Assembly: GCA_963726335.1 (NCBI GenBank)
Contig: CAVSCD010000015.1
Location: forward strand, 203,790 to 267,789
DNA: 64,000 nt
Direction of reading: 5' to 3'
Origin: Candidatus Aminicenantes bacterium
Lineage (GTDB): Bacteria > Acidobacteriota > Aminicenantia > Aminicenantales > UBA8522
Part shown: piece by piece, positions 1-64,000 of the stretch
How the letters are laid out: every line of letters begins with the position of its first letter
Position numbering within the stretch: position 1 is the stretch's first letter
Position numbers and translations under genes: made by a program
Notes under the pieces: model-generated
Databases searched by the model: none
What the model was told of the DNA's origin: nothing
Seen by the model: the letters and a program-made list of their open reading frames with translations, nothing else

Positions 1-294
1 GATCACCACGGTGACCAGGAAAAACCAGCCCGCCCGGAGCCGGGCGCGCTCCACGAGCACCGACACCCCGATCAGGAAGCCGATGATCAGGATGACGCGC
101 AGGCTCTCGACGGCGAGCCGGGTCTCGTCGTAGCGGTCGAGGCGGCTCTGCCGGTACTCCTTCCCGCTGTCTTCCAGCAGCCGGCTGAGCGAGATCCTGG
201 AGAAGGTGCTCAGCGAGGCGTGAAACAGCGACAGTCCAAAGGCGCCCGCGAAGATCACGGCCAGCAGCGCCCACTCCCAGAAAGTTCCCGTCAT
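1..294 (-). CDS. CNNM/DUF21-domain membrane protein (CorC/TlyC hemolysin-like family), N-terminal fragment; gene continues past the left edge
   Basis: My translation of the minus strand from ATG 294..292 gives MTGTFWEWALLAVIFAGAFGLSLFHASLSTFSRISLSRLLEDSGKE... This is a hydrophobic DUF21-like N-terminus. Its position just downstream of ybeY matches the conserved phoH-ybeY-corC neighbourhood. Confidence 0.55.
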   Translation of the reverse strand, partial: MTGTFWEWALLAVIFAGAFGLSLFHASLSTFSRISLSRLLEDSGKEYRQSRLDRYDETRLAVESLRVILIIGFLIGVSVLVERARLRAGWFFLVTVVI

Positions 295-303
295 TTTCAG
301 GTC

Positions 304-717
304 CTATTTGTCCACGAGTTCCCGCCTCGCCTTGACTTCTTCCGCCTCGATTCCCCGGCCGTGGTCGAACCCCACCAGGTGGAGGAAGCCGTGGACCGTG
401 AGGTCCAGGATTTCGGTCTCCAGCCCGTGCGCCTCCCCCAGGCATTGGCGGAAGGCCTGCGGCACGCAGATGACGATGTCGCCGAGGTGAGCCCGGCCGG
501 CCGGTCCGGGATCGACTCCGGGAAAGCTCAGCACGTCGGTGGCGCCGGGGCGGTGCAGGAATCTGCTGTTCAGGTTCTTGATCGTGCGCGTGTCCACCAG
601 GGCCAGCGTGATATCCGGGGCATCGGGCCGATACTCGGCGAGAAGGGCCTCGAGGAGCCTGCGGACGGGCTTGAGGTTGACCCGGTAGCTATTCTGCTGA
701 TTGAGGACTTCGACCAT
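304..717 (-). CDS. ybeY: rRNA maturation endoribonuclease YbeY
   Basis: 137-aa ORF with the YbeY metal motif HGFLHLVGFDH and family-typical length. Confidence 0.9.
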   Translation of the reverse strand: MVEVLNQQNSYRVNLKPVRRLLEALLAEYRPDAPDITLALVDTRTIKNLNSRFLHRPGATDVLSFPGVDPGPAGRAHLGDIVICVPQAFRQCLGEAHGLETEILDLTVHGFLHLVGFDHGRGIEAEEVKARRELVDK

Positions 718-3052
718 TAGGCTTCCTGCCGTTCTCGGGCTTCTTCTTCTTTTTCATGGTGAAATCGAAACCCGGATACTCCACCCTGGGGTGATAGATC
801 GTGTACAGCGTATCGTGGAACGATGTCGCTATTGTCCGGAGCTCCCGCAGCGAGAAATCGGAATTGTCGAGCTGCCCGTCCTGGAGGTAGTTTTCGAAGA
901 TCTCGACGATGACCCGCTTCAGGCTTTCCTGGGAGACGGTCTTGAGGCTGCGCGAGGCCGCCTCGATCGAGTCGGACAGCATGATCAGGGCCGCCTCCTT
1001 GCTCTGGGGGGAAGGCCCCGGGTAACGGTAGCTCTCCTCCTCGATCTCCTGCATGTCCGGGTCGTAGGTCTCCTTGGCCTTGTGATAGAAATACCGGACG
1101 AGGGAGCTGCCGTGGTGCTGCTCGACCATCTCCCGGATCTTCTTGGGCAGCTTGAGCTTCCTGGCGATCTCCGATCCTTCCTTGACGTGGTTGATGATGA
1201 CCAGCTTGCTCAGGCTCGGCGCCATGTCCCTGTGCACGTCGGGGGTGCGGCTCATGTTCTCGATGAAGTACTCCGGCCGCTTGATCTTCCCGATGTCGTG
1301 GTAAAGTGCGCCCGCCTTGACCAGCATGCCGTCCAGGCCGATCTCCTCGGCGGCTTTCTCGGCCAGCGTGGCGACGACCAGGGAGTGATGATAGGAGCCG
1401 GGCGCCTCGATGGCCATCTGGCGGAAGATGGGCAGGTCGGAGTTCGTCAGCTCCAGGAGCTTGGCCTGGGTGACGAAATCGAAGACGCTCTCGGCCACGG
1501 GCAGGAGAAGGAAGGCGAGCGCCGCTCCGGCGATCCCGCCCAGGAGACCCATCAGGGACTGGACGGCCAGGACTCCACCGCGAGCTCGGCATTTCCCCGA
1601 TCATGGCGAAAATCAGGATGAGGAAGATATTGACGGGGGCGACGATGAACAGCCCCGCCTTCAGGGCCGAAGTCCGCCGCTGCCTCTTGTAGTACTTGAC
1701 GCCGTAGATCGCCGCCAGGCCTCCCAGAAAGCTGAAGAGGAGCAGGAGGTAGTTGTTCTGGAAGAGATAGCCGACGAGCAGGCTGTTGAGAATGCAAAAT
1801 ATCAGGCTGAGGGAGCTTGTGGACAGGAAGGCGAACAGGATGACCCCGAATTGGAAGGGGTAAGCGTACTGGTAGACCTCGGATTCGACACCGATCGAGA
1901 AGATGGGCCGGTCGCCCAGGATCCCGACAAACCCGCCGAGGAGCCGATAGACGAGCAGGGCGATGAGAAGCATCACGCCCATCATGGTGAAGATCCGCCC
2001 CGCCGGTTTGGCGCCGAGCAGCGATTTGAGGTAGAACCACAGGGTGACGAAGAGCAGGGCGAACAGGAGGAAGGTGCCGGCGAAGTTGAGGGTCCAGCCG
2101 CTTTTCTCCTGGAGGTGCTGGTTGATGAGGCCGACCCACTTGAGCGAGTCGGCCGTGGCTTCGTCGCCCTTGCGGATGATGACTTTGCCCTTCTTGATGC
2201 TGTAGAAGACGGTCTGGACCTGGCTCTCCGCCCGCTCCCGCCGGGCCTCGCTGTCCACCCTGTCGTAGGAGATGTTGGGGGCGAGGAAGAAATCGCTGAG
2301 CCGCTCGAGGACCCGCTTCTGCCGGCCGGGGATCTCGAGCCTGGCGACTTCAGCCCCGAATTGGTCCCGGCTCTCCTTGAGTTCCAGGATGTCGTCCACC
2401 CTGACGACGCTCTCGTTCCCCGGGCGGCGGAGGAGGGTGAACCCCCTTTCGGGCTCGCGGCGGATGAACAGGCTCTTGGAAACGACGATGCCCCGGGTCG
2501 AGACCTTGCCGATGAGGCTGATGAGCGTGTCCTGCAGCTCGGCCGAGAACTTTTCTCTGGCCAGCGATTCCAGGTCGCGGGCGGGGATCTCCAGGCCGTG
2601 CTGCTCCATGAGCTGCTTCTCGAGCTCGGCGACGTTCTGCCGCGAGGCCGGATGCCGCAGCCAGGCCTGACCGGCCTGGAAGACCTGGCGGATCCTCTCC
2701 TCGGTGTTAAGGAAAGCGTCTTCGTCGAAGATATAGACGGGGAGGACGGTCTCGGCGGCCTGCCTCTTCCGGGCGGCCGTGGTGATGCTGTCCTCGACGG
2801 TCAGGTCGATGGGAGAGATAAAGTCCGTCCGGGCGATTTCCCCCACCTCGATGGCGGGCAGTGTCCTCGAAGGCGTGTAGGACATGAAATAGGCCAGGAT
2901 GAGGACGAACGCCGACATCTGGAGGAATGGGTTCTGGGCGACCTTACGCCACGCCGGGAGGTTCTCCTGGTCGGCCTGCGGCTCCGCGCCGTTCTTGGGC
3001 GGGCGCGACGTCGGCCGCTTGAAGAGCTTCAGGCTCTTGAACGAAATGAAGT

Positions 3053-3056
<4 letters not shown>
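689..3056 (-). CDS. pgpH: 7TM-receptor/HD-domain phosphohydrolase, YqfF/PgpH family (cyclic-di-AMP phosphodiesterase-like); interrupted by one frameshift as assembled
   Basis: ORF 717..3056 gives an extracytoplasmic domain plus a multi-TM region, then turns into R/G/P-rich text after ...ILIFAMIGE. ORF 689..1552 in another frame continues with LMGLLGGIAGAALAFLLLP and an HD domain (HHSLVVATL, YHDIGK, EQHHG). The frames switch at about 1577..1589. Confidence 0.8.
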
Positions 3057-4009
<953 letters not shown>

Positions 4010-4078
4010 TTCAGGGTAAGGGGATTAAATCGGTGGTCATCGAGTAGCTCATACTTAACTATATCCGGAGGGGCTTTG

Positions 4079-5137
4079 TCAAGCCGGCCGCTGCTCCCAC
4101 GGGGCGAGCTTGTCGAGCCCGGAGGGCCGGGGATTGATCTCGAGGACGACGGGCCGGACCTTGCCGTCCGTCACCTCGAGAAGCAGGTCCACTCCGGCGA
4201 TGCGCAGTTTTTGCGGCAGGCCGGAATTGAATGCGGCCAGGGCCCGCACGGCGGCCGAGGGAAGACTCCGTGCTTCCTCATTGGTCAAGACAAGCCTGCG
4301 GAACCCAGCCGTCTCCCGGTAATAGAGATGGGCCATGGCCTCTGAGGGCGCGACGATCCGGCCCCCTTTTTCGGGCGAGGTGAGAGGCTCGTTTTCCGAG
4401 GCGCTGATCTCGGCAAAGCCCGAGTCCGCCTCGACCTCCGCCTCCGGCTGCCAGAGGAAAACCCTGAAGGTCACCGGGCGATAACCTCTTTCGTTTTCCT
4501 CACTTTTGTAATAGAAGACGTTTCCCCTGGCCTTCTTGACGATCACTTGCCGGTCCCGCAGGATGCCGGAGACGACCTCGGCCGTGAAATCGGGCGATTG
4601 CCGGAATTCATCGGCGGAAAAGAAATACGTCTCCCGGCCCTCGGTCCCCTCGTTGGGTTGAACATAAAAGCCGGAGGCATCATGCCGGGCCAGGAAACCG
4701 CTCAGCCGCCGGCTGATCCTCGAGTGATCGGACTTTCCGAGAAGGACGGACTCGGGGACAGGGATATTTTTCGCCGCCAGTCTTCGAATGGTCAAGTGCT
4801 TGTTGCCGGCCTTCCGGGAGCTCGAGTAGGGATTGAACAGGGCGACGTGCCTTCTTTGGAGGAGACTCGAGATCTCCCGATGGAAGGATCGCTCGGCGAA
4901 GGCGGGCAGGCTGAGGATGACGGCCTCCTCGAACAGGGGAGGCCGGCCCGATATGTCCTCCTCGATCTCGAATCGGTCGTTTACCGACCACGCCCGCCGG
5001 TCCTTTTTTTCCGGGCGCCAGGCGACCGCGATATATTTACGATGCCCGCCTCTTCGGAGTTCCCGGAGCTGGAAAAAGGACAGGACTTCCCTGATGTATT
5101 CCCGGTCGGTGCCATGGACGATGGCGAGCCTTTTCAC
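4079..5137 (-). CDS. ATP-grasp enzyme, RimK-like (alpha-L-glutamate-ligase-like fold); substrate unknown
   Basis: 352 aa. Carries the pre-ATP-grasp/ATP-grasp signature order AGNKHLTIRRLAAKNIPVPESVLL ... FYVQPNEGTEGR ... VVLEINPRPSGL (E-x-N metal motif). The GTG start overlaps the stop of the upstream giant ORF (GTGA at 5134..5137). Confidence 0.65.
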   Translation of the reverse strand: MKRLAIVHGTDREYIREVLSFFQLRELRRGGHRKYIAVAWRPEKKDRRAWSVNDRFEIEEDISGRPPLFEEAVILSLPAFAERSFHREISSLLQRRHVALFNPYSSSRKAGNKHLTIRRLAAKNIPVPESVLLGKSDHSRISRRLSGFLARHDASGFYVQPNEGTEGRETYFFSADEFRQSPDFTAEVVSGILRDRQVIVKKARGNVFYYKSEENERGYRPVTFRVFLWQPEAEVEADSGFAEISASENEPLTSPEKGGRIVAPSEAMAHLYYRETAGFRRLVLTNEEARSLPSAAVRALAAFNSGLPQKLRIAGVDLLLEVTDGKVRPVVLEINPRPSGLDKLAPWEQRPA

Positions 5138-8100
5138 ACCGGCAATTTTTCCTTGTACCGGCGGGCGCGCTGGCCCAGACAGTCGAAGATGGTGAAGACT
5201 CCCTCTCCTTTTCTTTCCGGCGGGAGACGGTCATTGTGCGGGCGCCACAGGCCCGCGCCGGGATTGGCTTCGATCTTGAACACGGTCAAGGCCGGCAGGG
5301 GATTTTTGTGCGCGTCGAACAGCCGGCGTTTTTTCCCTTGGGCGTCAAAAAGGGGCACGGGCAGCGGCCCACCGCTCCGATCCGTCCGCGCGACCTCATT
5401 CCCGGTTTCATCGAATATCTTCACCCGGGTGGGCCGGCCCCGGTCATCGAACAAGGGAAGAAGTCGTTCGGTTTCCGGGTCTAAGATCCGGCGGAGGTTA
5501 TCGTGCTCGTCGACCAGGAAGACCGGCATGTAGTCGCCCATCTCGTAGGGAATGCCGTTGCAGGGGAAACCCGTCAGGTCGGTAAAAACCTCCCGGTAAC
5601 GGACGCGGCCGGCGAATTCCGGATGGATCTTCAGGTAACTCTCGAGAACTTTCCGCCAGCTCCGCTCGAGATAGCGGGATTGATATGTCAGGCTGTCACG
5701 GGCCGCCCGGGTGATCTCCCGCCGCATGTCCTCCCGGTACCGGGGATCGATGATGTCGTCCGTGTACTCGTAGAGGAGTCCTCCCTGTCCCACGTTGGCT
5801 ACGCCCTGGGTGCTGACAACCGTGATGTTTTGGGAAACGACGAAACCGTCTTCGCCCAGAACCAAAGCCTGCCGGAAATACGAGTAGAGGGGAGTCAGGG
5901 GGTCCCGGTCCAGAAGCACCGGGATGCCGATCCGGGCGAAACGCTCCACCAGCGAGTCCAGGAATTGCGCTGAGTACAGCTGGCGCACCCGCGAGGGCAG
6001 GACTTCCTGGATAACGGCGTTGTCATTCTCGGAGATCTCGTAGACCAGGTCGGCCAGCGAATCGATATTCCCGGAGAGCCAGCGCCCGGCGCTCCGGACC
6101 GGCAGGATCAGCGATTTTCGTCCGCCGGATTCCTTTTCCGGCTTTACGATCAGTGTCTCGTGCCTGGCGGCCAGCCGCCGGATCTTCTTCTTGATGCCGG
6201 ACTTGGCCTCCGGGCCCTGCCTGGCGGTGTCTTCCAGGTACCAGTTCTCCTGGTCCGGAACCTTGACGCCGCTGCCTCGGAGCATGGCCGGCAATTCGCA
6301 TTTCAGATGGGTGGCGGCTTCCCAGATCAACGGCTGGATGATCGGGATCCCGAAGAAGTCGATCTCCGGCCTCAGGGGATGCGTGAAATGGAAAAAGAGC
6401 CCATGGAGGACTAGCGGGCGGTCGAAAACGGCCAGGACCAGCCCGGAAGCCGGTCCGCCGACCGGGGGGTGTTTCTCCCTGAATGCGGCCAGGTCGGAAG
6501 CCGGGGGATAGAAAAGCCCTTCCTTGACGGTCAGGATCTTCCGCCCGTTCTCTTCGGCCGGGATCGGGAAAGCGCTGAGAATCAGGTTGACACCGGATAC
6601 CTCGGCCAGCTTCGGTCCCTGTTCGAGTGCCACAGGTACCGTCGTATTGCCGTAGGGATAGATGATGCCGACGTTGGTCCGCCGGCCGGCCATCATCTCC
6701 TCCGGGGCCAGGCCGACGAAGATCTCCGGATAGCCGAATCCCTCATACTGAAGCACCACGACATCCCGGAGCCGGGCGTAGTGGAACCAGAAAAGCTCCT
6801 CCTCGGTCTCTCCGCGGACGCCGATGGCGGTGATGTTCCGGCCCGGGTCGCCTAGATAGAGGTCGCGATATTCCGCCGGCTGGTTCTGTAACGGGGTCTT
6901 GGTATCGATCAACCAGCGCAGCCGGGCGTACAGCCAACGGTGGAATCGTCCGGCCAAGGCGAACTTGTCGGACCGCGACAGCTTCTCCAGCGCCGCGGAC
7001 CGCTCCTTGTGGTAATGGTAAGGCAGGTAATCGAAGAGATGGTTATTGACCGTCCGGTCGAAGAACTTCGCGCAGGCGGAGTTGACCTCGTCCGGGGCGG
7101 AGCAGCAGCCGGTCCTGTCGAGGAGCAGAGCGATATCGCAGAGCTCCAGTCCCCGGCCGATGTCCTCGGTGAATGAGCGGTCGCCCGGTTTCAGGCCCGC
7201 CGCCGACGCCAGCCGGGTGGCGAGCGCCAGGTAATCCGCCTCGCTGATCTCTCCGCCGGAAAATACTTTTTCGATGAGGGACGGGATCCCGCGCCCGCCG
7301 ACCGCCAGCCGTTTGTCCAAGGACTCGATATATTTCCCGGCCGCCGCCAGAAAGGCGCCCTGTTCTTCGTTGGAGATATCCCGGTCGCCCGGGCCCAGGA
7401 TCTCTTTGGCTTGGGCATGGAGGGCGGCCAGGGACCGTCCGGGGAAAGCGGATTTGCGCCGGGCGGTGAAGGCGGCCGTCCGTTCCTGCAGATAGACGAG
7501 CTTCAGGTACTCTTTCTTTCGTGTTTCCCAGCGGGCCGCCCGCACCGTCTTCTCCTCCACCGCTTTGAGGGAGCCGGCGAGGCCCGTGGTGATTTCCCGG
7601 TAGCCGGCCGCCGTCGGCCGGAAGATCGGCCGGAAGACATGCCCGATGATCTTCAGGATCCGGGTCTCCGCGTAGCCCCGCCGCGCCGCGCCGCTCAGCT
7701 TGCGGCAGCTCGCCTCGAAGGCTTTATTCAGCTCGGCCAGCTCATCGGCGTCCTTCTTGCCGTTCACGAGATAAAGCCCGCCGAAGATCAGCCATTTTCC
7801 GAAATCGAGCTCCGCCAGGCTCTCGGGACCGGCCAGGCTGAAGTATGTATCGGCCGTGAAGCGGTCCCGTTCCGTCCACAGACCGAGCTTCTTCGCCTCG
7901 TCTTCCTCGTTGAGGACCGTCTCCAGCTTATCGGAGGCGGCGATATTCCGCCGGATCTCCGAGAGCCCCTGCTCAACTTCCCGGCGGTTTCCGCGCAGCA
8001 CGGCGTCAAGCAATTTGCCGCTCAAGGCCCTTTCTTCCCGCATTTCCCTCCGCCAGCCCTCGACCGTCTCCCGGCCGGTCCCCAGGCAGCCGTAAGAGGC

Positions 8101-10032
8101 TTTTTCATCCAGGGCGAAGAGTTCCTTCACTTTTCTCCGGGCGTTCGGCTGACGGAAAGCGAAGGCCGGGCGGCGGCCGCCGGAGGTGCCGTCGGCCAGC
8201 ACCAGGGCGGAGGACGGCCGGGCTTTCTTCATCAGGAAAAGAAGCTCGGGCAGGTTGTCGATGAGCTCCAGGAGCTCCGGGTCGGGAATTCCCAGATCGA
8301 CGAAATCGACTCCCTGAACGGCTTCCCGGTAGGAAGCGAACGGACCCCTTTTCTCCGTGACCAGCAGATGGATCTTGCCGTCGAGATCGCGCCGGACTTT
8401 CTCCAGTTCGCGTTTCGGCCTGTCCCGCAGGCCCACCCAGCGCCTCAGGTTGCCGCCGTAAACCGCGGCATTGGTCCGGATGATGTCATCATCAAGACCC
8501 AGGTCCTTCAAATAGTCGTCGACCCGGTTCTTGACCTCTTCCAGACCGGATTCCGGGACATGGTTCAGGATGTCGGAGCCGGTGCACCGGCCGACGATCC
8601 TGATGTCTCCGGGAGGGACGAAGCGCTCGAACATCTCGCCGATGATCCGCCGGCCCTCGGGGTCCAGGTCAAGGAGGATGTGTTCAGCGGCCGTTTTCGC
8701 GTAGATCTCCAATTTGCGGCTCCCGGCGCTGAATCTCACGTCGGAAACCGGCGTCAGCCGCCCGTCTTCAAGCTCCCCCTCCTTGTAGTTGGCGGTCATG
8801 ACGCCGATCAGGTCTTCGTCGGCGGCGATCCGGGGATCCCGCCGGCGGGCCTCCTCGAGCAGGCCGTAGATCAGCTTCACTTTCCTGAATGGGCCGGTGC
8901 GGTTGATCTCTTCGAGCCCTTGGGCCTTCTTGTTCACCCAGCTCGTGAAGCGGTATTCCAGGTCCCGGGCTTTCTCGTCGCCGGCGGTGAGGATGCCCAT
9001 GCGTTCGAGCGTCCGGCCGATCTGCGGCAGGCGCGCCAGACAGGCCGGCCCGCCCAGGATCCGGAAATACTCCGGGTAGCGCCGGTGAAGATGGGCGGCC
9101 GCCCGGTCTTCCCAGTCCAACTCGGAGGCGCATTCCGGCCGCCAGGAGAGAGCCTCGCGCAGGTCGGCCTTGACCGCGTCCTGGATTTTCTCGGGGATGC
9201 CGAACGAAGCCAGCATCCGGGCCGAGACTTCCCTGTCGACGCAGGCGTTGATCACGGCGTAGAGAAGGCTGAACTCCTTCGGCACGCAGAATCCGCCGTA
9301 GGTCTCTCCGGACGGAAGCACCATCCGGTCGCCGCGCATATTCCACTGGTTCCGGAAGAACTCGAAATCGCCGATCTTCAGGGCGTCCAGGTTGATCCCG
9401 GCGGTGAGCGACAGATAATACGGTCCGCCGCGGGAGAAGAAATTCTCGCCCACCTTCAGGAACTCGGCCATCCGGGTGGAGGGGACGGCCGTGGGCCCGG
9501 CGACATTATAGAGCCGGTAGAGGTCGCGTCCGGCGAGCGCCGAAAATTCGTCGATGCCGCCGACCCATTTCGGGATATCCTGGACCGAATGAACTTCCCG
9601 GGCGCCCAAATCCACCCGGCTCGGCGTGTAGAGCAGATTGTATTTTTTGTAGGGCCCGGCGGCCTCGTAGCGGAGAAGCGGGTTGTCGAGCTCCGGCAAG
9701 AGCCCGTCCTCGACGACCACTTCCTTCCTGGCGTTGATCCGGGAATACGTCGGACTCAGGTAGCTCTTGAGAAATCCGCCGATCTTCTCCTCGAGACCGT
9801 ACTCTTTAATCAACTGGAGCCGGGTATCCTGCAGCAGCCGGACTTCCTCCTCTTCCAGCGCGTCCGATCCCAGGCGGGCGGCCAGCCCGGGTGCCGAGGC
9901 GGCCAGCCGTTCCAGGACACATTCCGGCTCCCGGGCCGCCAGGCCGGGGGAATCGATGCCGTTTCCTTCGCGGCCCAACAGCAGGGCCAGGGCGGCGGCC
10001 TGTCTTCCCGCCTCGGGAAAGGCGAAGAGCAC
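5134..10032 (-). CDS. giant uncharacterised protein (1632 aa as called) with a C-terminal ATP-grasp-like module
   Basis: Uninterrupted ORF with balanced amino-acid composition. The last ~450 aa show ATP-grasp motif order: ETLIVKPEKESGGRK, AVIQEVLP, VANVGQGG, FKIEANPGAGLW. I recognise no family in the first ~1150 aa and see no obvious TM segment or signal peptide. The only in-frame start is GTG at 10032, and the frame stays open upstream to the TAG at 10125..10123. Confidence 0.7.
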   Translation of the reverse strand: MLFAFPEAGRQAAALALLLGREGNGIDSPGLAAREPECVLERLAASAPGLAARLGSDALEEEEVRLLQDTRLQLIKEYGLEEKIGGFLKSYLSPTYSRINARKEVVVEDGLLPELDNPLLRYEAAGPYKKYNLLYTPSRVDLGAREVHSVQDIPKWVGGIDEFSALAGRDLYRLYNVAGPTAVPSTRMAEFLKVGENFFSRGGPYYLSLTAGINLDALKIGDFEFFRNQWNMRGDRMVLPSGETYGGFCVPKEFSLLYAVINACVDREVSARMLASFGIPEKIQDAVKADLREALSWRPECASELDWEDRAAAHLHRRYPEYFRILGGPACLARLPQIGRTLERMGILTAGDEKARDLEYRFTSWVNKKAQGLEEINRTGPFRKVKLIYGLLEEARRRDPRIAADEDLIGVMTANYKEGELEDGRLTPVSDVRFSAGSRKLEIYAKTAAEHILLDLDPEGRRIIGEMFERFVPPGDIRIVGRCTGSDILNHVPESGLEEVKNRVDDYLKDLGLDDDIIRTNAAVYGGNLRRWVGLRDRPKRELEKVRRDLDGKIHLLVTEKRGPFASYREAVQGVDFVDLGIPDPELLELIDNLPELLFLMKKARPSSALVLADGTSGGRRPAFAFRQPNARRKVKELFALDEKASYGCLGTGRETVEGWRREMREERALSGKLLDAVLRGNRREVEQGLSEIRRNIAASDKLETVLNEEDEAKKLGLWTERDRFTADTYFSLAGPESLAELDFGKWLIFGGLYLVNGKKDADELAELNKAFEASCRKLSGAARRGYAETRILKIIGHVFRPIFRPTAAGYREITTGLAGSLKAVEEKTVRAARWETRKKEYLKLVYLQERTAAFTARRKSAFPGRSLAALHAQAKEILGPGDRDISNEEQGAFLAAAGKYIESLDKRLAVGGRGIPSLIEKVFSGGEISEADYLALATRLASAAGLKPGDRSFTEDIGRGLELCDIALLLDRTGCCSAPDEVNSACAKFFDRTVNNHLFDYLPYHYHKERSAALEKLSRSDKFALAGRFHRWLYARLRWLIDTKTPLQNQPAEYRDLYLGDPGRNITAIGVRGETEEELFWFHYARLRDVVVLQYEGFGYPEIFVGLAPEEMMAGRRTNVGIIYPYGNTTVPVALEQGPKLAEVSGVNLILSAFPIPAEENGRKILTVKEGLFYPPASDLAAFREKHPPVGGPASGLVLAVFDRPLVLHGLFFHFTHPLRPEIDFFGIPIIQPLIWEAATHLKCELPAMLRGSGVKVPDQENWYLEDTARQGPEAKSGIKKKIRRLAARHETLIVKPEKESGGRKSLILPVRSAGRWLSGNIDSLADLVYEISENDNAVIQEVLPSRVRQLYSAQFLDSLVERFARIGIPVLLDRDPLTPLYSYFRQALVLGEDGFVVSQNITVVSTQGVANVGQGGLLYEYTDDIIDPRYREDMRREITRAARDSLTYQSRYLERSWRKVLESYLKIHPEFAGRVRYREVFTDLTGFPCNGIPYEMGDYMPVFLVDEHDNLRRILDPETERLLPLFDDRGRPTRVKIFDETGNEVARTDRSGGPLPVPLFDAQGKKRRLFDAHKNPLPALTVFKIEANPGAGLWRPHNDRLPPERKGEGVFTIFDCLGQRARRYKEKLPV

Positions 10033-11788
10033 CTTCAGTATCGCCTCCGGCTTCTTTTTCTCGTCCGGGCCGGACCGGTAAACCTCCGATCCCGAGTTTG
10101 TTCTCGCGAACGACCTTCTCGCCTAACCGGACCAGGTTCCGCCGCCACGTCTCTATCTTGGCCAGGACTTTTTCCTCCCGGCCGGTGTGCCGGATCACGT
10201 TGCAGAGGAGCATGCTCTCTTCGAGCCAGTTTTTGACGTTGAACTCGGTCTCTCCCGGGCCGAGCGTGGTCAGCACGTGGGCGGAGGGAAGGGCGCGCCG
10301 GGGATGATCGACGATCTCCCGATAGGCCGCCGCCCGGTCCGCCAGCCCGTTCGCGGCGGTGAACTTCGTTAATTGCCCGGCGGCGGGCCGGCGGCAGTCA
10401 AGGTCTTTTCGGAACCGCCAAACCAGATTCCGGTCGGTTTCCTCCCCAAGCACGAGCTTCTTGAGACCGTCGTAGCGCAGGCATCTGTCTGCTTCGCACA
10501 GGCGGCCCGTTTCGAGCGCCAGATTCTCATAGGTTTTCTCTATCAGGGCGGCGGCACAGGCCGTCGCCGGGCCCCTGTCGCTCAGGGCTATCCGTGGCAG
10601 CGTGGCCAGGATTTCCCGGGCGAGGGCGACATGTTCGGTGAGCATGACATCCCGGATATTTTCAGCCCAACTGTCGGCGTTGGCCCGGTACATCTCCTCC
10701 AGGATGGAGCGCTGGACCTGGGCGCGGAAACGGTAGCCGCCTTTTTCCGGGATGATCTGGTAGGAGGCGTAGGCCGGGAGAGCTTCGATCCAGTCGTCGC
10801 AGACCTGCAGCCAGTCCGTCATGTCCGGAGTGACATAGATATTCTCGCCGCCGCCGGCGAGAAGTTGGTGGAGATGGGGGTCTTCCCCGAAGAACGGTTC
10901 GGACAGCTCGTTCAGCAGTCCCAAATAAATGGCGTCGATGGGGAAGATCCTCTGGAAGAAGACCATGTAAGCCGGGGACCGGCCCGGCAGCGCGGCCATC
11001 CGGTTCTCGAACTTCCGGATCGCCGTCCGCAACCTGTCGAGCGTCCTTCGGGCGCCGGCGAAATCCGCCGGTAATTGGCCGTCTTCGAACTTCCGGATGA
11101 GCTTCACTTCGTAGTCGAGGAGCCCCTTTTTCAGCTTGGCCAGCCCGCCGGAAATCTGGGCGAGCGAAACCTCCGGTTCAAGGGCCGATCTCTCCAGGCG
11201 CTGGATCTCGCCCGCGATGTAGGAAGGATCGTACCGCAGCGCCGCCGTGATCTTTTTCAGCTCGGCGAGAAATCCGGTCAACCGGCCCGTCGGCACGAGC
11301 TTGGCGTTGGCCAGAAGGAGGGCGTCGATATAGAAAGCGCGGCTGAACCGGCCGCAGACGAGGCGCCTCCTCTCGGTCCGAGCCCGGAGCGACAGGCGGC
11401 GGCTGCAGTCCCGGTCTTCGGCTTCCCGGTAGGTGTCGGCGACTGTCCTGTAAATGGCGTTCCGCAAAGTCTCCAGGTCTTTTTCCGCGGCGATGATCCG
11501 TCTGACCTTGTCGCCGTCGTAGGGAAGGCCGAAGGTTTTCCTGGCCAGCAGCCAGGCGCAGGCTTTTTCCTGTTCGAGGGCATCTCCGGCCCCCCGGTTG
11601 AGGAACCGGAGATAAAAACGGCTTTCCCCGGTCCCGGCCAACAATTTCTTCAGGCGTTCTTTACGGTCGGCGGGCAGCTTCCTGTAGCGTTTCAGCAGGG
11701 AGATCAGCACGCTCTTCTTGTTCGCGGCGCTCAAGGCTGAAATGAATTCTTTGTCTGTCACGATCCTGTCCCTCGCATCCAAAATCAT
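9806..11788 (-). CDS. uncharacterised protein; probably the N-terminal ~565 aa of the downstream giant protein, separated from it by an assembly frameshift
   Basis: Starts at ATG 11788..11786 (MILDARDRIVTDKEFISALSAANKK...). The longer 12082 start runs through low-GC intergenic DNA. Composition is protein-like up to ...RNLVRLGEKVVRENKLG (about 10095). It then becomes R/G/P-rich while overlapping the giant ORF by 227 nt. Confidence 0.6.
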   Translation of the reverse strand: MILDARDRIVTDKEFISALSAANKKSVLISLLKRYRKLPADRKERLKKLLAGTGESRFYLRFLNRGAGDALEQEKACAWLLARKTFGLPYDGDKVRRIIAAEKDLETLRNAIYRTVADTYREAEDRDCSRRLSLRARTERRRLVCGRFSRAFYIDALLLANAKLVPTGRLTGFLAELKKITAALRYDPSYIAGEIQRLERSALEPEVSLAQISGGLAKLKKGLLDYEVKLIRKFEDGQLPADFAGARRTLDRLRTAIRKFENRMAALPGRSPAYMVFFQRIFPIDAIYLGLLNELSEPFFGEDPHLHQLLAGGGENIYVTPDMTDWLQVCDDWIEALPAYASYQIIPEKGGYRFRAQVQRSILEEMYRANADSWAENIRDVMLTEHVALAREILATLPRIALSDRGPATACAAALIEKTYENLALETGRLCEADRCLRYDGLKKLVLGEETDRNLVWRFRKDLDCRRPAAGQLTKFTAANGLADRAAAYREIVDHPRRALPSAHVLTTLGPGETEFNVKNWLEESMLLCNVIRHTGREEKVLAKIETWRRNLVRLGEKVVRENKLGIGGLPVRPGREKEAGGDTEGALRLSRGGKTGRRPGPAVGPRRKRHRFPRPGGPGAGMCPGTAGRLGTRAGRPPGIGRAGRGGSPAAAGYPAPVD

Positions 11789-11805
11789 AGGCTCAGCAGG
11801 TAAGC

Positions 11806-11835
11806 ATAATATTCGGCCCCGGGAGCGCCTGTCAA
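11806..11835 (-). promoter_or_regulatory. sigma70-like promoter candidate for the giant ATP-grasp cassette
   Basis: On the minus strand: TTGACA (11835..11830), 18-nt spacer, TATTAT (11811..11806). It lies about 20 nt upstream of the ATG at 11788. Confidence 0.4.
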
Positions 11836-12036
11836 TGAACAAAATTCTCAGGTTCTCCAAGATGAGATGGCCGTTGCGCCTGACGGGTCCTGTCACGGTT
11901 CTCCCCCGGCGCCCGAACGGTCTATCATGTTCACTGCTTATCAAGAAGTTTGCCGCATCAAACGTTCGGTCGGCGGGGGGCCCCCGAACCGCGCCACCCA
12001 TCGAGCGCAATCGAAAACGGTTCTGACGTGGGGCAG

Positions 12037-12067
12037 TTGAAAAAAATGGCCGCCTGGTATATATAAT
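12037..12067 (+). promoter_or_regulatory. sigma70-like promoter candidate for the RHH-sat-cysC unit
   Basis: TTGAAA at 12037..12042 is followed by a TATATATAAT block at 12058..12067. This gives TATATA at 17-nt spacing or TATAAT at 19 nt. The surrounding intergenic stretch is AT-rich. Confidence 0.4.
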
Positions 12068-12136
12068 GGTTTCATTTTGCATAACTTAAGCCCGCTGTCC
12101 CCGACCGGGGAGCCGGCCAGGATTAAAGGATTGATC

Positions 12137-12349
12137 ATGGACAAAGAGCTGATGGCTGTTTCTATTCCGGCTTCCCTTTACAGGAAGATCGAGGAGACGA
12201 TCAAAGGGACCGGGGAATCGTCGGTCGAGGACTACGTGACCAAGGTCCTCAGGGAAAAGCTCTCCCAGATGGCCCCGGGCGAGGCCTTCACCAAGGAAGA
12301 CGAGGACAAGGTCAAGGCGCGGCTCAAGGCGCTCGGCTACATCGACTGA
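12137..12349 (+). CDS. small ribbon-helix-helix (CopG/Arc-like) protein
   Basis: 70 aa starting MDKELMAVSIPASLYRKIEETIK, with an AAAGGA RBS at 12125..12130. The N-terminal beta-strand/helix pattern is typical of RHH proteins. The assignment rests on pattern only. Confidence 0.5.
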   Translation: MDKELMAVSIPASLYRKIEETIKGTGESSVEDYVTKVLREKLSQMAPGEAFTKEDEDKVKARLKALGYID

Positions 12350-12415
12350 ATCCTGTCCGCGACGATGACGATCGTTGGGACACGAAGCGTGCCGGCTGAA
12401 GATACGGAGGATAAG

Positions 12416-13564
12416 ATGATCCCACCTCACGGCGGAAAGCTCGTCGACAGAGTGCTCAAGGGCGACTGCCGGGAAGAGGCGCTGGAGAAGGCGAAAAGCC
12501 TGCCGGTCCTCAAGATCGACGACGAATCCATATCCGATGTCGAGAACATCGCCACGGGCGTTTTTTCGCCGCTCGAGGGCTTCCTGGGGAAGAGGAGTTT
12601 CCGGAGCGTCCTCCACGAGATGCGCCTGCCGGACGACCTCCCCTGGACGATCCCGATCATCCTCGACGCCGGACGGGAGGAGGCGGCCGGGTTCAAGGAG
12701 GGCGGCGAGGTCCTTCTCGCCGGCCACGACGGGCATCCGGTGGCCATCCTCCATCTTGAGGAAAAGTACGAATATGACAGGGAGGAGCTCGCCGAGAAGG
12801 TTTTCCTGACCGCCGACCGCGCCCACCCGGGCGTCGCCAAAGCGATGGCCAGGAAAGATATCCTCTTGGCCGGCCCGGTCGACCTGATCGACATCTCGCC
12901 CACGCCGTTCGACAGGTACAAGCTCAGCCCCAAGGAAACGCGCATCCTGTTCAAGGAAAAGGGCTGGAAGACGGTGGTCGCCTTTCAGACCCGGAACACG
13001 CCCCATATCGGGCACGAATACCTCCAGAAGACCGCCCTGACGTTCACCGACGGGATCTTCGTCAACCCGGTGATCGGCCGGAAAAAGAAGGGCGATTTCA
13101 AGGATGAGGTCATCCTCGCCTCCTACGAGGAGCTCATCCGCAACTATTACCTCAAGGAGCGGGCGGTCATGGCGATCCTGCAGATGGAGATGAGGTACGC
13201 CGGGCCGCGCGAGGCCATCTTTCATGCCGTCGTCCGGAAGAATTTCGGCTGCACCCACATCATCATCGGCCGGGACCACGCCGGCGTCGGGAATTATTAC
13301 CTGCCCTATGCCGCCCAGGACATCTTCGAGGAGTTTCCCGACCTGGGCATCGCGCCGCTCTTTTTCCGGTCGTTCTATCACTGCCGGAAGTGCGGGTCGG
13401 CGGTGAACGAGAAGACCTGTCCCCATCCGTCATCCGAGCACATCCAGTTCTCGGGGACGAAGATCCGTGACATGCTGGTCAAGGGCGAGGTCCCGCCGCC
13501 CGAGCTGATGAGGCCGGAAGTGGCGGAGGTCATCATGCGGTTCAAGGATCCGTTCGTAGCCTAG
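12416..13564 (+). CDS. sat: sulfate adenylyltransferase (ATP sulfurylase)
   Basis: QTRNTPHIGHEYL and GRDHAGVG motifs. Start chosen at ATG 12416, preceded by GGAGGA; the ORF track start at 12365 has no RBS. Confidence 0.9.
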   Translation: MIPPHGGKLVDRVLKGDCREEALEKAKSLPVLKIDDESISDVENIATGVFSPLEGFLGKRSFRSVLHEMRLPDDLPWTIPIILDAGREEAAGFKEGGEVLLAGHDGHPVAILHLEEKYEYDREELAEKVFLTADRAHPGVAKAMARKDILLAGPVDLIDISPTPFDRYKLSPKETRILFKEKGWKTVVAFQTRNTPHIGHEYLQKTALTFTDGIFVNPVIGRKKKGDFKDEVILASYEELIRNYYLKERAVMAILQMEMRYAGPREAIFHAVVRKNFGCTHIIIGRDHAGVGNYYLPYAAQDIFEEFPDLGIAPLFFRSFYHCRKCGSAVNEKTCPHPSSEHIQFSGTKIRDMLVKGEVPPPELMRPEVAEVIMRFKDPFVA

Positions 13565-13587
13565 GCGCCGGGGGAGGGAGAAAGAAC

Positions 13588-14142
13588 ATGGCCGAAAAAA
13601 CTTGCTGCGATCAGAAGGGGTTCACGCTCTGGTTCACCGGGCTGCCCTGCTCGGGGAAGTCGGTTGTGGCCGACCGCCTGGCCGAGGTGCTCAAGGCCCG
13701 CGGGCTCAGGGCGGAGCGGCTGGACGGCGACATCGTCCGCCAGAGCCTGACCCGGGACCTGGGCTTCTCGCGCCAGGACCGGGACGAGAACATCCGCAGG
13801 GTGACGTTCGTGGCCAAGCTCCTGACGAGAAACGGGGTGGCGGTGCTGACGTCGTTCATCTCGCCCTACCGGGACATCCGGGCCGAAGCCCGCCGGGAGA
13901 TCGGCGAGTTCATCGAGGTCTACACGAAGTGCGCCCTCGAGGTGTGTATCGAGAGGGACGTCAAGGGCATGTATAAGAAGGCCATGAGGGGGGAGATCAA
14001 GGAATTCACCGGGATCTCCGACCCCTACGAAGAGCCCCTGGACCCCGAGATTCTCCTCGAAACGGACAAAGAGACGCCTGAAGAGAGCGTCGGCAAGGTC
14101 CTGAAGCGGCTCGAGGCCATGGGCTGCCTCAAGTCCGAATAG
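13588..14142 (+). CDS. cysC: adenylylsulfate (APS) kinase
   Basis: 184 aa with P-loop GLPCSGKS, LDGDIVR and family length. Confidence 0.9.
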   Translation: MAEKTCCDQKGFTLWFTGLPCSGKSVVADRLAEVLKARGLRAERLDGDIVRQSLTRDLGFSRQDRDENIRRVTFVAKLLTRNGVAVLTSFISPYRDIRAEARREIGEFIEVYTKCALEVCIERDVKGMYKKAMRGEIKEFTGISDPYEEPLDPEILLETDKETPEESVGKVLKRLEAMGCLKSE

Positions 14143-14155
14143 AGGAGAGGGGACC

Positions 14156-15082
14156 ATGGGATTCCACCTCGTCACCGGAGGGGCGGGCTTTATCGGTTCC
14201 CACATCGTCGAGGAGCTTCTGACGCGGGGGGAGAGAGTCCGTGTCCTGGACAACTTTCTCACGGGCAAGCGGGAAAACCTCGCCCCCTTTCTCGACCGGA
14301 TCGAGCTCATCGAGGGCGACATCCGCGAGCCGGCCGCCTGCCGCCGGGCGGTCGACGGGGTCGACGACGTCCTCCACCAGGCGGCGCTGCCGTCGGTGCC
14401 AAGGTCGATCGAGAACCCGGTTCTATCCAACGAAATCAGTGTGAACGGGACACTCAACATGCTATGGGCTTCACGGGAAGCCAAGGTCAAGAGGTTCGTT
14501 TTCGCTTCTTCGTCTTCCGTTTACGGGGACGAAACAGCGCCTGCCGCAAAAAGAGGGAAGGAGGGAAATGTCCTATCGCCTTATGCGCTGGGCAAGAAGG
14601 CGGGCGAGATGTACTGCTCGCTTTTCCGTAAGCTCTATGGGTTGGGGACCGTCGCCCTGCGGTATTTCAATGTCTTCGGTCCCCGCCAGGATCCTTTATC
14701 CCAGTATGCCGCGGCGGTGCCGCTGTTCGTCACCAGGTTTCTCTCGGGACAGGGTCCGACGATCTTCGGGGACGGGGAGCAATCCCGGGATTTCACCTAC
14801 GTCGCCAACATCGTCGAGGCGAATCTTCGCGCCCTCGACGCTCCCGAAGCGGCGTTGGGCGAAGTCTTCAATATCGCCTGCGGCCAGCCGATGACGGTCA
14901 ATTCGCTGGCGGACGAGATCAAACGGTTGACCGCGGCCGCGGCGTCGCACCGGTGCATGCCGAACCGGCGCGCGCCGGCGAGATCCGTCACTCGCTCGCC
15001 GACATCTCGAAAGCCGCCAGGATGCTCGATTACGCGCCGTTCGGACCTTGCGCGACGGCCTTGTCAAAACCGTCGATGGTAA
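14156..15082 (+). CDS. NAD-dependent nucleotide-sugar epimerase/dehydratase (UDP-glucuronate/UDP-glucose 4-epimerase-like); 3' end frameshifted as assembled
   Basis: Rossmann motif GGAGFIGSH and SDR catalytic region YALGKKAGE. From about 14930 the expected C-terminus (VAPVHAEPARAGEIRHSLADISKAARMLDYAP, then RTLRDGLVKTVD) is readable only by changing frame twice. Confidence 0.8.
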   Translation: MGFHLVTGGAGFIGSHIVEELLTRGERVRVLDNFLTGKRENLAPFLDRIELIEGDIREPAACRRAVDGVDDVLHQAALPSVPRSIENPVLSNEISVNGTLNMLWASREAKVKRFVFASSSSVYGDETAPAAKRGKEGNVLSPYALGKKAGEMYCSLFRKLYGLGTVALRYFNVFGPRQDPLSQYAAAVPLFVTRFLSGQGPTIFGDGEQSRDFTYVANIVEANLRALDAPEAALGEVFNIACGQPMTVNSLADEIKRLTAAAASHRCMPNRRAPARSVTRSPTSRKPPGCSITRRSDLARRPCQNRRW

Positions 15083-15097
15083 AGGGAAGGGGTTGAC

Positions 15098-16418
15098 ATG
15101 AACCCAGAGTTCGAAGCGCTGAAGAAGAAGATTGAGGCCAAACACGCCCGCGTGGGCGTGGTCGGCCTCGGCTACGTGGGGCTGCCGCTCGTCAAGCTGT
15201 TCCTGAATAAGGGCTTTTCGGTCACCGGGTTCGACATCGACCCCCGGAAGGTGTCCCTGCTGAACCAGGGCCAAAGCTATATCCGCCACATCTCCGCGAA
15301 GGAGCTTCAGCTCTTCCTGAAGCAGAAGAAATTCAAAGCGACCGCCGATTTCTCGAAGCTCAGGGATGTCGACGCCGTCATCATCTGCGTGCCGACCCCC
15401 CTGGATGCCCACAAGAATCCCGACCTGTCGTACGTCCTGGGGACGGCCGAGGTCATCGGCAAGTATCTGCGGAAGGGCCAGTTGGTCTCTCTCGAGAGCA
15501 CGACCTATCCCGGGACGACCGAAGAGGAGCTCCTGCCGATCCTCGAGCGCCGCGGACTCAAGGCCGGCCGGGACTTCTTCCTCGCCTTCTCGCCGGAGCG
15601 CGAGGATCCCGGCAACAAGCAGTTCTCCACCGAGACCATTCCCAAGGTCGTCGGCGGCCTCACGCCGGACTGCCGCCGGTTGGCCGGGTTGCTGTACGGC
15701 CAGGTCGTCCTCAAGACCATCATCGTTTCCTCGCCCCGGGTCGCCGAGGCCGTCAAGCTCTTGGAGAACATCTTCCGGTCGGTCAACATCGCGCTCGTCA
15801 ACGAGATGAAGATCATCCTGGAGCTGATGGGCATCGACGTCTGGGAGGTCATCAAGGCGGCCTCCTACCAAGCCCTTCGGCTACATGCCCTTCTATCCCG
15901 GCCCAGGCTACGGCGGTCACTGCATTCCGGTCGACCCCTTTTACCTGACCTGGAAGGCGAAGGAAGTCGACTACAACACCAAGTTCATCGAGCTCGCGGG
16001 CGAGATCAATACCCGGATGCCTTATTACGTCGTCAACAAGACGATCGAGGCCCTGAACGCCAGGGGCCGGTCCATCCGCGGCGCGAAGGTCCTCGTCCTG
16101 GGCATCGCCTATAAGAAAGACATCGACGACCAGCGGGAGTCACCCACCCTCAAGATCGTGAGCATCTTGAAAGCCAAGGGAGCCCGGGTCGATTACAACG
16201 ACCCGTATGTGCCCCGGTCGTCGGGCCACCGCGAGTATCCCGGCCTCGAATTGCGCTCGGTCGCCCTGACGGCCCGGCGCCTCAAGTCGAGCGACGCGGT
16301 CATCATCGCCACCGACCATTCGAGCTACGATTATGACTGGATCGTGAGTCTGGCGCCGCTTGTCGTCGATACCCGTAACGCGGTCGGCCGCAAGAGAAAG
16401 AACGTCGTCAAGGCCTAG
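15098..16418 (+). CDS. UDP-sugar (UDP-N-acetyl-amino-sugar type, WbpA/WecC/TviB-like) dehydrogenase; one frameshift as assembled
   Basis: N-terminal GVVGLGYVGLPL in ORF 15098... The catalytic segment TKPFGYMPFYPGPGYGGHCIPVDP continues in ORF 15885..16418. An extra base near 15866 (cctccTacca) separates the frames. Confidence 0.8.
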
Positions 16419-16441
16419 CGGCCTCCGAGGAGGCGGGAGCC

Positions 16442-17746
16442 ATGAAGATCGGAGTCATCGGCACAGGCTATGTCGGGCTCGTGACGGCGGCCGGGCTGGC
16501 CGAGCTGGGCCACCACGTGACCGGCACGGACAAGCTGGGGGACAAGATCGAAAAGATCTCCAGGGGAGCCATCCCGATCTACGAGCCGGGGCTCGACGAG
16601 CTCCTCGCCGCGAACGTCAAGCAGAACAGGCTATCCTTCAGCCCGGACCTCGACCGGACGATCCGGGAAGCCGACGTCATCTTCGTCTGCGTCGGCACGC
16701 CCCAACACCCCGACGGCAGCGCCGATATGTCCCAGATCGAGGAGGTTTCCCGGCTCATCGCCCGGAACCTCAACGACTACAAGGTCGTCGTCGAGAAGAG
16801 CACGGTCCCGGTGAAGACCTCCTTCTGGATCAAGCGCACGATCTCCCTCTACAAGAAAGCGAACATCGAGTTCGACATCGCTTCGAACCCCGAGTTCCTG
16901 CGCGAGGGTTCGGCGGTCGCCGATTTCCTGAACCCCGACCGGATCATCGTCGGCGTCGAAAGCGACAGGGCCCGCGACATCCTGTGCGGCATCTACGACC
17001 GCTTCAAGGAGCGGGTCGTGGTCACGAACATCGACACCGCCGAGCTGATCAAGCACGCCTCGAATTCGTTTCTCGCCCTCAAGATCTCCTACATCAACCT
17101 GATCGCGAACATCTGCGACAAGACCGAGGCCAACATCGAGCAGGTGGGCAAGGGCATGGGCCTCGACCCCCGCATCGGCGGCCGGTTCCTCAAGGCCGGG
17201 ATCGGCTACGGCGGCTCCTGTTTTCCCAAGGACATCAAGGCGCTGGTGAACATCGGCGAGGAGTTGGGCGTCGACATGAGCCTGCTCAAGGAAGCGGACC
17301 GGATCAACCTCGACCGGGGGCACGCCTTCATCGACAAGATCAAGGGGGCGCTCTGGATCCTCAAGGACAAGGAGATCGCCGTCCTGGGACTGGCCTTCAA
17401 GCCGGAGACGGATGACATCCGCGAGGCCCCGAGCCTCCGGATCGTCAGGGAGCTGCTGCGGGAAGGGGCCCGGCTGAGGCTCTACGACCCTCAGGCGGCC
17501 GGGAACTTCAAACATCAATTTCCCGAAGCGGCCGGGCGGGTCGCCTATCCGGCCTCGGTCTACCAGGCGGTGGAGAAGGCGAACGCCGCCCTCATCCTGA
17601 CCGAGTGGGAGGAGTTCGCCAAGCTCGACCTGGCGCGGGTGAAGCAGGCCATGGCCAACCCGATCATCGTCGACGGCCGGAACATCTTCGATCCCGAGAC
17701 GCTGAAAGGGCTCGGGTTCGAATACTATTCCATCGGCCGCAAATAA
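16442..17746 (+). CDS. ugd: UDP-glucose 6-dehydrogenase
   Basis: 434 aa with MKIGVIGTGYVGLVTAA and GYGGSCFPKD, full length. Confidence 0.9.
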   Translation: MKIGVIGTGYVGLVTAAGLAELGHHVTGTDKLGDKIEKISRGAIPIYEPGLDELLAANVKQNRLSFSPDLDRTIREADVIFVCVGTPQHPDGSADMSQIEEVSRLIARNLNDYKVVVEKSTVPVKTSFWIKRTISLYKKANIEFDIASNPEFLREGSAVADFLNPDRIIVGVESDRARDILCGIYDRFKERVVVTNIDTAELIKHASNSFLALKISYINLIANICDKTEANIEQVGKGMGLDPRIGGRFLKAGIGYGGSCFPKDIKALVNIGEELGVDMSLLKEADRINLDRGHAFIDKIKGALWILKDKEIAVLGLAFKPETDDIREAPSLRIVRELLREGARLRLYDPQAAGNFKHQFPEAAGRVAYPASVYQAVEKANAALILTEWEEFAKLDLARVKQAMANPIIVDGRNIFDPETLKGLGFEYYSIGRK

Positions 17747-17762
17747 GATCAGCGGCTCTGGC

Positions 17763-18060
17763 GAAGCCGAACAGCCGCCTTCGGCCTGATCGCCCATTCT
17801 GGTTCTTAATAGCGCGTCCTGTCCTCGGCGCGTCCTTCTCGGGTGCGTACCTCGCGCCTCAACCCGTGACAACGACGGTTAGCGTTGTTCCTATGGGAGA
17901 GGGGCTCCCCATGTCGCTCCGGGCGCAGTACAGACTGGCCGCCGCGCAACCCGGTACCCTCGAAGAGCACCTCGGAACAGCGCTGAACCCACAGGTCGCG
18001 CGCCGCCGAGCAGGCGGCTGTTCAGCTTCCCTATTCTACTCCTGCGGTCAGCTGGTTTTT
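17763..18060 (+). repeat. interspersed intergenic element, copy A1 (long closing helix, conserved core, T5 tail)
   Basis: Arms GAAGCCGAACAGCCGCCTTCGGC (17763..17785) and GCCGAGCAGGCGGCTGTTCAGCTTC (18005..18029) are complementary. The core shares the blocks CCCATTCtGGTTCTTAA, TGCGTAcCTCGCGC, CCCTCGAAG and CTGAACCCaCAGGTCGC with 22540..22829. It ends in GCTGGTTTTT (T5 at 18056..18060). Confidence 0.75.
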
Positions 18061-18064
18061 ATTT

Positions 18065-20129
18065 CTATGAATGGTTCTGGAAGTCCGTTTTCAGCGTGAT
18101 GAAATCGTCCTGCCGGACCCGCGACCATTGGTATGGGACCGTGACGCCGTCGCGGAGGACTTCAAGCTGAGTGCGGTCCGCGTCCGTCCCCGCGAGGCCG
18201 AACACGCTCCAGGGGATCAACATCTTGACCGTGCCCGGGCGCGGATCATTGCTGTTGAACCGGAAGACGATCTTGCTCTCGGACGCGTCCGGCTGATAAT
18301 CATAGGCGGCGAAAATGTCCGCGGCGGGAAAATAGAGGTGCACTTGGGCGGGGGCTTCGCCCAATTTTGGGGCCAGGTCGAGTCCGTTCTCCGATAGCCG
18401 GAGGCCGAAATAACCCTCGTAAAGCGCCCGGGCCAGGCTGCCGGCGCTGCCTCCGTAGTAATCGCTGCCGCGGCCCGACCCCTCGCGCGTGTCCCATTCG
18501 TAGAAGCCTCCGTTGGCGACGTCCTTCCTGATGATCTCCAGGAGTTTTTCCAGGGCGTCGCGGCTGAAACCGTTCTCGAACATGGCCAGGATCAGGCGGC
18601 CTCCGAACCAATCCCACTGTCCGCCGTTCTGGTATTCGTAAGGGCTGGTCCATCTGCGGATGCCTGAAGAACCCCGCGGGGTAGGGGGGGAGCATGGCGC
18701 CGCCGACCGTCGAGACGCCGAAGCGCGACTGCCTGGAGACTGCCTCGGCGATGATCTTTTGCGCCTGCCGCCCGTCCGCAAGTCCTGATATCGCGGCCTG
18801 GGCATTCCCGCCCATGGCGAACATGTCATCCTCGTCGAGATCGTGGCGCCAGTCGTCGAGGTGGATATGGACCCTAAAGAAGCCCCTGTCATCCTGCCAA
18901 AGATGGCGGTTCGTCGCGGCCTGAAGGTCCTTGGCTGTTTTTTCCCAGGAATCCGCCGCGGTGCCTCGTCCCAGCGAACGGAGCATCACGGCCATCTCGC
19001 GGCTGGCCTCGTAGGCCATGGCCTGATCGTAGATATCCGCCGTCCAGCGCGTTTTTCCGTCCACATAGATCGCCTGCTGGTCGGCGTCCTCGGAGTCCAC
19101 ATCGCCCCAGTCCGCCGTGTGGGCACCCGTCAGCAGACCATGGTCCGCGCTGAACCTCCGGGCGAACGGGAACCGCAGGGCCCGCTCCAGCCTGTCGATG
19201 ACCGGTTCTCCGGCGACCGGCTTCAGCAGCCAGTCCTTGCCCCTGTCGCCCTTGAGCACGAACGTCTGGAAAGCGGCCTGGACGGCGCTTGTCTCCTGGT
19301 CGGTTTCCACGGTGTTTTTATCGCTCCGGCCCCGCGGGTCGATCCAGTCCTCGAGCGCGCCGTCGGCTTTCTGGAAGGCGAGGTGCTCTTCGATCCATGA
19401 CGAGAGAAACGCTTCGGGGTAATAGTATCGCGAGGCCGGGATGATGGTCGCGGCGTCCCGGAGCCAGATCTGGGGGTAGCCGGCACCGGCGGCGAACCCG
19501 TCGATCTTCCCGGCCCTGCCGGCGAATTCGACCTCGTTGTGATGAAGCGTCAGGCGGATGAGCTTCCGGAGCGCCTCGAGCTCGGGCCTGGCCGAAAGGA
19601 AATTCGAATGGCGGCCGTAGTCAAGGCCGGGCGGGATCCCGTCCTCCGGCCAGGCGCGTTCGCCGCCGATAAGGGGGACCTCGACCGTCGCCCCTCCCTT
19701 GTCTTTGAACCAGAATTGGCCTTCGCGGAGCAGGTCGAATTCCACGCGGTATTCCCCGGCGGCGAGCGGCGCTTTGACGCGGACGCCGACCTCGGCGGTC
19801 TCCCCCGGACGGATAATCCCGGGAAGCTGAGTCCTCGGGTTGTCGAACCTCAGGACGCTTCCGTCCGCAGCCAGCAGATGGAAGGACACGAACGTCGGGT
19901 TCGGTCCCGACATAGTCCACTCCGACCGGCCCCGGTTCTTGATACGGAGCGTCACCTGTGCGGTTTCCCCGGCATACGCCCGGATCTCCCGGACATCGGC
20001 CTTGATGGCCGCCGAATATTCCTTGGCCTGTGAACAGGCCCCGGCCAGAACGATCAGGACGGTCGTCACGAGGGCAACCAGCCGGCATTCAGTTCCGGCG
20101 CGATCCAGGCGGGGGCGGGCCTTTCCCAT
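18065..20129 (-). CDS. secreted/lipoprotein-like six-hairpin glycoside-hydrolase-like protein with an N-terminal Ig-like domain; one frameshift as assembled
   Basis: N-terminal signal with LAGAC. Motifs GYPQIWLRDAA and, in the second ORF (18065..18892), YEYQNGGQWDWFGG are typical of (alpha/alpha)6 glucosidase/debranching-type folds. The frames switch somewhere in 18630..18690, a region that contains a G7 run at 18684..18690. Confidence 0.5.
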
Positions 20130-20135
20130 GGGCCC

Positions 20136-21122
20136 TCAGCAGATGCGGGGGAGAAGCTCGGAGGTCAAAGGCTCGAGGAGCCTCAGCCCGCCCGTGACCG
20201 TCGCCAGCAGCAGCTCTCCCGGCCGGCCGATGCGGTCGTCCACCCGGCCGATGACGGCCGCCCGCCTGCCTTGCGGGCTCCTGCGGATATCCCTCAAGAT
20301 CTTCTCGGCTCTGCCCGCGGGGACGGCGACGACCGCCCGGCCTTCGCAGGCGAGGAACAGGGGGTCGATGCCCAGGATCTCGGACGCTCCCCGCACGGTC
20401 CGGGAGAGCGGGATCTTGTCTTCTTCGATGACCAGCGGATGGGCGAGCCCTTCGGCGAGCTCGGAGAGGATGGTCGCCAGCCCGCCGCGGGTGATGTCCC
20501 GCATCCAGAGCGCTCCCGATTTCCAGATGGGCAGGAGATAATTAAGGGGCGCGCAGTCGCTCCGAACCCGTCCTTCGAGCCCGAACTCATGGCGGGCGAG
20601 CATCACGGCGAGGCTGTGTTCTCCGAGTGTCCCGGTGAGGATGATCCTGTCTCCGGGCCGGAGGCGGCCGGGCCGCGGGGTCGCGATGACCTTGCCGATG
20701 CCCGAGGTGTTGACGTAGAGTTTATCCGCCTGGCCCCGCCGGACGACCTTAGTGTCGCCGGTGACCACCTGGACGCCCGCCGCCCGCGCCGCCCGGCGCA
20801 CCGACCTCAAGACCCTGGACAGGTCGTCCCACGGCAGTCCCTCTTCGATGATCAGGCCGAGCGAGAGGTGCCGGGGTTCCGCGCCCGAGACGACGAGATC
20901 GTTGACCGTGCCGTTGACGGCCAGCGTTCCGATGTCCCCGCCCGGGAAAAAGATCGGGTCGACGACATAGCTGTCCGTGGTGAAAGCGATCCCCGAAGGA
21001 AGATGGCTGGCATCGCCCAGCCTCTCGAGGCAGCGATTCCTGAACGCCGGCACGATGTGGCGGGCGATGAAATCCCGCATCAGCTTGCCGCCGCTTCCGA
21101 GCTCCAGGCTAATCTTATCCAT
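20136..21122 (-). CDS. hypE: [NiFe]-hydrogenase maturation protein HypE
   Basis: Starts MDKISLELGSGGK and ends with the HypE C-terminal PRIC motif. The ATG at 21122 overlaps the hypD stop (ATGGATAA). Confidence 0.9.
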   Translation of the reverse strand: MDKISLELGSGGKLMRDFIARHIVPAFRNRCLERLGDASHLPSGIAFTTDSYVVDPIFFPGGDIGTLAVNGTVNDLVVSGAEPRHLSLGLIIEEGLPWDDLSRVLRSVRRAARAAGVQVVTGDTKVVRRGQADKLYVNTSGIGKVIATPRPGRLRPGDRIILTGTLGEHSLAVMLARHEFGLEGRVRSDCAPLNYLLPIWKSGALWMRDITRGGLATILSELAEGLAHPLVIEEDKIPLSRTVRGASEILGIDPLFLACEGRAVVAVPAGRAEKILRDIRRSPQGRRAAVIGRVDDRIGRPGELLLATVTGGLRLLEPLTSELLPRIC

Positions 21123-22221
21123 GCCCGCCCCGCCCATACTTGAAGTGAATGTAGCACGCGCCTTCGAACGATACCATGCACGGCCCGAACGGCGCATCCG
21201 GACGGCACTTCCCGGCGAACAGGCTGCAACGGGGAGGGGAGACGAGTCCCCTCAAGACCTCGCCGCAGCGGCAGCCGGGCAGGTCGCCGCTTCCGGGCTC
21301 GATGCGCAGGCCGTGCCTGACGCGGGCGTCGAACCGCCGGTAAGGCTCGCGGAGCTCCAGGCCGCTTTGAGGGATCATGCCCAAACCCCGCCAGCAGGCG
21401 TCCACCGGCGCGAGGATCCTGTCCATGGCGTCGAGCGCGCGGATGTTGCCGTCGGGGTCGACGGCCCTCCCGTATTCAAGGTGCACCCGGGGCTTTGCTT
21501 CCCGGAGCTGGTCGAGCACCGCGGAGATCCCGAGCAGGATGTCGTTCGGCTCGAAGCCGGCGACAGCGCCCGGCACGCCGTATTCCTCGGCGATGAACCG
21601 GTACGGCCGGGTGCCGATGATGGCGCTCACATGCCCGGGGTAAAGGAAGCCGTTGACCGTGGTCTCCCCGGCGTCGAGGATCCACCGGAGCGCGGGCGGG
21701 ATGAGCCAGAGCGCCGCCAGCACCGAGAAATTCTCCAAACCCTCGTTCCTCGCCTTCTCCACGGTCAGGGCGATCCCGGGGATCGTCGTCTCGAACCCGA
21801 CGCCGAAGAAAACGACGTCCTTGCCCGGTTCGGCCCGGGCGATCTCGACCGATTCCTCGGGCGAGTAGACGAGCTTGAGGCGGGAGGAGGGAGCGGGCAC
21901 CGCCGTCTGCAGGGAGCCTTTCCGGGTGGGGACGCGCGTCATGTCCCCGAAGGAGGTCAGGATGAGGTTTTCCTTCCCGGTCAGGAGATCCAGGCAGGCC
22001 TCGTGGACTTCATTGGGAGTGATGCAGACCGGGCAACCGGGCCCGGAAACCATGTCCACGCCCGCCTCGTCGAGAAGCGGCTTGAGCCCGTACCGGTGGA
22101 TGGTCATGGTGTGGGTGCCGCAGACTTCCATCAGCCGGACGCTCCGGCCCAAGGCCCGGACTTTCCCTTCGATATCCCGGACGAGCGCCCGGGTCACCGT
22201 CTTGTCCCGGAGCTCTTTCAT
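21115..22221 (-). CDS. hypD: [NiFe]-hydrogenase maturation protein HypD
   Basis: 368 aa with CGTHT and GPGCPVC motifs. Confidence 0.9.
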   Translation of the reverse strand: MKELRDKTVTRALVRDIEGKVRALGRSVRLMEVCGTHTMTIHRYGLKPLLDEAGVDMVSGPGCPVCITPNEVHEACLDLLTGKENLILTSFGDMTRVPTRKGSLQTAVPAPSSRLKLVYSPEESVEIARAEPGKDVVFFGVGFETTIPGIALTVEKARNEGLENFSVLAALWLIPPALRWILDAGETTVNGFLYPGHVSAIIGTRPYRFIAEEYGVPGAVAGFEPNDILLGISAVLDQLREAKPRVHLEYGRAVDPDGNIRALDAMDRILAPVDACWRGLGMIPQSGLELREPYRRFDARVRHGLRIEPGSGDLPGCRCGEVLRGLVSPPRCSLFAGKCRPDAPFGPCMVSFEGACYIHFKYGRGGHG

Positions 22222-22235
22222 CGGTCGGGCGCCCT

Positions 22236-22463
22236 CTATTCTCCCTGAGCTTCGGTGATCTCCCGGAGCAGGGCGAGGGTCTCTTGGGCCTCTTCTTCAT
22301 TCAGCCTGGAGATGGCGAACCCGGCATGGACGATCACCCAGTCGCCCAGCCGGACGTTCTCGAGCAGGGAGAAATTGACCCGGACTTTGGTGCCGAGGTA
22401 GTCGACTTTGCCCGTGCCCTCGGGAGTGACTTGGATGACCTTCGCCGGTATGCCTAAACACAT
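22236..22463 (-). CDS. hypC: [NiFe]-hydrogenase maturation chaperone HypC/HupF
   Basis: 75 aa beginning MCLGIPAKV, the conserved N-terminal Cys2 motif. Confidence 0.9.
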   Translation of the reverse strand: MCLGIPAKVIQVTPEGTGKVDYLGTKVRVNFSLLENVRLGDWVIVHAGFAISRLNEEEAQETLALLREITEAQGE

Positions 22464-22539
22464 GATGGGATCGTCGTCCTTTCGTCACTCTATCCTACCA
22501 AATCGCCCTCCCCCCGTCCACCTTGGGCTGCCGAGATCA

Positions 22540-22829
22540 GGGGGAATGGGCTGCCACCCCGCGGCCTCGGCTCCCATTCGGGTTCTTAACGCCGTTTCCG
22601 TCAACGCCCTTCTCGGCGGCTGCGTAACTCGCGCGTCAGATCGCACTCGCGCACAACGAGAATTCTCTTTTTTCCCCAGTGGGGTTTCCGTTTTATCGTT
22701 GCGAGCTCAATACATACTCGCCGCCCGAAACCCGGGGTCCCCTCGAAGGACATTTCGGAAAGGCTGAACCCTCAAGGTCGCCGAGGCCGGGGGTGGCAGC
22801 CCATACCCCCTTGCACGGGCTGGTTTTTT
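22540..22829 (+). repeat. interspersed intergenic element, copy A2 (best-defined copy)
   Basis: Arms GGGGGAATGGGCTGCCACCCCGCGGCCTCGGC (22540..22571) and GCCGAGGCCGGGGGTGGCAGCCCATACCCCC (22780..22810) are complementary. A second hairpin, CAGCCC (22797..22802) / GGGCTG (22817..22822), is followed by T6 (22824..22829). Confidence 0.8.
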
Positions 22830-22856
22830 GACTTATTCAGGGGTGGCTTCTATAAT
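22828..22856 (+). promoter_or_regulatory. near-consensus sigma70 promoter of uppS; predicts a leaderless mRNA
   Basis: TTGACT (22828..22833), 17-nt spacer, TATAAT (22851..22856). The uppS ATG is at 22863, 7 nt after the -10 box, with no Shine-Dalgarno sequence in between. Confidence 0.6.
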
Positions 22857-22862
22857 GACGTA

Positions 22863-23648
22863 ATGCCGATCGATCTCGAGGGTTTTGTCTCCCCGGGCAG
22901 CGAAGAAGAGGCGCTTCTCCGCCAGGTCGACTTCTCCGTTCTCCCCAAACATGTCGCCGTCATCATGGACGGGAACGGACGCTGGGCCGAACGGCGGCAC
23001 ATGCCCCGGATCGAGGGCCATCGTGCCGCGTCCAAGGCGGTTCAGGATACCGTCGAATCCTGCGCCCGGCTCGGCGTCGAGTACCTGACGCTTTTTGCCT
23101 TCTCGAAGGAGAACTGGAAGCGGCCGAAAACCGAGGTTTCTCTGCTCTGGAAGCTCCTCGAGGAATATCTCCGGAGAGAATATAAAGAGTTGATAAAGAA
23201 TAGGTTCCGGTTGAAAGTGATCGGTCAGCGGGAGGCCATTCCGCAATCCACCGAACGCGAGCTCCGCCGGGTCGAAGGCCTGACCGCCGGGTTCGACCGT
23301 TTGACCGTCGTTTTGGCGCTCAACTACGGCGGCCGGGCCGAGATCGTCGACGCGGTCAAGAAGATCCTCCAAGAGGGAGGGACCGGTCCCGAAGGGCTCG
23401 ATGAAACCGCCTTTTCGAAGTACCTTTACACCGCCGCCATCCCCGACCCCGACCTCCTCATCCGGACGAGCGGCGAGCGTCGCGTCTCTAACTTCCTCCT
23501 CTGGCAGATCGCCTATGCGGAGATCTGGATCACGCCCGTCCTGTGGCCGGATTTCCGGCGCAAGCATTTTCTCGAGGCCCTGGTCGATTATCAGAAGAGA
23601 GAAAGGAGGTTCGGCGCCGTTCATGCCCAGCCGCCGGAGAACTCTTAG
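22863..23648 (+). CDS. uppS: undecaprenyl-diphosphate synthase (isoprenyl transferase)
   Basis: HVAVIMDGNGRWA and the ERRVSNFLLWQIAYAE motif. Confidence 0.9.
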   Translation: MPIDLEGFVSPGSEEEALLRQVDFSVLPKHVAVIMDGNGRWAERRHMPRIEGHRAASKAVQDTVESCARLGVEYLTLFAFSKENWKRPKTEVSLLWKLLEEYLRREYKELIKNRFRLKVIGQREAIPQSTERELRRVEGLTAGFDRLTVVLALNYGGRAEIVDAVKKILQEGGTGPEGLDETAFSKYLYTAAIPDPDLLIRTSGERRVSNFLLWQIAYAEIWITPVLWPDFRRKHFLEALVDYQKRERRFGAVHAQPPENS

Positions 23649-23684
23649 TCCCCGGGCCATCTTACGGCGGCGCCTGCGCCCGAA

Positions 23685-24488
23685 ATGAAAAAACGAGTCC
23701 CCACGGCTATAGTGCTCATCGGCCTCTTCTTCCTGCTCATCCAGTACGGCTCCAGGACGGTGATGTTCGTGGTCTTGCAGGCCGTCATCCTGGCGGCGCT
23801 TTTCGAGTTCTACGCGCTGGCCGAAAAAAAAGGGCTCCACCCCCGGTCCTATCTCGGCGCCGTGCTGTCGGTCCTCCTCGGTCTGGCGTTTTTCCGGCAG
23901 GATGCCGTGCCGCTCGGCCTGGCCGTTTTCGCCGTCATTTTTCTCACCGGAGTTTACTACCTGTTCACCTTCAGGCGCGTGGAGCAGCTGCCGTATTTCA
24001 GCCAATCCATCGCCGTCACCTTTTTCGGCGTTCTCTACCTGAGCTTCACCCTCAACCATATCTTCCTCCTGAGGTTTGAACGGGGGGCGTATTTTGTCTA
24101 TTTCCTGTGCGCCGTCATCCTTCTCGGCGACACGGGAGCGTACTGGATCGGCGCGCTCCTGGGCCGTCACAAGATGGCGCCGCTCGCCAGTCCGAATAAA
24201 ACCTGGGAGGGTTGCGCCGGAGGGATCCTGTTCGGTGTGCTGGGCGCCTGGGCCGCCTGGGCCCTGATGTTCAGGGACGTCAATCTCTGGCTGGCGCTCG
24301 GCACCGGGGCGGTCGTCCACGCCGTCGCCCAGATGAGCGACCCTCTGGAATCCCTTTTCAAGCGGGCCGTCGGGGTCAAGGACTCGTCCAACATCCTGCC
24401 CGGCCACGGAGGGTTCCTGGACCGGTTTGACAGCTTCCTCCTGGCCGGCCCGTTCTTCTATTATTTGCTCCGATACTTCTGGAAATGA
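23685..24488 (+). CDS. cdsA: phosphatidate cytidylyltransferase
   Basis: 267-aa polytopic membrane protein with the C-terminal SxxKRxxxxKD..xxxPGHGGxxDRxD signature (FKRAVGVKDSSNILPGHGGFLDRFDS). Confidence 0.85.
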   Translation: MKKRVPTAIVLIGLFFLLIQYGSRTVMFVVLQAVILAALFEFYALAEKKGLHPRSYLGAVLSVLLGLAFFRQDAVPLGLAVFAVIFLTGVYYLFTFRRVEQLPYFSQSIAVTFFGVLYLSFTLNHIFLLRFERGAYFVYFLCAVILLGDTGAYWIGALLGRHKMAPLASPNKTWEGCAGGILFGVLGAWAAWALMFRDVNLWLALGTGAVVHAVAQMSDPLESLFKRAVGVKDSSNILPGHGGFLDRFDSFLLAGPFFYYLLRYFWK

Positions 24489-25642
24489 AGACGCTGGCGG
24501 TCCTCGGGTCCACGGGTTCGATCGGCGTGAACACGCTCGAGCTGGCGGACAGGCTCCGGGAGAGGTTCCGAGTCGTCGGGCTCGCCGCCGGCACGAACAC
24601 GTCTCTGCTCGCCGACCAGATGAGAAGGTTCAACCCCGAGATCGTTTCCGTCCAGACCCGGGAAGCCGCCGAAACCCTGCGGCAGCGCCTGCCCGGTTTC
24701 GCCGGCCGCATCCTCTTCGGCCCGGAAGGCGCCGAGGAAGTCGCCGGCTCCCCGGATAACGACATTGTCGTCTCCGCCATCACCGGGATCGACGGGTTGC
24801 GGCCGACCCTCGCCGCCGTCCGCGCGGGCGGGCGGGTCGCCCTGGCCAACAAGGAATCGCTGGTCGTCGCCGGCGCGCTGCTCCAGGCCGAGGCGTCATC
24901 GAGCGGGGCCGAGATCATCCCGGTTGACAGCGAGCACAGCGGCGTCTTCCAGTGCCTGGCCAAGGAGCCGAGGGCGGGCGTCCGCCGTGTCATCCTGACC
25001 GCCTCGGGCGGGCCGTTCTTCAGGACGCCGGTCTCGGAGATCGGGGCGAAAACGGTTGAAGAGGCGCTGCGGCACCCGCGGTGGAAGATGGGAAAGAAAG
25101 TGACCATCGACTCGGCGACCCTGATGAACAAGGGGTTCGAGCTCATCGAGGCCCGCTGGCTGTTCGGGCTGGCGCCCGCCGAGCTGGGCGTGCTGATCCA
25201 TCCCCAGAGCATCGTCCATTCACTGGTCGAGATGCGCGACGGCTCGGTGCTGGCCCAGCTGAGCGTCACCGACATGAAGATCCCGATCCAGTTCGCCCTG
25301 ACCTATCCCGAGAGGGAAGCCGGCCCGTTGCCGCCCCTCGACCTGGGACGGGTCCGGGAGCTTGAATTCTACGAAGTGGATGAGGGCCGCTACCCGCTGA
25401 TGCGCCTCGCCCGGCTGGCCCTGGATACCGACCGGTCACTGCCGGTGGCCCTGAACGCCGCCAACGAAGTCGCCGTCGCGGGCTTTCTCGGCGGCCGCCT
25501 GCCGTTCTCCGGGATCGTCGAGGCGGTCAGCCGGGCCATGGAAGGGCATCGCGTCGTCGATGTCCGAAGTCTGGAAGATATCAGCCAGGTCGACCGGGAG
25601 GTCCGGGCGCAGACCAGCCAATTCATCGCGGAAAGGGTGTAA
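24485..25642 (+). CDS. dxr: 1-deoxy-D-xylulose-5-phosphate reductoisomerase
   Basis: LGSTGSIG NADPH motif, LANKESLV, full length. ATGA overlap with cdsA. Confidence 0.9.
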   Translation: MKTLAVLGSTGSIGVNTLELADRLRERFRVVGLAAGTNTSLLADQMRRFNPEIVSVQTREAAETLRQRLPGFAGRILFGPEGAEEVAGSPDNDIVVSAITGIDGLRPTLAAVRAGGRVALANKESLVVAGALLQAEASSSGAEIIPVDSEHSGVFQCLAKEPRAGVRRVILTASGGPFFRTPVSEIGAKTVEEALRHPRWKMGKKVTIDSATLMNKGFELIEARWLFGLAPAELGVLIHPQSIVHSLVEMRDGSVLAQLSVTDMKIPIQFALTYPEREAGPLPPLDLGRVRELEFYEVDEGRYPLMRLARLALDTDRSLPVALNAANEVAVAGFLGGRLPFSGIVEAVSRAMEGHRVVDVRSLEDISQVDREVRAQTSQFIAERV

Positions 25643-25643
25643 T

Positions 25644-26985
25644 ATGGGAAATCTCCTCGGCACGCTGCTGGCCTTTTTCATCGTCTTCGGGATCCTCGTC
25701 TTCATCCACGAGTTCGGGCACTTTTTCACGGCCAAGCTTGTGGGCATCCGCGTCGAGACATTCTCCTTCGGCTACGGCAAGCGTTTGTTCGGCATCCGCG
25801 GGAAGGAGACCGATTATCGGATCAGCCTGATCCCGATGGGAGGCTACGTCAAGTTCCTGGGCGAGGGCGAGCTGTCCGCCGAGGGCGGTCAAGCCGGCTC
25901 TCCCGGCCGACCATTTCCTGGCCAAGACGCGCTGGCAGCGCTTCCTGGTGATGGTCATGGGCTCGGTGATGAACCTCATCCTGGCCGTGGTCCTCATCGC
26001 CATCGTCGGGATGGTGGGTGTGACCGTGCCGGGCTACCAGGAGGAGACGCCGGTCATCGGCTGGATCGAACCGGGCTCGCCCGCCGAGAGGTCCGGGTTC
26101 AATCTCGGGGACGCGATCCTGAGCGTCGACGGCGAGAAGGTCGCGACCTGGGGAGACGTCGAGATGGCCGTCGGCACGAAGCCCGACCGGGACGTCTTCG
26201 TGGAGGTCCGGCGAGGCGGCGAGACGCTGCGGATCGGCATGCGGACCGAAAAGAAGACCCGCTACGCGCTGGGCTACGCCGGGTTCACGGGCGTCATCCT
26301 CACCCAGGTCAGGATGGTGAAGCCGGGCTCGGCGGCGGAAAAGGCCGGCCTGGAAACCGGGGACATCATCCGGGCCATCGACGGGAAGCCCGTCACCTTC
26401 TACGAGTTCGTCCAGGTGATCGAGAAGAACCCGGACCGGCCGCTCACGCTCGAGGTCGAGAGGCAGGGCCGACCGCTTTCCCTGACGGCCACGCCCCGCC
26501 TCGAAGGCAGCGTCGGCCGGATCGGCATCTACCAGGAGCCGCAAACGGTCATGAGAAAGTACGGATTTTTCGCGGCTTTTGGGCAGAGCCTTAAAGAAAA
26601 CGCCAAGAATACGTTCCTGATCATCCGGTTCATCAAGGACCTGTTCGTGGGGCGGGCCTCGACGCAACAGCTCGGCGGCCCCATTGACATCGCGAACTTC
26701 TCCTACGCCGCCCTGAAGATGGGTTTCCTGGCCATGCTGGGCTGGATCGGGCTGATCAGCCTCCAGCTCGGCGTCATCAACCTCTTTCCCATCCCGGTCT
26801 TTGACGGCGGCCAGATCTTCGTGCTGGCCGTCGAGGCCATCATCCGGCGGGACCTGGGCCCCAAGGTCCGCCAGGTCTGGATGCAGATCGGGTTCGTCAT
26901 CTTCGTGCTGCTCATCGTCTTTGTCATCCTGAACGATATCATCAAGAGGCTGCCGGCCGGCTGGCAGAGCCTCGTTCCATGGTAA
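25644..26985 (+). CDS. rseP: RIP site-2 zinc metalloprotease RseP; one frameshift as assembled
   Basis: HEFGHF at the N-terminus (ORF 25560.., real ATG at 25644). The PDZ region and the C-terminal LNLFPIPVFDGG motif lie in ORF 25948..26985. The second frame is already readable from about 25891 (KPALPADHFLAKTRWQRFLV), which places the shift near 25883..25890. Confidence 0.85.
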
Positions 26986-26997
26986 TATAGCTTCGTC

Positions 26998-28089
26998 ATG
27001 AGCTCTTCCTTCCCCCGCCGGACGACCAAGCCGATCCTGGTCGGGGGAGTGCAGGTCGGGGGCGGGGCGCCGGTGGTCGTGCAGTCCATGACCAAGACGC
27101 CCACGCATGACGCCGCGGCGACGGTCGCCCAGATCAGGCGTCTGCAGAAGGCGGGTTGCGAGATCGTACGGCTGGCTGTGCCCGACCGGAGGGCGGCCGA
27201 AGCCCTGCCCGGGATCAAGAAGCGTGTCTCCGTACCCCTCATCGCCGACATCCATTTCGACCACAGGCTCGCCCTGGCCGCGCTGCTGGCCGGGGTGGAC
27301 GGTTTGCGTCTGAACCCGGGGACGATCGGCCCGAGGGAAGGGGTCCGCCGGGTGGTCGCCGCCGCCAGGGAACGGGGAGTACCCATCCGCATCGGCATCA
27401 ACTCGGGCTCGCTCGAGAAACGCCTCCTGGCCCGCTACGGCGGCGCGACGGCCGAAGCGATGGCGGAAAGCGCCCTGGGCCACATCCGGCTCCTCGAAGA
27501 CCTCGGTTTCGACCTCATCAAGGTCTCGCTCAAGGCGTCGGATGTCGCCCGCACCGTGGAGGCCCACCGGATCCTGGCGGGGAAAGTCCCGTATCCCTTT
27601 CATCTCGGGATCACCGAAGCCGGTAACCTGGAAAGCGGCGTGATCAAGTCCTCGGTGGGCCTGGGCATCCTGCTCGGCGAAGGCCTGGGCGATACGATCC
27701 GTGTCTCCCTGACCGCGCCGCCCGAGGACGAGGTGCGCGTCGCCTACTCGATTCTCCGGAGCCTGGGCCTCAGGTCGCGGGGAGTCAATCTGGTCACCTG
27801 TCCGACCTGCGGCCGGGTCGAGGTCGACATGATGAGATACGCCGCCGCGGTTTCGAGAGGGCTCCAGTCGATCGAGGTCCCGCTCACCGTGGCCTTGATG
27901 GGCTGCGCGGTCAACGGCCCGGGAGAGGCCCGGGAAGCCGATGTCGGCATCGCCTGCGGCAGGGGAGCCGGGACCCTGTTCAGGAAAGGAAAGCTGGTGC
28001 GGCGGGTCGAGGCCGGACGGATCGTGGCCGAGCTTGTCGCCGAAGCGAAAAAGCTGGCCGCGGAAAGATCGAAAGTCCAAGGAATATGA
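26998..28089 (+). CDS. ispG: 4-hydroxy-3-methylbut-2-en-1-yl diphosphate synthase
   Basis: 363 aa, GcpE family. Carries the C-terminal CPTCGR ... GCAVNGPGE cluster motifs. Confidence 0.9.
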   Translation: MSSSFPRRTTKPILVGGVQVGGGAPVVVQSMTKTPTHDAAATVAQIRRLQKAGCEIVRLAVPDRRAAEALPGIKKRVSVPLIADIHFDHRLALAALLAGVDGLRLNPGTIGPREGVRRVVAAARERGVPIRIGINSGSLEKRLLARYGGATAEAMAESALGHIRLLEDLGFDLIKVSLKASDVARTVEAHRILAGKVPYPFHLGITEAGNLESGVIKSSVGLGILLGEGLGDTIRVSLTAPPEDEVRVAYSILRSLGLRSRGVNLVTCPTCGRVEVDMMRYAAAVSRGLQSIEVPLTVALMGCAVNGPGEAREADVGIACGRGAGTLFRKGKLVRRVEAGRIVAELVAEAKKLAAERSKVQGI

Positions 28090-28092
28090 ACA

Positions 28093-29042
28093 ATGGCTCA
28101 AGATAGCCCCGTACCCAAAGCCGTGCTGGTCAAGCTCGAAAGGCTGCAGGAGATCCTCCGCGGGATGAAGAAGACGCTCGTCGCCTTTTCCGGGGGAGTG
28201 GACAGCACCCTGCTCCTCAAGGTGGCGCTTGACGTTCTGGGCCGGGAGGCGTTCGCGGTCATCGCCGGCTCCGAAACCTATCCGGAGCGGGAAGTCCGCG
28301 CAGCCCGCGCGCTCGCCCGGCGGCTGGGCGCCCAAGCCGCGGTCATCCGGACACGGGAGATCGACAACCCGGCCTTTTACGAGAACTCTCCCAGGCGCTG
28401 TTATCACTGCAAGCTCGAGCTCTTTTCGCTCCTCAGGAAGATGGCCGACGAGCGCGGCATCCCGTACGTGCTCGACGGCTCGAACGCCGATGACCGGAGC
28501 GACTACCGCCCGGGTCGGAGGCCGGCCGGGAGCTCGAAGTCCGCTCACCCCTCCAGGAAGCGGGCCTGACCAAGGCGGACATCCGGGTCCTCTCCAGGAT
28601 GTACGGCCTTCCCACCTGGAACAAGCCCTCCATGGCCTGCCTGGCCTCAAGGTTCCCTTATCACGTTCCGATCGAGCGCGCCAACCTCGTCCGGGTGGCC
28701 AAGGCCGAGGACGCCCTGCGGCAGCTCGGGTTCGTTCAGTTGCGCGTCCGGCACCACGGCGACATCGCCCGGATCGAGGTCACGGCCGAAGACATCCCCA
28801 AGCTCCTGGCCGGACCGGTCAGGCGGAAGATCGCGACCCGGTTCAAGAAGCTGGGATATATCTACGTGACCCTCGACCTCGAGGGCTACCGCACCGGCAG
28901 CCTCAACGAACCCCTGAAGAAGGGTCGCCGCCCCAAAAGCCTGACAGCCCCGAACGCTGCCGACGGGTTTCTTCGATTGCGGAGAGATCAGCCGTCGGAT
29001 GGCCGCAGCGACCATGAGAGGTGTTTAGCCATCGCGAAATGA
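28093..29042 (+). CDS. PP-loop ATP pyrophosphatase of the LarE/TIGR00268 family (sulfur-transferase-like); one frameshift, and a 3' tail that runs into a repeat element
   Basis: SGGVDS PP-loop in ORF 28093..28569. The continuation RELEVRSPLQEAGLTKADIRVLSRMYGLPTWNKPSMACLASRF ... GYRTGSLNE lies in the frame of ORF 28599..29042. The shift is near 28518..28530. Conserved sequence ends at about 28910; the remaining codons and the stop lie inside repeat copy A3. Confidence 0.7.
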
Positions 29043-29262
29043 CCTCTCGACGGGAACCCGCGTTCCGGGCGGCGAGTATGTATTGAGCTCAACGCGGCAA
29101 ACGGATACGCACCGAAAAGCAAAGAGAATCAAAATCAGCCGAGGTGATCTGGAACGCGAGGTTAGCAGCCGCCGAGAAGGGCGTTTCGCGAGCGGCGTTA
29201 AAAACCCGAACGGGCGCCGGGCCGCCGATGGCTGATCTCTCTGGGGCATCTAGCCCATTCCT
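28935..29262 (-). repeat. interspersed intergenic element, copy A3 (reverse orientation)
   Basis: The reverse complement shares identical blocks CGCCCTTCTCGGCGGCTGC and GAGCTCAATACATACTCGCCGCCCG with copy A2. It has its own closing helix: forward 28981..29006 GGAGAGATCAGCCGTCGGATGGCCGC pairs with 29221..29241 GCCGCCGATGGCTGATCTCTC. Confidence 0.75.
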
Positions 29263-29291
29263 ACTGGCGCAATTGGATAGTGGACGGATTC

Positions 29292-30263
29292 CTAATTCAC
29301 CAGATTGTCGGGGCGCTCGCCGCGCAATCCCTGGATGAGGTTCCGCGCCGCCGCCATGGCCATCGCCAGGCGCGTCCCGCGGGTGGCGCTGCCGATATGG
29401 GGGAGGAGGACGACATTGTCGAGAGCCGTCAGCCGTGGCTCGATCTCGGGCTCCCTCTCATAGACGTCCAGGCCCGCGGCCCCGAGCCTTCCGCTCTCCA
29501 GGGCGTCGGCCAGGGCGGCCTCGTCGACGATCGGACCCCGGGCGACGTTGACGAGAAGAGCGTCGCGCTTCATCAGGCTCAGCTTTTGCGCCGACAGGAG
29601 ATGCGTTGTCTGGGGGTTCAGCACGGCGTGGACGGTGACGATATCGGCCGTTTGGAGAAGCTCGTCGAGGGGCAGCCAGGTCGATCGCAGGCCCGCCTCG
29701 GACTCGGCCGGAAGCCGGTGCGGATCGTGGTAGACGATTTCCATCCCGAACCCGGAGGCGCGCCGGGCGACGGCCTGCCCGATCCTCCCGAACCCGATAA
29801 TGCCCAAACGCTTGCCGTAGATATCCATTCCCAGGAAAAGGTCGAGCTCCCAGCCGAGGAACTTTCCCTCCCGGGTGAACCGGTCGGCCTGCGGGATCTT
29901 CCGGGCGGCGGCCAGGATAAGGGCCCACGTGAGATCGGCGGTCGCCTCGGTCAAAACGCCCGGAGTGTTGCTGACCAAGATACCCCGCTCTCGGGCTGCT
30001 TGGAGGTCGATGTTGTCGACGCCAACGGCGCAGTTGGCGATCATCCGGAGCTTGGGCGCGGCGTCGATGATCTCCCGGTCGATCCGGTCGACAAGAAGCG
30101 TGAGCAGCCCCTCCTTGTCCGAGATCCTTTCTTTGAGGTGCTCCCGTGCATACCCTCGGGGGTCCGTGCCGCCTTCGACCTCGGCCTGCGACGTCAGATA
30201 GGCCATGGCTTCCGGCAACAACCTCCGGGTCACCAGGACTTTGGGACTCATCTCAATCGCCAT
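29292..30263 (-). CDS. D-isomer-specific 2-hydroxyacid dehydrogenase (glyoxylate/hydroxypyruvate reductase-like)
   Basis: GIIGFGRIGQAVARRA NAD motif, and the catalytic R/E/H context (VARGPIVDE, LPHIGSAT). Confidence 0.85.
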   Translation of the reverse strand: MAIEMSPKVLVTRRLLPEAMAYLTSQAEVEGGTDPRGYAREHLKERISDKEGLLTLLVDRIDREIIDAAPKLRMIANCAVGVDNIDLQAARERGILVSNTPGVLTEATADLTWALILAAARKIPQADRFTREGKFLGWELDLFLGMDIYGKRLGIIGFGRIGQAVARRASGFGMEIVYHDPHRLPAESEAGLRSTWLPLDELLQTADIVTVHAVLNPQTTHLLSAQKLSLMKRDALLVNVARGPIVDEAALADALESGRLGAAGLDVYEREPEIEPRLTALDNVVLLPHIGSATRGTRLAMAMAAARNLIQGLRGERPDNLVN

Positions 30264-30321
30264 CGGCTGAACTGATCAATCCGGCGGGGCCGGAGAGCCT
30301 GAGGTTTGGGGAGGGGAGGAG

Positions 30322-30373
30322 AGGAAAAGAAGACGAGGCGAAAGGCCGAGGTCAAACTCAGCCTTTCGCCTCG
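30322..30373 (-). terminator. rho-independent terminator after exbD
   Basis: Perfect 13-bp stem CGAGGCGAAAGGC (30334..30346) / GCCTTTCGCCTCG (30361..30373) with a 14-nt loop. On the minus strand it is followed by TCTTCTTTTCC. Confidence 0.6.
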
Positions 30374-30420
30374 CTCCGTGGACTCAAAATCAATCCTTCG
30401 ATCGAGCCGGCTTGACGGCC

Positions 30421-30852
30421 CTACTGGCCGCTCTTTTCCGTCTGGACGTCGGTGATGATGCCGATCAGCTCGATCCCGGCTTCCTTGACGAGCTCGAGCA
30501 CGCCGCCCGGCTCGACGAGCTTGCCGTATTCCAGATCCTGGTCAACCTTCAGGTAGAGCTTCTTCTCGCTGGCCGTGAGGAACGCGTCTTCCAGCAGCTG
30601 CTGCAGGTTTTCCATCGTGGCCTTGTCCTGGTTGACGTACATCGTCCCGTCCTTGCGGACGGCCAGGACGACCTCGGGCTCATCCGGCATGCTGATGGTG
30701 TTCAACGCGGTCGGCAGTCTGACGTCGACGCCTTTCTGGACAAGCGGGGTCACAACCATGAAGATGATGAGCAGGACGAGCAGGACGTCGCAAAGAGGGA
30801 CGACGTTGGGCTCGGATTTGACCTTTTCCTTGCCGCCCATTGAAAATCCCAT
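30421..30852 (-). CDS. exbD: biopolymer transport protein ExbD/TolR
   Basis: 143 aa with a single N-terminal TM (PLCDVLLVLLIIFMVVTP) and ExbD-size periplasmic domain. Confidence 0.85.
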   Translation of the reverse strand: MGFSMGGKEKVKSEPNVVPLCDVLLVLLIIFMVVTPLVQKGVDVRLPTALNTISMPDEPEVVLAVRKDGTMYVNQDKATMENLQQLLEDAFLTASEKKLYLKVDQDLEYGKLVEPGGVLELVKEAGIELIGIITDVQTEKSGQ

Positions 30853-30915
30853 ATTACGCCTCGCTTCCCGGACAGGCGCGAACGCCCGCTCCGGAATATA
30901 GCCTTAAGAATAAGC

Positions 30916-31590
30916 TCAGGCTTCGTGCTTTCTCATAAAGAAATCGACGATCTGCGAGGTGGTGTTGTCCATCTCGGCCTGGTAGACCTCGATTTTTGCG
31001 TTCAGGATGTTGTAGCACCAAAGAGCGATGATGGCCACGCCGATCCCAAAGGCCGTGGTGACGAGGGCTTCGGCGATACCACCGGCGACGGCGCCGATGC
31101 CGCCCGAACCCGTCAGGGCCATGCCGCGGAAGGCGTTGATGATGCCGGCGATCGTCCCGAACAGCCCGATGAAGGGGGCGGACGTGGCGATCGTGGCCAG
31201 AGTGCTCAGGCCCCGCTTCAGGTCCTGGGTGAAGATGACCGCGGCCCGCTCGCTGCCGCGCTGGGCGGTCTCGACCTGGTCATCCAGGGCCAGTCCCGCC
31301 TGTTTAGCTTCCAGGAATTCGCGGATCCCGGCAGCCGTAACGCGGGCCAGGTGGCTGCCCGTATTCTCTTTCTTGGTGGAGAGAGTCAGGGCTTCCTGGA
31401 GCTGTCCCTTTTTCAGGTATTCCGCGAGCTTCGGGGCAACCGCTTTGGATTTGCCTCTGGCTCTCCGGAAGACGAGCTGTCTCTCGACGAAAAGATAGAG
31501 GGAGACGATGGACAGGGCGATCAGGATGATGGCCACGGCTTTGGCGACCGGACCCATGGCGGACCACATTTCGATCAGACCAAATTGCAT
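30916..31590 (-). CDS. exbB: MotA/TolQ/ExbB proton-channel protein
   Basis: 224 aa with three TM segments and the conserved TSAPFIGLFGTIAGIINAF segment. Confidence 0.85.
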   Translation of the reverse strand: MQFGLIEMWSAMGPVAKAVAIILIALSIVSLYLFVERQLVFRRARGKSKAVAPKLAEYLKKGQLQEALTLSTKKENTGSHLARVTAAGIREFLEAKQAGLALDDQVETAQRGSERAAVIFTQDLKRGLSTLATIATSAPFIGLFGTIAGIINAFRGMALTGSGGIGAVAGGIAEALVTTAFGIGVAIIALWCYNILNAKIEVYQAEMDNTTSQIVDFFMRKHEA

Positions 31591-31636
31591 GTTCGATACC
31601 TCCTTGTTAGATCTCGAAAACCATTCTGTAGGTTAT

Positions 31637-32419
31637 CTATTTTAACTGAAATCTCACCGTGACGGTGAAGATAACCCCCCGGGGACGGCCATTGATGATC
31701 ATCGGCTCGTAGACCCACTGCCGGACGGCGTCGATCGCCGCCTGGTCAAGCAAGGGGATCGATCTCAGGACCTTGACGTTCTGGACGCGGCCGTAGATAT
31801 CGGTCGTGGCCTCGACGATGACCACGCCCTCGACCCGGGCCTGGCGGGCGATCTCGGGATAGGCCGGATCGACCTTCTTGAGGAGCTTGGGCGGTTTGAT
31901 CTCGCCGATGGCGCGGACGGGCGCTTCGACTTCGCCGACGACGCCGCCCAGGACGCCGCCGACGACGCCGCCGAGCACGCCGCCGACGACGCCGCCTTCA
32001 ACTCCGCCCTCGACTCCGCCTTCGACGCCGAAATCAGAGATCTGCTCTTCGGCGATCTCCTCGGGGATATCGACGGGCGCGACCAGCCGGCCGGGCTCGA
32101 TGTTCTGCTGCTGCTGAACGGGCTTGATCCGCGTCTTGGCCTGGGACGCGGCGCGCTTCTTGGCCGGCGGCGGCGGGGGAGGCGGCGGCGGGGGAGGCGG
32201 TGCGAGGAAGGCGCTGGTGATCTCGACTCTGGGAAGGTCGGTGCTTGTGGAGATCAGCGGGAGGACGACCAGGGCGGCGAGAATGGCGAGATGGACAATG
32301 AGGGCGAAGGGGAAAGCGAACGCCCTTCGCGCGGCCTGCTTTTCGCCGACAAAAAACGAATCCTTGAAAAGCTCGGGGACGTCGTTCTTCTGAGGCATTT
32401 TTTTCTCGACCATAGTCAT
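31637..32419 (-). CDS. tonB: TonB-family energy transducer
   Basis: N-terminal anchor, a P12 tract, a Gly-Val repeat linker and a C-terminal TonB domain (PAYPEIARQARVEGVVIVEATTDIYGRV). Sits upstream of exbB-exbD. Confidence 0.8.
   Translation of the reverse strand: MTMVEKKMPQKNDVPELFKDSFFVGEKQAARRAFAFPFALIVHLAILAALVVLPLISTSTDLPRVEITSAFLAPPPPPPPPPPPPAKKRAASQAKTRIKPVQQQQNIEPGRLVAPVDIPEEIAEEQISDFGVEGGVEGGVEGGVVGGVLGGVVGGVLGGVVGEVEAPVRAIGEIKPPKLLKKVDPAYPEIARQARVEGVVIVEATTDIYGRVQNVKVLRSIPLLDQAAIDAVRQWVYEPMIINGRPRGVIFTVTVRFQLK
31935..32030 (-). repeat. in-frame 15-nt periodic coding repeat within tonB (GGVxG units)
   Basis: The forward strand reads GACGCCGCC-N4-AC reiterated about six times. It encodes GVEGGVEGGVEGGVVGGVLGGVVGGVLGGVVG. 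An adjacent (CCG/CCC)n tract at about 32164..32201 encodes 12 prolines. Confidence 0.8.
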
Positions 32420-32449
32420 GACCTCATTTCCGGATTCAAATTCCGACTA

Positions 32450-32478
32450 AGTATAATTAAAAAAGTATATTTTGACAA
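32450..32478 (-). promoter_or_regulatory. sigma70-like promoter candidate for tonB-exbBD
   Basis: On the minus strand: TTGTCA (32478..32473), 17-nt spacer, TATACT (32455..32450). A GAGG RBS follows, then ATG at 32419. Confidence 0.45.
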
Positions 32479-32490
32479 GTCCCAATTTGC

Positions 32491-33645
32491 TCACCGCCGG
32501 GCTCCCTGGGTGGGCTTGATAAACTTGTTCCAGAGCAGCACGATCGGGCACGACAGATAGATCGTCGAGTACACGCCTTCGATCGTACCCACGAGCATCA
32601 GGAAGGCGAAATCGTTGATGACTTCGCCGCCGAAAAAGAACAGGGCGAGGACCGTCAGGAAGACCGTTCCCGAGGTGATGATCGTTCGTCCCAGCGTCTG
32701 GTTGAGGCTCAGGTCCATCAGCTCCTCGAGCGGCATCTTGCGCTGGGCTTTCTGGTTCTCCCGGATCCGGTCGAAGATGACGATCGTATCGTTGATCGAG
32801 AAACCGACGATCGTCAGCAGGCCGGCGATGATGGGCAGGTTGATCTCCCGGTTGGTGAAGGAGAAGATGCTCAGCGTGATCAGCACGTCCTGCGTCAAAG
32901 TGAAGATGGCGGCGACCCCGTAGGCCAGCTTGAACCGGACGGCGATGTACACGAGCATGCCGATGAGCGACCAGATGATCGCCTGGGTCGCCCGCTTGCG
33001 CAGGTCCTTTCCGACTTGCGGCCCCACGGTCTCCCGGCTCATCACGGTCATTTTGCCGAGATAAGTTTTATCCTTGAGGAAAGCCAGGACGCCGGGCTCG
33101 ATGCCGGTTCCCGAGACCTCCGCGAAGTCGCCGAAAATGCCGGTCGTGTTGCGCTGGGCGATGATCTTCCGGGCGAGCTCCTCGCCCTGGCCGGAAAAGC
33201 CCGTATTGAGCAGGGCCGCCAGCGTGTTGAGGTCGAGGGTGTTGAGGTCCCTCAGGCCGCGGGCCTGTTCGGCCTGGCCGTCCGTGCCGCGGAGCGCTTC
33301 GATGACCTTGTTGCCCAGGATCTCGTGGCTCTCCATGGTTTCGTCGGCTTTGGTGCTGGCGACTTCCATCGTCCGGATCTGGAACTCGCGCCCGCTTTTG
33401 CCGGTCTCCTGGATGACGCTGCCGCCGAGGCCCACTTCGGCGAGCCGCTGGCGGACGTCGGAAACGGACACGGGCGTCTTGAATACCAGCCGGACGAGCG
33501 TGCCCTCGCCGAAATCGACCCCGAGCTTGAGCCCGCGACCCAGGACGATGTTGAGCAAGCCGGCGAGAATGATGACGGCCGTGACCGCCAGGGCCACGTA
33601 CCTGTATTTCAAAAACCTGATATGCGGTGTCTTGAAGAGTTGCAT
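32491..33645 (-). CDS. secF: protein translocase subunit SecF
   Basis: 384 aa with the SecD/SecF C-terminal TM bundle (FSINDTIVIFDRIREN). Directly follows secD. Confidence 0.9.
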   Translation of the reverse strand: MQLFKTPHIRFLKYRYVALAVTAVIILAGLLNIVLGRGLKLGVDFGEGTLVRLVFKTPVSVSDVRQRLAEVGLGGSVIQETGKSGREFQIRTMEVASTKADETMESHEILGNKVIEALRGTDGQAEQARGLRDLNTLDLNTLAALLNTGFSGQGEELARKIIAQRNTTGIFGDFAEVSGTGIEPGVLAFLKDKTYLGKMTVMSRETVGPQVGKDLRKRATQAIIWSLIGMLVYIAVRFKLAYGVAAIFTLTQDVLITLSIFSFTNREINLPIIAGLLTIVGFSINDTIVIFDRIRENQKAQRKMPLEELMDLSLNQTLGRTIITSGTVFLTVLALFFFGGEVINDFAFLMLVGTIEGVYSTIYLSCPIVLLWNKFIKPTQGARR

Positions 33646-33646
33646 G

Positions 33647-35182
33647 TTAGATACTCAGCGTCTTGGCGGTCTTGGGAATGGTCGCGTCGAAGATGACCCG
33701 GGACACGAAAACGGCCGTGAACAGGTTGGCCAGCAGGCCGATGATCAGCGTCACGGCGTAACCCTTGATCGGGCCCGTGCCGAACTGGAAGAGGAAGATG
33801 GCCGAGATGATCGTCGTCACGTTGGAGTCGAAGATGGCGGTGAAGGCCCGGCCGAACCCCTGGGCGATGGAGTTTTTCACGCCCTTGCCCAGGGCCAGCT
33901 CCTCTTTGATCCTCTCGAAGATGAGGACGTTCGCGTCGACGGCCATGCCGATCGACAGGATGATGCCGGCGATGCCCGGCAGGGTCAGGGTGGCCTTGAA
34001 ATAGCCGAGCGCGCCGAACAGGATGACGACGTTCAGGATCAGGGCGGCCAGGGCATTCAGCCCGGACATCCGGTAGAAAAACACCAGGAAGGCCATGATG
34101 GCGATGATGGCCACCAGGCCGGCCATGAGCCCCTGGCGCACGGAATCCGATCCCAGGGCGGGGCCGATCGTCCTCTCCTCGAGGTACTGGATGCCCGCCG
34201 GGAGCGCCCCGGCCTTGAGGACCACGACCAGGTCGGTGGCTTCCTCGATGGTATAGCGCCCGCGGATGATGCCGCTGCCCGATATCCTGTCCTCGACCCG
34301 CGGCGCCGAGATGACCTTTTTATCCAGGATGATGGCGATCTCTTTGCCGATGTTTTCCCCTGTCACCTGCTCGAAACGGCGCGACCCCTCGGGGCTGAGC
34401 GAGAACGAGACCGCGGGGCTGTTCCATTCGTCCTGCGACTGCCTGACCGAGCGCAGGTCCTTGCCCGTGACGGCGGCGACTGTATCGACGAGATAAAACC
34501 CGCCCGCGGACCGCTTCGGGTCGCCGCGGACGACTTCGGCGTCCGCCGGGACGGGGACACCCTCGCCGCCGAGCAGGGCGGCCTCGGTCTCGGCCGGACC
34601 GGCCTTGACGAGCTTCCATTCGAGGACGGCCGTCACCTTGATCAGGTTCTTAACCCGGTCGGGGTCTTCGACACCGGGGAGCTCGACCACCAGGCGGTCG
34701 GCGCCCTGCCGCTGGATCAGCGGCTCGGCGACTCCGAACTCGTCGATCCGGTTCCGGAGCGTCTCGAGCGTCTGGCTGACGGCCTGGTCTTTGAGGACCT
34801 GGATGGCCGTCGGTTTCAAAACGAAGGCCATCCGGTCGCCGACGAAGGAATAATCCCAATCCCGGGTGTACTGGTCGACGAGGTCCCTGGCTTTGCTTTC
34901 CTGGTCGAGCGCCAGGCCTTCGATATAAAAGCGCCCCGGCTTCTCCTTGGCGGCCGCCGTGAAGGTGATCGCGTTCCGCTTGAACAGGTCCTGGAACCGG
35001 GTGATCTCCTGGTCGGTTTCGGCGTTGATGGCGTCCTCGGTCATAACTTGGAGGACCAGGTGGATGCCGCCCTTGAGGTCGAGGCCGAGCTTGATCTTTT
35101 CGCGGGGGGGATAGGCGAGGAATATCGCGAGCGCGACGACGCCGAGCGTCAGGAGCACCCGCCAACGGAGGGAGGATTTCAT
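33647..35182 (-). CDS. secD: protein translocase subunit SecD
   Basis: 511 aa with a large periplasmic domain plus a TM bundle (MAVDANVLIFERIKEE). Confidence 0.9.
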   Translation of the reverse strand: MKSSLRWRVLLTLGVVALAIFLAYPPREKIKLGLDLKGGIHLVLQVMTEDAINAETDQEITRFQDLFKRNAITFTAAAKEKPGRFYIEGLALDQESKARDLVDQYTRDWDYSFVGDRMAFVLKPTAIQVLKDQAVSQTLETLRNRIDEFGVAEPLIQRQGADRLVVELPGVEDPDRVKNLIKVTAVLEWKLVKAGPAETEAALLGGEGVPVPADAEVVRGDPKRSAGGFYLVDTVAAVTGKDLRSVRQSQDEWNSPAVSFSLSPEGSRRFEQVTGENIGKEIAIILDKKVISAPRVEDRISGSGIIRGRYTIEEATDLVVVLKAGALPAGIQYLEERTIGPALGSDSVRQGLMAGLVAIIAIMAFLVFFYRMSGLNALAALILNVVILFGALGYFKATLTLPGIAGIILSIGMAVDANVLIFERIKEELALGKGVKNSIAQGFGRAFTAIFDSNVTTIISAIFLFQFGTGPIKGYAVTLIIGLLANLFTAVFVSRVIFDATIPKTAKTLSI

Positions 35183-35186
35183 CGGA

Positions 35187-35528
35187 CTATCTGACTTCCG
35201 GTTGCGTTTGCTGCTGCTTGAGGATGACGGCCACGGAGCTCTTGGTGATATCGATCTTGACGTTGGCCGAGACCTTGAGCTCGATCCGGTCCGGCTGAAC
35301 GCCCATGATCGTCCCGTAGATGCCGCCCGAGGTGATGATCTGGTCGCCCGGCTTGAGCTGCTCGACCATGTTCTGGTGCTTTTTCTGGCGGTTCTTCTGG
35401 GGCATCACGATGAGAAGGTAGAAGATCACGAAGACGAGGATGAAGGGGATCAGCGCCGTGACGAAGCTTCCTCCCTGGGGGCGGCCAGGCGCGGCCTGGA
35501 CCGACATCATAAAAGCTGCGATGGTCAT
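35187..35528 (-). CDS. yajC: preprotein translocase subunit YajC
   Basis: 113 aa with a single TM and LKPGDQIITSGGIYGTI. Classic tgt-yajC-secDF order. Confidence 0.85.
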   Translation of the reverse strand: MTIAAFMMSVQAAPGRPQGGSFVTALIPFILVFVIFYLLIVMPQKNRQKKHQNMVEQLKPGDQIITSGGIYGTIMGVQPDRIELKVSANVKIDITKSSVAVILKQQQTQPEVR

Positions 35529-36649
35529 GTTATGCCTTCCTCGATGTGTCCGCTGAACTGATTCTTAAATTCGTGGAACGAATTTGAGGCCATAGATTGC
35601 CTCATTTTCCGGAAGATGTCAAGATAAAACCAGAGATTGTGGACGGTGTTGAGGACGGCCGCCGAGATCTCGTCCCTCTCATAAAGATGCCGGAGGTAAG
35701 CCCGCGAAAAACGGCGGCAGGTGGGGCAGCCGCAGGCCTCGTCGACCGGCCGGAAATCCCGGGCGTATTTCTGGTTTTTGATCACGATCCGGCCGCGGCT
35801 GGTGAAGAGCGTGCCATTACGGGCGTTCCGGGTGGGCAGCACGCAGTCGAACAGGTCGACGCCCCGCTCGACCGCGGCGACGATGTCCTCGACATACCCC
35901 ATGCCCATGAGATAGCGGGGCCTGTCCTTGGGGATGAGCGAATCCGAGCGCTCGAGTGTCTCGAGCAGCTCGGCCTTGGGCTCACCGATCCCCAGGCCGC
36001 CCAGCGCGTAACCGTCGAAACCGATCTCGAGCAGCTCTTCGATGCTCCGGCGGCGCAAGTCCCAATGAACGCTCCCCTGGCTGATGCCCCACAGATGCTG
36101 CGCGGTCTCTGTCTCGACGAACCTGTCCTTGGCCCGGCGCGCCCATAGGGTCGTCTTCCGGACGGCCTCTTCCGCCTTCTCGCGGGTCGACGGGTAGGGA
36201 GCGAAGTAATCGAGCGCCATCATGATATCCGTGCCCAGGGCCCGCTGGATATCGACGACGTCTTCCGGGCGGAGGAAGATCTTCGTCCCGTCAAGATGCG
36301 ACGAGAACCTCACGCCGTCGTCGGTGACCTTGACGAGAGGGGAGAGGCTGTAGATCTGGAAGCCCCCGCTGTCGGAGAGGATGGGGTGGTCCCACGCTAT
36401 GAACTTGTGCACTCCGCCGGCCGCGACGACGGTCTCGAGGCCCGGCCTTAAATATATATGGTAGGCGTTGATGAGGATGAGCTGGGCGCCGAGAGCTTCG
36501 ACCTGGTCGTGGAGGAGGGCCTTGACCGTGCCCTGGCTCGCCACCGGGGCGAAGGCGGGCGTCTCGATCGGGCCGTGGGGCGTCAGGATCCGGCCCGCCC
36601 TGGCCGACGAGCGGGGGTCGGCGGCGGTGACCTCGAACCCTTTGATCAT
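35525..36649 (-). CDS. tgt: queuine tRNA-ribosyltransferase
   Basis: 374 aa with DSGGFQ and DCVLPTRNARNG, and zinc-site residues CGCPTC...H. Confidence 0.9.
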   Translation of the reverse strand: MIKGFEVTAADPRSSARAGRILTPHGPIETPAFAPVASQGTVKALLHDQVEALGAQLILINAYHIYLRPGLETVVAAGGVHKFIAWDHPILSDSGGFQIYSLSPLVKVTDDGVRFSSHLDGTKIFLRPEDVVDIQRALGTDIMMALDYFAPYPSTREKAEEAVRKTTLWARRAKDRFVETETAQHLWGISQGSVHWDLRRRSIEELLEIGFDGYALGGLGIGEPKAELLETLERSDSLIPKDRPRYLMGMGYVEDIVAAVERGVDLFDCVLPTRNARNGTLFTSRGRIVIKNQKYARDFRPVDEACGCPTCRRFSRAYLRHLYERDEISAAVLNTVHNLWFYLDIFRKMRQSMASNSFHEFKNQFSGHIEEGIT

Positions 36650-37719
36650 GAGCTGAACCGGAAGTAGACGACGTCGCCGTCTTCGATGGGGTAGTCTCTT
36701 CCCTCGAGCCGGATGCCGCCCTTGTCCTTGGCCGCCTGGAGCGAGCCGAACTCGAGGAGCTTTTGCCAGGAAATGACCTCGGCCCGGATGAAGCCTTTTT
36801 CGATGTCCGAATGGACGGCGCCGGCGGCCTGGCCGGCGGCGGAGCCCCGGGGGATCATCCAGGCGCGAACTTCGTCCTTGCCGACGGTGAAAAAGGAGAT
36901 GACACCGAGGAGGCGCGGCAGGGCGCGGAAAAAGCGCCCGGCGCTCAGCTCGTGAAGGCCGAACTCGGCCAGGAAGACCTTCTTTTCTTCGTCATCGAGC
37001 TCGGCGATCTCGGACTCGACCTTGCCGCAGAACCCGGTGACAGCCGTTCCCGCGGCCGGCGGGCCGAAGCGCTCTTCGGGGCCCTCGAGGCAGGGGATGT
37101 CGGCTTCGTCGCAGTTTACGGCGTGAATCAACGGTTTCTGGCTGAGGAAGGTGAAGCTCCGGACGAGCTTCTCCTCGGCGGGGGAGAAGGCCAGTTCGCG
37201 GATGGCGCGGCCCGACTCGAGCCCGGCGCGGAACCTGAGGAGGAGCTCCTTTTCCTTTTCGCCCTCGGGGTCCTTGGCCTTCATCAGGTCTTTCTCCAAA
37301 CGTTCGAGCCGCGCCGCCACCTGGATGAGGTCGGTGAGGGCGAGCTCTTCTTCCATATATTTGATATCGTCCTGCGGCCGGATTATTCCCCGGGGATGGG
37401 GGATGTTCGGGTCGACGAACCCGCGGACGACGTGGATGAGGGCGTCGGCTTTGCGGAGCGCGCTCAGGTAGACGCTGTTCTTGACTTCGCCGTAAGAGAC
37501 CCCGGCGAGGTCGACCAGTTCGAAGGATACGGGGATCTTCTTTTTATCGGGATAAAGGCAGGCGATCGAATCCAGCCGGTCGTCGGCGGGGTGGCAGGTC
37601 CGCTGGTTGGCTTCCCGTTTGCCGTCCTCGTAGGCCTTGACCTCGCAGTGGGCGCCCGTGAGGAGGTTGAAGAGGGTCGTCTTGCCCGTTTTGGGGTAGC
37701 CGAACAGGGTCAGGTTCAC
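36646..37719 (-). CDS. ychF: YchF/OLA1-family ribosome-binding ATPase
   Basis: P-loop GYPKTGKTTLFN, a central coiled insert and the C-terminal YchF (DUF933/TGS-like) segment HSDIEKGFIRAEV. Confidence 0.8.
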   Translation of the reverse strand: MNLTLFGYPKTGKTTLFNLLTGAHCEVKAYEDGKREANQRTCHPADDRLDSIACLYPDKKKIPVSFELVDLAGVSYGEVKNSVYLSALRKADALIHVVRGFVDPNIPHPRGIIRPQDDIKYMEEELALTDLIQVAARLERLEKDLMKAKDPEGEKEKELLLRFRAGLESGRAIRELAFSPAEEKLVRSFTFLSQKPLIHAVNCDEADIPCLEGPEERFGPPAAGTAVTGFCGKVESEIAELDDEEKKVFLAEFGLHELSAGRFFRALPRLLGVISFFTVGKDEVRAWMIPRGSAAGQAAGAVHSDIEKGFIRAEVISWQKLLEFGSLQAAKDKGGIRLEGRDYPIEDGDVVYFRFSS

Positions 37720-37777
37720 GGTTTAAGTAAACCTATATTAGCGAAATATGTCAATCAGCCATCGACCCGGATAAGCA

Positions 37778-38075
37778 CCTCCTTTCGTGTGAAGACGCAG
37801 TTCATCAAAGGGGTCCTGTCATGGCGCGTCCCTGTGCGTCCTCGCGCCTGCCGATATGAGCTCGAATTGTCTTTGGTATCACCCCTTGGTCCCCCGGTGA
37901 GCTGATAGTCAGAAGCTTTTTAGGATATTTCGCAGAATAGCGGCTCCGAGTCACTCCTCCGCTATTCTGATGGTCGCTCCGAAGACTGCGCTTCCCGCCG
38001 GTCCCCGTCGCTCCGGGCGCGCAGGGACTGGCGCCATGCCACCCCGCCATGCCTTCCTAGGGGCATGCAAGACCA
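37778..38075 (+). repeat. interspersed intergenic element, copy B1 (variant subfamily, long form)
   Basis: Shares TCAAAGGGGTCCTGTCATGGCGC, TCCCTGTGCGTCCTCGCGCCT, GGTCCCCGTCGCTCCGGGCGCGCAGGGA and TGGCGCCATGCCACCCC with 40676..40860. Internal long-range helix 37820..37838 / 38018..38038. Carries an extra ~110-nt insert with a perfect hairpin, CAGAATAGCGG (37933..37943) / CCGCTATTCTG (37959..37969). Confidence 0.75.
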
Positions 38076-38171
38076 GATTCTTTCCAGACTGGGCCGATGG
38101 GCGCATCTCCGTCCTCCTCCGGGCGGGTCGCGATGACCACTTGCGGGGCGGGGGACATTCCGTTATATTAA

Positions 38172-38891
38172 ATGGCCATCAGGTGTGACATGACCAAAGA
38201 CGCCAGACCACGCGACAAAAGCGTTTTTCGAGAGTACTTCGAGCTGATCGCCGAGACGGCGGTGTTCGTCTTCTTTGTGATGACGTTCGTCGTCCAGGCC
38301 TTCCAGATCCCCACGGGCTCGATGGAGCCGACCCTGCTCGTGGGGGATTTCCTGCTGGTCAATAAGCTTGTCTATTCGCCGCGGGTCATCCCCGTCGAAA
38401 ACGTCATCCTGCCCCGGCGCGACATCCGCCGCCAGGACATCGTCGTCTTCAAATACCCCAAAGAGCTGAACAAGGACTTCGTCAAGCGGGTGATCGGCCT
38501 CGAGGGTGAGAAGATCGAGATCAAGGATAAGCAGGTCTACGTCAACGACCAGATGATCGGCGAGAGCTACAAGGTTCATAACGACACCCAGGTCTTCACC
38601 AAGAACGGTTTCTACCGTTACGACGACACCATCCGGGACAATTTCGGGCCCGTCACGGTGCCGACGGGGCACTGCTTCGTCATGGGCGACAACCGCGACA
38701 ACAGCATGGACAGCCGGTACTGGAGCTTCCTGCCCCTGGACAACATCAAGGGGAGACCGTGGGTCATCTATTTTTCCTACCGTGCCGAGCGCGACGCCTA
38801 CATGAAGAACGGCCTGGGGGACAAGTTGAAGAAGGTGGTCAGCTTCCTCCCCAAGGCGCGCTGGCGGCGGATGTTCCGGACGATCCACTGA
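38172..38891 (+). CDS. lepB: signal peptidase I
   Basis: GSMEPTLLVGDFLLVNK (catalytic Ser), KRVIGLEGE (Lys box) and GDNRDNSMDSRYW. ATG at 38190 is an alternative start. Confidence 0.9.
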   Translation: MAIRCDMTKDARPRDKSVFREYFELIAETAVFVFFVMTFVVQAFQIPTGSMEPTLLVGDFLLVNKLVYSPRVIPVENVILPRRDIRRQDIVVFKYPKELNKDFVKRVIGLEGEKIEIKDKQVYVNDQMIGESYKVHNDTQVFTKNGFYRYDDTIRDNFGPVTVPTGHCFVMGDNRDNSMDSRYWSFLPLDNIKGRPWVIYFSYRAERDAYMKNGLGDKLKKVVSFLPKARWRRMFRTIH

Positions 38892-38966
38892 GCCGGGGCT
38901 CTCCCGCTCCCCCTCTAACACCCGGACTTCGGCGTCCCGGGGGATAGTCCCGCGCGCGTTCCCCAT

Positions 38967-40616
38967 TCACTGGGGAAGTTGGATCCGGAAATCTTCGTAG
39001 GACGAAATGTAGATGATCGGGTTCTCCCGGACGAACTCGTCGGTAAAAAACGAGCTGGCCGAAACGCCGTCCATGTCCCGCCCGACCGGCAGCCCAAGGT
39101 AGTAAAGCAGCGTGGGCGCGATGTCGACGAGGCGGACACCACCCGTCTTCTGTCCGCGGCGGACGGCTTGCCCGTAGAAAAAGATCATGCCTTCGGGCGC
39201 CATCTCATGATAAGCCGACACCCGCGGGTCGCCGAGGAGCCTCTCGACGAACCTCTTCCAGACCGGCAGGGGAGCGATGCCGTGGGGCGAGAAGACGACC
39301 AGTAGCTCCTCCTCCTTCAGCGCGGTCAAGTACTTGCCGATGAGCGCGTCGTAGAATTCGTAATATTTCTCGATCACCGGTCCGTAGAGGTTGATGTCGC
39401 CCTGGTCGATCGTCCCGAACTGTTGGGGAAAGCTGAATTTATAGAAGTACGTCTCCACCAGGTTGAGGCCGTCGAGCAGAAAATACAGGACCTCCGGCTG
39501 GGCCTCGCTTTTCTCCCGGGCGACGGTCTCCTCCCGGGCACAGTCCTTGAAGAAGGCGCTCTTGGCCAGCCCGAAATGCTCGTCCCGGAGAAGGGCGGGG
39601 TCGTCGAAGGTGTCGTCGAGGAGCTTCGCGCAGGCGGATCCCGGGCCCGGGGCGGCGGGTTCGCCGCCGCTGTCCTTTTTTAGGAAGCTGATCCGGTTCC
39701 CGGCCAGGATATCCCAGACATCCGTGACCGCCTGGGCCGATTCATTCGGCAGGATCTCGAGCAGGCCGAGGCGCGTCAGCTGCCGGAACAAGATGAAGCG
39801 GGGCGCGATCTCCACGGTCTCGCGCATCTTCATGAACCGGAACCGGACGTCCGAGAAACGTTGGTGCTTGGCCGGCAGCTTCCCGGTTTCAAAGGACGCT
39901 TCCAGGGCCGAGCGCTCGCTGGGCGAAAACCCGGTCAACACGGCCGAGCCTCCGTTCTCCTGGAGCCAAGCGAAATTGGGGAGCCTGCCTTTGGCGATCA
40001 GCGAGGTCAGAATATCGCCCGTCACTCCCTCGAGGGCGATGACGGTCGCCTTCTTGTCCGCTGTCCTGCCCTGGAGAGGCTGCTTGCCGGCCGCGGTCCG
40101 CGCCCGCGGATAACGCCATCTTTGGGCGAAACCCAGGGCCAGCCCGATGAGCATCACCGCCAGGAAGGCCCGGTAGACCAGGCGCCGGCGGGGGTAGCGC
40201 CTGATGCTGAAGTAGACCGCCAGCCCGGCCAACCCGAGAAGCAAGAGCTCGATCATCTGGGCCCGGATGGAGGCGCCCACCGTCGCGTCGAAAAATGAAA
40301 AATAATGACGATAATTCACCTGGAGCAGGACGACGAAGGCCAGCGTCAGCAGGGAAAAGCTGAGGAGAAGAAAGGACGGATAGAACCACTGGAGGCGGGC
40401 CGTCCGGCTGGCGAAGAATTGGACGAGCAGGAAAACGAGGACCGACAGCAGGCAAACCGCGAGGCCGTAGGTCAGGGCGAGCCGGACCGTCAAGCCGGCG
40501 AGGAAACCCGGCGTGACTTCGAGGTTGACGTTCAGGTCGGCGATCAGGAGCGCCAGGAGGGCGGAAGAAAAGAGGCCCGCCAGGAACGAGTTGAGCAGGA
40601 TCTTGAAGAGCTTCAT
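38967..40616 (-). CDS. polytopic membrane protein with a C-terminal alkaline-phosphatase-superfamily (nucleotide pyrophosphatase/phosphodiesterase-like) domain
   Basis: Several N-terminal TM segments, then VIALEGVTGDILTSLIAKGRLPNFAWL ... VVFSPHGI, which resembles type I phosphodiesterase family proteins. Start taken at ATG 40616; the 40643 start is TTG. Family assignment is tentative. Confidence 0.45.
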   Translation of the reverse strand: MKLFKILLNSFLAGLFSSALLALLIADLNVNLEVTPGFLAGLTVRLALTYGLAVCLLSVLVFLLVQFFASRTARLQWFYPSFLLLSFSLLTLAFVVLLQVNYRHYFSFFDATVGASIRAQMIELLLLGLAGLAVYFSIRRYPRRRLVYRAFLAVMLIGLALGFAQRWRYPRARTAAGKQPLQGRTADKKATVIALEGVTGDILTSLIAKGRLPNFAWLQENGGSAVLTGFSPSERSALEASFETGKLPAKHQRFSDVRFRFMKMRETVEIAPRFILFRQLTRLGLLEILPNESAQAVTDVWDILAGNRISFLKKDSGGEPAAPGPGSACAKLLDDTFDDPALLRDEHFGLAKSAFFKDCAREETVAREKSEAQPEVLYFLLDGLNLVETYFYKFSFPQQFGTIDQGDINLYGPVIEKYYEFYDALIGKYLTALKEEELLVVFSPHGIAPLPVWKRFVERLLGDPRVSAYHEMAPEGMIFFYGQAVRRGQKTGGVRLVDIAPTLLYYLGLPVGRDMDGVSASSFFTDEFVRENPIIYISSYEDFRIQLPQ

Positions 40617-40675
40617 CCGGCCTAGAATTAACACACAACCCAAATGCGGTCAATCGGAGCGAGCCTGCGGTCCGC

Positions 40676-40860
40676 ATCACTTTTCGCGTGCTGACGTTGT
40701 TCCTCAAAGGGGTCCTGTCATGGCGCATCCCTGTGCGTCCTCGCGCCTCACCCGTCAACGATATGTTCGCGCCCTCCAAGGGGAGAGGGGTCCCCGTCGC
40801 TCCGGGCGCGCAGGGATTGGCGCCATGCCACCCCCCATGCCTCCTCAGGATTGCACGAAA
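40676..40860 (+). repeat. interspersed intergenic element, copy B2 (variant subfamily, short form)
   Basis: See copy B1. Internal helix 40719..40737 / 40807..40827. It also shares GTGCGTcCTCGCGCCTCA, GGGAGAGGGG and GTCGCTCCGGGCGC with copy A1, which links the two subfamilies. Confidence 0.75.
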
Positions 40861-40979
40861 CGAAATGTTCCCGAACCTGCGCCACCCACCGTGTGCCTTC
40901 GCGCGCTTGAGTTGATATAAGGAAAAGGGGGCGCTTCGGATTGACCAAAAGGGAGCAGAGGCTATAAGATGGGCCGGAA

Positions 40980-43151
40980 ATGGACAGTTTCGAAGGGACG
41001 GTCGATCAGGTCGTCTATTATAACCCGGAGAACGGCTACACGGTTTGCCGCTTGGCCCTTGAAGACGGCCGGACGGTGACCGCCATCGGCACGTTCCCGC
41101 CGCTCGCCGCGGGAGAAGTGATGCGCGTCAGCGGCCGCTACGAGGAGAATCCCCGGTTCGGCCGGCAGTTCCGCGTCGAAACCTACACGCCGGTCCTGCC
41201 GTCCTCCGTCAAGGGCATCGAGAAATTCCTGTCCTCCGGCCTGGTTAAGGGCATCGGGCCCGTGCTGGCCGCGCGCATCGTCAAGGCCTTCGGCGAGCGG
41301 ACGATCGACATCATCTCCGGCAGCCCCGACAAGATCCGCGCCGTCGACGGCGTCGGGGACGTCAAGCTCGCCGAGATCAAGAAATCCTGGGCGGAGAACC
41401 AGCACATCCGCGACCTGATCATCTTTCTCCAGGAACACGGCGTTTCGACCTCGATCGCGACCCGCGTCTATCGCCAGTACGGCGAGAGGTCGTTCGCCGT
41501 CCTCAAGCGCAACCCCTACCAGCTCTGCCTCGATATCTGGGGGATCGGGTTCAAGACGGCCGACCAGATCGCGCTCAAGCTGGGGGTCGACCCGGCCTCG
41601 CCCGAGCGCGTCAAGGCGTTCCTCCTCTACCTTCTCGAGAAGGACTCCGAGCAGGGTCACGTCTTTTCCTACCAGGAAGACCTCGGTGCCAACTGCGTGA
41701 AGGAGCTGGGCGTCGGCGCCGAAAGCGCCGGGGACGCCGTGGCGGCGCTTGTCCGCGACCGCCGCGTGATCGTCGAGACCGCCGCCGGCCGCCAGGCCGT
41801 CTATCTGCCGCACCTTTATGAGGCGCAGGAGGGAGTGGCGCGGGCGCTCCTCAGGCTCGGAGCGGAACCGACGGCGCCGCCGCCGGCCGAAATCGGGAAG
41901 ACGATCGCCGCCGTGGAGAAAGACCTCGGCCTCGAGTTCTCCCCTCGCCAGAAGGAGGCCGTCCGCGAGTGCTTCGAGAGGAACATCCTGGTCATCACGG
42001 GCGGCCCGGGCACCGGCAAGACGACGATCATCCGCGCCGTGGCCGCCGTTTTCGACAGCTGGGGCCAGAAAGTCCTGCTGGCCGCGCCGACGGGCCGGGC
42101 CGCCAAGCGGCTGGCCGAGGCGACCCGCAAAGAGGCGAAGACGCTCCACCGGACGCTCGAGTTCAACCCCAAGCAGGGCACGTTCAAGAGGGATGAGAAA
42201 CACCCGCTCAAGGCCGACGCCCTCGTCGTCGACGAATTTTCCATGGTCGATCTCCCGCTGATGCATTCGCTCGTCAAGGCGCTGCCCACCGGAATGAGGC
42301 TGGTCCTTGTCGGCGACAAGGACCAGCTCCCGCCCGTGGGTCCGGGGAACCTCCTCCACGACATCATCGAGTCGAGCCGCATCGGCGTCGTTCGCCTGGA
42401 CGAGATTTTCCGGCAGGAAAGCGACAGCCTGATCGTCCAGAACGCCCACCGCATCAACCAGGGGCTGGGCCTCATCTACCCGCCCCGCGAGGAAAAAGAA
42501 GCGGATTTTTATTTTCTCCACCACGAGGACGAGGAGAAGGCCTTCAAGACGATCATGAGCCTGTGCTGCTTCAACATCCCCCAGAAGCTCGGCGTGCCGC
42601 CGCTTTCGCCCCAGATCCAGGTGATCAGCCCCATGTACCGCGGGAAATGCGGCGTCGACAGCCTCAACACCGAGCTCCAGGCCCGGCTCAACCCGGGCCA
42701 GCAGGGGATCAGGGTCGGCAACCGCGAGTTCCGCGAGCGCGACAAGGTGATGCAGGTCCGGAACGACTACGACAAGGATATCTTCAACGGCGACATCGGC
42801 CGGATCGTCGGCGTCGACAGGCAGGGGTTCCGTCTGCTCGTCGATTTCGACGGCCGGGAGATCCCGTTCGAAAAAGACGACCTGAACGATATCACCCACG
42901 CTTACGCCATCTCGGTCCACAAGTCCCAGGGCAGCGAATATCAGGCCGTGGTCATGCCGCTTCTTATCGGGCACTACATCATGCTCCAGCGGAACCTCTT
43001 TTATACGGCGCTGACCCGCGCGAAAAAGCTGAGCGTGGTCGTCGGCTCCTACAAGGCGCTCTACATTGCCATCAAGAACGACAAGCCCGTCAAGCGAAAC
43101 GGGCTGCTGAGGGAAAGGCTGGCCGCCGGCGAGCTGCCTTTCTTGACCTAA
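40980..43151 (+). CDS. recD2: RecD2-type SF1B ATP-dependent DNA helicase
   Basis: 723 aa with an N-terminal OB-like region, a helix-hairpin-helix segment (GIGPVLAARIV), Walker A ITGGPGTGKTT, and SVHKSQGSEY near the C-terminus. Confidence 0.85.
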   Translation: MDSFEGTVDQVVYYNPENGYTVCRLALEDGRTVTAIGTFPPLAAGEVMRVSGRYEENPRFGRQFRVETYTPVLPSSVKGIEKFLSSGLVKGIGPVLAARIVKAFGERTIDIISGSPDKIRAVDGVGDVKLAEIKKSWAENQHIRDLIIFLQEHGVSTSIATRVYRQYGERSFAVLKRNPYQLCLDIWGIGFKTADQIALKLGVDPASPERVKAFLLYLLEKDSEQGHVFSYQEDLGANCVKELGVGAESAGDAVAALVRDRRVIVETAAGRQAVYLPHLYEAQEGVARALLRLGAEPTAPPPAEIGKTIAAVEKDLGLEFSPRQKEAVRECFERNILVITGGPGTGKTTIIRAVAAVFDSWGQKVLLAAPTGRAAKRLAEATRKEAKTLHRTLEFNPKQGTFKRDEKHPLKADALVVDEFSMVDLPLMHSLVKALPTGMRLVLVGDKDQLPPVGPGNLLHDIIESSRIGVVRLDEIFRQESDSLIVQNAHRINQGLGLIYPPREEKEADFYFLHHEDEEKAFKTIMSLCCFNIPQKLGVPPLSPQIQVISPMYRGKCGVDSLNTELQARLNPGQQGIRVGNREFRERDKVMQVRNDYDKDIFNGDIGRIVGVDRQGFRLLVDFDGREIPFEKDDLNDITHAYAISVHKSQGSEYQAVVMPLLIGHYIMLQRNLFYTALTRAKKLSVVVGSYKALYIAIKNDKPVKRNGLLRERLAAGELPFLT

Positions 43152-43201
43152 GGATTCCCGCGTCCGCCGGCGACGGCTCAGTTTCTCCGGGTGTCCCAAG
43201 G

Positions 43202-43231
43202 TTGACGCGGCCGGATTCTTTCTCATATGAT
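43202..43231 (+). promoter_or_regulatory. sigma70-like promoter candidate for the SH3-M48-cyclase unit
   Basis: TTGACG (43202..43207), 18-nt spacer, TATGAT (43226..43231). A GGAGG RBS sits at 43242..43246 and the ATG at 43252. Confidence 0.4.
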
Positions 43232-43251
43232 GGCCCTCGGCGGAGGTTAAG

Positions 43252-43740
43252 ATGAAACGAAGAATACCCTTGATAACGGCTCTCGGCCTGCTGGCGCTCT
43301 TCGTGACGCTCGTGCTGGCCGAGACCCTGGTCGTCAAAGTCCAGAGCACGAACCTCAGGAAGACGCCGAAATTCTACGGCCCCGTCGTCCAGGCCCTCAA
43401 GTCCGGCGACAAGGTTGAGAAGGTGACGAGCCAGCCGGACGGCTGGATCCAAGTCAAAACCGCGGGCGGCGCGGTGGGCTGGATCCACTCGAGCGCCGTC
43501 ACCGTCCAGAAATTCAGCCTGACGGCCATGGACTCGGGCCTGAAAACCCAGGCCTCGGCGAGCGAAGTGGCGCTGGCCGGCAAAGGCTTCAATAAGCAGG
43601 TCGAAGAGAGCTTCCGCGCCAAGAACAAGGAAGCGAACTTCGCCGAGGTCGACAGGATGCAGCAGCTCACGGTGACCTCGGCCGCCCTCGAGCAGTTCAT
43701 GAAACAGGGGCAGCTCGGCGATTGGCGAGGTCGGAAATGA
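43252..43740 (+). CDS. secreted bacterial SH3-domain protein
   Basis: Signal peptide MKRRIPLITALGLLALFVTLVLA, then an SH3_3-like segment (VQSTNLRKTPKFYGPVVQALKSGDKVEKVTSQPDGWIQVKTAGGAVGWIH). Confidence 0.6.
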   Translation: MKRRIPLITALGLLALFVTLVLAETLVVKVQSTNLRKTPKFYGPVVQALKSGDKVEKVTSQPDGWIQVKTAGGAVGWIHSSAVTVQKFSLTAMDSGLKTQASASEVALAGKGFNKQVEESFRAKNKEANFAEVDRMQQLTVTSAALEQFMKQGQLGDWRGRK

Positions 43741-44651
43741 GCGCCGCGGGCCGGTTGGCTCGGCTGGCGGCCGGGTTGGCGGCGGTTTGGCTCCTGGCGT
43801 CCTGCTCGGTTGTGGAACAGGGGACCGGCGTTCTCGCCGATGTCGGCAAGATCTCGGAGAGCGACAGGCAGGCCATCGTCAAAACGAGCGCGGCCGCCCG
43901 CAGCACGTTCGGCGAGATCACGGACGAGGAGGAATACTACATCGGCCGGGGCGTCGCGGCCCTGGTCCTCGCGCAATACTCCGTCTACCGTAATGACGCC
44001 CTGACGCGCTACATCAACGAGCTCGGCCAGTCGGCGGCAGTCTATTCGGACAGGCCGGAGACCTACGCCGGATATCATTTCGCAGTCCTCGACTCGGACG
44101 AGATCAACGCCCTGGCGGCGCCCGGCGGGTTCATCTTCGTCACCCGCGGCCTCGTGCGGCGCTGCGCGAACGAGGAGATGCTGGCCGCGGTCCTGGCCCA
44201 CGAAGTGGGACACGTCAGCGCCAAGCACGGGCTCCAATCCATCCAGAAATCCCGGCTTATGGAGGCCTTCAAGGTCATCGGGCAGACGGCGGCCGACCGC
44301 TACGGGCCCGAAGAGCTGAGCCGGCTGACGACCATCTTCGAGGGGGCCCTCGGAGACGTCGTCGACACGCTGATCATCCGCGGCTACGACCGGAAATTCG
44401 AATACCAGGCCGATGAGCTGGCCGTGAAATATCTGGCGGCCGCCGGGTTCGCTCCCCGGGGCTTGCCGGACTTCCTCGAGATATTGGCCGGGGCCGGAGC
44501 GTCGGAACAGGGCAAAGGCTGGTTCAAAACCCACCCGTCGGCCGGTCAGAGGCTCGAACGGGTCAAGCCGGCGGCCGACTCGACGGGCGCCGCCGTCAAG
44601 GTCCCGGCCGCGCGGACACAGCGATTCCAGAAAATCGTCAAAGGCGTCTAG
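43737..44651 (+). CDS. M48-family zinc metallopeptidase, probable lipoprotein
   Basis: HEVGHV zinc motif and lipobox-like LLASC. ATGA overlap with the SH3 gene stop. Confidence 0.8.
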   Translation: MSAAGRLARLAAGLAAVWLLASCSVVEQGTGVLADVGKISESDRQAIVKTSAAARSTFGEITDEEEYYIGRGVAALVLAQYSVYRNDALTRYINELGQSAAVYSDRPETYAGYHFAVLDSDEINALAAPGGFIFVTRGLVRRCANEEMLAAVLAHEVGHVSAKHGLQSIQKSRLMEAFKVIGQTAADRYGPEELSRLTTIFEGALGDVVDTLIIRGYDRKFEYQADELAVKYLAAAGFAPRGLPDFLEILAGAGASEQGKGWFKTHPSAGQRLERVKPAADSTGAAVKVPAARTQRFQKIVKGV

Positions 44652-44662
44652 ATCATTCGAGG

Positions 44663-46771
44663 ATGAGCCGATCGTCGAGTTCCAAACTGGGCGGGCGGCT
44701 CCGCCGCGGCCTGGTCATCGGCCTTCTGGCCGCGGCCTTGGGGTATGCGGTCTACGAATCCAAACTGGCCCGGCCGTGGGAATGGAAATCCTGGGACCTC
44801 AGGCTCAGCCTTCTCGCTCAGCCGTCCCGCGCCAGCCGGGACATCGTGATCCTGCTCGTCGACCAGCAGAGCCTCGACGCCTACGAGTCGCAGCAGGGCC
44901 TGTCCTGGCCATGGCCGAGGCAGCTCTATTCGGCAGTCCTGGATTATCTTCGCGCGGGCGGCGCCCGGGCCGTCTTTTTCGACCTCCTGTTCACCGAGAG
45001 CTCGCGCTCGGGAGTCGAGGACGATGAGGATTTCGCGCGGGCCATGGAGCGGTCGGGGAACGTCTTTCTGCCGCTATCGCTGAGCCAGTCGGAGGATTCT
45101 CTGGCCGAGGTCCCGGGCGTCCGGCTCGAGCGCTTTTCGATCCCCGCGCCGGGCGGACTGAAGGCGCTGTTCCCCGTGGCGAGGTCGGCGACGCTTCCCG
45201 TCGACGTTTTGCTCCACGCGGCCAGCGGGGCGGGCAATGTCCTCTTCCCGGCCGACGGCGACGGCATTTTCCGCCGCCTGCCCATGGCTGTTTTTTATCA
45301 GGGGAGCCTCATCCCGTCGGCGCCGCTCGTGCTGGCCGCCCCCTCGAAGAGCGGTAACGTTCTCGACGGCATACCCCTCGACGGCGAAGGCCGGGCCATC
45401 ATCCGGTATCACGGCGGCGCCGGCACCTACACGTCCTATTCCGTCGCGGCCGTCATCAATTCGTGGGCGCAGCTGGAGGAGGGGCAAGCGCCCCAGGTCC
45501 CGCCGGCCGAGTTCGCCGGGAAGACCGTCCTTGTCGGCGGCAGCGCACCCGGCATTCTCGACCTCCGGCCCACGCCGCTCGACGCCGTCTATCCGGGCGT
45601 CGAGATCCAGGCCACGGTCCTCGACAACATCCTGGCCAAGGACTTTATCCGCGCCCAGCCGCGCGCGTCCGTGATCGGGTTTCTGCTTGTTTTCTCGCTG
45701 CTGACGGCCGCCGGCGCGTCCGCTCTGAGAAAGGTCGGGCACCAGGGCCTGTTCTTCTTCGTGTCTGCCGGCCTGCCCGTCGCCGCCGCCGGAATCGGGT
45801 TTCAGGCCGGGCGCTGGGTCGAGCTTGTCGTTCCCGAGATCGCCGTCGTCTCGGCCTTTGTGGCCGCGGCCCTATTGAACTACGGCGTCGAGGGGAAGCA
45901 GCGGCGGTTCATCAAGGGCGTCTTCCGCCACTACCTGAGTCCTGACGTGATCGAGCGGATCATCGAGAACCCCAAGCTTCTGAGCCTGGGCGGCGAGAAG
46001 CGCGAGATCACTTCGTTTTTCTCCGACCTGGCCGGGTTCACGTCGATCTCGGAGCGCCTCTCGCCCGAAGATCTGGTTGCGCTCCTCAACGCCTTCCTTT
46101 CCGAGATGACCGACATCATCCTGGCAAACGGCGGCACGCTCGACAAGTACGAAGGCGACGCCATCATCGCCTTCTGGAATGCGCCGCTCGACCAGACAGA
46201 CCACGCTCTCCGGGCTTGCCGCGCCGCGGTCGAATGCCAGAATCGGCTGGCCGAGCTCGGTCCCCTGTGGGCCGGGAAGGCCGGGCGGCCGCTCACGATG
46301 CGCGTCGGCCTGAATTCCGGGCCCGCCGTCGTCGGCAACATGGGGTCGACCCGGCGGTTCGACTACACGGCGATGGGCGATACGATCAACCTGGCCTCGA
46401 GGCTCGAGGGCGCCTGCAAGCTCTACGGCGTCCAGGTCCTGGCCGGCGAGGAGACCTACGCAAAGGTCGGCGACGAGATGGCGGCCCGGCTCGTCGACAG
46501 GGTCCGGGTCGTCGGGAAAAAGCTGCCGGTCTCGATCTACGAGATCGCCGGCCGGCGGGAAGCGCTCGGGTCCGCCGTCACGGAGAAGCTAGCGGTCTTC
46601 GAGCGGGCGCGCCAGGCTTTCCTGCGCAGGGAGTGGGCCGCGGCCGGTTCGCTTTTTGCGTCGCTCGAAGGGGACGGGCCCGCCGGGGTTTATGTCGAGC
46701 GGTGCCGCCTGTTCCAGGATTCGCCGCCGCCCGGCGACTGGGACGGAGTCTTCGACTTGAAACAAAAATAG
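44663..46771 (+). CDS. CHASE2-sensor class III adenylate/guanylate cyclase
   Basis: N-terminal TM, a ~300-aa periplasmic region, three TM segments, then the cyclase domain (ITSFFSDLAGFTSISE, KYEGDAIIAFWNAP, GDTINLASRLEG). Confidence 0.85.
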   Translation: MSRSSSSKLGGRLRRGLVIGLLAAALGYAVYESKLARPWEWKSWDLRLSLLAQPSRASRDIVILLVDQQSLDAYESQQGLSWPWPRQLYSAVLDYLRAGGARAVFFDLLFTESSRSGVEDDEDFARAMERSGNVFLPLSLSQSEDSLAEVPGVRLERFSIPAPGGLKALFPVARSATLPVDVLLHAASGAGNVLFPADGDGIFRRLPMAVFYQGSLIPSAPLVLAAPSKSGNVLDGIPLDGEGRAIIRYHGGAGTYTSYSVAAVINSWAQLEEGQAPQVPPAEFAGKTVLVGGSAPGILDLRPTPLDAVYPGVEIQATVLDNILAKDFIRAQPRASVIGFLLVFSLLTAAGASALRKVGHQGLFFFVSAGLPVAAAGIGFQAGRWVELVVPEIAVVSAFVAAALLNYGVEGKQRRFIKGVFRHYLSPDVIERIIENPKLLSLGGEKREITSFFSDLAGFTSISERLSPEDLVALLNAFLSEMTDIILANGGTLDKYEGDAIIAFWNAPLDQTDHALRACRAAVECQNRLAELGPLWAGKAGRPLTMRVGLNSGPAVVGNMGSTRRFDYTAMGDTINLASRLEGACKLYGVQVLAGEETYAKVGDEMAARLVDRVRVVGKKLPVSIYEIAGRREALGSAVTEKLAVFERARQAFLRREWAAAGSLFASLEGDGPAGVYVERCRLFQDSPPPGDWDGVFDLKQK

Positions 46772-46784
46772 GGGTCAAACGATA

Positions 46785-47605
46785 ATGGACATCGAATTCT
46801 GGGGCGTCCGGGGAACGACGCCGGTCTCGGGGAAGGACAGGCAGAAGTACGGGGGAGCGACGCCGTGCGCCTCGGTCGTTTCGTCCGCAGGGGACATCGT
46901 CATCGTTGACGCCGGGACCGGGATAAAGAGGCTCGGAGAGAGCCTGATGACGCGGCCGCGCGACGGAAAATTGCGCCTGCATATTCTGCTCACCCACTTC
47001 CACCTCGATCACGTCCTCGGGCTGCCGTTTTTCGCGCCGCTCTACGCCGCCGGGGCCGCCATCACTTTCTATTCGCCGCTGTCGCCTTCCGATACCGAAA
47101 AACAGCTGCGCGGTCTCATGTCGGGGCGATACTTTCCCGTGGACTTCAAGGAAACCGCCTCGGCCAAGAAATACGTCAGGGTCGAACAGGATCCCCTGAC
47201 GATCGGGAAGTTCGAGATCTCCGGCTGCCCGCTTAACCATCCCCAGGGGAGCTTCGGCTACCGGATCGCCGACCGGAGCGGGAGCATCGTTTTCGCCACG
47301 GACACCGAGCCCCCCGAGGCCGGCCTGGACGAGCGGTTGGCCGGGTTTATCCGGGGCGCGGATTTTTTGTCTGCGACGCCACCTTCACTCCGGAGGAATA
47401 CACGACGCGCCAGGGATGGGGACACAGCACCTGGCTTGACGGCGTCCGGCTGGCGCGCCGCGCCGAAGTGCCGAACCTTTTGCTCTCCCACTTCAGCCCC
47501 GACCATGCCGACCCGCAGATCGATGACCTGGCGAGGCGGGCGAAGCGGGAGTTCCGGGGCGCGCGGGCGGCCCGCGAAGGGCTCTGCCTCACCACGCGGT
47601 CATGA
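46785..47605 (+). CDS. MBL-fold metallo-hydrolase (candidate phosphodiesterase); one frameshift as assembled
   Basis: HFHLDH motif. After a T6 run at 47363..47368 the protein continues sensibly only in another frame (VCDATFTPEEYTTRQGWGHSTWLDGVRLARRAEVPNLLLSHFSP... stop at 47603..47605). The called frame becomes R/P/G-rich instead. Confidence 0.75.
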
Positions 47606-47638
47606 CCCCGAGATGATCATGAGAAAGGACAAAGGACG

Positions 47639-49258
47639 ATGAACGCTACGACCACAACGCCGGCCGCTTCCTATATCGAATTCCTCGTCGCGGCGGGGGC
47701 CCTCGCCGCCGGGTTATTGGTCTTTTTCCTCTGGCGCGGCCTCCTGAAGCGGGCGAGGTTGGGGGCGGCCCGTCCGGCTGTCGACTTCATCATGCACATC
47801 AGCCTGCCCGCCATCCTGCTTGTCGCGGCCCTCGCCCTTAAGCTGAAATATTGGGCGACGGCGTTCAGCCTCGGCCCGCGTTTTGCGGGGTATGTCAACG
47901 CGGCGATCGTCTTTCTGGTTATCGTGCTTGTGATCCGGACCGTCGACGCCTGGCTTGTTTACCGGTTCGAGCGCCGCCGCCGGCCGTTCCCCGTGCCGGG
48001 CGTGCTCCGCGGCTTTTTCCTCGTCGTGATCTACCTCGTCGTGCTGTTCATCGTGCTCAAAGGCGTCCTGGGGATAAACATCACGCCGTTCCTCGCGACC
48101 TCGGCCATCTTCACGGCGATCATCGGCTTGGCGCTCCAAGGCGTGCTGGGCAACGTCCTGGCCGGGATCTCGCTGAACCTGACGAAATCGTTCAGCCGGG
48201 GCGACTGGGTCGGTATCGGACCCCACGAGGGGGTCGTCATGGACACGAACTGGCGGGAGACCCTCATCCTCGACCGGGCCTCGAACGTCGTCGTCATCCC
48301 GAACAACGCCGCGGCCTCGGAGAAGATCGTCAATTTCTCCCGGCCCGACCTGAAAACAGCCCTGAACATCCCTCTCATGGTGAGCTACAGCGCGCCCGTG
48401 ACCGAGGTCCTGGCTATCTTGAAGGAGGCTGCGCGCGAGGTTCCCGAGGTCCTTTCCACCCCGGCTCCCGTGGCCTATGTCCTGAGCTATGACAACTTGG
48501 GCATCTCCTATCTCATAAAATTCTGGGTGACGGATTACAGCCGGAAGTTCTCCATCCGGGGCGACGTCGCCCGGCACATCTGGTACAAATTCCGGCGGAG
48601 CCACATCGAAATACCTGTCGCGCTGACCGAGGCGGTGAAGCAGGCCATCGGCGGGATCAAGGCCGGAGAGGAGCCGGGGACCGAGGGCCGGGCCGGCGAG
48701 ACTTTCGGAGCTCTTATGGGATCGCAGCTTTTCCGCGTCATCGAAGGCGAGGGAGCGGGCGAGCGTGTTGTCTCGGCGGAAGACGTGCGCCTTCTCGCGG
48801 ACCTCGTGAAGCGCCGCGTCTACACCAAAGGCGAGGTGGTCTTCCGGCAGGGGGATAGGGGAGAGAGCTGTTACGTCGTGGCGTCCGGCCTGATCCGCGG
48901 CGAAGTCATTTACGAGGAGGGCGGCAAGAAGTTCACCTCGGAGTTCAAGACTGGGGCCGGCGGCCTGTTCGGCGAGATGTCGCTTTTTACGGGATTGCCC
49001 CGGACGGCGACCGGGATCGTCGAGGAACAGGCCGAGCTCCTGGAGATCACGGCGGCGGATTTCGCGCGGCTTCTCGACCGGAATCCCGGGATCGGCGAGT
49101 CCATCGCCGGCCTGGTGAGCGAGCGCAACCGGAAGAACGCCGAGTTCCTGGGCAAGATAAAAGAACTCTCGGCCAAAGACGTCGAGGACAGCGGGAATAA
49201 AAACTGGATCCTGGCGCGTCTCAAGAAGCTGGCCTCTCTATTCCGCCAGCCCAATTGA
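47639..49258 (+). CDS. MscS-family mechanosensitive channel fused to a C-terminal cyclic-nucleotide-binding domain
   Basis: TM helices plus an MscS beta-domain (GDWVGIGPHEGVVMDTNWRETLILDRASNVVVIPNN), then a cNMP-binding fold (VVFRQGDRGESCYVVASG ... FGEMSLFTGLPRTATG). Confidence 0.85.
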   Translation: MNATTTTPAASYIEFLVAAGALAAGLLVFFLWRGLLKRARLGAARPAVDFIMHISLPAILLVAALALKLKYWATAFSLGPRFAGYVNAAIVFLVIVLVIRTVDAWLVYRFERRRRPFPVPGVLRGFFLVVIYLVVLFIVLKGVLGINITPFLATSAIFTAIIGLALQGVLGNVLAGISLNLTKSFSRGDWVGIGPHEGVVMDTNWRETLILDRASNVVVIPNNAAASEKIVNFSRPDLKTALNIPLMVSYSAPVTEVLAILKEAAREVPEVLSTPAPVAYVLSYDNLGISYLIKFWVTDYSRKFSIRGDVARHIWYKFRRSHIEIPVALTEAVKQAIGGIKAGEEPGTEGRAGETFGALMGSQLFRVIEGEGAGERVVSAEDVRLLADLVKRRVYTKGEVVFRQGDRGESCYVVASGLIRGEVIYEEGGKKFTSEFKTGAGGLFGEMSLFTGLPRTATGIVEEQAELLEITAADFARLLDRNPGIGESIAGLVSERNRKNAEFLGKIKELSAKDVEDSGNKNWILARLKKLASLFRQPN

Positions 49259-49376
49259 AAAAAGGGGACGGTCCTATTTTTCATTTCCGCCAAGAGACAA
49301 CCTATAAAGCTTACGAAAAACAGGACCGTCCCCTTTTTCACGTAAGGCTTTCGAAAAATAAAACCGTCCCCTTTTT
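49258..49376. repeat. three copies of a GGGGACGGT / ACCGTCCCC motif flanked by A/T runs (long-loop hairpin plus an extra half-site)
   Basis: AAAAAGGGGACGGTCCT (within 49258..49275) is the perfect reverse complement of AGGACCGTCCCCTTTTT (49322..49338), with a 46-nt spacer. A third copy, ACCGTCCCCTTTTT, sits at 49363..49376. Confidence 0.7.
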
Positions 49377-49532
49377 CCCCCGAATAAAGGAATTCGGGAG
49401 AAGATTGGTGACATGTTCCAATTTTCTGAAATTGGTACGTGTCACCGATCTTTCCTAAATTGAATTGCCCCTGTGTTTAGGCTATATTAGGTCCGCGCAA
49501 ACGCCGGCGGTGACGATCGTTCCGCCGCAGGT

Positions 49533-49607
49533 GCCCCTGTAGCTCAGTATGGATAGAGCAATGGATTCCTAATCCATGTGTCGCCTGTTCGAGTCAGGCC
49601 AGGGGCA
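49533..49607 (+). tRNA. tRNA-Arg (anticodon CCT)
   Basis: Hand-folded cloverleaf: acceptor GCCCCTG/CAGGGGC, D stem GCTC/GAGC, anticodon stem ATGGA/TCCAT with loop TTCCTAA, T stem GCCTG/CAGGC with loop TTCGAGT, discriminator A. 75 nt, and CCA is not encoded. Confidence 0.9.
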
Positions 49608-49617
49608 CTCTTTCTTG

Positions 49618-50801
49618 TCAATGAATCGGGAGCCTGGGCGCCTGAGACAATAGCTCCGATGTGATCTTGAGCACGCGCTCCTCGATCGATAGAGGCTCTT
49701 TCCGGGAAAGTTCTTCAAGCCATTGGTCCTTGCAGGAGCACTCCACCGGCTCCAGTTTCTTCAGGTCAAAATGAGAACAGTACTGATTCAGGATCAGGTC
49801 CGTGACCTGAGGGCTGCATCGATCGCAGTTATGCGGGACCTCTTTGACGTCCGCGATATATCGGAAAGGGCTGATGAATGGTTTCGCATAGGGCGTCACC
49901 TGCCTCAGTATTTCGAGGATGCTCCATAGCCAGGGTGTCCGGTAATATCCCCTTTTGTGAAGCTCGTGGATCAGCGTGTCTTCCTGGATGGTCATGGCTT
50001 CGTAATGGATATCATCGATCCCCAGGTCGTGCAGATACTTCACCGTCGACACGGCATCAGTCGATGGCTTCCCGCTCGTTGAGAAAGGGCGGCTTGATCA
50101 GCACGTAAATCCGCTGGATGATCCCGAGGGAGGGACCTGACGCGACGTATTCTTCAAAAGCCTGTCGACTGAGGCCTTTATGGATGCAGACCTCACGAAC
50201 GGTATCGTTGCTGCTTTCCAGTCCGGTGCTGATGACCAGTTCTTTGTCCGGAACCAGGCTTCTGAGCCGCCTCACTTTTTCCTTTGGACACGTATTCCAG
50301 CCGGCTTTCGAGGACGATCTGCTTCAAGGTCTCCGACCGGGAGAGCATGGCAAAGATCGCTTCCAAGGCTTCGAACGGGACCTCCTCGTCATTCAGAACC
50401 GAGCCGGCGTTATAAAAACATAAGATGGGATACTGGCTCAGATCGATCTTCGAGGACGCCCGCTTGAACTGCTCGATAAAATCCGGTACCCCGATGACTT
50501 CGTGAAACTGTGATGTTTCGTTCCAGAATCCGCACATCGCGCAGCCGCCGGTCTTCTTCCAACTGCAGCCGTTGGAGCGGAAGTGAATGACCAATCTCGG
50601 GACCGGGCGGCCGCCCAGATGTCCGATCCGATAATCGATTTTAGCGGGTTCATCCGGCCGGAAAGCCTTCTGCGGAGACCTTCGGTTGAGGTCCTTTAGA
50701 ACTTTCTGCAATTGCCAAATGGCTGTCGAGGCATTGGACCGTTCTCTTAATATTTTCCATTTCTTGCTCCCGTAACGGCCGGTCAATAATGAAAGCGACA
50801 T
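49618..50801 (-). CDS. radical SAM enzyme of the TIGR01210/COG1244 (RaSEA-like) family; two frameshifts as assembled
   Basis: Three consecutive ORF fragments (50193..50801, 50057..50275, 49618..50052) read as one protein. The sequence runs SNGCSWKKTGGCAMCG cluster motif, then IVLESRLEYV..., VISTGLESSNDTVRE, YVLIKPPFLNEREAID, then DAVSTVKYLHDLGIDD. The shifts are at the T5 run 50276..50280 and near 50053..50058, where an extra base creates an in-frame TGA. Confidence 0.65.
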
Positions 50802-50825
50802 CGTCTTCTCGATCTGCTCGGGTTC

Positions 50826-52166
50826 CTAGAGGGTGACCTCGGAGACCTCGTAACGGTGCTTCCCGGAAGGACCGGGGACGATCTTTTCGACGAACTCGAA
50901 GATCACTTCAGAATCGTCTCCCATGATCAGTCTCGTTTTTGCCGCGATCTCGTTCAGTTCGCCGGGCGGAGCGGCAGATCCCGATAGGACGATCCTAAAA
51001 ACAAGACACTTGACGCTTTTCTGAATGATCTGGAATTTCAAGATCCAGTTTCTTGACGAGAGAAAAGAAGCAAAGAACCCCGGGTAGACAAGTGCGCCGT
51101 CCCGGGTTATAAAGGTGTCCGTGATCCTGCCGAAGACCTGTTGCAACACCTGTCCGTTCCCCCTCTGCCCCCCAGTCTTCTTTGGGCATAGAATGCCGAT
51201 GTCGCCGATCTTGTACCGGACCAGAGGCATGGCATAATTTGTCAACGAAGTGACCAGTATCTCCCCTTGGGCGCCATCCGGCATCGGCTGGCCTGCGCTA
51301 TCGACGATCTCAATATGGCAGCCCCAAGGTGCGACCCAAAGCCCTTCATAGCCAGGGCGCTCGCCGGCGATAGCTCCCACTTCTCTAGATCCGTATCGGT
51401 TGAATACCCGACAGCGGAAGACCCGCGCGATGGTCTCCCTCATGAAAGGATAGAGCGTTTCCGCCGAAGTGATGATCGCTTCCTGCGGCCTGACTTCCAG
51501 ACCCTCACGCTCGCAGTATCTCGCCACGTCGTAGAGTGACTGAGCATAGGCGACGATCAGCTTGGGTCGTTGAGCATTGATCAGAGCGATAAAATCAAAT
51601 ATCCGTTTCCGGTCCAGATTAAAAGCATTCACCAGCGTCACATTGAGGATGTCGTTAAGAAGGCGGGCTCCCCATTTCTCATGCCCATGAATAATATCCC
51701 GCTCCGAACCCCAAAGCCTAACCTGGCGGCCGGCGATTTCACAACCGGCCCAGAGAGAATAAAGAAACGAAATGGCCGCCGTCCGCGCCTCACCCTCGAA
51801 GTCCCGGATGATCCGGACCGGTTCACCTGTCGAACCGCCGGACGAGCTCAGATGCCATTTATGCGTGCCGAGTTCGACAGATTTCAAGTCATCGAAACGA
51901 TTCCGAATGATCTCTTTGGTCAGGATGGGAAGACGTCGGAGATAGCTCTCGGGATCATCATCGAAATAGCCACCGATACCGCGCATAACCTCGGCATAAT
52001 AGGGCACGGACCGTTTGCAGTATGCCAGCAAATCGACAAGCAGCCTCTTGGTGGTATCAGGAGGAATGCCGTCCCGGTCCTCCTGCAAGAAACGTCGAAA
52101 GTATCTGCCCTCGGGCAAACCCCTTAGACTCTCCAGGAAAAAATAGGCCGCCCGGCGAGGATTCAT
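50826..52166 (-). CDS. adenylate-forming ligase of the PaaK/CapK/F390-synthetase family
   Basis: 446 aa with SSGGSTGEP (AMP-binding P-loop equivalent) and PaaK-like length and order. It lies 24 nt upstream of the radical SAM gene. Confidence 0.7.
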   Translation of the reverse strand: MNPRRAAYFFLESLRGLPEGRYFRRFLQEDRDGIPPDTTKRLLVDLLAYCKRSVPYYAEVMRGIGGYFDDDPESYLRRLPILTKEIIRNRFDDLKSVELGTHKWHLSSSGGSTGEPVRIIRDFEGEARTAAISFLYSLWAGCEIAGRQVRLWGSERDIIHGHEKWGARLLNDILNVTLVNAFNLDRKRIFDFIALINAQRPKLIVAYAQSLYDVARYCEREGLEVRPQEAIITSAETLYPFMRETIARVFRCRVFNRYGSREVGAIAGERPGYEGLWVAPWGCHIEIVDSAGQPMPDGAQGEILVTSLTNYAMPLVRYKIGDIGILCPKKTGGQRGNGQVLQQVFGRITDTFITRDGALVYPGFFASFLSSRNWILKFQIIQKSVKCLVFRIVLSGSAAPPGELNEIAAKTRLIMGDDSEVIFEFVEKIVPGPSGKHRYEVSEVTL

Positions 52167-52453
52167 GTCATTTATGCCTATTGACGGTGTCTTAATGTTA
52201 TGCGTCGAAACTTGTGGGAATATGAACGATTTTTATACCAATACATTAGGCTTGGCCCCGCTTCATTGGACTTATGCTACTGATAATAATGGGGAATGTC
52301 AAGCACATTCTGAGAATTCCAGGGATTTGCCTGTGCCGGCCGTCCGGCTCAAAAGTTGCTGTCAGTTAATTTGCCAGATCGGTTGCCATCGATTAGACTG
52401 ATCGGTGGCAATATCCGAAAAAACTGAGTCCGGGACGTACAGGAGGTACGAGA

Positions 52454-52930
52454 ATGCCGAAAGCGCTGGTTTGCTATTATTCCGTGACGCATAACACCGA
52501 GAAGATGGCCGTCCGGATCGCCGACGTCCTGCGGGCCGAAGGCCTCGACGCGGACGTCAAGAAGGTGGAAGACACCGGGGTCGACGAGCTCCTGAACTAT
52601 GACTGCCTGATCTTCGGGTCTCCGACCTACTACGGCTCGATGGCCTGGCCCCTCAAGAAGCTCATCGACGAGAGCGTCAAATTCCACGGCCAGCTCCGGG
52701 GAAAAGTCGGGGGCGCCTTCGCTTCCTCGGCCAACATCGGCGGCGGCAACGAAACGACGATCCTCGACATCCTGAATGCCCTGCTCATCCACGGCATGGT
52801 CGTCCGGGGCGATCACCGGTATGACCATTACGGGCCGGTGTCGATCGGCCGGCCCGACAAGCGCGCCCTGACCTGCTGTGAAAGCTACGCTAAAAACGTC
52901 GCCGCCCTGGCAAAAAAGCTATTCCCTTGA
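52454..52930 (+). CDS. flavodoxin-fold protein (WrbA/flavodoxin-like)
   Basis: 158 aa with KALVCYYSVTHNTEKMA and LIFGSPTYYGSMAWPLK, typical of FMN-binding flavodoxin-like proteins. AGGAGG RBS. Confidence 0.7.
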   Translation: MPKALVCYYSVTHNTEKMAVRIADVLRAEGLDADVKKVEDTGVDELLNYDCLIFGSPTYYGSMAWPLKKLIDESVKFHGQLRGKVGGAFASSANIGGGNETTILDILNALLIHGMVVRGDHRYDHYGPVSIGRPDKRALTCCESYAKNVAALAKKLFP

Positions 52931-52965
52931 CGGGCCGGAAAGTCTCTCCTCACGGCTCAATTGAA

Positions 52966-53045
52966 GCCGGAAAATCCGTGGGACAGGATCCCTTTTCGGA
53001 GAAAAGGGTCATGTCCCGGTTTTCCGGCCGCTCCAGTTGGTTTTT
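52966..53045 (+). terminator. long imperfect hairpin after the flavodoxin gene (terminator candidate)
   Basis: GCCGGAAAATCCGTGGGACAGGATCCCTTTTC (52966..52997), GGA loop, GAAAAGGGTCATGTCCCGGTTTTCCGGC (53001..53028). The inner stem is followed by GGTTTTCC, and a further T5 run sits at 53041..53045. Confidence 0.45.
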
Positions 53046-53098
53046 CCCCAGATTTGTGGTAGAAATAGTGCCCTCATAAGACCGATCAGGAGCCACGG

Positions 53099-54069
<971 letters not shown>

Positions 54070-54131
54070 TCTTCAGCTCCTGTCGATCCTGAAAGGATAG
54101 AGTCCGCGGCGCGTCCCGAGCGATCTCCGAC

Positions 54132-55064
54132 ATGGATGAGGGGAAACCCAGGTTCGGGACGTGGCTTAACATCCTGCTGTTTGTCGTCACGTGCGGCTCG
54201 GCCTTTTTCGTCGGTCTGAGCTGGAGCGTCAGCTACATCTACTCCGACCTGCTGACCGAAGGCTCCGGGTTCGCTCCTCCCGCCCAAGCCTACAGCGAAC
54301 CTCGAGTGATCGGACTGGGCATTGTCTATGCGGCCGTTCTGCTTGTCATCCTTATGGGGCACGAGATGGGCCACTACCTGACCTGCCGCCGCTACGGGCT
54401 CCGGGTGACGCTGCCGTATTTCATCCCGGCGCCGACGCTCATCGGCACGCTGGGGGCGTTCATCAGGATCAAGTCCCCCATAACCCGGAAAAAGCACCTG
54501 TTCGACATCGGCCTCGCCGGCCCGCTCGCGGGATTTGTACTGGCGATCCCCGCCCTGGTCTATGGCCTTTCCCTGTCCAAGGTCCTGCCGGCCATCCCGC
54601 GGGACGAAGCGTTCGTCTTCGGGGAGCCGCTGCTCCTCAAGTTCATCAGCGGCCTCCTGTTCAGCAACGCGCCCCAGGGAAGCGACCTCCTCCTTCATCC
54701 CGTGGGGTTTGCCGGCTGGGTGGGCCTGTTGGTCACGGCCTTCAACCTCTTTCCCCTCGGCCAGCTCGACGGCGGGCACGTTGCTTACGCTCTTCTCGGC
54801 CCGAAGTCGAAAATCCTGGCCAAAGCCCTCCTGGCTGTGTTTCTGGTCATGGGGGTGCTGTTCTGGTTCGGCTGGATCGTCTGGGCCCTCGTCATCATGC
54901 TGATCGGCATGAAACACCCCCGGGTTTCCGACGAACAGGAGAGGCTGTCCGCGCCGCGCCGGGCGCTGGGCTATGTCGCCATAATCATCTTCGCCCTGTC
55001 CTTCAGCCCGGCCCCGATCAAGGGGTTCAGCCTGCTCGAAATGGCTAAACAATGGGGGCTCTGA
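54132..55064 (+). CDS. M50 site-2 protease family membrane metallopeptidase
   Basis: HEMGHY zinc motif in a TM helix, a downstream NLFPLGQLDGGH motif, polytopic. Confidence 0.8.
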   Translation: MDEGKPRFGTWLNILLFVVTCGSAFFVGLSWSVSYIYSDLLTEGSGFAPPAQAYSEPRVIGLGIVYAAVLLVILMGHEMGHYLTCRRYGLRVTLPYFIPAPTLIGTLGAFIRIKSPITRKKHLFDIGLAGPLAGFVLAIPALVYGLSLSKVLPAIPRDEAFVFGEPLLLKFISGLLFSNAPQGSDLLLHPVGFAGWVGLLVTAFNLFPLGQLDGGHVAYALLGPKSKILAKALLAVFLVMGVLFWFGWIVWALVIMLIGMKHPRVSDEQERLSAPRRALGYVAIIIFALSFSPAPIKGFSLLEMAKQWGL

Positions 55065-55268
55065 GAGATGCGCCAGCGAGGTTTTTGGGGGCCCGAAAGA
55101 TTTGCACAAAAAGTGTGGAAAAGATGTGGAAAAGTGCCGATGAACGGGGGGCCAAAATTCGGATTTGCTTGCACATATGACACTTTGCACAAGTTCTCGT
55201 CAGTCGCCGCCTGAGGTGCTCCGGATGGCTTATAAACACTTGATTATAATAAAAATAAATGGTACGTC

Positions 55269-56051
55269 ATGAACCGTGCGTTTAGGGAAGTCGAAAACGC
55301 TTTTCAGGTTTTACGCCGAAGATTCAGGGAACGAGAGATCCCCCGGCGGGAATTTATCGACCAGCTTAAAAAACTGCGTCTCAGGGACGACCAGGGCCGG
55401 TTCTGGATGATCGGCGCCCAAACAGGCCGCTGGTACTATTTTGACGGCCGGGAATGGACTCCGGCCGAGCCCCCGGCCGAGGCGGCCGCCAAGCCCAAAT
55501 GCTACGCTTGCGGTTTGGAGAATGAGCCCGGCGCGGCGGCCTGCTCGCGCTGCGGCGAAAGCCTCGAGCGCACCGCCGCTCTGTGCCCGAACTGCGGGGC
55601 AAAGCTCGCCAGCCCCTTCCAGAAATGCCCCAACTGCAGCCGGGAAGCCGAAGTCTCGCCTTACGCCGAAGAAGCCCTGTTCAAGGGCCGGGAAAAGGGG
55701 GGAGAGGAATTCATCTTGAGACGCATCAGCGCCCCCTCGGCGTTCACCGCCTTCGGCGGGCTCGGGCTGATCATAGGGATCGTGGCCGGGGCCTTCGCCG
55801 GCGCCGCGGGAAGCCTGTCCGGATTGGCCGGCCGCTTTCCCGATTTCCTGTCGAGCCTTCACGGCACGCTGTTGGGAGGGATCATGTTCGGCGTGGCCGG
55901 AGGCGTCGCCGGTTTTCTTGCCGTCGGCCTCTTGGGCTGCGTCCTGGCCCTGATCTTCAACCTGACGGCCTCGGTCACGGGCGGCCTGCGTGTGTCCGCT
56001 CGGCTGGCGCCCGCGGAGCCCCAAGAAGAAGAAAAAAAACCGGAGATCTAG
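55269..56051 (+). CDS. zinc-ribbon protein with an N-terminal GYF-like segment and a C-terminal glycine-zipper membrane region
   Basis: CYACG..CSRCG and CPNCG..CPNCS pairs, RWYYFDGREW, and a Gly/Ala-rich hydrophobic C-terminus. Function unknown. Confidence 0.5.
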   Translation: MNRAFREVENAFQVLRRRFREREIPRREFIDQLKKLRLRDDQGRFWMIGAQTGRWYYFDGREWTPAEPPAEAAAKPKCYACGLENEPGAAACSRCGESLERTAALCPNCGAKLASPFQKCPNCSREAEVSPYAEEALFKGREKGGEEFILRRISAPSAFTAFGGLGLIIGIVAGAFAGAAGSLSGLAGRFPDFLSSLHGTLLGGIMFGVAGGVAGFLAVGLLGCVLALIFNLTASVTGGLRVSARLAPAEPQEEEKKPEI

Positions 56052-56257
56052 CCTGACTTATTCATAAAAAGCGCCTCGTCTTTTTTCCATCTCTCTTTAT
56101 GCGGCGCTTTTTACCCTTCGGGCGAGCCGATTCGGCCCCATCTGCTTCGTTCTCGGAGTTCGCTGTACCAAAGAGTACCGCTTCACCCCTCGGGCCTCGC
56201 ATCTGGAGGCCGCCTCGATTCGTGAATAATTCAGGCTCGCCGCCCGGCGGGGCGGAT

Positions 56258-58576
56258 CTATTCGCCCTTCTTGATCCTGGCCAGCGCGTGGGCGATCTGC
56301 CCCACGGAGATCGATTCGTCGTTGGGGGAATATCTCTCCGGCACCAGGACCGTGAAACCCTTTTCCAGGAGCGATTCCCGCGCCAGGGAGACAAGCGTCC
56401 TGTTGAGGAACACACCGCCGGCCAGGGCGACCGTCGCGACGTCGTAGGCGTCCCGGGACTTGACCGCGACCGCGGTCACCGCGTCGGCCAGGGTGCGATG
56501 GAATTTCGGCCCGACCCGGCCGGCCCCGGCTTCTCGCTGGAGTTCCTTGACGATCTCCTTAATGGCGGGAGCAAACGAAACTTCCCAGGGTGACGCTCTA
56601 TTGTCGATTTCAAACGGATAGCCGGCGCGCGTCCGGCGGCGTGAAACGGCCTCGAGCCTCATCGGCGCCTCGGCCTCGAATTCGACGTGAGGCGGCGCCG
56701 CCCCGGCCAGGAACGCGACGGCGTCGAACAGCCGTCCGCAGCTCGAGGTCGGCGGGCTGTTGATACCCTTCTCCATCATTTCGAGGACCAGTCGCGCTTT
56801 TTTTCTTTCGACCCTCCGGAATGGCGCAAGTGCCGGTATCTCGTCCCCGAACGCGTCACGGAGGTAGGCGAGGGCCATCCGGGCGGGCTCCCGCGCGGCC
56901 GCGTCACCGCCGGGAAGCGGCACGGGCCGGAGACGGGCGATCCTCCTGTATTCGAGATAATTCGCCAGCAAAAACTCGCCGCCCCAGGCCTCGCCGCCCT
57001 CTCCGTAACCGAAGCCGTCGAAGGCGACTCCCAAAACATCCCGGCCCGGCGGCACCCCGTGCTCGAGGAGGACGGCGAGGATGTGGGCGAAATGGTGCTG
57101 GACCGCGATGTGCCTCAAACCCGAAGCCCGGGCATACCGCGTCGTCCGGAATTCCGGGTGAAGGTCGGAGACGACGACCCCGGGCCGGACATCGAACAGG
57201 CGCTCGAGGTGCGCGATCGTCTCCTCAAAGTACCGGTAGTTTCGGTATTCGTCGAGGTCGCCCAGGAACTGGCTCGTCACGATATAGCCGTTCTTATATA
57301 CGGAAACGGTATCTTTGAGCTCTCCGCCCAGCGCCAGTATCCGGGCGTCGGACTCGAGTTCCTTCGGAACACGCTGGGGGTGGGGGACATAGCCCCTGGC
57401 CCGGCGCACGAAAAGCGGGCGGCCGTCGACGACCTTCATCACGGAATCGTCCGCGCGCGTCTCGATCGGCCGGTCGTGCGTCAGCAAGAAGTCGCAGAGA
57501 TCGGATATGCCCTCGCTTTCGTCCTTGGCGATGGGCGCGTCCTTCCTGTTCGAGCTCGTGGCCACGATCAACCCGAGCCGCTGGAGAAGGAGATGATGGA
57601 GCGGCGTGTAGGGGAGCATGAACCCGACCTCGTCGAGGTGGGGCGCGATCCCGGGGATGTCTTTTTTCTTCCTGAGGAGAACGATCGGACGGGCGGGGGA
57701 GAGAAGCTCGCGCCTCTCTTCGGGGCCGACGGACGTGAACTCCCGCACCGTCTCGAGGTCCCGGGCCATGAGCGCCAGCGGCTTCGTTTCCCTTCGCTTG
57801 AGGCGGCGTAGCTTCCGGACGGCCGAGGCGTTCCGCGGGTCGCAGACAAGGTGGAAGCCGCCAAGCCCCTTGACCGCGAGGATTTTCCCCGCCCGGATGA
57901 GCTTCGCGGCCTCATCGATCCCGCCCGGCACAACAGTCCCCGTCCGGGCCCGCTCGAGCCTCACGCGCGGGCCGCAGACAGGGCAGGCGATGGGCTGGGC
58001 GTGGTAGCGGCGGTCCCGGGGATCCTCGTATTCCTTCTTGCAGTCGGCGCACATGTCAAACCCGGCCATCGTCGTGTTGGCCCGGTCGTAGGGGAGCGAG
58101 CGGACGATGGTGTAGCGCGGGCCGCAGTCCGTGCAGTTCGTGAAAGGATACCGGTAACGGCGCTCGCCGGGAGACATGATCTCCTTACGGCAATGGGCGC
58201 AGGTCGCGATGTCGGGGGAGATGAACACGAAACTCGGCCCGCCCGTTGTCTTTCTGATCTCGAACAGGCGGCAGCCCACGGCGCGCGCCGGCCGGACGCC
58301 GAGCTTCTCGAGGCGCGCGAGGGGCGGTTTCTCCGACTCCAGGGCGGCGACGAACCGCCCGAAATCCGCCGGCTTTTCGGATTCAAGGTGGATTTCCACC
58401 CCGCGGCCGATGTTCCGGACCCAGCCGCGGTAGCCGAACCTCTCGGCCAGCCTGAAGACGAACGGCCGGAACCCGACGCCCTGGACCACTCCGAAGGCGG
58501 TGACGTCGACGGCGTCCGTCGTCCCGCGGGACGCGCCCCGCGCTTCCGCCGCCGGACTAGCTCTTTTCCGGCTCAT
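56258..58576 (-). CDS. hypF: [NiFe]-hydrogenase maturation carbamoyltransferase HypF
   Basis: Acylphosphatase domain (VQGVGFRPFV), two CxxC zinc fingers (CAHC...CTDCGPRYT, CADC...CPVCGP), and YrdC-like and Kae1-like domains. 772 aa. Confidence 0.9.
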   Translation of the reverse strand: MSRKRASPAAEARGASRGTTDAVDVTAFGVVQGVGFRPFVFRLAERFGYRGWVRNIGRGVEIHLESEKPADFGRFVAALESEKPPLARLEKLGVRPARAVGCRLFEIRKTTGGPSFVFISPDIATCAHCRKEIMSPGERRYRYPFTNCTDCGPRYTIVRSLPYDRANTTMAGFDMCADCKKEYEDPRDRRYHAQPIACPVCGPRVRLERARTGTVVPGGIDEAAKLIRAGKILAVKGLGGFHLVCDPRNASAVRKLRRLKRRETKPLALMARDLETVREFTSVGPEERRELLSPARPIVLLRKKKDIPGIAPHLDEVGFMLPYTPLHHLLLQRLGLIVATSSNRKDAPIAKDESEGISDLCDFLLTHDRPIETRADDSVMKVVDGRPLFVRRARGYVPHPQRVPKELESDARILALGGELKDTVSVYKNGYIVTSQFLGDLDEYRNYRYFEETIAHLERLFDVRPGVVVSDLHPEFRTTRYARASGLRHIAVQHHFAHILAVLLEHGVPPGRDVLGVAFDGFGYGEGGEAWGGEFLLANYLEYRRIARLRPVPLPGGDAAAREPARMALAYLRDAFGDEIPALAPFRRVERKKARLVLEMMEKGINSPPTSSCGRLFDAVAFLAGAAPPHVEFEAEAPMRLEAVSRRRTRAGYPFEIDNRASPWEVSFAPAIKEIVKELQREAGAGRVGPKFHRTLADAVTAVAVKSRDAYDVATVALAGGVFLNRTLVSLARESLLEKGFTVLVPERYSPNDESISVGQIAHALARIKKGE

Positions 58577-59129
58577 GGTTCCGGCCCCGGGCGGCTTCCA
58601 GGCTGTAGGAGCAGCCGCAGTAGTCCTGGCGGTAGAGGTTCATGCCCCGGCTCAGGGCGACGCTCTTTTTGAACCCGTCTTTTTTCTTAAAATCAGCCTC
58701 GAGGAAAGAGACGCCGCGCCGTCGCCCGAACATCCGGCCGATGCGGTTGAGCGCGCCCGCTTTCTTCCAGGGGCTGAGGCTCATGACCGTGGTGAACGCG
58801 TCGAACCCCTCGGCCGCGGCGCGGATCGCGGTCCGCTCGAGCCTCACGGCGTAGCAGATGTCGCACCGCCGGCCTTTCTCCGGCTCGTCCTTGAATTTCG
58901 CGGTCAGGGCCAGCCAGCGGGCGTCGTCGTAGGGCCCCACGAGAAGCGGGACGCCGAGGTCCCGGGCCACCTTCCGGGCGTCCGCCAGCCGCAGCGTGTA
59001 TTCCTCCGCCGGGTGGATGTTCGGGTTGTAAAAGAAGGCGGCGGGATCATAGTCATCCTTGAGCAGCCCGATGACGTAGGCGGCGTCGGGGGCGCAGCAG
59101 ACATGAACGAGGATCCGCGGCTTGGGCAC
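58557..59129 (-). CDS. queH: epoxyqueuosine reductase QueH (DUF208)
   Basis: HVCCAPDA, RCDICY and YRQDYCGCSYS cysteine motifs, 190 aa. Confidence 0.85.
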   Translation of the reverse strand: MPKPRILVHVCCAPDAAYVIGLLKDDYDPAAFFYNPNIHPAEEYTLRLADARKVARDLGVPLLVGPYDDARWLALTAKFKDEPEKGRRCDICYAVRLERTAIRAAAEGFDAFTTVMSLSPWKKAGALNRIGRMFGRRRGVSFLEADFKKKDGFKKSVALSRGMNLYRQDYCGCSYSLEAARGRNHEPEKS

Positions 59130-59178
59130 GTGCCTATTGTATTCTGGATGAGGAACCCGGTAAAGCGCTGGCGGGGCG

Positions 59179-60069
59179 TCAGCGGAGGGGCGGCGGGATC
59201 AGGGCTCTGTCACCGCCCGAGAGCGTTTCGATCCGGTGGAGGAGGGTCTCGATCCGGCCGTTCACCTCGTCGAGCTCCAGGTAGAACGGGGCGAGCGCCG
59301 GGCTGTCGCTCCGCTTCTCCTCGAGGAGGCGGCCCAGGCCGAGGTAAAGCTCCTGCTGCTCCGCCTCGACGGCCTTGATCCTGTCCTGGATCCTCTCTTT
59401 TCTCCTCGACAGGGACCGGATCTCCTTTTCGACCTCGCGCCGCTGCGCCGCGCCCTCGGCCTCGATGGCCTTGATGGCGTCCTGGTGCTGCCGGATCCTT
59501 TTGCGTGTCTCTTCCCGGTCGCGCTCGATGTCATCGAGCTGCCTGGCCAGCTCGCCGTCCTGCTTCAGCCGCTTCAGGGCTTTTTCTTCCTCGCGCTTCC
59601 GTTTCAGCAGGTCATCGAAGGGCTTCATCAGGGCCGCTTCGACGTCCCGCTTCTTTCTGTACAGGGCGGCGAGTTCGTCCCGGCGGGCGTGCTCCTTCTC
59701 GGCTTCGGCCAGTGTATCCTGCCATTCCTTCTGGGCGGCGTTTCTCTCGGCGAGCAGGTTCTTGAGCTGGGCGAACAGGCTCTCGCTTCCCGGGATCCTG
59801 ACGTCCTCGCCCCAGGCCCGCTCCCCGATCTTTTTCAGGGCGCCGGCCCTGATCTGACGCTCCTTCTTGAGCTTATACTTGATCTGGAGAAGCACCGACC
59901 GCCGCCGGGCGCCGGCGAGAAAAGCGCTAAGGCGCATGCGCAGGCGCTTGTCGCGGAGAAAGATGAAGGATACGAGAAGAAGAATAAAGCACAGCATCAG
60001 CCAGAAGACCCAGTAGGGAAGGCCTTCCCGGGCGATGGACGGCATGGCCTGGACGGCGACGAGACCCAA
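59179..60069 (-). CDS. membrane-anchored coiled-coil protein, function unknown
   Basis: One N-terminal TM (YWVFWLMLCFILLLVSFIFL), then about 230 aa of heptad-like K/E/R-rich sequence. The 60069 start is TTG; ATG at 60045 is the alternative. Confidence 0.45.
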   Translation of the reverse strand: MGLVAVQAMPSIAREGLPYWVFWLMLCFILLLVSFIFLRDKRLRMRLSAFLAGARRRSVLLQIKYKLKKERQIRAGALKKIGERAWGEDVRIPGSESLFAQLKNLLAERNAAQKEWQDTLAEAEKEHARRDELAALYRKKRDVEAALMKPFDDLLKRKREEEKALKRLKQDGELARQLDDIERDREETRKRIRQHQDAIKAIEAEGAAQRREVEKEIRSLSRRKERIQDRIKAVEAEQQELYLGLGRLLEEKRSDSPALAPFYLELDEVNGRIETLLHRIETLSGGDRALIPPPLR

Positions 60070-60165
60070 TGATCCCTCCTCGGACGGCCCGAGACGATGA
60101 GAAGGTTTTAGACCGAATGCGCCCGAGATGTCAACGCTTTTTCGCCGCTATATTTGGCCGCGAAA

Positions 60166-60193
60166 TTGCAAAATCTGGGCGCTGTGCTATAAA
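60166..60193 (+). promoter_or_regulatory. sigma70-like promoter candidate for fabH (extended -10)
   Basis: TTGCAA (60166..60171), 16-nt spacer ending in TGC, TATAAA (60188..60193). GGAG RBS, then ATG at 60219. Confidence 0.45.
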
Positions 60194-60218
60194 ATATAGA
60201 ACTTGGAGTTGTTGAAAG

Positions 60219-61217
60219 ATGCACAAAAACGAACCCCAGCGGCGCGTCCGGATCGTTTCGACCGGTTTCTATGCGCCCGAGAAGATCCTGACGAACGCCG
60301 ACCTCGAGAAGATGGTCGACACGACCGACGAGTGGATCGTCACCCGGACGGGCATGAAGGAGAGGCACATTGTCGCCCCGGACCAGGCGACTTCCGACAT
60401 GGTGCTCATCGCCGCCCGCCGGGCGCTCGAGAACGCCCGTCTCGAGGTCAAGGATATCGACGTCATCATCGTGGCCACGGTCACGCCCGACACCCTGTTT
60501 CCGGCAACGGCCTGCTGGGTCCAGCAGGGGCTCGGGGCAAAGCAGGTCGCCGCCTTCGACATCGCGGCCGCCTGCTCGGGTTTTCTTTACGGAATGATCA
60601 CGGCGGAAGCGCTGATCGTGAGCGGCGCCGCCCGAAGGGTGCTCCTCGCGGGCGCCGAAACCCTGACCCGGGTCACGAACTGGGAGGACCGCAACACCTG
60701 CGTGCTCTTCGGCGACGCCGCCGGCGCCGCCGTCCTCGAGGCCAGCCATGACGACTCCGGCATCCTCTCCCATTACTGGAAATCCGACGGCGCGTTGGGC
60801 GGCATGCTCCTTCAACCGGCCGGCGGCTCGCGGCTCCCGGCCTCGGCCGAAACCGTCGAGAAAAAGCTCCACACGCTCCAGATGAGGGGTAACGAGGTCT
60901 TCAAGCACGCCGTCAGGCGCATGAGCGAGGCGTCCGTGGAGGTCCTGAAGCGGGCGGGGCTGGGCACGGACGATATCGACTGGCTGATCCCGCACCAGGC
61001 CAACATCAGGATCATCGAGGCCACGGGGGAGCGGCTGGGTGTGCCCAAGGAAAAAATCTACGTCAACGTCCACAAGTACGGGAATGTCTCGTCCGCCACG
61101 ATCCCCATCGCCCTGAGCGAGCTCGACGGCGAGGGAAAGCTCGAAAAAGGGGACGTCATCGTAATGAGCGCGTTCGGGTCGGGGTTGACCTGGGCCGCGG
61201 TCGCTTACCGCTGGTAA
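60219..61217 (+). CDS. fabH: 3-oxoacyl-ACP synthase III
   Basis: Active-site AAACSGFLYG and HQANIRI, with GNVSSATIP near the C-terminus. 332 aa. Confidence 0.9.
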   Translation: MHKNEPQRRVRIVSTGFYAPEKILTNADLEKMVDTTDEWIVTRTGMKERHIVAPDQATSDMVLIAARRALENARLEVKDIDVIIVATVTPDTLFPATACWVQQGLGAKQVAAFDIAAACSGFLYGMITAEALIVSGAARRVLLAGAETLTRVTNWEDRNTCVLFGDAAGAAVLEASHDDSGILSHYWKSDGALGGMLLQPAGGSRLPASAETVEKKLHTLQMRGNEVFKHAVRRMSEASVEVLKRAGLGTDDIDWLIPHQANIRIIEATGERLGVPKEKIYVNVHKYGNVSSATIPIALSELDGEGKLEKGDVIVMSAFGSGLTWAAVAYRW

Positions 61218-61259
61218 CCGCCGGCCGCCGGAGCTCCCCGCGCGCCGTCGCCTCCGGGC

Positions 61260-61778
61260 TTATTCCGCGATCAGGCGGTTGAATATCCGGAGCATCTCCT
61301 CTTTATCCATCGCCCGGACGATCTTGTCCCGGATCCGCCCTTTCTTGTCGATCACGAAGGTGGTCGGGATGAACTGGCCGGGCTGGAAGTCGTCGAGGAG
61401 CTTTCCGGTCTGGACCTTCGTTTCGAGGACGACGGGATAGTTGATCTTGTACTGCTCTACGAAGGCCTGGACAACGCTTTTGTCCTTGGTGTCGAGGGAG
61501 ATCCCCAGGATCTCGAGCCCCTTGGACTTGTGGGTCGTCGTGACATCGACGAAGTCGGGGATCTCGGCCCGGCAGGGAGGGCACCAGGTCGCCCAGAAAT
61601 TGAGGAACAGGACCTTGCCCTTGTACTGGGCCGAGGTGATCGTCTGGCCGTTGAGGTCGACGACCGTAAAATCGGGCGCCTGAGCATCCGCGGTCTGGGC
61701 GGCGCACGAGCCGGCCAGACCGACCAAAGCTGTCAGCAGGACGGCGGCCACGGCGCCTATCGGCATAAACTTTTTCAT
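61260..61778 (-). CDS. TlpA/ResA-like periplasmic thiol-disulfide oxidoreductase
   Basis: Signal peptide plus thioredoxin fold with WATWCPPC. Confidence 0.8.
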   Translation of the reverse strand: MKKFMPIGAVAAVLLTALVGLAGSCAAQTADAQAPDFTVVDLNGQTITSAQYKGKVLFLNFWATWCPPCRAEIPDFVDVTTTHKSKGLEILGISLDTKDKSVVQAFVEQYKINYPVVLETKVQTGKLLDDFQPGQFIPTTFVIDKKGRIRDKIVRAMDKEEMLRIFNRLIAE

Positions 61779-61842
61779 GATCTTCTCCTCTGTTGGATCT
61801 TTATTTTATTATAGAGTTTATGCCCGCTGTTTTCAACTTGCC

Positions 61843-61872
61843 TTGACACCGGGCGGCGGCCGCGGCTATATT
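61843..61872 (+). promoter_or_regulatory. sigma70-like promoter candidate
   Basis: TTGACA (61843..61848), 18-nt spacer, TATATT (61867..61872), upstream of the hexapeptide-repeat gene. Confidence 0.45.
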
Positions 61873-61910
61873 TTCGCTTTACCCGGCAAGGAGTTCAGGA
61901 TGGGCGTGTC

Positions 61911-63128
61911 GTGACCAACGAACAGCGCTTGAGACGTCTCAAGAGCCGGGGCGTGGCGATCATCGATCCGCGTTCGACGCACGTTGCCGAAAACGTGAAC
62001 CTGGAGTGGATCGAGCCCGGCGCCAGGATCCACGGGGGCTGCCGCATCGCCGGGAAATGGACTTTCATCGGGAAGGGGACGACGATCGGCCGGGAGGGAC
62101 CGGCCGCCGTCGAGGATTGCGCCATCGGCCGCGACGTCGAGCTCAGAGGGGGCTCATTTCGAAGCTCGGTTTTTCTCGACAGGTCGGGCATGGGCCCCGG
62201 CGCTCACGTCCGGGCGGGCTGCCTCCTCGAGGAGGAAGCGAACGGCGCTCACACGGTCGGGCTGAAGCATTCGATCCTGTTCCCGTTCGTCACGCTGGGC
62301 AGCCTGATCAATTTTTGCGATTGCCTGATGGCCGGCGGGACCGGCCTCCAAAACCACGGCGAAGTGGGGAGCTCTTATATCCACTTCAACTTCACACCGA
62401 ACCAGGACAAAGCGACGCCGTCCTTGATCGGCGATGTGCCCAGGGGCGTGATGCTCGATCAGCGGCCGGTCTTCCTCGGCGGGCAGGGGGGGCTGGTGGG
62501 GCCGGCCCGGGTCGGTTTCGGGTCCGTTATCGCAGCGGGGATCGTCTGCAGGGCGGATGTGGGCGAGAACGTGCTGGTCGCGGGAGTCAAACAGGAGCCG
62601 AAAGAATCGCCCTATAGGGCGGGGATCTACGTCCAGATCAGCAGGAAGGTCAAAAACAACATCAGCTACATCGCCAACCTCGTGGCGCTCAAGGCGTGGT
62701 ATGCCGATGTCCGCTCGCGATTTCTGCACCCCGTCTTGCTTCAAAAAGCCGTCGCGGTTTTAAACGGAGCCTTGGCTGAGCGCGTTTCCCGGCTGAAAGA
62801 GCTGGCGGAGAAGATGCCCGGCTCAGCGGCAGGGCTCAAAGGCGTTAAAATAGCGGGGATTGATAAGGTCATAAAGCAGCAGAATGAATTCCAGGCCGCG
62901 TGGCCGAAGCTTGAGGACCTGCTGAGTGGGTTCGCCGAAAGCAACGGACAGAGCGGTAATGTGCTCAGGGATGATTTTCTGAACCGGCTGGCCAAGACGG
63001 CGGGCAGAGATTATATCAGCGCCATCCAGGCGCTCGATGCCGGCGCCAAACGGCAAGGAACGGAGTGGCTCTCGGCGATCGTCGCCGCTGTCGAGAATGG
63101 GGCCCTAACCATCCTACCTTCCTTCTGA
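61911..63128 (+). CDS. left-handed beta-helix (hexapeptide-repeat, GlmU C-terminal-like) protein with a helical C-terminal extension; function unknown
   Basis: Repeated [LIV]-G-x4 hexapeptide pattern through residues ~30-230 (IGREGPAAVEDCAIGRDVELRGG..., VGFGSVIAAGIVCRADVGENVLVAG). The called start is GTG at 61911, but the AAGGAG RBS at 61888..61893 serves an ATG at 61900 that is out of frame. Confidence 0.5.
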   Translation: MTNEQRLRRLKSRGVAIIDPRSTHVAENVNLEWIEPGARIHGGCRIAGKWTFIGKGTTIGREGPAAVEDCAIGRDVELRGGSFRSSVFLDRSGMGPGAHVRAGCLLEEEANGAHTVGLKHSILFPFVTLGSLINFCDCLMAGGTGLQNHGEVGSSYIHFNFTPNQDKATPSLIGDVPRGVMLDQRPVFLGGQGGLVGPARVGFGSVIAAGIVCRADVGENVLVAGVKQEPKESPYRAGIYVQISRKVKNNISYIANLVALKAWYADVRSRFLHPVLLQKAVAVLNGALAERVSRLKELAEKMPGSAAGLKGVKIAGIDKVIKQQNEFQAAWPKLEDLLSGFAESNGQSGNVLRDDFLNRLAKTAGRDYISAIQALDAGAKRQGTEWLSAIVAAVENGALTILPSF

Positions 63129-63253
63129 CCGGGGGAGCTCCCGCCAACTGCCGTTCGCATGTTCGTTCCTTTGAATCTTCATTGACAGGGACATCGGGAC
63201 TCGCTACCATCCTCAGACGTTCGATGGTGCGCGTTTCGCCGGGGCGGAGCTGA

Positions 63254-64000
63254 ATGACCAAGGCTGCCATGACTGCCGAAATCCATAAGGCCCTTTCTAT
63301 TGTCATACGGTGCTTAAAACGAGAGGGCTATGGAAGAATTCAGTACTTTCCTAAAGGTCGAGGCGGATACTTAGCCCACGAATTCTTAGTGCTGCGTTCT
63401 TTTTTACTGAAAGATAATGTCAGTCTCTTTAGGACGTCGGGCCTGCACGCGGTCTATGAGAGATTGATGCGCGGTGTCTATCCGAAGCTCTATGATCTCT
63501 ATGGGCTTTTCTTCCGCTGTGAGGAGTCTCCTCTGGCGGTTTTCCGCAAGTTCTTCGATCAAGATGAGATCGATCTCCTGAGAAGGGATGGCCTCCTCGC
63601 GTGCGCCGACGAACGATGCCGCAGCCGTTATCGATTTGTTCCCGTTGATGACCTGATGATGATCAGCAGCCCCGATAGTGATGCCGCTGATCCCGATTAT
63701 CTTCCCATTGAAGGCGATGCGGTCATTTTATGGCACTGGCTCAAGAGATCGCTGGACAAACCGGCGAAGGACGCGCTGGAGATCGGCTGCGGCACGGGCT
63801 TTCTGTCAATCTGGATGGCACGGATTGCACACACCGTGACCGCGACCGATATCAATGAGCGGGCACTGGAATTGACCCGATGGAATGCCGGAATTAACGG
63901 GATTGAAAACGTGCTGACTCTGAAATCGGATGTCTACTCTGATGTCCGGGGAAAATTCGACCTGATCCTTGCCAACCCGCCGTTTATATTTCTTCCGCAC
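63254..64000 (+). CDS. class I SAM-dependent methyltransferase (MTS/HemK-like, NPPF motif) with an unassigned ~150-aa N-terminal region; truncated by the window end
   Basis: Absent from the ORF track because it has no stop. My translation from ATG 63254 is open to 64000: MTKAAMTAEIHKAL ... ALEIGCGTGFLSIWMA (motif I) ... FDLILANPPFIFLPH (motif IV). Local G+C is much lower than the window average. Confidence 0.6.
   Translation, partial: MTKAAMTAEIHKALSIVIRCLKREGYGRIQYFPKGRGGYLAHEFLVLRSFLLKDNVSLFRTSGLHAVYERLMRGVYPKLYDLYGLFFRCEESPLAVFRKFFDQDEIDLLRRDGLLACADERCRSRYRFVPVDDLMMISSPDSDAADPDYLPIEGDAVILWHWLKRSLDKPAKDALEIGCGTGFLSIWMARIAHTVTATDINERALELTRWNAGINGIENVLTLKSDVYSDVRGKFDLILANPPFIFLPH

Follow-up and report, generated by a model that had tools for sequence, protein, structure and literature searches.

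A frameshifted giant gene in Candidatus Aminicenantes encodes a predicted multidomain enzyme with UDP-sugar-dehydrogenase-like and ATP-grasp modules

The window analyzed here is a 64,000-nucleotide stretch of a Candidatus Aminicenantes contig. Three packed minus-strand open reading frames (ORFs) are present in it, as reported by an earlier, sequence-only reading of the same DNA: 4079..5137 (352 aa, gene C), 5134..10032 (1632 aa, ORF B), and 9806..12082 (758 aa, containing ORF A). The giant gene composed of ORFs A and B starts at ATG 11788, rather than at 12082 where the 758-aa ORF begins. The features of the locus are the following.

11806..11835, minus strand: sigma-70-like promoter candidate, TTGACA-18-TATTAT (11 of 12 matches), 18 nt upstream of the ATG
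5134..11788, minus strand: giant gene (ORF A plus ORF B), about 2,217 aa after frameshift removal, ATG 11788 to TGA 5136..5134
9697..11788, minus strand: family-specific N-terminal region, about 690 aa (AlphaFold2 pLDDT mostly >85)
10060..10109, minus strand: frameshift zone, with a single extra base relative to an intact orthologue
9262..9696, minus strand: UDP-sugar-dehydrogenase-like core (TIGR03026, 3g79, hhalign, invariant residues)
9627..9604, minus strand: core motif TPSRVDLG
9468..9442, minus strand: core motif AEFLKVGEN, with the Lys and Asn
9309..9274, minus strand: core motif GETYGGFCVPKE, with the Cys codon at 9288..9286
8041..9261, minus strand: probable rest of the dehydrogenase-like module, assigned by structure alone, boundaries approximate; includes YK...DVRFS (8787..8728)
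6724..8040, minus strand: helical middle region, about 440 aa, with conserved motifs, e.g. HLFDYLPYHYH (7041..7009)
5137..6723, minus strand: pre-ATP-grasp plus ATP-grasp module (AlphaFold2 pLDDT 86, Foldseek, invariant motif residues)
6147..6118, minus strand: module motif VKPEKESGGR
6015..6001, minus strand: module motif VIQEV
5796..5779, minus strand: module motif NVGQGG
5547..5527, minus strand: module motif YEMGDYM
5296..5508, minus strand: beta-hairpin repeat insertion, about 70 aa, of FDxxGxP-like units (beta-meander in the model)
5277..5251, minus strand: module motif KIEANPGAG
4079..5137, minus strand: gene C, divergent ATP-grasp-like, 352 aa (weak HMM matches, hhalign, conserved adjacency)

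ORFs A and B, previously thought to be probably a single gene, are one gene for a cytoplasmic multidomain protein of about 2,217 aa, a predicted enzyme. Nearly all homologues of B (105/110) are longer than B itself, and about 90 of the full set of 110 occur as one polypeptide of 1,860-2,730 aa, the remainder being partial or fragmentary. A and B align with the closest homologue (P0001, 2,208 aa) at 79% and 83% identity, respectively, the alignment of A being free of gaps. Alignment with its locus at the DNA level places an extra base near 10087 ('CTCGGGATCGGAGG' vs 'CTCGAAGCC-GAAG'), within a poorly conserved linker. Dropping any single base within 10060..10109 restores one 2,217-aa ORF that begins at ATG 11788, ends with the stop at 5134, and is colinear with intact homologues of 2,200-2,700 aa. 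The 96-aa tail of ORF A (10088..9806) displays a codon-position GC pattern that is out of frame. Against the orthologue, A has a dN/dS of 0.23 and B one of 0.17.

The inserted base most likely arose in assembly or by a very recent mutation. A real frameshift, leaving the source organism with a recent pseudogene or with two polypeptides (A carrying the 96-aa out-of-frame tail, and B initiated at GTG 10032), is unlikely but carries appreciable weight; it would concern the state of the copy in the window and not the function of the family. The sequence as given contains the extra base, no second copy of the locus was found in two metagenome scans that could contradict it with another assembly of the same organism, and the B protein of the window is missing from database matches. 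However, the 6.6 kb contain just this one lesion, and its place in a variable linker, beside a short run of G, is typical of assembly errors. Both halves keep their coding GC pattern and are 79-83% identical to the orthologue, indel-free and with the low dN/dS given above, while most homologues are single long proteins. In annotation the two ORFs should be merged and marked as frameshifted.

The giant belongs to an unnamed family that spans many bacterial phyla and extends to some archaea and to amoebae. At least 158 of 185,579 GTDB species representatives carry it, among them Omnitrophota, Latescibacterota, Armatimonadota, Planctomycetota, Gemmatimonadota, Aminicenantes, Sumerlaeota, and Methylococcaceae. 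It is also present in the genomes of dictyostelids and archamoebae and in MAGs that bear the label Bathyarchaeota. None of the models in Pfam, NCBIfam, or PADLOC describes the family and no paper on it was found; the anti-phage defence models of PADLOC match neither A, B, nor C. The giant stays outside annotated families, where the sequence-only reading had left it, and profile searches do not place its N-terminal part in a characterised family with a known pathway.

Two large regions of the protein lack a known fold. The N-terminal region is helical with a small beta region, contains many invariant Arg and Trp residues along with the strand-loop-helix HVLTTLGPGETE, and finds no fold match in the PDB by Foldseek. 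Among 1.84 billion sequence representatives it matches 75 clusters, all within the giant family. The middle region likewise resembles no known fold when its structure model is searched with Foldseek. About 1,100 aa of the giant are without a sequence or fold match, and may provide further active sites or organise a complex. All of A and the first ~1150 aa of B had been deemed unassignable, a verdict that holds for these ~1,100 aa but fails for residues ~113-257 of B, which match UDP-sugar dehydrogenases.

The core of this dehydrogenase-like module matches NCBIfam TIGR03026 (E 2.4e-5), PDB entry 3g79 in a profile search (E 6e-7), and the same enzymes in a sliced hhalign comparison (probability 75%). 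Conversely, phmmer with the UDP-glucose dehydrogenase of the window as query retrieves a member of the giant family (E 2e-6). The resemblance to UDP-glucose, GDP-mannose, and UDP-ManNAc 6-dehydrogenases lies in the sequence of their central domain, of which the giant keeps the helix bearing Lys and Asn (AEFLKVGEN) and the catalytic Cys motif of the GGxCxPKD type (GGFCVPKE, with Glu in place of the final Asp). The Lys, Asn, and Cys are invariant in 52 homologues. Foldseek extends the likeness over most of the dehydrogenase chain, with alignments of 330-400 columns against whole chains of 410-450 residues (probability 0.97-1.0), though sequence support for 8041..9261 falls below significance. 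Pfam models PF00984, PF03721, and PF03720 do not match the protein of the window at gathering score, and a distant homologue (P0095) reaches 25.2 bits with PF00984 against a cut-off of 25.4. Unlike the free-standing dehydrogenases, the module contains large insertions and is embedded in a giant protein.

Whether this module could oxidise a sugar in the classical manner is doubtful. Ser takes the place of Glu in the dehydrogenase 'PE' motif, which argues against a classical two-step NAD-dependent oxidation. Profile-profile comparison of the first 150 dehydrogenase residues with residues 1-720 of the giant gave no match to the N-terminal NAD-binding Rossmann GxGxxG, and the region directly upstream of the core is predicted to be all-helical. 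Because the Foldseek alignments are as long as 330-400 columns, a structural remnant of the NAD-binding domain may nevertheless be retained. In the structure model, the catalytic loop is the least confident part (pLDDT <50, residues 818-829).

The C-terminal ~530 aa adopt the pre-ATP-grasp plus ATP-grasp fold of RimK, LysX, D-Ala-D-Ala ligase, DcsG, and glutathione synthetase in an AlphaFold2 model built on the 83%-identical orthologue (pLDDT 86). An ATP-grasp at the end of B had been proposed from motifs, all of which are present, and the predicted structure bears the proposal out. The best Foldseek match is DcsG (E 3.5e-5, TM 0.61), accompanied by Ddl, MdnC, LysX, RimK, and GshB (probability 1.0), and each of the top 29 structural matches is a carboxylate-amine, carboxylate-thiol, or peptide ligase. 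As in these ligases, the conserved Lys, Asp, Glu, and Asn and the Gly-rich loops follow one another in canonical order, and all are invariant in 43 family members; going by motif order, they would be the ATP-phosphate Lys and the Asp/Glu/Asn ligands of Mg. The module differs from known ATP-grasp ligases in ending a 2,200-aa protein and in its beta-hairpin repeat insertion, which separates the Asp from the Glu/Asn metal ligands. The giant of the window matches no curated ATP-grasp model in Pfam or NCBIfam and no ATP-grasp in the PDB profile search; a precomputed PF02955 match exists on one of its homologues.

Gene C overlaps the giant gene by GTGA at 5137..5134, exactly where the overlap had been noted, and is translationally coupled to it through this arrangement. 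Its product aligns with the C-terminus of the giant in hhalign (94.6%, E 7e-8), identifying it as a paralogue of the ATP-grasp module. Weak matches connect C to ATPgrasp_ST, ATP-grasp_3, MptN, RimK, LysX, and glutathione synthetase-type ligases. The best in Pfam is the 'sugar-transfer associated ATP-grasp' PF14397, which is sub-threshold (19 bits vs 31.4), and C, like the giant's module, reaches neither a curated HMM threshold nor a PDB sequence match. The ATP-grasp core and its metal ligands are conserved, but C homologues invariably carry Gln (VQP) where known ligases have the ATP-binding Lys of the 'VKP' motif. Membership of the RimK family was considered and rejected, as TIGR00768 scores 22.5 bits against a cut-off of 143.4, covers residues 83-137 alone, and the Lys is changed to Gln. 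Annotation should hence avoid the name RimK. Of the earlier description of a RimK-like ATP-grasp partner, the ATP-grasp likeness and the partnership survive while the family assignment does not. Homologues of the two genes do co-occur: C lies directly downstream of the giant in 47/62 loci with enough flank and is fused to it in 16 proteins (L044 included), and one subclade of giants has no C within 10 kb.

A third component is a GHMP-family kinase, GalK/GalNAc-kinase-like, fucokinase-like, or HddA-like, each a C1 kinase. It adjoins the giant in 19/37 well-flanked loci, a lower bound because the kinase model missed the kinase of Methylovulum, and is absent from the 64-kb window and from the locus of its closest relative (L001). 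Twelve proteins (L044 and 11 more), two of them from amoebae, are fusions in the order giant-C-kinase. The full form of the family is a trio of giant, C, and anomeric (C1) GHMP sugar kinase. Methylovulum miyakonense HT12, a methanotroph in culture, has this trio, and in Polysphondylium violaceum one polypeptide comprises all three. GFO_IDH_MocA, AP_endonuc_2, SDR, Mannitol_dh, PFK, PGM, and GlgC-type LbH domains occur as neighbours or in fusions. GFO_IDH_MocA and AP_endonuc_2 are families characteristic of the metabolism of inositol and sugar phosphates. Nucleotidyltransferases are not among the regular partners, LbH domains being present in one fusion only.

We infer the chemistry of the family from its domain content and neighbours. 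The dehydrogenase-like module, the anomeric sugar kinase, and the sugar-enzyme neighbours and fusions point to small-molecule sugar chemistry, and the family probably makes a modified sugar acid, not modified proteins. Our confidence is evenly poised over a fuller reading in which the giant is a cytoplasmic sugar- or uronate-modifying megaenzyme that combines the product of a C1 kinase, the dehydrogenase-like module, and two ATP-grasp ligations. The GHMP kinase would phosphorylate a hexose or heptose at C1, and the resulting sugar-1-phosphate, or a nucleotide sugar derived from it, would bind the UDP-sugar-dehydrogenase-like module, whose catalytic-type Lys, Asn, and Cys may form or retain an intermediate, either a uronic acid or a thioester. 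Two ligations powered by ATP would then follow one another: the built-in ATP-grasp module and protein C would each convert a carboxylate into an acyl phosphate and couple it to an amine that is probably an amino acid, yielding a sugar-acid amide conjugate or short oligomers built from it. Speaking against this scheme are the changed 'PE' motif and undetected Rossmann segment, the low-confidence catalytic loop, the lack of a regular nucleotidyltransferase partner, the Gln of C, the missing kinase in the window and in L001, the giants with no C close by, and the sub-threshold scores of both ATP-grasp modules.

Parts of this scheme have parallels elsewhere. In Campylobacter jejuni, the ATP-grasp domain Cj1438C amidates the C6 carboxylate of glucuronate; Cj1438 combines a GT2 glycosyltransferase with a TupA-like ATP-grasp and acts on the capsule polymer (PMC11800379). 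The functional analogy is an ATP-grasp within a multidomain sugar enzyme that forms an amide on a uronic-acid carboxylate, but the giant has no glycosyltransferase and is instead associated with a dehydrogenase-like module and a C1 sugar kinase. The mycosporine-like amino acid pathway employs two successive ATP-grasp-type ligases, MysC and MysD, on a sugar-derived core. By analogy, the giant and C may follow the same logic of serial ATP-grasp enzymes adding amino acids to a carbohydrate-derived small molecule, although no sugar-phosphate cyclase or methyltransferase partner is found and the architectures are wholly different.

The sequence-only reading had regarded the giant as a scaffold or substrate-recognition protein in a peptide- or protein-modifying system. 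In that scenario, which we consider distinctly improbable, the giant would be a scaffold, recognition subunit, or substrate to which two ligases add amino acids, after the manner of RimK, tubulin-tyrosine-ligase-type enzymes, or graspetide ligases. Among the structural neighbours are indeed a tubulin ligase, RimK, LysX with its carrier-protein substrate, and two graspetide macrocyclases, MdnC and MdnB, and ~1,100 helical aa lack a catalytic assignment. An invariant dehydrogenase-type Lys/Asn/Cys site is, however, hard to reconcile with a scaffold, and the recurrent partners identified are the anomeric sugar kinase, sugar oxidoreductases, and sugar-phosphate enzymes, with no precursor peptide, protease, or carrier protein among them. 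The overlap of giant and C and the 69 bp from C to phoH leave no space between these genes for a precursor ORF. The sole conserved small ORF nearby, on the other strand in the upstream spacer, resembles a ribbon-helix-helix regulator and is a divergent gene; across 82 loci, the ORFs considered were those of at least 90 aa.

It is also improbable that the ATP-grasp modules act as ITPK1/PPIP5K-like kinases or dikinase-type phosphotransferases, making or remodelling a phosphorylated sugar, cyclitol, or polymer without any amide bond. PFK, PGM, HD phosphohydrolase, GFO_IDH_MocA, and AP_endonuc_2 partners would suit such an activity, and the kinase domains of PPIP5K2 and Asp1 appear among the Foldseek matches, albeit at low rank (E 0.05-0.06). 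Ligases nonetheless fill all top 29 structural ranks, and the HMMs that C weakly matches describe ligases of the RimK, MptN, LysX, and glutathione synthetase types. Very improbable is a non-ribosomal polymer synthetase resembling cyanophycin synthetase, whose alternating ATP-grasp sites would extend a polyamide or sugar-acid polymer for storage or capsule. Two ligase sites within one complex and the sheer size of the protein fit this idea, as do the sulfate-activation and nucleotide-sugar genes that adjoin the giant in the window and in L001. Yet this neighbourhood is not kept beyond the closest relative, export or membrane components are not seen among recurrent neighbours, searches of Pfam, PDB profiles, and Foldseek reveal no Mur-ligase-like domain, and neither a primer-binding domain nor cyanophycin synthetase itself was matched.

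A protein of 2,200-2,700 aa under purifying selection, with two to three conserved catalytic-looking sites, represents a large cellular investment, and its product probably matters to the cell. It is a tentative and rather unlikely proposition that the trio constitutes an unrecognised biosynthetic megaenzyme producing a new class of metabolite or polymer from a sugar acid and amino acids by two ATP-grasp ligations, possibly with NAD-independent Cys thioester chemistry and with ~1,100 residues of new folds. If true, such a megaenzyme would be common to many bacterial phyla, Bathyarchaeota-labelled MAGs, and Amoebozoa.

Adjacency to phoH-pgpH-ybeY-corC, to which the sequence-only reading had drawn attention, recurs in L001 and is absent from the other loci examined, and no evidence of a functional link to phoH-ybeY was found. 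Just upstream, the minus-strand ORF at 12086..13426 is a spurious antisense frame of an ATP-sulfurylase gene. The promoter candidate already noted at 11835..11806 is present. It is one of four promoter-like sites in 10.6 kb, where 1.6 are expected, and both its hexamers are kept in L001 despite a diverged spacer with a 143-bp indel.

Three long open reading frames (ORFs) make up the cassette, all on the minus strand:

4079..5137, minus strand: C, a long ORF of 352 aa
5134..10032, minus strand: B, a long ORF of 1632 aa
9806..12082, minus strand: A, a long ORF of 758 aa

A and B are one gene, as the sequence-only reading had thought probable, and this giant gene is coupled to a paralogous ATP-grasp gene, C. 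A and B overlap by 227 nt in different frames, and the B frame is open upstream as far as ~10125. The last 96 codons of A are read out of frame, as their codon-position GC (0.46/0.81/0.78) is unlike that of the real coding parts (~0.63/0.44/0.80). With B as query, 110 proteins were recovered. Of these, ~90 are unsplit polypeptides of 1,860-2,730 aa and span 94-100% of B; the others are shorter or partial. The closest, P0001 (2,208 aa, encoded by a Candidatus Aminicenantes MAG), aligns without gaps to 556 residues of A at 79% identity and to B at 83%, and its start, MNDKDF, corresponds to the ATG at 11788, not to 12082. At the junction, DNA alignment with the P0001 locus (L001) shows the window to be one base longer near 10087, within a short linker of variable sequence, and any single-base deletion within 10060..10109 produces one ORF of 2,217 aa. 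Against the orthologue, dN/dS is 0.23 in A and 0.17 in B, so both halves have been under purifying selection. The extra base is either a sequencing error or a real mutation of recent date; the junction sequence did not turn up a second time in two scans of the metagenome collection. The GTGA overlap of B and C reads as originally described, B ending in CCG GTG TGA and C starting with GTG AAA AGG on the minus strand.

The architecture of the giant protein was examined in two AlphaFold2 models of the orthologue, each built from 33 aligned sequences:

Residues 1-1150: model 1, mean pLDDT 86.9, pTM 0.85
Residues 1101-2208: model 2, mean pLDDT 86.2, pTM 0.78

The ATP-grasp module proposed for the C-terminus of B is upheld by the second model, whose predicted fold Foldseek matches to solved ATP-grasp ligases, namely DcsG, D-Ala-D-Ala ligases, MdnC, LysX, RimK, and glutathione synthetase (probability 1.0, E to 3.5e-5, target TM to 0.61). 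Four residues do not vary among 43 family members: Lys in VKPEK, Asp in YEMGDY, and both Glu and Asn in KIEANPGAG. Compared with known ATP-grasp ligases the module is very divergent in sequence, reaching neither a curated model nor a PDB sequence, and it carries a beta-hairpin repeat insertion of ~70 aa. Scans of A, B, and C against Pfam, NCBIfam, and PADLOC gave only sub-threshold matches, and a PDB search with a profile of the ATP-grasp slice returned only nucleoporin noise.

The sequence-only reading had left all of A and the first ~1150 aa of B unassigned. This holds for residues 1-690 and ~1240-1680, where the models gave no Foldseek match, but not for the region between, where the family has a dehydrogenase-like catalytic core. 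The sole recognizable relatives of the N-terminal half are UDP-sugar 6-dehydrogenases (Foldseek probability 0.97-1.0 over alignments of 330-400 columns). The family profile matches PDB 3g79 (E 6e-7), a PDB search with the full-length profile yielding this core and coiled-coil noise but nothing else. The core has an NCBIfam match, distant homologues match Pfam PF00984, and the UDP-glucose dehydrogenase encoded in the window matches a member of the giant family when used as query. The Cys motif, GETYGGFCVPKE, and the helix with the catalytic Lys and Asn, AEFLKVGEN, do not vary across 52 homologues, the conserved Cys being codon 9288..9286 of the window. Profile-profile tests detected neither an NAD-binding domain with its GxGxxG segment nor a significant match to the UDP-binding domain, for which a non-significant YK...DVR alignment appeared; these negatives are weak because the dehydrogenase alignment was of low diversity. 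The lack of a detectable GxGxxG, the replacement of the Glu of the ‘PE’ motif by Ser, and the Cys loop, which is the least confident part of the AlphaFold2 model, argue that this is not a classical dehydrogenase.

C is itself homologous to the ATP-grasp module of the giant protein (hhalign 94.6%, E 7e-8). It matches ATPgrasp_ST, ATP-grasp_3, MptN, and RimK weakly, keeps the metal ligands, and carries Gln where the ‘VKP’ motif normally has Lys; a PDB sequence search with its family profile found nothing. Its proposed role as coupled partner gained support from a survey of 82 non-redundant loci (81 fetched plus the window), a sample of 158 species hits. Of 62 loci with flanks of 1.5 kb or more, 47 have a C homologue as the next gene downstream, in the same orientation, one giant subclade of ~2,660-2,690 aa usually being without an adjacent C. 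The family is also tightly linked to C1 sugar kinases: of 37 well-flanked loci, 19 have a GHMP kinase immediately 5' of the giant gene or immediately 3' of C, an underestimate, as the kinase model missed that of Methylovulum. These kinases are galactokinase/GalNAc-kinase-like, fucokinase-like, or HddA-like, all three being anomeric sugar kinases. Neither a GHMP kinase nor an SDR partner was found in the 64-kb window, and L001 has no GHMP kinase.

Giant protein, C, and kinase are fused in that order in 12 proteins (that of locus L044 and 11 others), including single chains from Polysphondylium violaceum and Synstelium polycarpum, and four further proteins, one from Pelomyxa schiedti, join giant and C only. 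Other recurrent neighbors or fused domains are GFO_IDH_MocA, AP_endonuc_2, SDR, 6PGD, PGM, mannitol dehydrogenase, PFK, and a GlgC-type LbH domain. The pair belongs to a conserved, unnamed, cross-domain family. A search with region A across 1.84 billion representatives returned only 75 clusters, all of the giant family, for which no describing model was found in Pfam, NCBIfam, or PADLOC. No paper describing it was found, those on Omnitrophota ‘giant genes’ concerning much larger, unrelated proteins. The kinds of enzyme involved are already known, unlike the family itself, its architecture, and about half of the residues in it.

With regard to function, a sugar-1-phosphate or nucleotide sugar may be handled at the Cys site, after which the two ATP-grasp modules would carry out two carboxylate ligations driven by ATP. 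The ATP-grasp domain of Cj1438, which amidates glucuronate, is a precedent for the proposed reaction type (PMC11800379). The sequence-only reading had favored a scaffold or substrate-recognition protein with its own amide-bond ligase; modification of proteins by such a system seems improbable. A kinase function is hardly a stronger candidate, and a polymer synthetase is the most doubtful of these alternatives. Since the trio of giant gene, C, and GHMP kinase is carried by a cultured methanotroph, the family is readily testable.

In Methylovulum miyakonense HT12 (NZ_KB913025.1 3645908-3672600), the trio stands in a row, its GHMP kinase being HddA-like and 346 aa long, and is flanked by genes for a MASE1 protein, an HD-domain response regulator, and a GGDEF-EAL protein. 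Among Amoebozoa, homologues include P0271 (locus L089), P0263, and P0278, suggesting horizontal transfer or an ancient origin. The P. violaceum protein (KAF2076817.1) has 3,985 aa and its gene contains introns; the P. schiedti fusion (KAH3744193.1) showed no kinase match. Larger metagenomic fusions built on the giant-C(-kinase) core are P0269 (7,944 aa, with mannitol-dehydrogenase), P0258 (5,618 aa, with GFO_IDH_MocA and LbH), P0247 (5,085 aa, with phosphofructokinase and HD), P0280, and P0289. Several long fusion segments have no Pfam match, and the PGI-like signature that visual inspection suggested in P0269 could not be confirmed. Two giant paralogues, ~27% identical, coexist in single genomes (MAG locus pairs L014/L055, L030/L049, and L043/L064), with C ~1.3 kb upstream on the opposite strand in L055 and L064. 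In a distant clade, mostly of Latescibacterota and Gemmatimonadota (L003, L050, L053, L056, L062, L070, L073, L076, and L078), a conserved block upstream of the giant gene encodes DUF1684, an uncharacterized 210-240-aa protein, a PAS histidine kinase, a sigma-54 response regulator, and an HDOD protein, which suggests sigma-54-dependent regulation.

The candidate promoter of the cassette at 11835..11806 (minus strand) scores 11/12, and both hexamers are kept in the orthologous locus despite a 143-bp indel in the intergenic spacer, in keeping with the earlier proposal. Beyond it lie three plus-strand or syntenic features:

12077..12349, plus strand: small conserved gene between the divergent genes, within the divergent promoter region
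12365..13564, plus strand: ATP sulfurylase, the real gene opposite a spurious 446-aa ORF
~13588..14142, next after ATP sulfurylase: putative APS kinase, assigned by synteny with L001

The 446-aa minus-strand ORF (12086..13426; codon-position GC 0.85/0.39/0.60) was rejected as a fourth cassette gene, being an antisense artefact of ATP sulfurylase. The small gene, whose likely product of ~70 aa starts at an internal ATG (MDKELMAVSIPASLYRKIEE...), looks like a ribbon-helix-helix regulator; its DNA is highly conserved with L001 9554..9766, as is an AT-rich block just upstream. The two sulfate-activation genes are transcribed away from the giant gene here and in L001. Downstream of the cassette are PhoH, a 7TM-HD protein, and YbeY; this phoH/ybeY neighborhood, noted earlier, is present in L001 but not in the other loci examined, the window's gene arrangement being common only to this closest relative.

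After APS kinase come a gene for an NAD-dependent epimerase/dehydratase and then two for UDP-glucose dehydrogenase. The window's own UDP-glucose dehydrogenase has its best matches in Aminicenantes, so that this group is the probable source of the window. The nucleotide-sugar genes (14156..17746, plus strand) differ in arrangement from L001 4119..7747, perhaps through frameshifts or through real fusions and fissions: the window carries a 308-aa epimerase on its own, a dehydrogenase ORF of 338 aa that lacks the C-terminal domain, and a complete UDP-glucose dehydrogenase of 434 aa, whereas in L001 an epimerase and a dehydrogenase are fused into one 727-aa protein and a dehydrogenase is split into genes of 324 and 122 aa.

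Follow-up and report, generated by a model that had tools for sequence, protein, structure and literature searches.

Copy-specific matched stems in an intergenic foldback repeat family of Aminicenantes: most likely the dynamics of MITE-derived repeat DNA

The 64,000-nt stretch of Aminicenantes DNA analysed here (the window) carries three copies of an intergenic element, A1, A2 and A3, each closed by an inverted repeat whose arms differ from copy to copy. Pairing that is kept while its sequence changes can be read as the mark of a selected RNA helix, and the locus around A2 therefore raises the question of whether the element is a new regulatory RNA or a repeat whose stems stay matched at the level of DNA. 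The three copies are homologous. By blastn, A2 and A3 are 76% identical over 233 nt (E = 6.5e-33), and A1 and A2 are 68% identical over 234 nt (E = 1.2e-10). An nhmmer profile made from the A1-A3 alignment found exactly three places in the window, with E values of 5.6e-71 to 4.6e-83. These scores bear out the homology proposed in the first-pass annotation, and the sequence blocks quoted there as shared between copies are all present where it had placed them. It had counted five family members. Three of them stand as A copies, but the other two belong to a related foldback family, B, which is 77% identical to the centre of A1 (17816-17926) over 112 nt. The coordinates of all these features are given in Table 1.

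A1 lies between a UDP-glucose dehydrogenase gene (16442-17746, plus strand) and a convergent gene on the minus strand. A2 occupies the spacer between the divergent genes hypC (start near 22463, minus strand) and uppS (start 22863, plus strand). A3 has a 2-hydroxyacid dehydrogenase gene (29292-30263, minus strand) on one side and a plus-strand gene ending at 29042 on the other. These neighbours are real genes as judged by GC content at codon positions and by Pfam matches. By the same codon-position GC, several long minus-strand ORFs in the region of the A copies are shadows of real plus-strand genes. The host lineage is indicated by the dehydrogenase, which is 89% identical to its counterpart in Aminicenantes bacterium RBG_16_63_16; the contig of that genome (L061; loci outside the window are cited by such numbers) is syntenic with the window.

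Table 1. Coordinates of the A and B copies in the window and of the parts and surroundings of A2
Feature	Position	Strand	Remarks
Copy A1	17763-18029	+	arms 17763-17785 / 18005-18029
Copy A2	22540-22810	+	arms 22540-22571 / 22780-22810
Copy A3	28981-29243	-	arms 29243-29221 / 29006-28981
A2 left junction	22525..22539	+	GGGCTGCCGAGATCA; flank homology with L061 stops just before
A2 5' arm	22540..22571	+	GGGGGAATGGGCTGCCACCCCGCGGCCTCGGC; pairs with 22780-22810 in the minimum-free-energy fold
A2 conserved 5' block	22572..22635	+	CCCATTCGGGTTCTTAACGCC..CCCTTCTCGGCGGCTGCGTAACTCGCGCG; most conserved segment in all subfamilies
A2 variable centre	22636..22702	+	apical part of the foldback; poorly conserved
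A2 conserved 3' block	22703..22779	+	GAGCTCAATACATACTCGCCGCCCG..CCCCTCGAAGG..GGCTGAACCCTCAAGGTC; conserved across subfamilies, pairs with 5' block
A2 3' arm	22780..22810	+	GCCGAGGCCGGGGGTGGCAGCCCATACCCCC; pairs with 5' arm
A2 right junction	22811..22823	+	TTGCACGGGCTGG; homology with relatives' flanks resumes at the promoter T-run
uppS promoter (host, outside the element)	22828..22856	+	TTGACT-17-TATAAT; 11/12 consensus positions, six bases before the start codon
Family B copy 1	~37775-38054	.	ychF / lepB divergent intergenic region; blastn to the B elements of L061 and L066 and to copy 2
Family B copy 2	~40660-40900	.	upstream of recD2

No coding signal was found in the element: GC is flat over the three codon positions (0.59/0.60/0.59), and the ORF overlapping it had no Pfam match. 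Together with indels between the copies that break the frame, this ruled out a coding element. A known RNA family was excluded as well. In the window no Rfam family reached the gathering score at the element, the sole match being a tRNA elsewhere; cmscan over 17600-29400 gave nothing at E <= 5, and six loci with relatives also gave no match. The earlier statement that no named RNA family could be recognised here thus agrees with cmscan at both thresholds. Searches of a plasmid collection and of viral contigs gave no similarity to the element.

A long terminal stem is predicted for every copy, with fold energies of -133.7, -140.6 and -141.6 kcal/mol and z-scores against dinucleotide shuffles of -2.9, -6.2 and -4.8 for A1, A2 and A3, respectively. 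Duplexes of arm with arm reach -46.4 kcal/mol in A1, -81.3 kcal/mol (37 pairs) in A2 and -51.7 kcal/mol in A3. Cognate arms had local scores of 16 (A1) and 26 (A2), whereas arms matched across non-orthologous copies scored 4-12 and shuffled arms about 6; this score test is valid for A1 and A2, and the A3 stem rests on its fold and duplex energies. The closing helices are therefore complementary within each copy, as the first-pass annotation had held. Its further claim that the arms are specific to each copy is correct for the pairing within copies, but the arms are not unrelated to one another: they have diverged from one consensus, approximately GATCAGCCGCC..CGGCC. Among the copies from other genomes, L017 has a broken stem.

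A riboswitch-like device had been proposed for A2. The hexamer GGGCTG occurs at 22548-22553 and again at the right junction, at 22817-22822, and each occurrence can pair with CAGCCC at 22797-22802, so that the closing helix and a terminator hairpin ahead of a T6 run would be mutually exclusive. These coordinates are exact and both pairings can form. However, the T6 run (22824-22829) extends into the -35 hexamer of the uppS promoter. This promoter is conserved in L061 (TTGACA..TATAAT) and in L066, in both of which it stands beside a different element. No terminator-like site was called around A1 or A2, and the one called around A3 is weak and at chance level. The alternative 6-bp hairpin has an energy of -10.2 kcal/mol, and forcing it changes the fold of A2 from -140.6 to -116.5 kcal/mol, a cost of about 24 kcal/mol. 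The motif is not conserved in A1, A3 or the relatives. Furthermore, the element lies upstream of the promoter and hence outside the uppS transcript. A site at which no terminator is called, with its T-run in a -35 region and with the element upstream of the promoter does not have the features of a riboswitch or an attenuator, and we consider such a switch at A2 extremely improbable.

Relatives of the element were collected from genomes and metagenomes with the pattern GGTTYTTAA..CCTTCTCGG..CTCGCG, which was taken from its most conserved part. True loci accounted for 7 of the 12 matches in genomes and for all 47 matches in metagenomes. About 55 relatives were recovered, all apparently from Aminicenantes, and the fetched Aminicenantes contigs contain about one element per 6-20 kb. 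The elements range from 270 to 330 nt and have no transposase gene or other conserved ORF inside. Most of the relatives form a tight subfamily of 326-bp elements with the same core as the window copies. This type is bounded by conserved TIRs of about 50 bp that start with GGTTCTCTTCCATTTGGTGTGGG, and both ends were seen in more than 25 loci. Among 29 distinct TIR pairs, AT-rich target-site duplications of 8 bp were perfect in 11 and had one mismatch in 6. The 326-bp relatives are textbook MITEs. On one contig with this type, the named best matches of a TldD protein are Aminicenantes. The same TIR also bounds other interiors, the elements then being 305, 423 and about 70 bp long, and there are mosaics of such elements. 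Since the TIR is common to elements with other interiors, the core is cargo as regards TIR recognition. Several related families are thus present in Aminicenantes, namely A, B, a nested module C and TIR-sharing MITEs with other cargo.

The TIR-less type of the window (A-type) was also found in L044, L051, L055, L061, L063 and L067. L033 and L037 stand between the two types and combine the outer TIR with inner arms, ..GAGATCAAG..CGGTC, that are homologous to A-type arms, ..GAGATCAGCC..CGGCC. In A2, GAATGGGCTG of the 5' arm is similar to GTGTGGGCTG, from the inner part of the MITE-type TIR, and CAGCCCATAC of the 3' arm is similar to CAGCCCACAC of the MITE-type 3' TIR. For the arms of the window copies, the homologous parts of the MITE types are the inner arms or the TIRs, and because of this homology to the arms of TIR-bearing relatives the window arms are part of the element; they are neither target DNA nor unrelated sequences. 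We also considered that the arms could come from a hairpin already present in the target, for example a terminator entered by the core; four genomes share their arms at the A1 locus but not their cores. This origin was ruled out by the empty sites in L066 and L068, which are without those arms, and by the descent of the copies' arms from one diverged consensus.

The first-pass annotation had reasoned that a MITE terminus should be conserved in sequence, that the element was hence not a MITE, and that its helices were selected as RNA or single-stranded DNA. The sister elements, with the same core inside conserved TIRs and 8-bp duplications, speak against the step by which a MITE was set aside. 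The window copies themselves are without the outermost 11-15 or so TIR bases, the scan of the window gave no TIR match, and no target duplication adjoins them. Because of the missing TIR bases and the absence of a clear duplication, these copies probably no longer transpose. Near both junctions of A1-A3 there is a GGGCT-like motif, which at A2 may be a decayed target duplication or belong to the element. An autonomous element or a transposase with the same TIR was not found in the fetched loci or the examined parts of the window, and viral contigs gave no match. Candidates for a full-length autonomous element were rejected: L008 and L009, which match in the 5' block only, are followed by no transposase-like ORF and are truncated or mosaic copies, and the same applies to L027 (3932-8639) and L046 (8804).

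The arms and junctions could be viewed in another way, in which the hairpin works as folded single-stranded DNA and is the substrate of a structure-recognising recombinase or an HUH transposase. This would explain a conserved structure with variable arms, in which the arm sequence changes and pairing is kept, as in REPIN/RAYT systems, IS200/IS605 ends and integron attC sites. The lack of target duplications and the GGGCT-like motif at the junctions of the window copies are in line with it, and pairing at the DNA level would allow the symmetric use of G·T and A·C. However, the TIRs and 8-bp duplications of the close relatives are the signature of a DDE transposase and not of an HUH or tyrosine recombinase, and the neighbourhoods examined showed no integrase, RAYT or Y1 transposase. 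A size of 270-330 nt with a conserved core is also unlike REP (20-40 nt) and attC (57-141 nt). A single-stranded DNA substrate of this kind therefore appears very unlikely.

The element is a long imperfect hairpin made of the outer arms, a rod in which the 5' and 3' blocks pair around conserved bulges, and a variable apical centre. In relatives, the centre has large insertions, deletions and nested modules (L008, L014, L022, L032, L035, L053 and L067). In the RNAalifold structure of 12 diverse copies, the two conserved blocks, 5' and 3', are paired with each other. For the count of rod pairs, 32 distinct copies were aligned with MAFFT, and the 35 pairs used were those predicted independently in single-sequence folds of the A-type and the MITE-type. 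A standard pair is formed in 84% of the cells, and 13 of the 35 pairs show double changes, on both sides. The covariation of the rod was 0.131, as compared to 0.070 in shuffled controls (0 of 500 were as high) and at most 0.068 when the partners were slid by 1-3 columns. Conserved pairing with changed sequence, from which a selected RNA or single-stranded DNA helix had been argued, is therefore a real property of the family. In addition, the sequences of the 5' and 3' blocks are conserved beyond what upkeep of a hairpin needs, and asymmetric bulges persist between subfamilies. Such conservation may reflect a protein that recognises the sequence, or RNA structure.

Orthologous sites in sister genomes show insertion polymorphism. 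The A3 site is empty in L068 (neighbour protein 85% identical), where 80 nt replace the window sequence from about 28923 to 29307, and L066 has no element at the A1 site. The A3 site is degenerate in L069. In L070 (neighbour protein 91% identical), the A3-locus element is inverted, its flank aligning with the minus strand of the window and the element with the plus strand. The A1 site is occupied, with the same arms, in L061, L063 and L067. The hypC-uppS spacer, which holds A2 in the window, holds an element of family B in L061 and L066. L063 is close to the window, with third codon positions of the neighbouring gene 95% identical, and the core at its A1 locus is 84.5-86% identical to A2 and about 81% identical to its ortholog A1. 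Judged from these identities, the core at this locus has evidently been exchanged between copies.

Divergence at two orthologous loci was also compared. Three genomes with about 20% divergence at synonymous sites have the same 17-19 nt of 3' arm at the A1 locus, and the spacer next to it is unalignable. For A3 and L017, the element is 84-90% identical as compared to 86-97% at third codon positions, which is approximately the synonymous rate. The 5' part of L017 comes from another copy, by recombination or through an assembly chimera. L017 was for this reason rejected as a clean ortholog of A3 and left out of the comparison of arm evolution.

A selected transcript tolerates G·U pairs but not A·C pairs. 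In the rod, 20 cells were G·U and 41 were A·C, and 15 pairs had any G·U vs. 14 with any A·C; over the full stems of 22 MITE copies, there were 87 G·U and 162 A·C. Much of the A·C excess comes by inheritance, and the per-pair counts are even. Relative to the upstream neighbour gene, 31 elements were co-oriented and 20 opposed, and relative to the downstream neighbour 23 and 20, which is near random; the orientation counts come from crude gene calls with some loci related, and the samples for both wobble and orientation are small with copies partly related. The two TIRs of the MITE type differ at a two-base site (CCA vs. ACG); of 22 copies, 2 have these variants exchanged between the ends, and in 6 both TIRs carry the same one (ACG, CCA or GCG). 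Because conversion between inverted arms yields such simultaneous two-base changes in either direction, these copies point to arm-to-arm conversion, and this process gives "compensatory" pairs without any RNA.

These results bear on the proposal that the core functions as a structured RNA (a small RNA or a cis-acting part of an mRNA) and in some lineages became a passenger in a MITE. The covariation of the rod, the stable folds and the strong conservation of blocks and bulges between subfamilies, with arms and centre varying, support it, as do the arms conserved across genomes at the A1 locus; moreover, the TIRs of the MITE type carry other cargo, so that the core is not needed for TIR recognition. 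Against it, neither count has an excess of G·U, and orientation relative to genes is near random, with the same locus holding the element both ways. The A3/L017 pair diverges at about the synonymous rate. No promoter or terminator was called at the borders of A1-A3, and there is no Rfam match. Perfect stems of 25-37 bp, as found here, are atypical of bacterial structured RNAs. Thus covariation is present, though the preference for G·U over A·C and the consistent orientation of a strand-specific structured RNA were not found. We regard a functional RNA core as unlikely, and a strand-specific RNA fold is the less likely cause of the stem complementarity. A helix selected as RNA, one of the two kinds that the first-pass annotation had proposed, does not fit the wobble counts, the orientations, the inversion and absence at the A3 locus and the arm conversion in MITE copies; taken together, wobble, orientation, orthologous loci and arm conversion favour DNA-level repeat dynamics.

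The matched stems of the A copies are therefore most likely a product of repeat-DNA dynamics and not the sign of a new regulatory RNA. The explanation that we find likely is a MITE-derived foldback repeat family that changes by recombination and conversion between arms and between copies. In this explanation, the MITE-type elements would have been moved in trans by a DDE transposase. Their TIRs and duplication length resemble those of ISL3 or IS6 elements, so the mobilising family can be named as a candidate; with no partner transposase found, this assignment is a lead only. The window copies, 68-76% identical to one another, are older and have diverged. Since they fail on, or leave in doubt, conserved termini and a target duplication, we file them not as active MITEs but as diverged and probably immobile descendants of a MITE family. 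Their present change, as seen at orthologous loci, comes from recombination between copies (the swapped core), recombination between a copy's own inverted arms (the inversion) and indels in the centre. Both arms would descend from one palindromic ancestor and may be kept matched by arm-to-arm gene conversion, or by selection at the DNA level for a hairpin or cruciform. An effect on neighbouring genes, if any, would be a by-product of a large intergenic hairpin.

Some observations sit less easily with a MITE-derived repeat. One set is the lack of conserved termini or a clear target duplication in the window copies, together with the missing partner transposase; the other is the conservation of the blocks, of the kept bulges and of the 3' arm at the A1 locus. 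The latter, weighed against the A3/L017 divergence, leads us to keep a functional module as a minority reading. In it, the rod, as structured RNA or as a protein-bound DNA hairpin, would be maintained by Aminicenantes genomes at fixed intergenic sites and passed, as a cassette is, from one locus-specific stem to another. In one lineage, the rod would then merely have been captured as cargo by an ISL3-like MITE, and the covariation, the bulges and the A1-locus arms would reflect selection at the level of the host. We consider this doubtful, and the MITE-derived repeat family remains our preferred explanation.

No paper on Aminicenantes repeats was found in the searched literature, and as far as that literature shows this is the first description of foldback repeats in this uncultured phylum. 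The family carries a caution for RNA discovery: inverted-repeat DNA whose arms recombine or convert can show compensated, copy-specific stems and pass simple covariation tests. These repeats lie beside promoters and the ends of genes and lengthen at least one reading frame; they also invert and exchange their cores. Because of these properties, assembly breaks, chimeric contigs and local differences in expression between strains are their likely consequences.

Among known systems, integron attC sites share with the A family a conserved structure with variable sequence, and attC is active as folded single-stranded DNA. With a length of 57-141 bp, attC sites have no conserved internal core, lie in one orientation in arrays beside an integrase and carry R and L boxes. 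Unlike them, the A family showed no array orientation, neighbouring integrase or R/L boxes. REP units, palindromes of 20-40 nt, occur in inverted pairs, and REPINs have about 70-110 nt; both are without TIR or target duplication and come with a RAYT gene in the same genome. Like the A family, REP, BIME and REPIN sequences are palindromic repeats between genes; they are long-lived and evolve as populations of copies, and their hairpins can serve other elements as insertion targets. They differ from it in the size and conserved 200-nt core of the A family and in that no RAYT was seen in the neighbourhoods examined.

ISL3 and IS6 TIRs begin with GG(C/T)TCT. These families share the 8-bp target duplications with the MITE-type relatives, and the start of their TIRs is like GGTTCTCTT here; unlike in these families, no transposase gene with the TIRs found here was recovered. 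The TIR string of IS31831 had no match in the searched literature. IS31831, of the ISL3 family, prefers A/T-rich targets (PMC1590026), and AT-rich 8-bp duplications therefore fit an ISL3-type element, although an IS6-type also fits.

By analogy, the closest known kind is that of bacterial MITEs that fold into long hairpins. MITEs typically form long stem-loops, and bcr1 of the Bacillus cereus group shows compensatory changes that keep the fold; it is about 155 bp long, has 5-bp direct repeats and is transcribed, and some of its copies are without a stable fold (PMC3184786). Like bcr1, the present family is MITE-like and has compensatory changes that keep its hairpin, the rod covarying and the stem of L017 being broken; it differs in phylum, size, sequence and target-duplication length. 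Hairpin MITEs in general differ from it in three respects: the window copies have lost the conserved termini and target duplication, copies in one genome are only 68-76% identical yet each has a near-perfect stem of 23-37 bp, and the most conserved part is an internal core and not the termini. In features the likeness is close. As in Chunjie (Geobacter), Nezha (cyanobacteria), Correia/CREE (Neisseria), ERIC (enterobacteria) and RUP (pneumococcus), the elements are small, non-coding, intergenic, present in many copies and folded into a long stem-loop (PMC3184786), and like hairpin MITEs they have relatives with TIRs and target duplications, variable presence, and mosaic or nested forms.

Foldback repeats nest in one another, because a third module, C, was found inside other elements. 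This module starts with GGGCTCGGACCGGGTCACTCGAGGGCACGCCACGATTTCC and is a foldback in its own right. On L067 and L014, two contigs from outside the window that carry relatives, it sits inside A-type or MITE-type elements, nested in their apical centre, and on a third, L065, it stands alone at the A1 locus. In the second foldback family, B, the core reads GGGGTCCTGTCATGGCGC.TCCCTGTGCGTCCTCGCGCC ... GTCGCTCCGGGCGCGCAGGGA.TGGCGCCATGCCACCCC and the centre, as in family A, is variable; one stretch is common to family B and the centre of A1. The divergent promoter regions that house family B are those of ychF/lepB and hypC/uppS and the one upstream of recD2.

The lower-GC lineage of Aminicenantes carries further MITEs with the same TIR (GGTTCTCTT..GTGTGGG) as the core-family MITEs. 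Their interiors, in elements of 305 and 423 bp, differ from those of the core family, and some are nearly empty (about 70 bp, TIR-TIR). Mosaics of these MITEs with the core family were seen at L008, L015, L035 and L053. The MITE-type copies of L001-L011 are carried by two MAGs, CAZSMW01 and CAZKEW01, whose records are titled "uncultured Eubacteriales bacterium". The named best matches of proteins from these MAGs are in Aminicenantes/Acidobacteriota, and the titles look like misassignments.

Coordinates of repeats, junction motifs and neighbouring genes
Feature	Locus	Position	Strand
Family B copy	window	37775-38054	
Family B copy	window	40660-40900	
Family B copy	L061	16140-16385	
Family B copy	L066	6620-6750	
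Family B copy	L044	12062-12257	
Module C	L065	11306-11480	
Module C	L067	3393-3550	
Module C	L014	154-305	
Module C	L044	10134-10402	
Module C	L069	3965-4010	
TIR-sharing MITEs	L027	2203-2507 and 3932-4229	
TIR-sharing MITE	L039	11682-12104	
TIR-sharing MITE	L048	147-218	
TIR-sharing MITE	L053	8390-8458	
GGGCT(G)-like pair, A2	window	22525-22530 / 22817-22822	
GGGCT(G)-like pair, A3	window	29256-29251 / about 28947-28942	
Weaker GCGGCT / GCGGTC, either side of A1	window	17754-17759 / about 18044-18055	
Split NAD-synthase/PP-loop-like ORFs	window	28093-28569 and 28599-29042	+
tRNA gene	window	49533-49607	
Three low-third-position-GC genes after tRNA gene	window	49618-52166	-

A2 and A3 each have a GGGCT(G)-like motif close to either junction, the two copies forming a direct repeat. 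At A2, its two copies mark the exact points where homology to relatives ends and restarts. The motif may be what is left of a target duplication, may reflect a preferred target, or may belong to the element itself.

Beside A2, a near-consensus sigma-70 promoter (TTGACT-17-TATAAT, 22828-22856) leaves only six bases between its end and the start codon of uppS at 22863, which implies that the uppS mRNA would be leaderless or nearly leaderless. This arrangement is also kept in L061 and L066. Next to A3, the NAD-synthase/PP-loop-like gene, a single 283-aa gene in the relatives L068 and L069, is present in the window as two ORFs of 158 and 147 aa. The second overruns the C-terminus of the L068/L069 protein by about 35 codons, and this extension runs into A3's flank and 3' arm. 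The arrangement could reflect a frameshift, a pseudogene, or a gene end changed by the insertion.

Elsewhere in the window, about 1.7 kb (10032-11718) holds no ORF with the genome's usual codon-position GC pattern; a 758-aa minus-strand ORF (9806-12082) extends across it. The segment adjoining the tRNA gene may be foreign DNA. No integrase was seen there (49533-52166). Its three genes have a third-position GC of 0.64-0.69, compared to 0.8-0.9 elsewhere; two have no Pfam match and one has a weak AMP-binding match.
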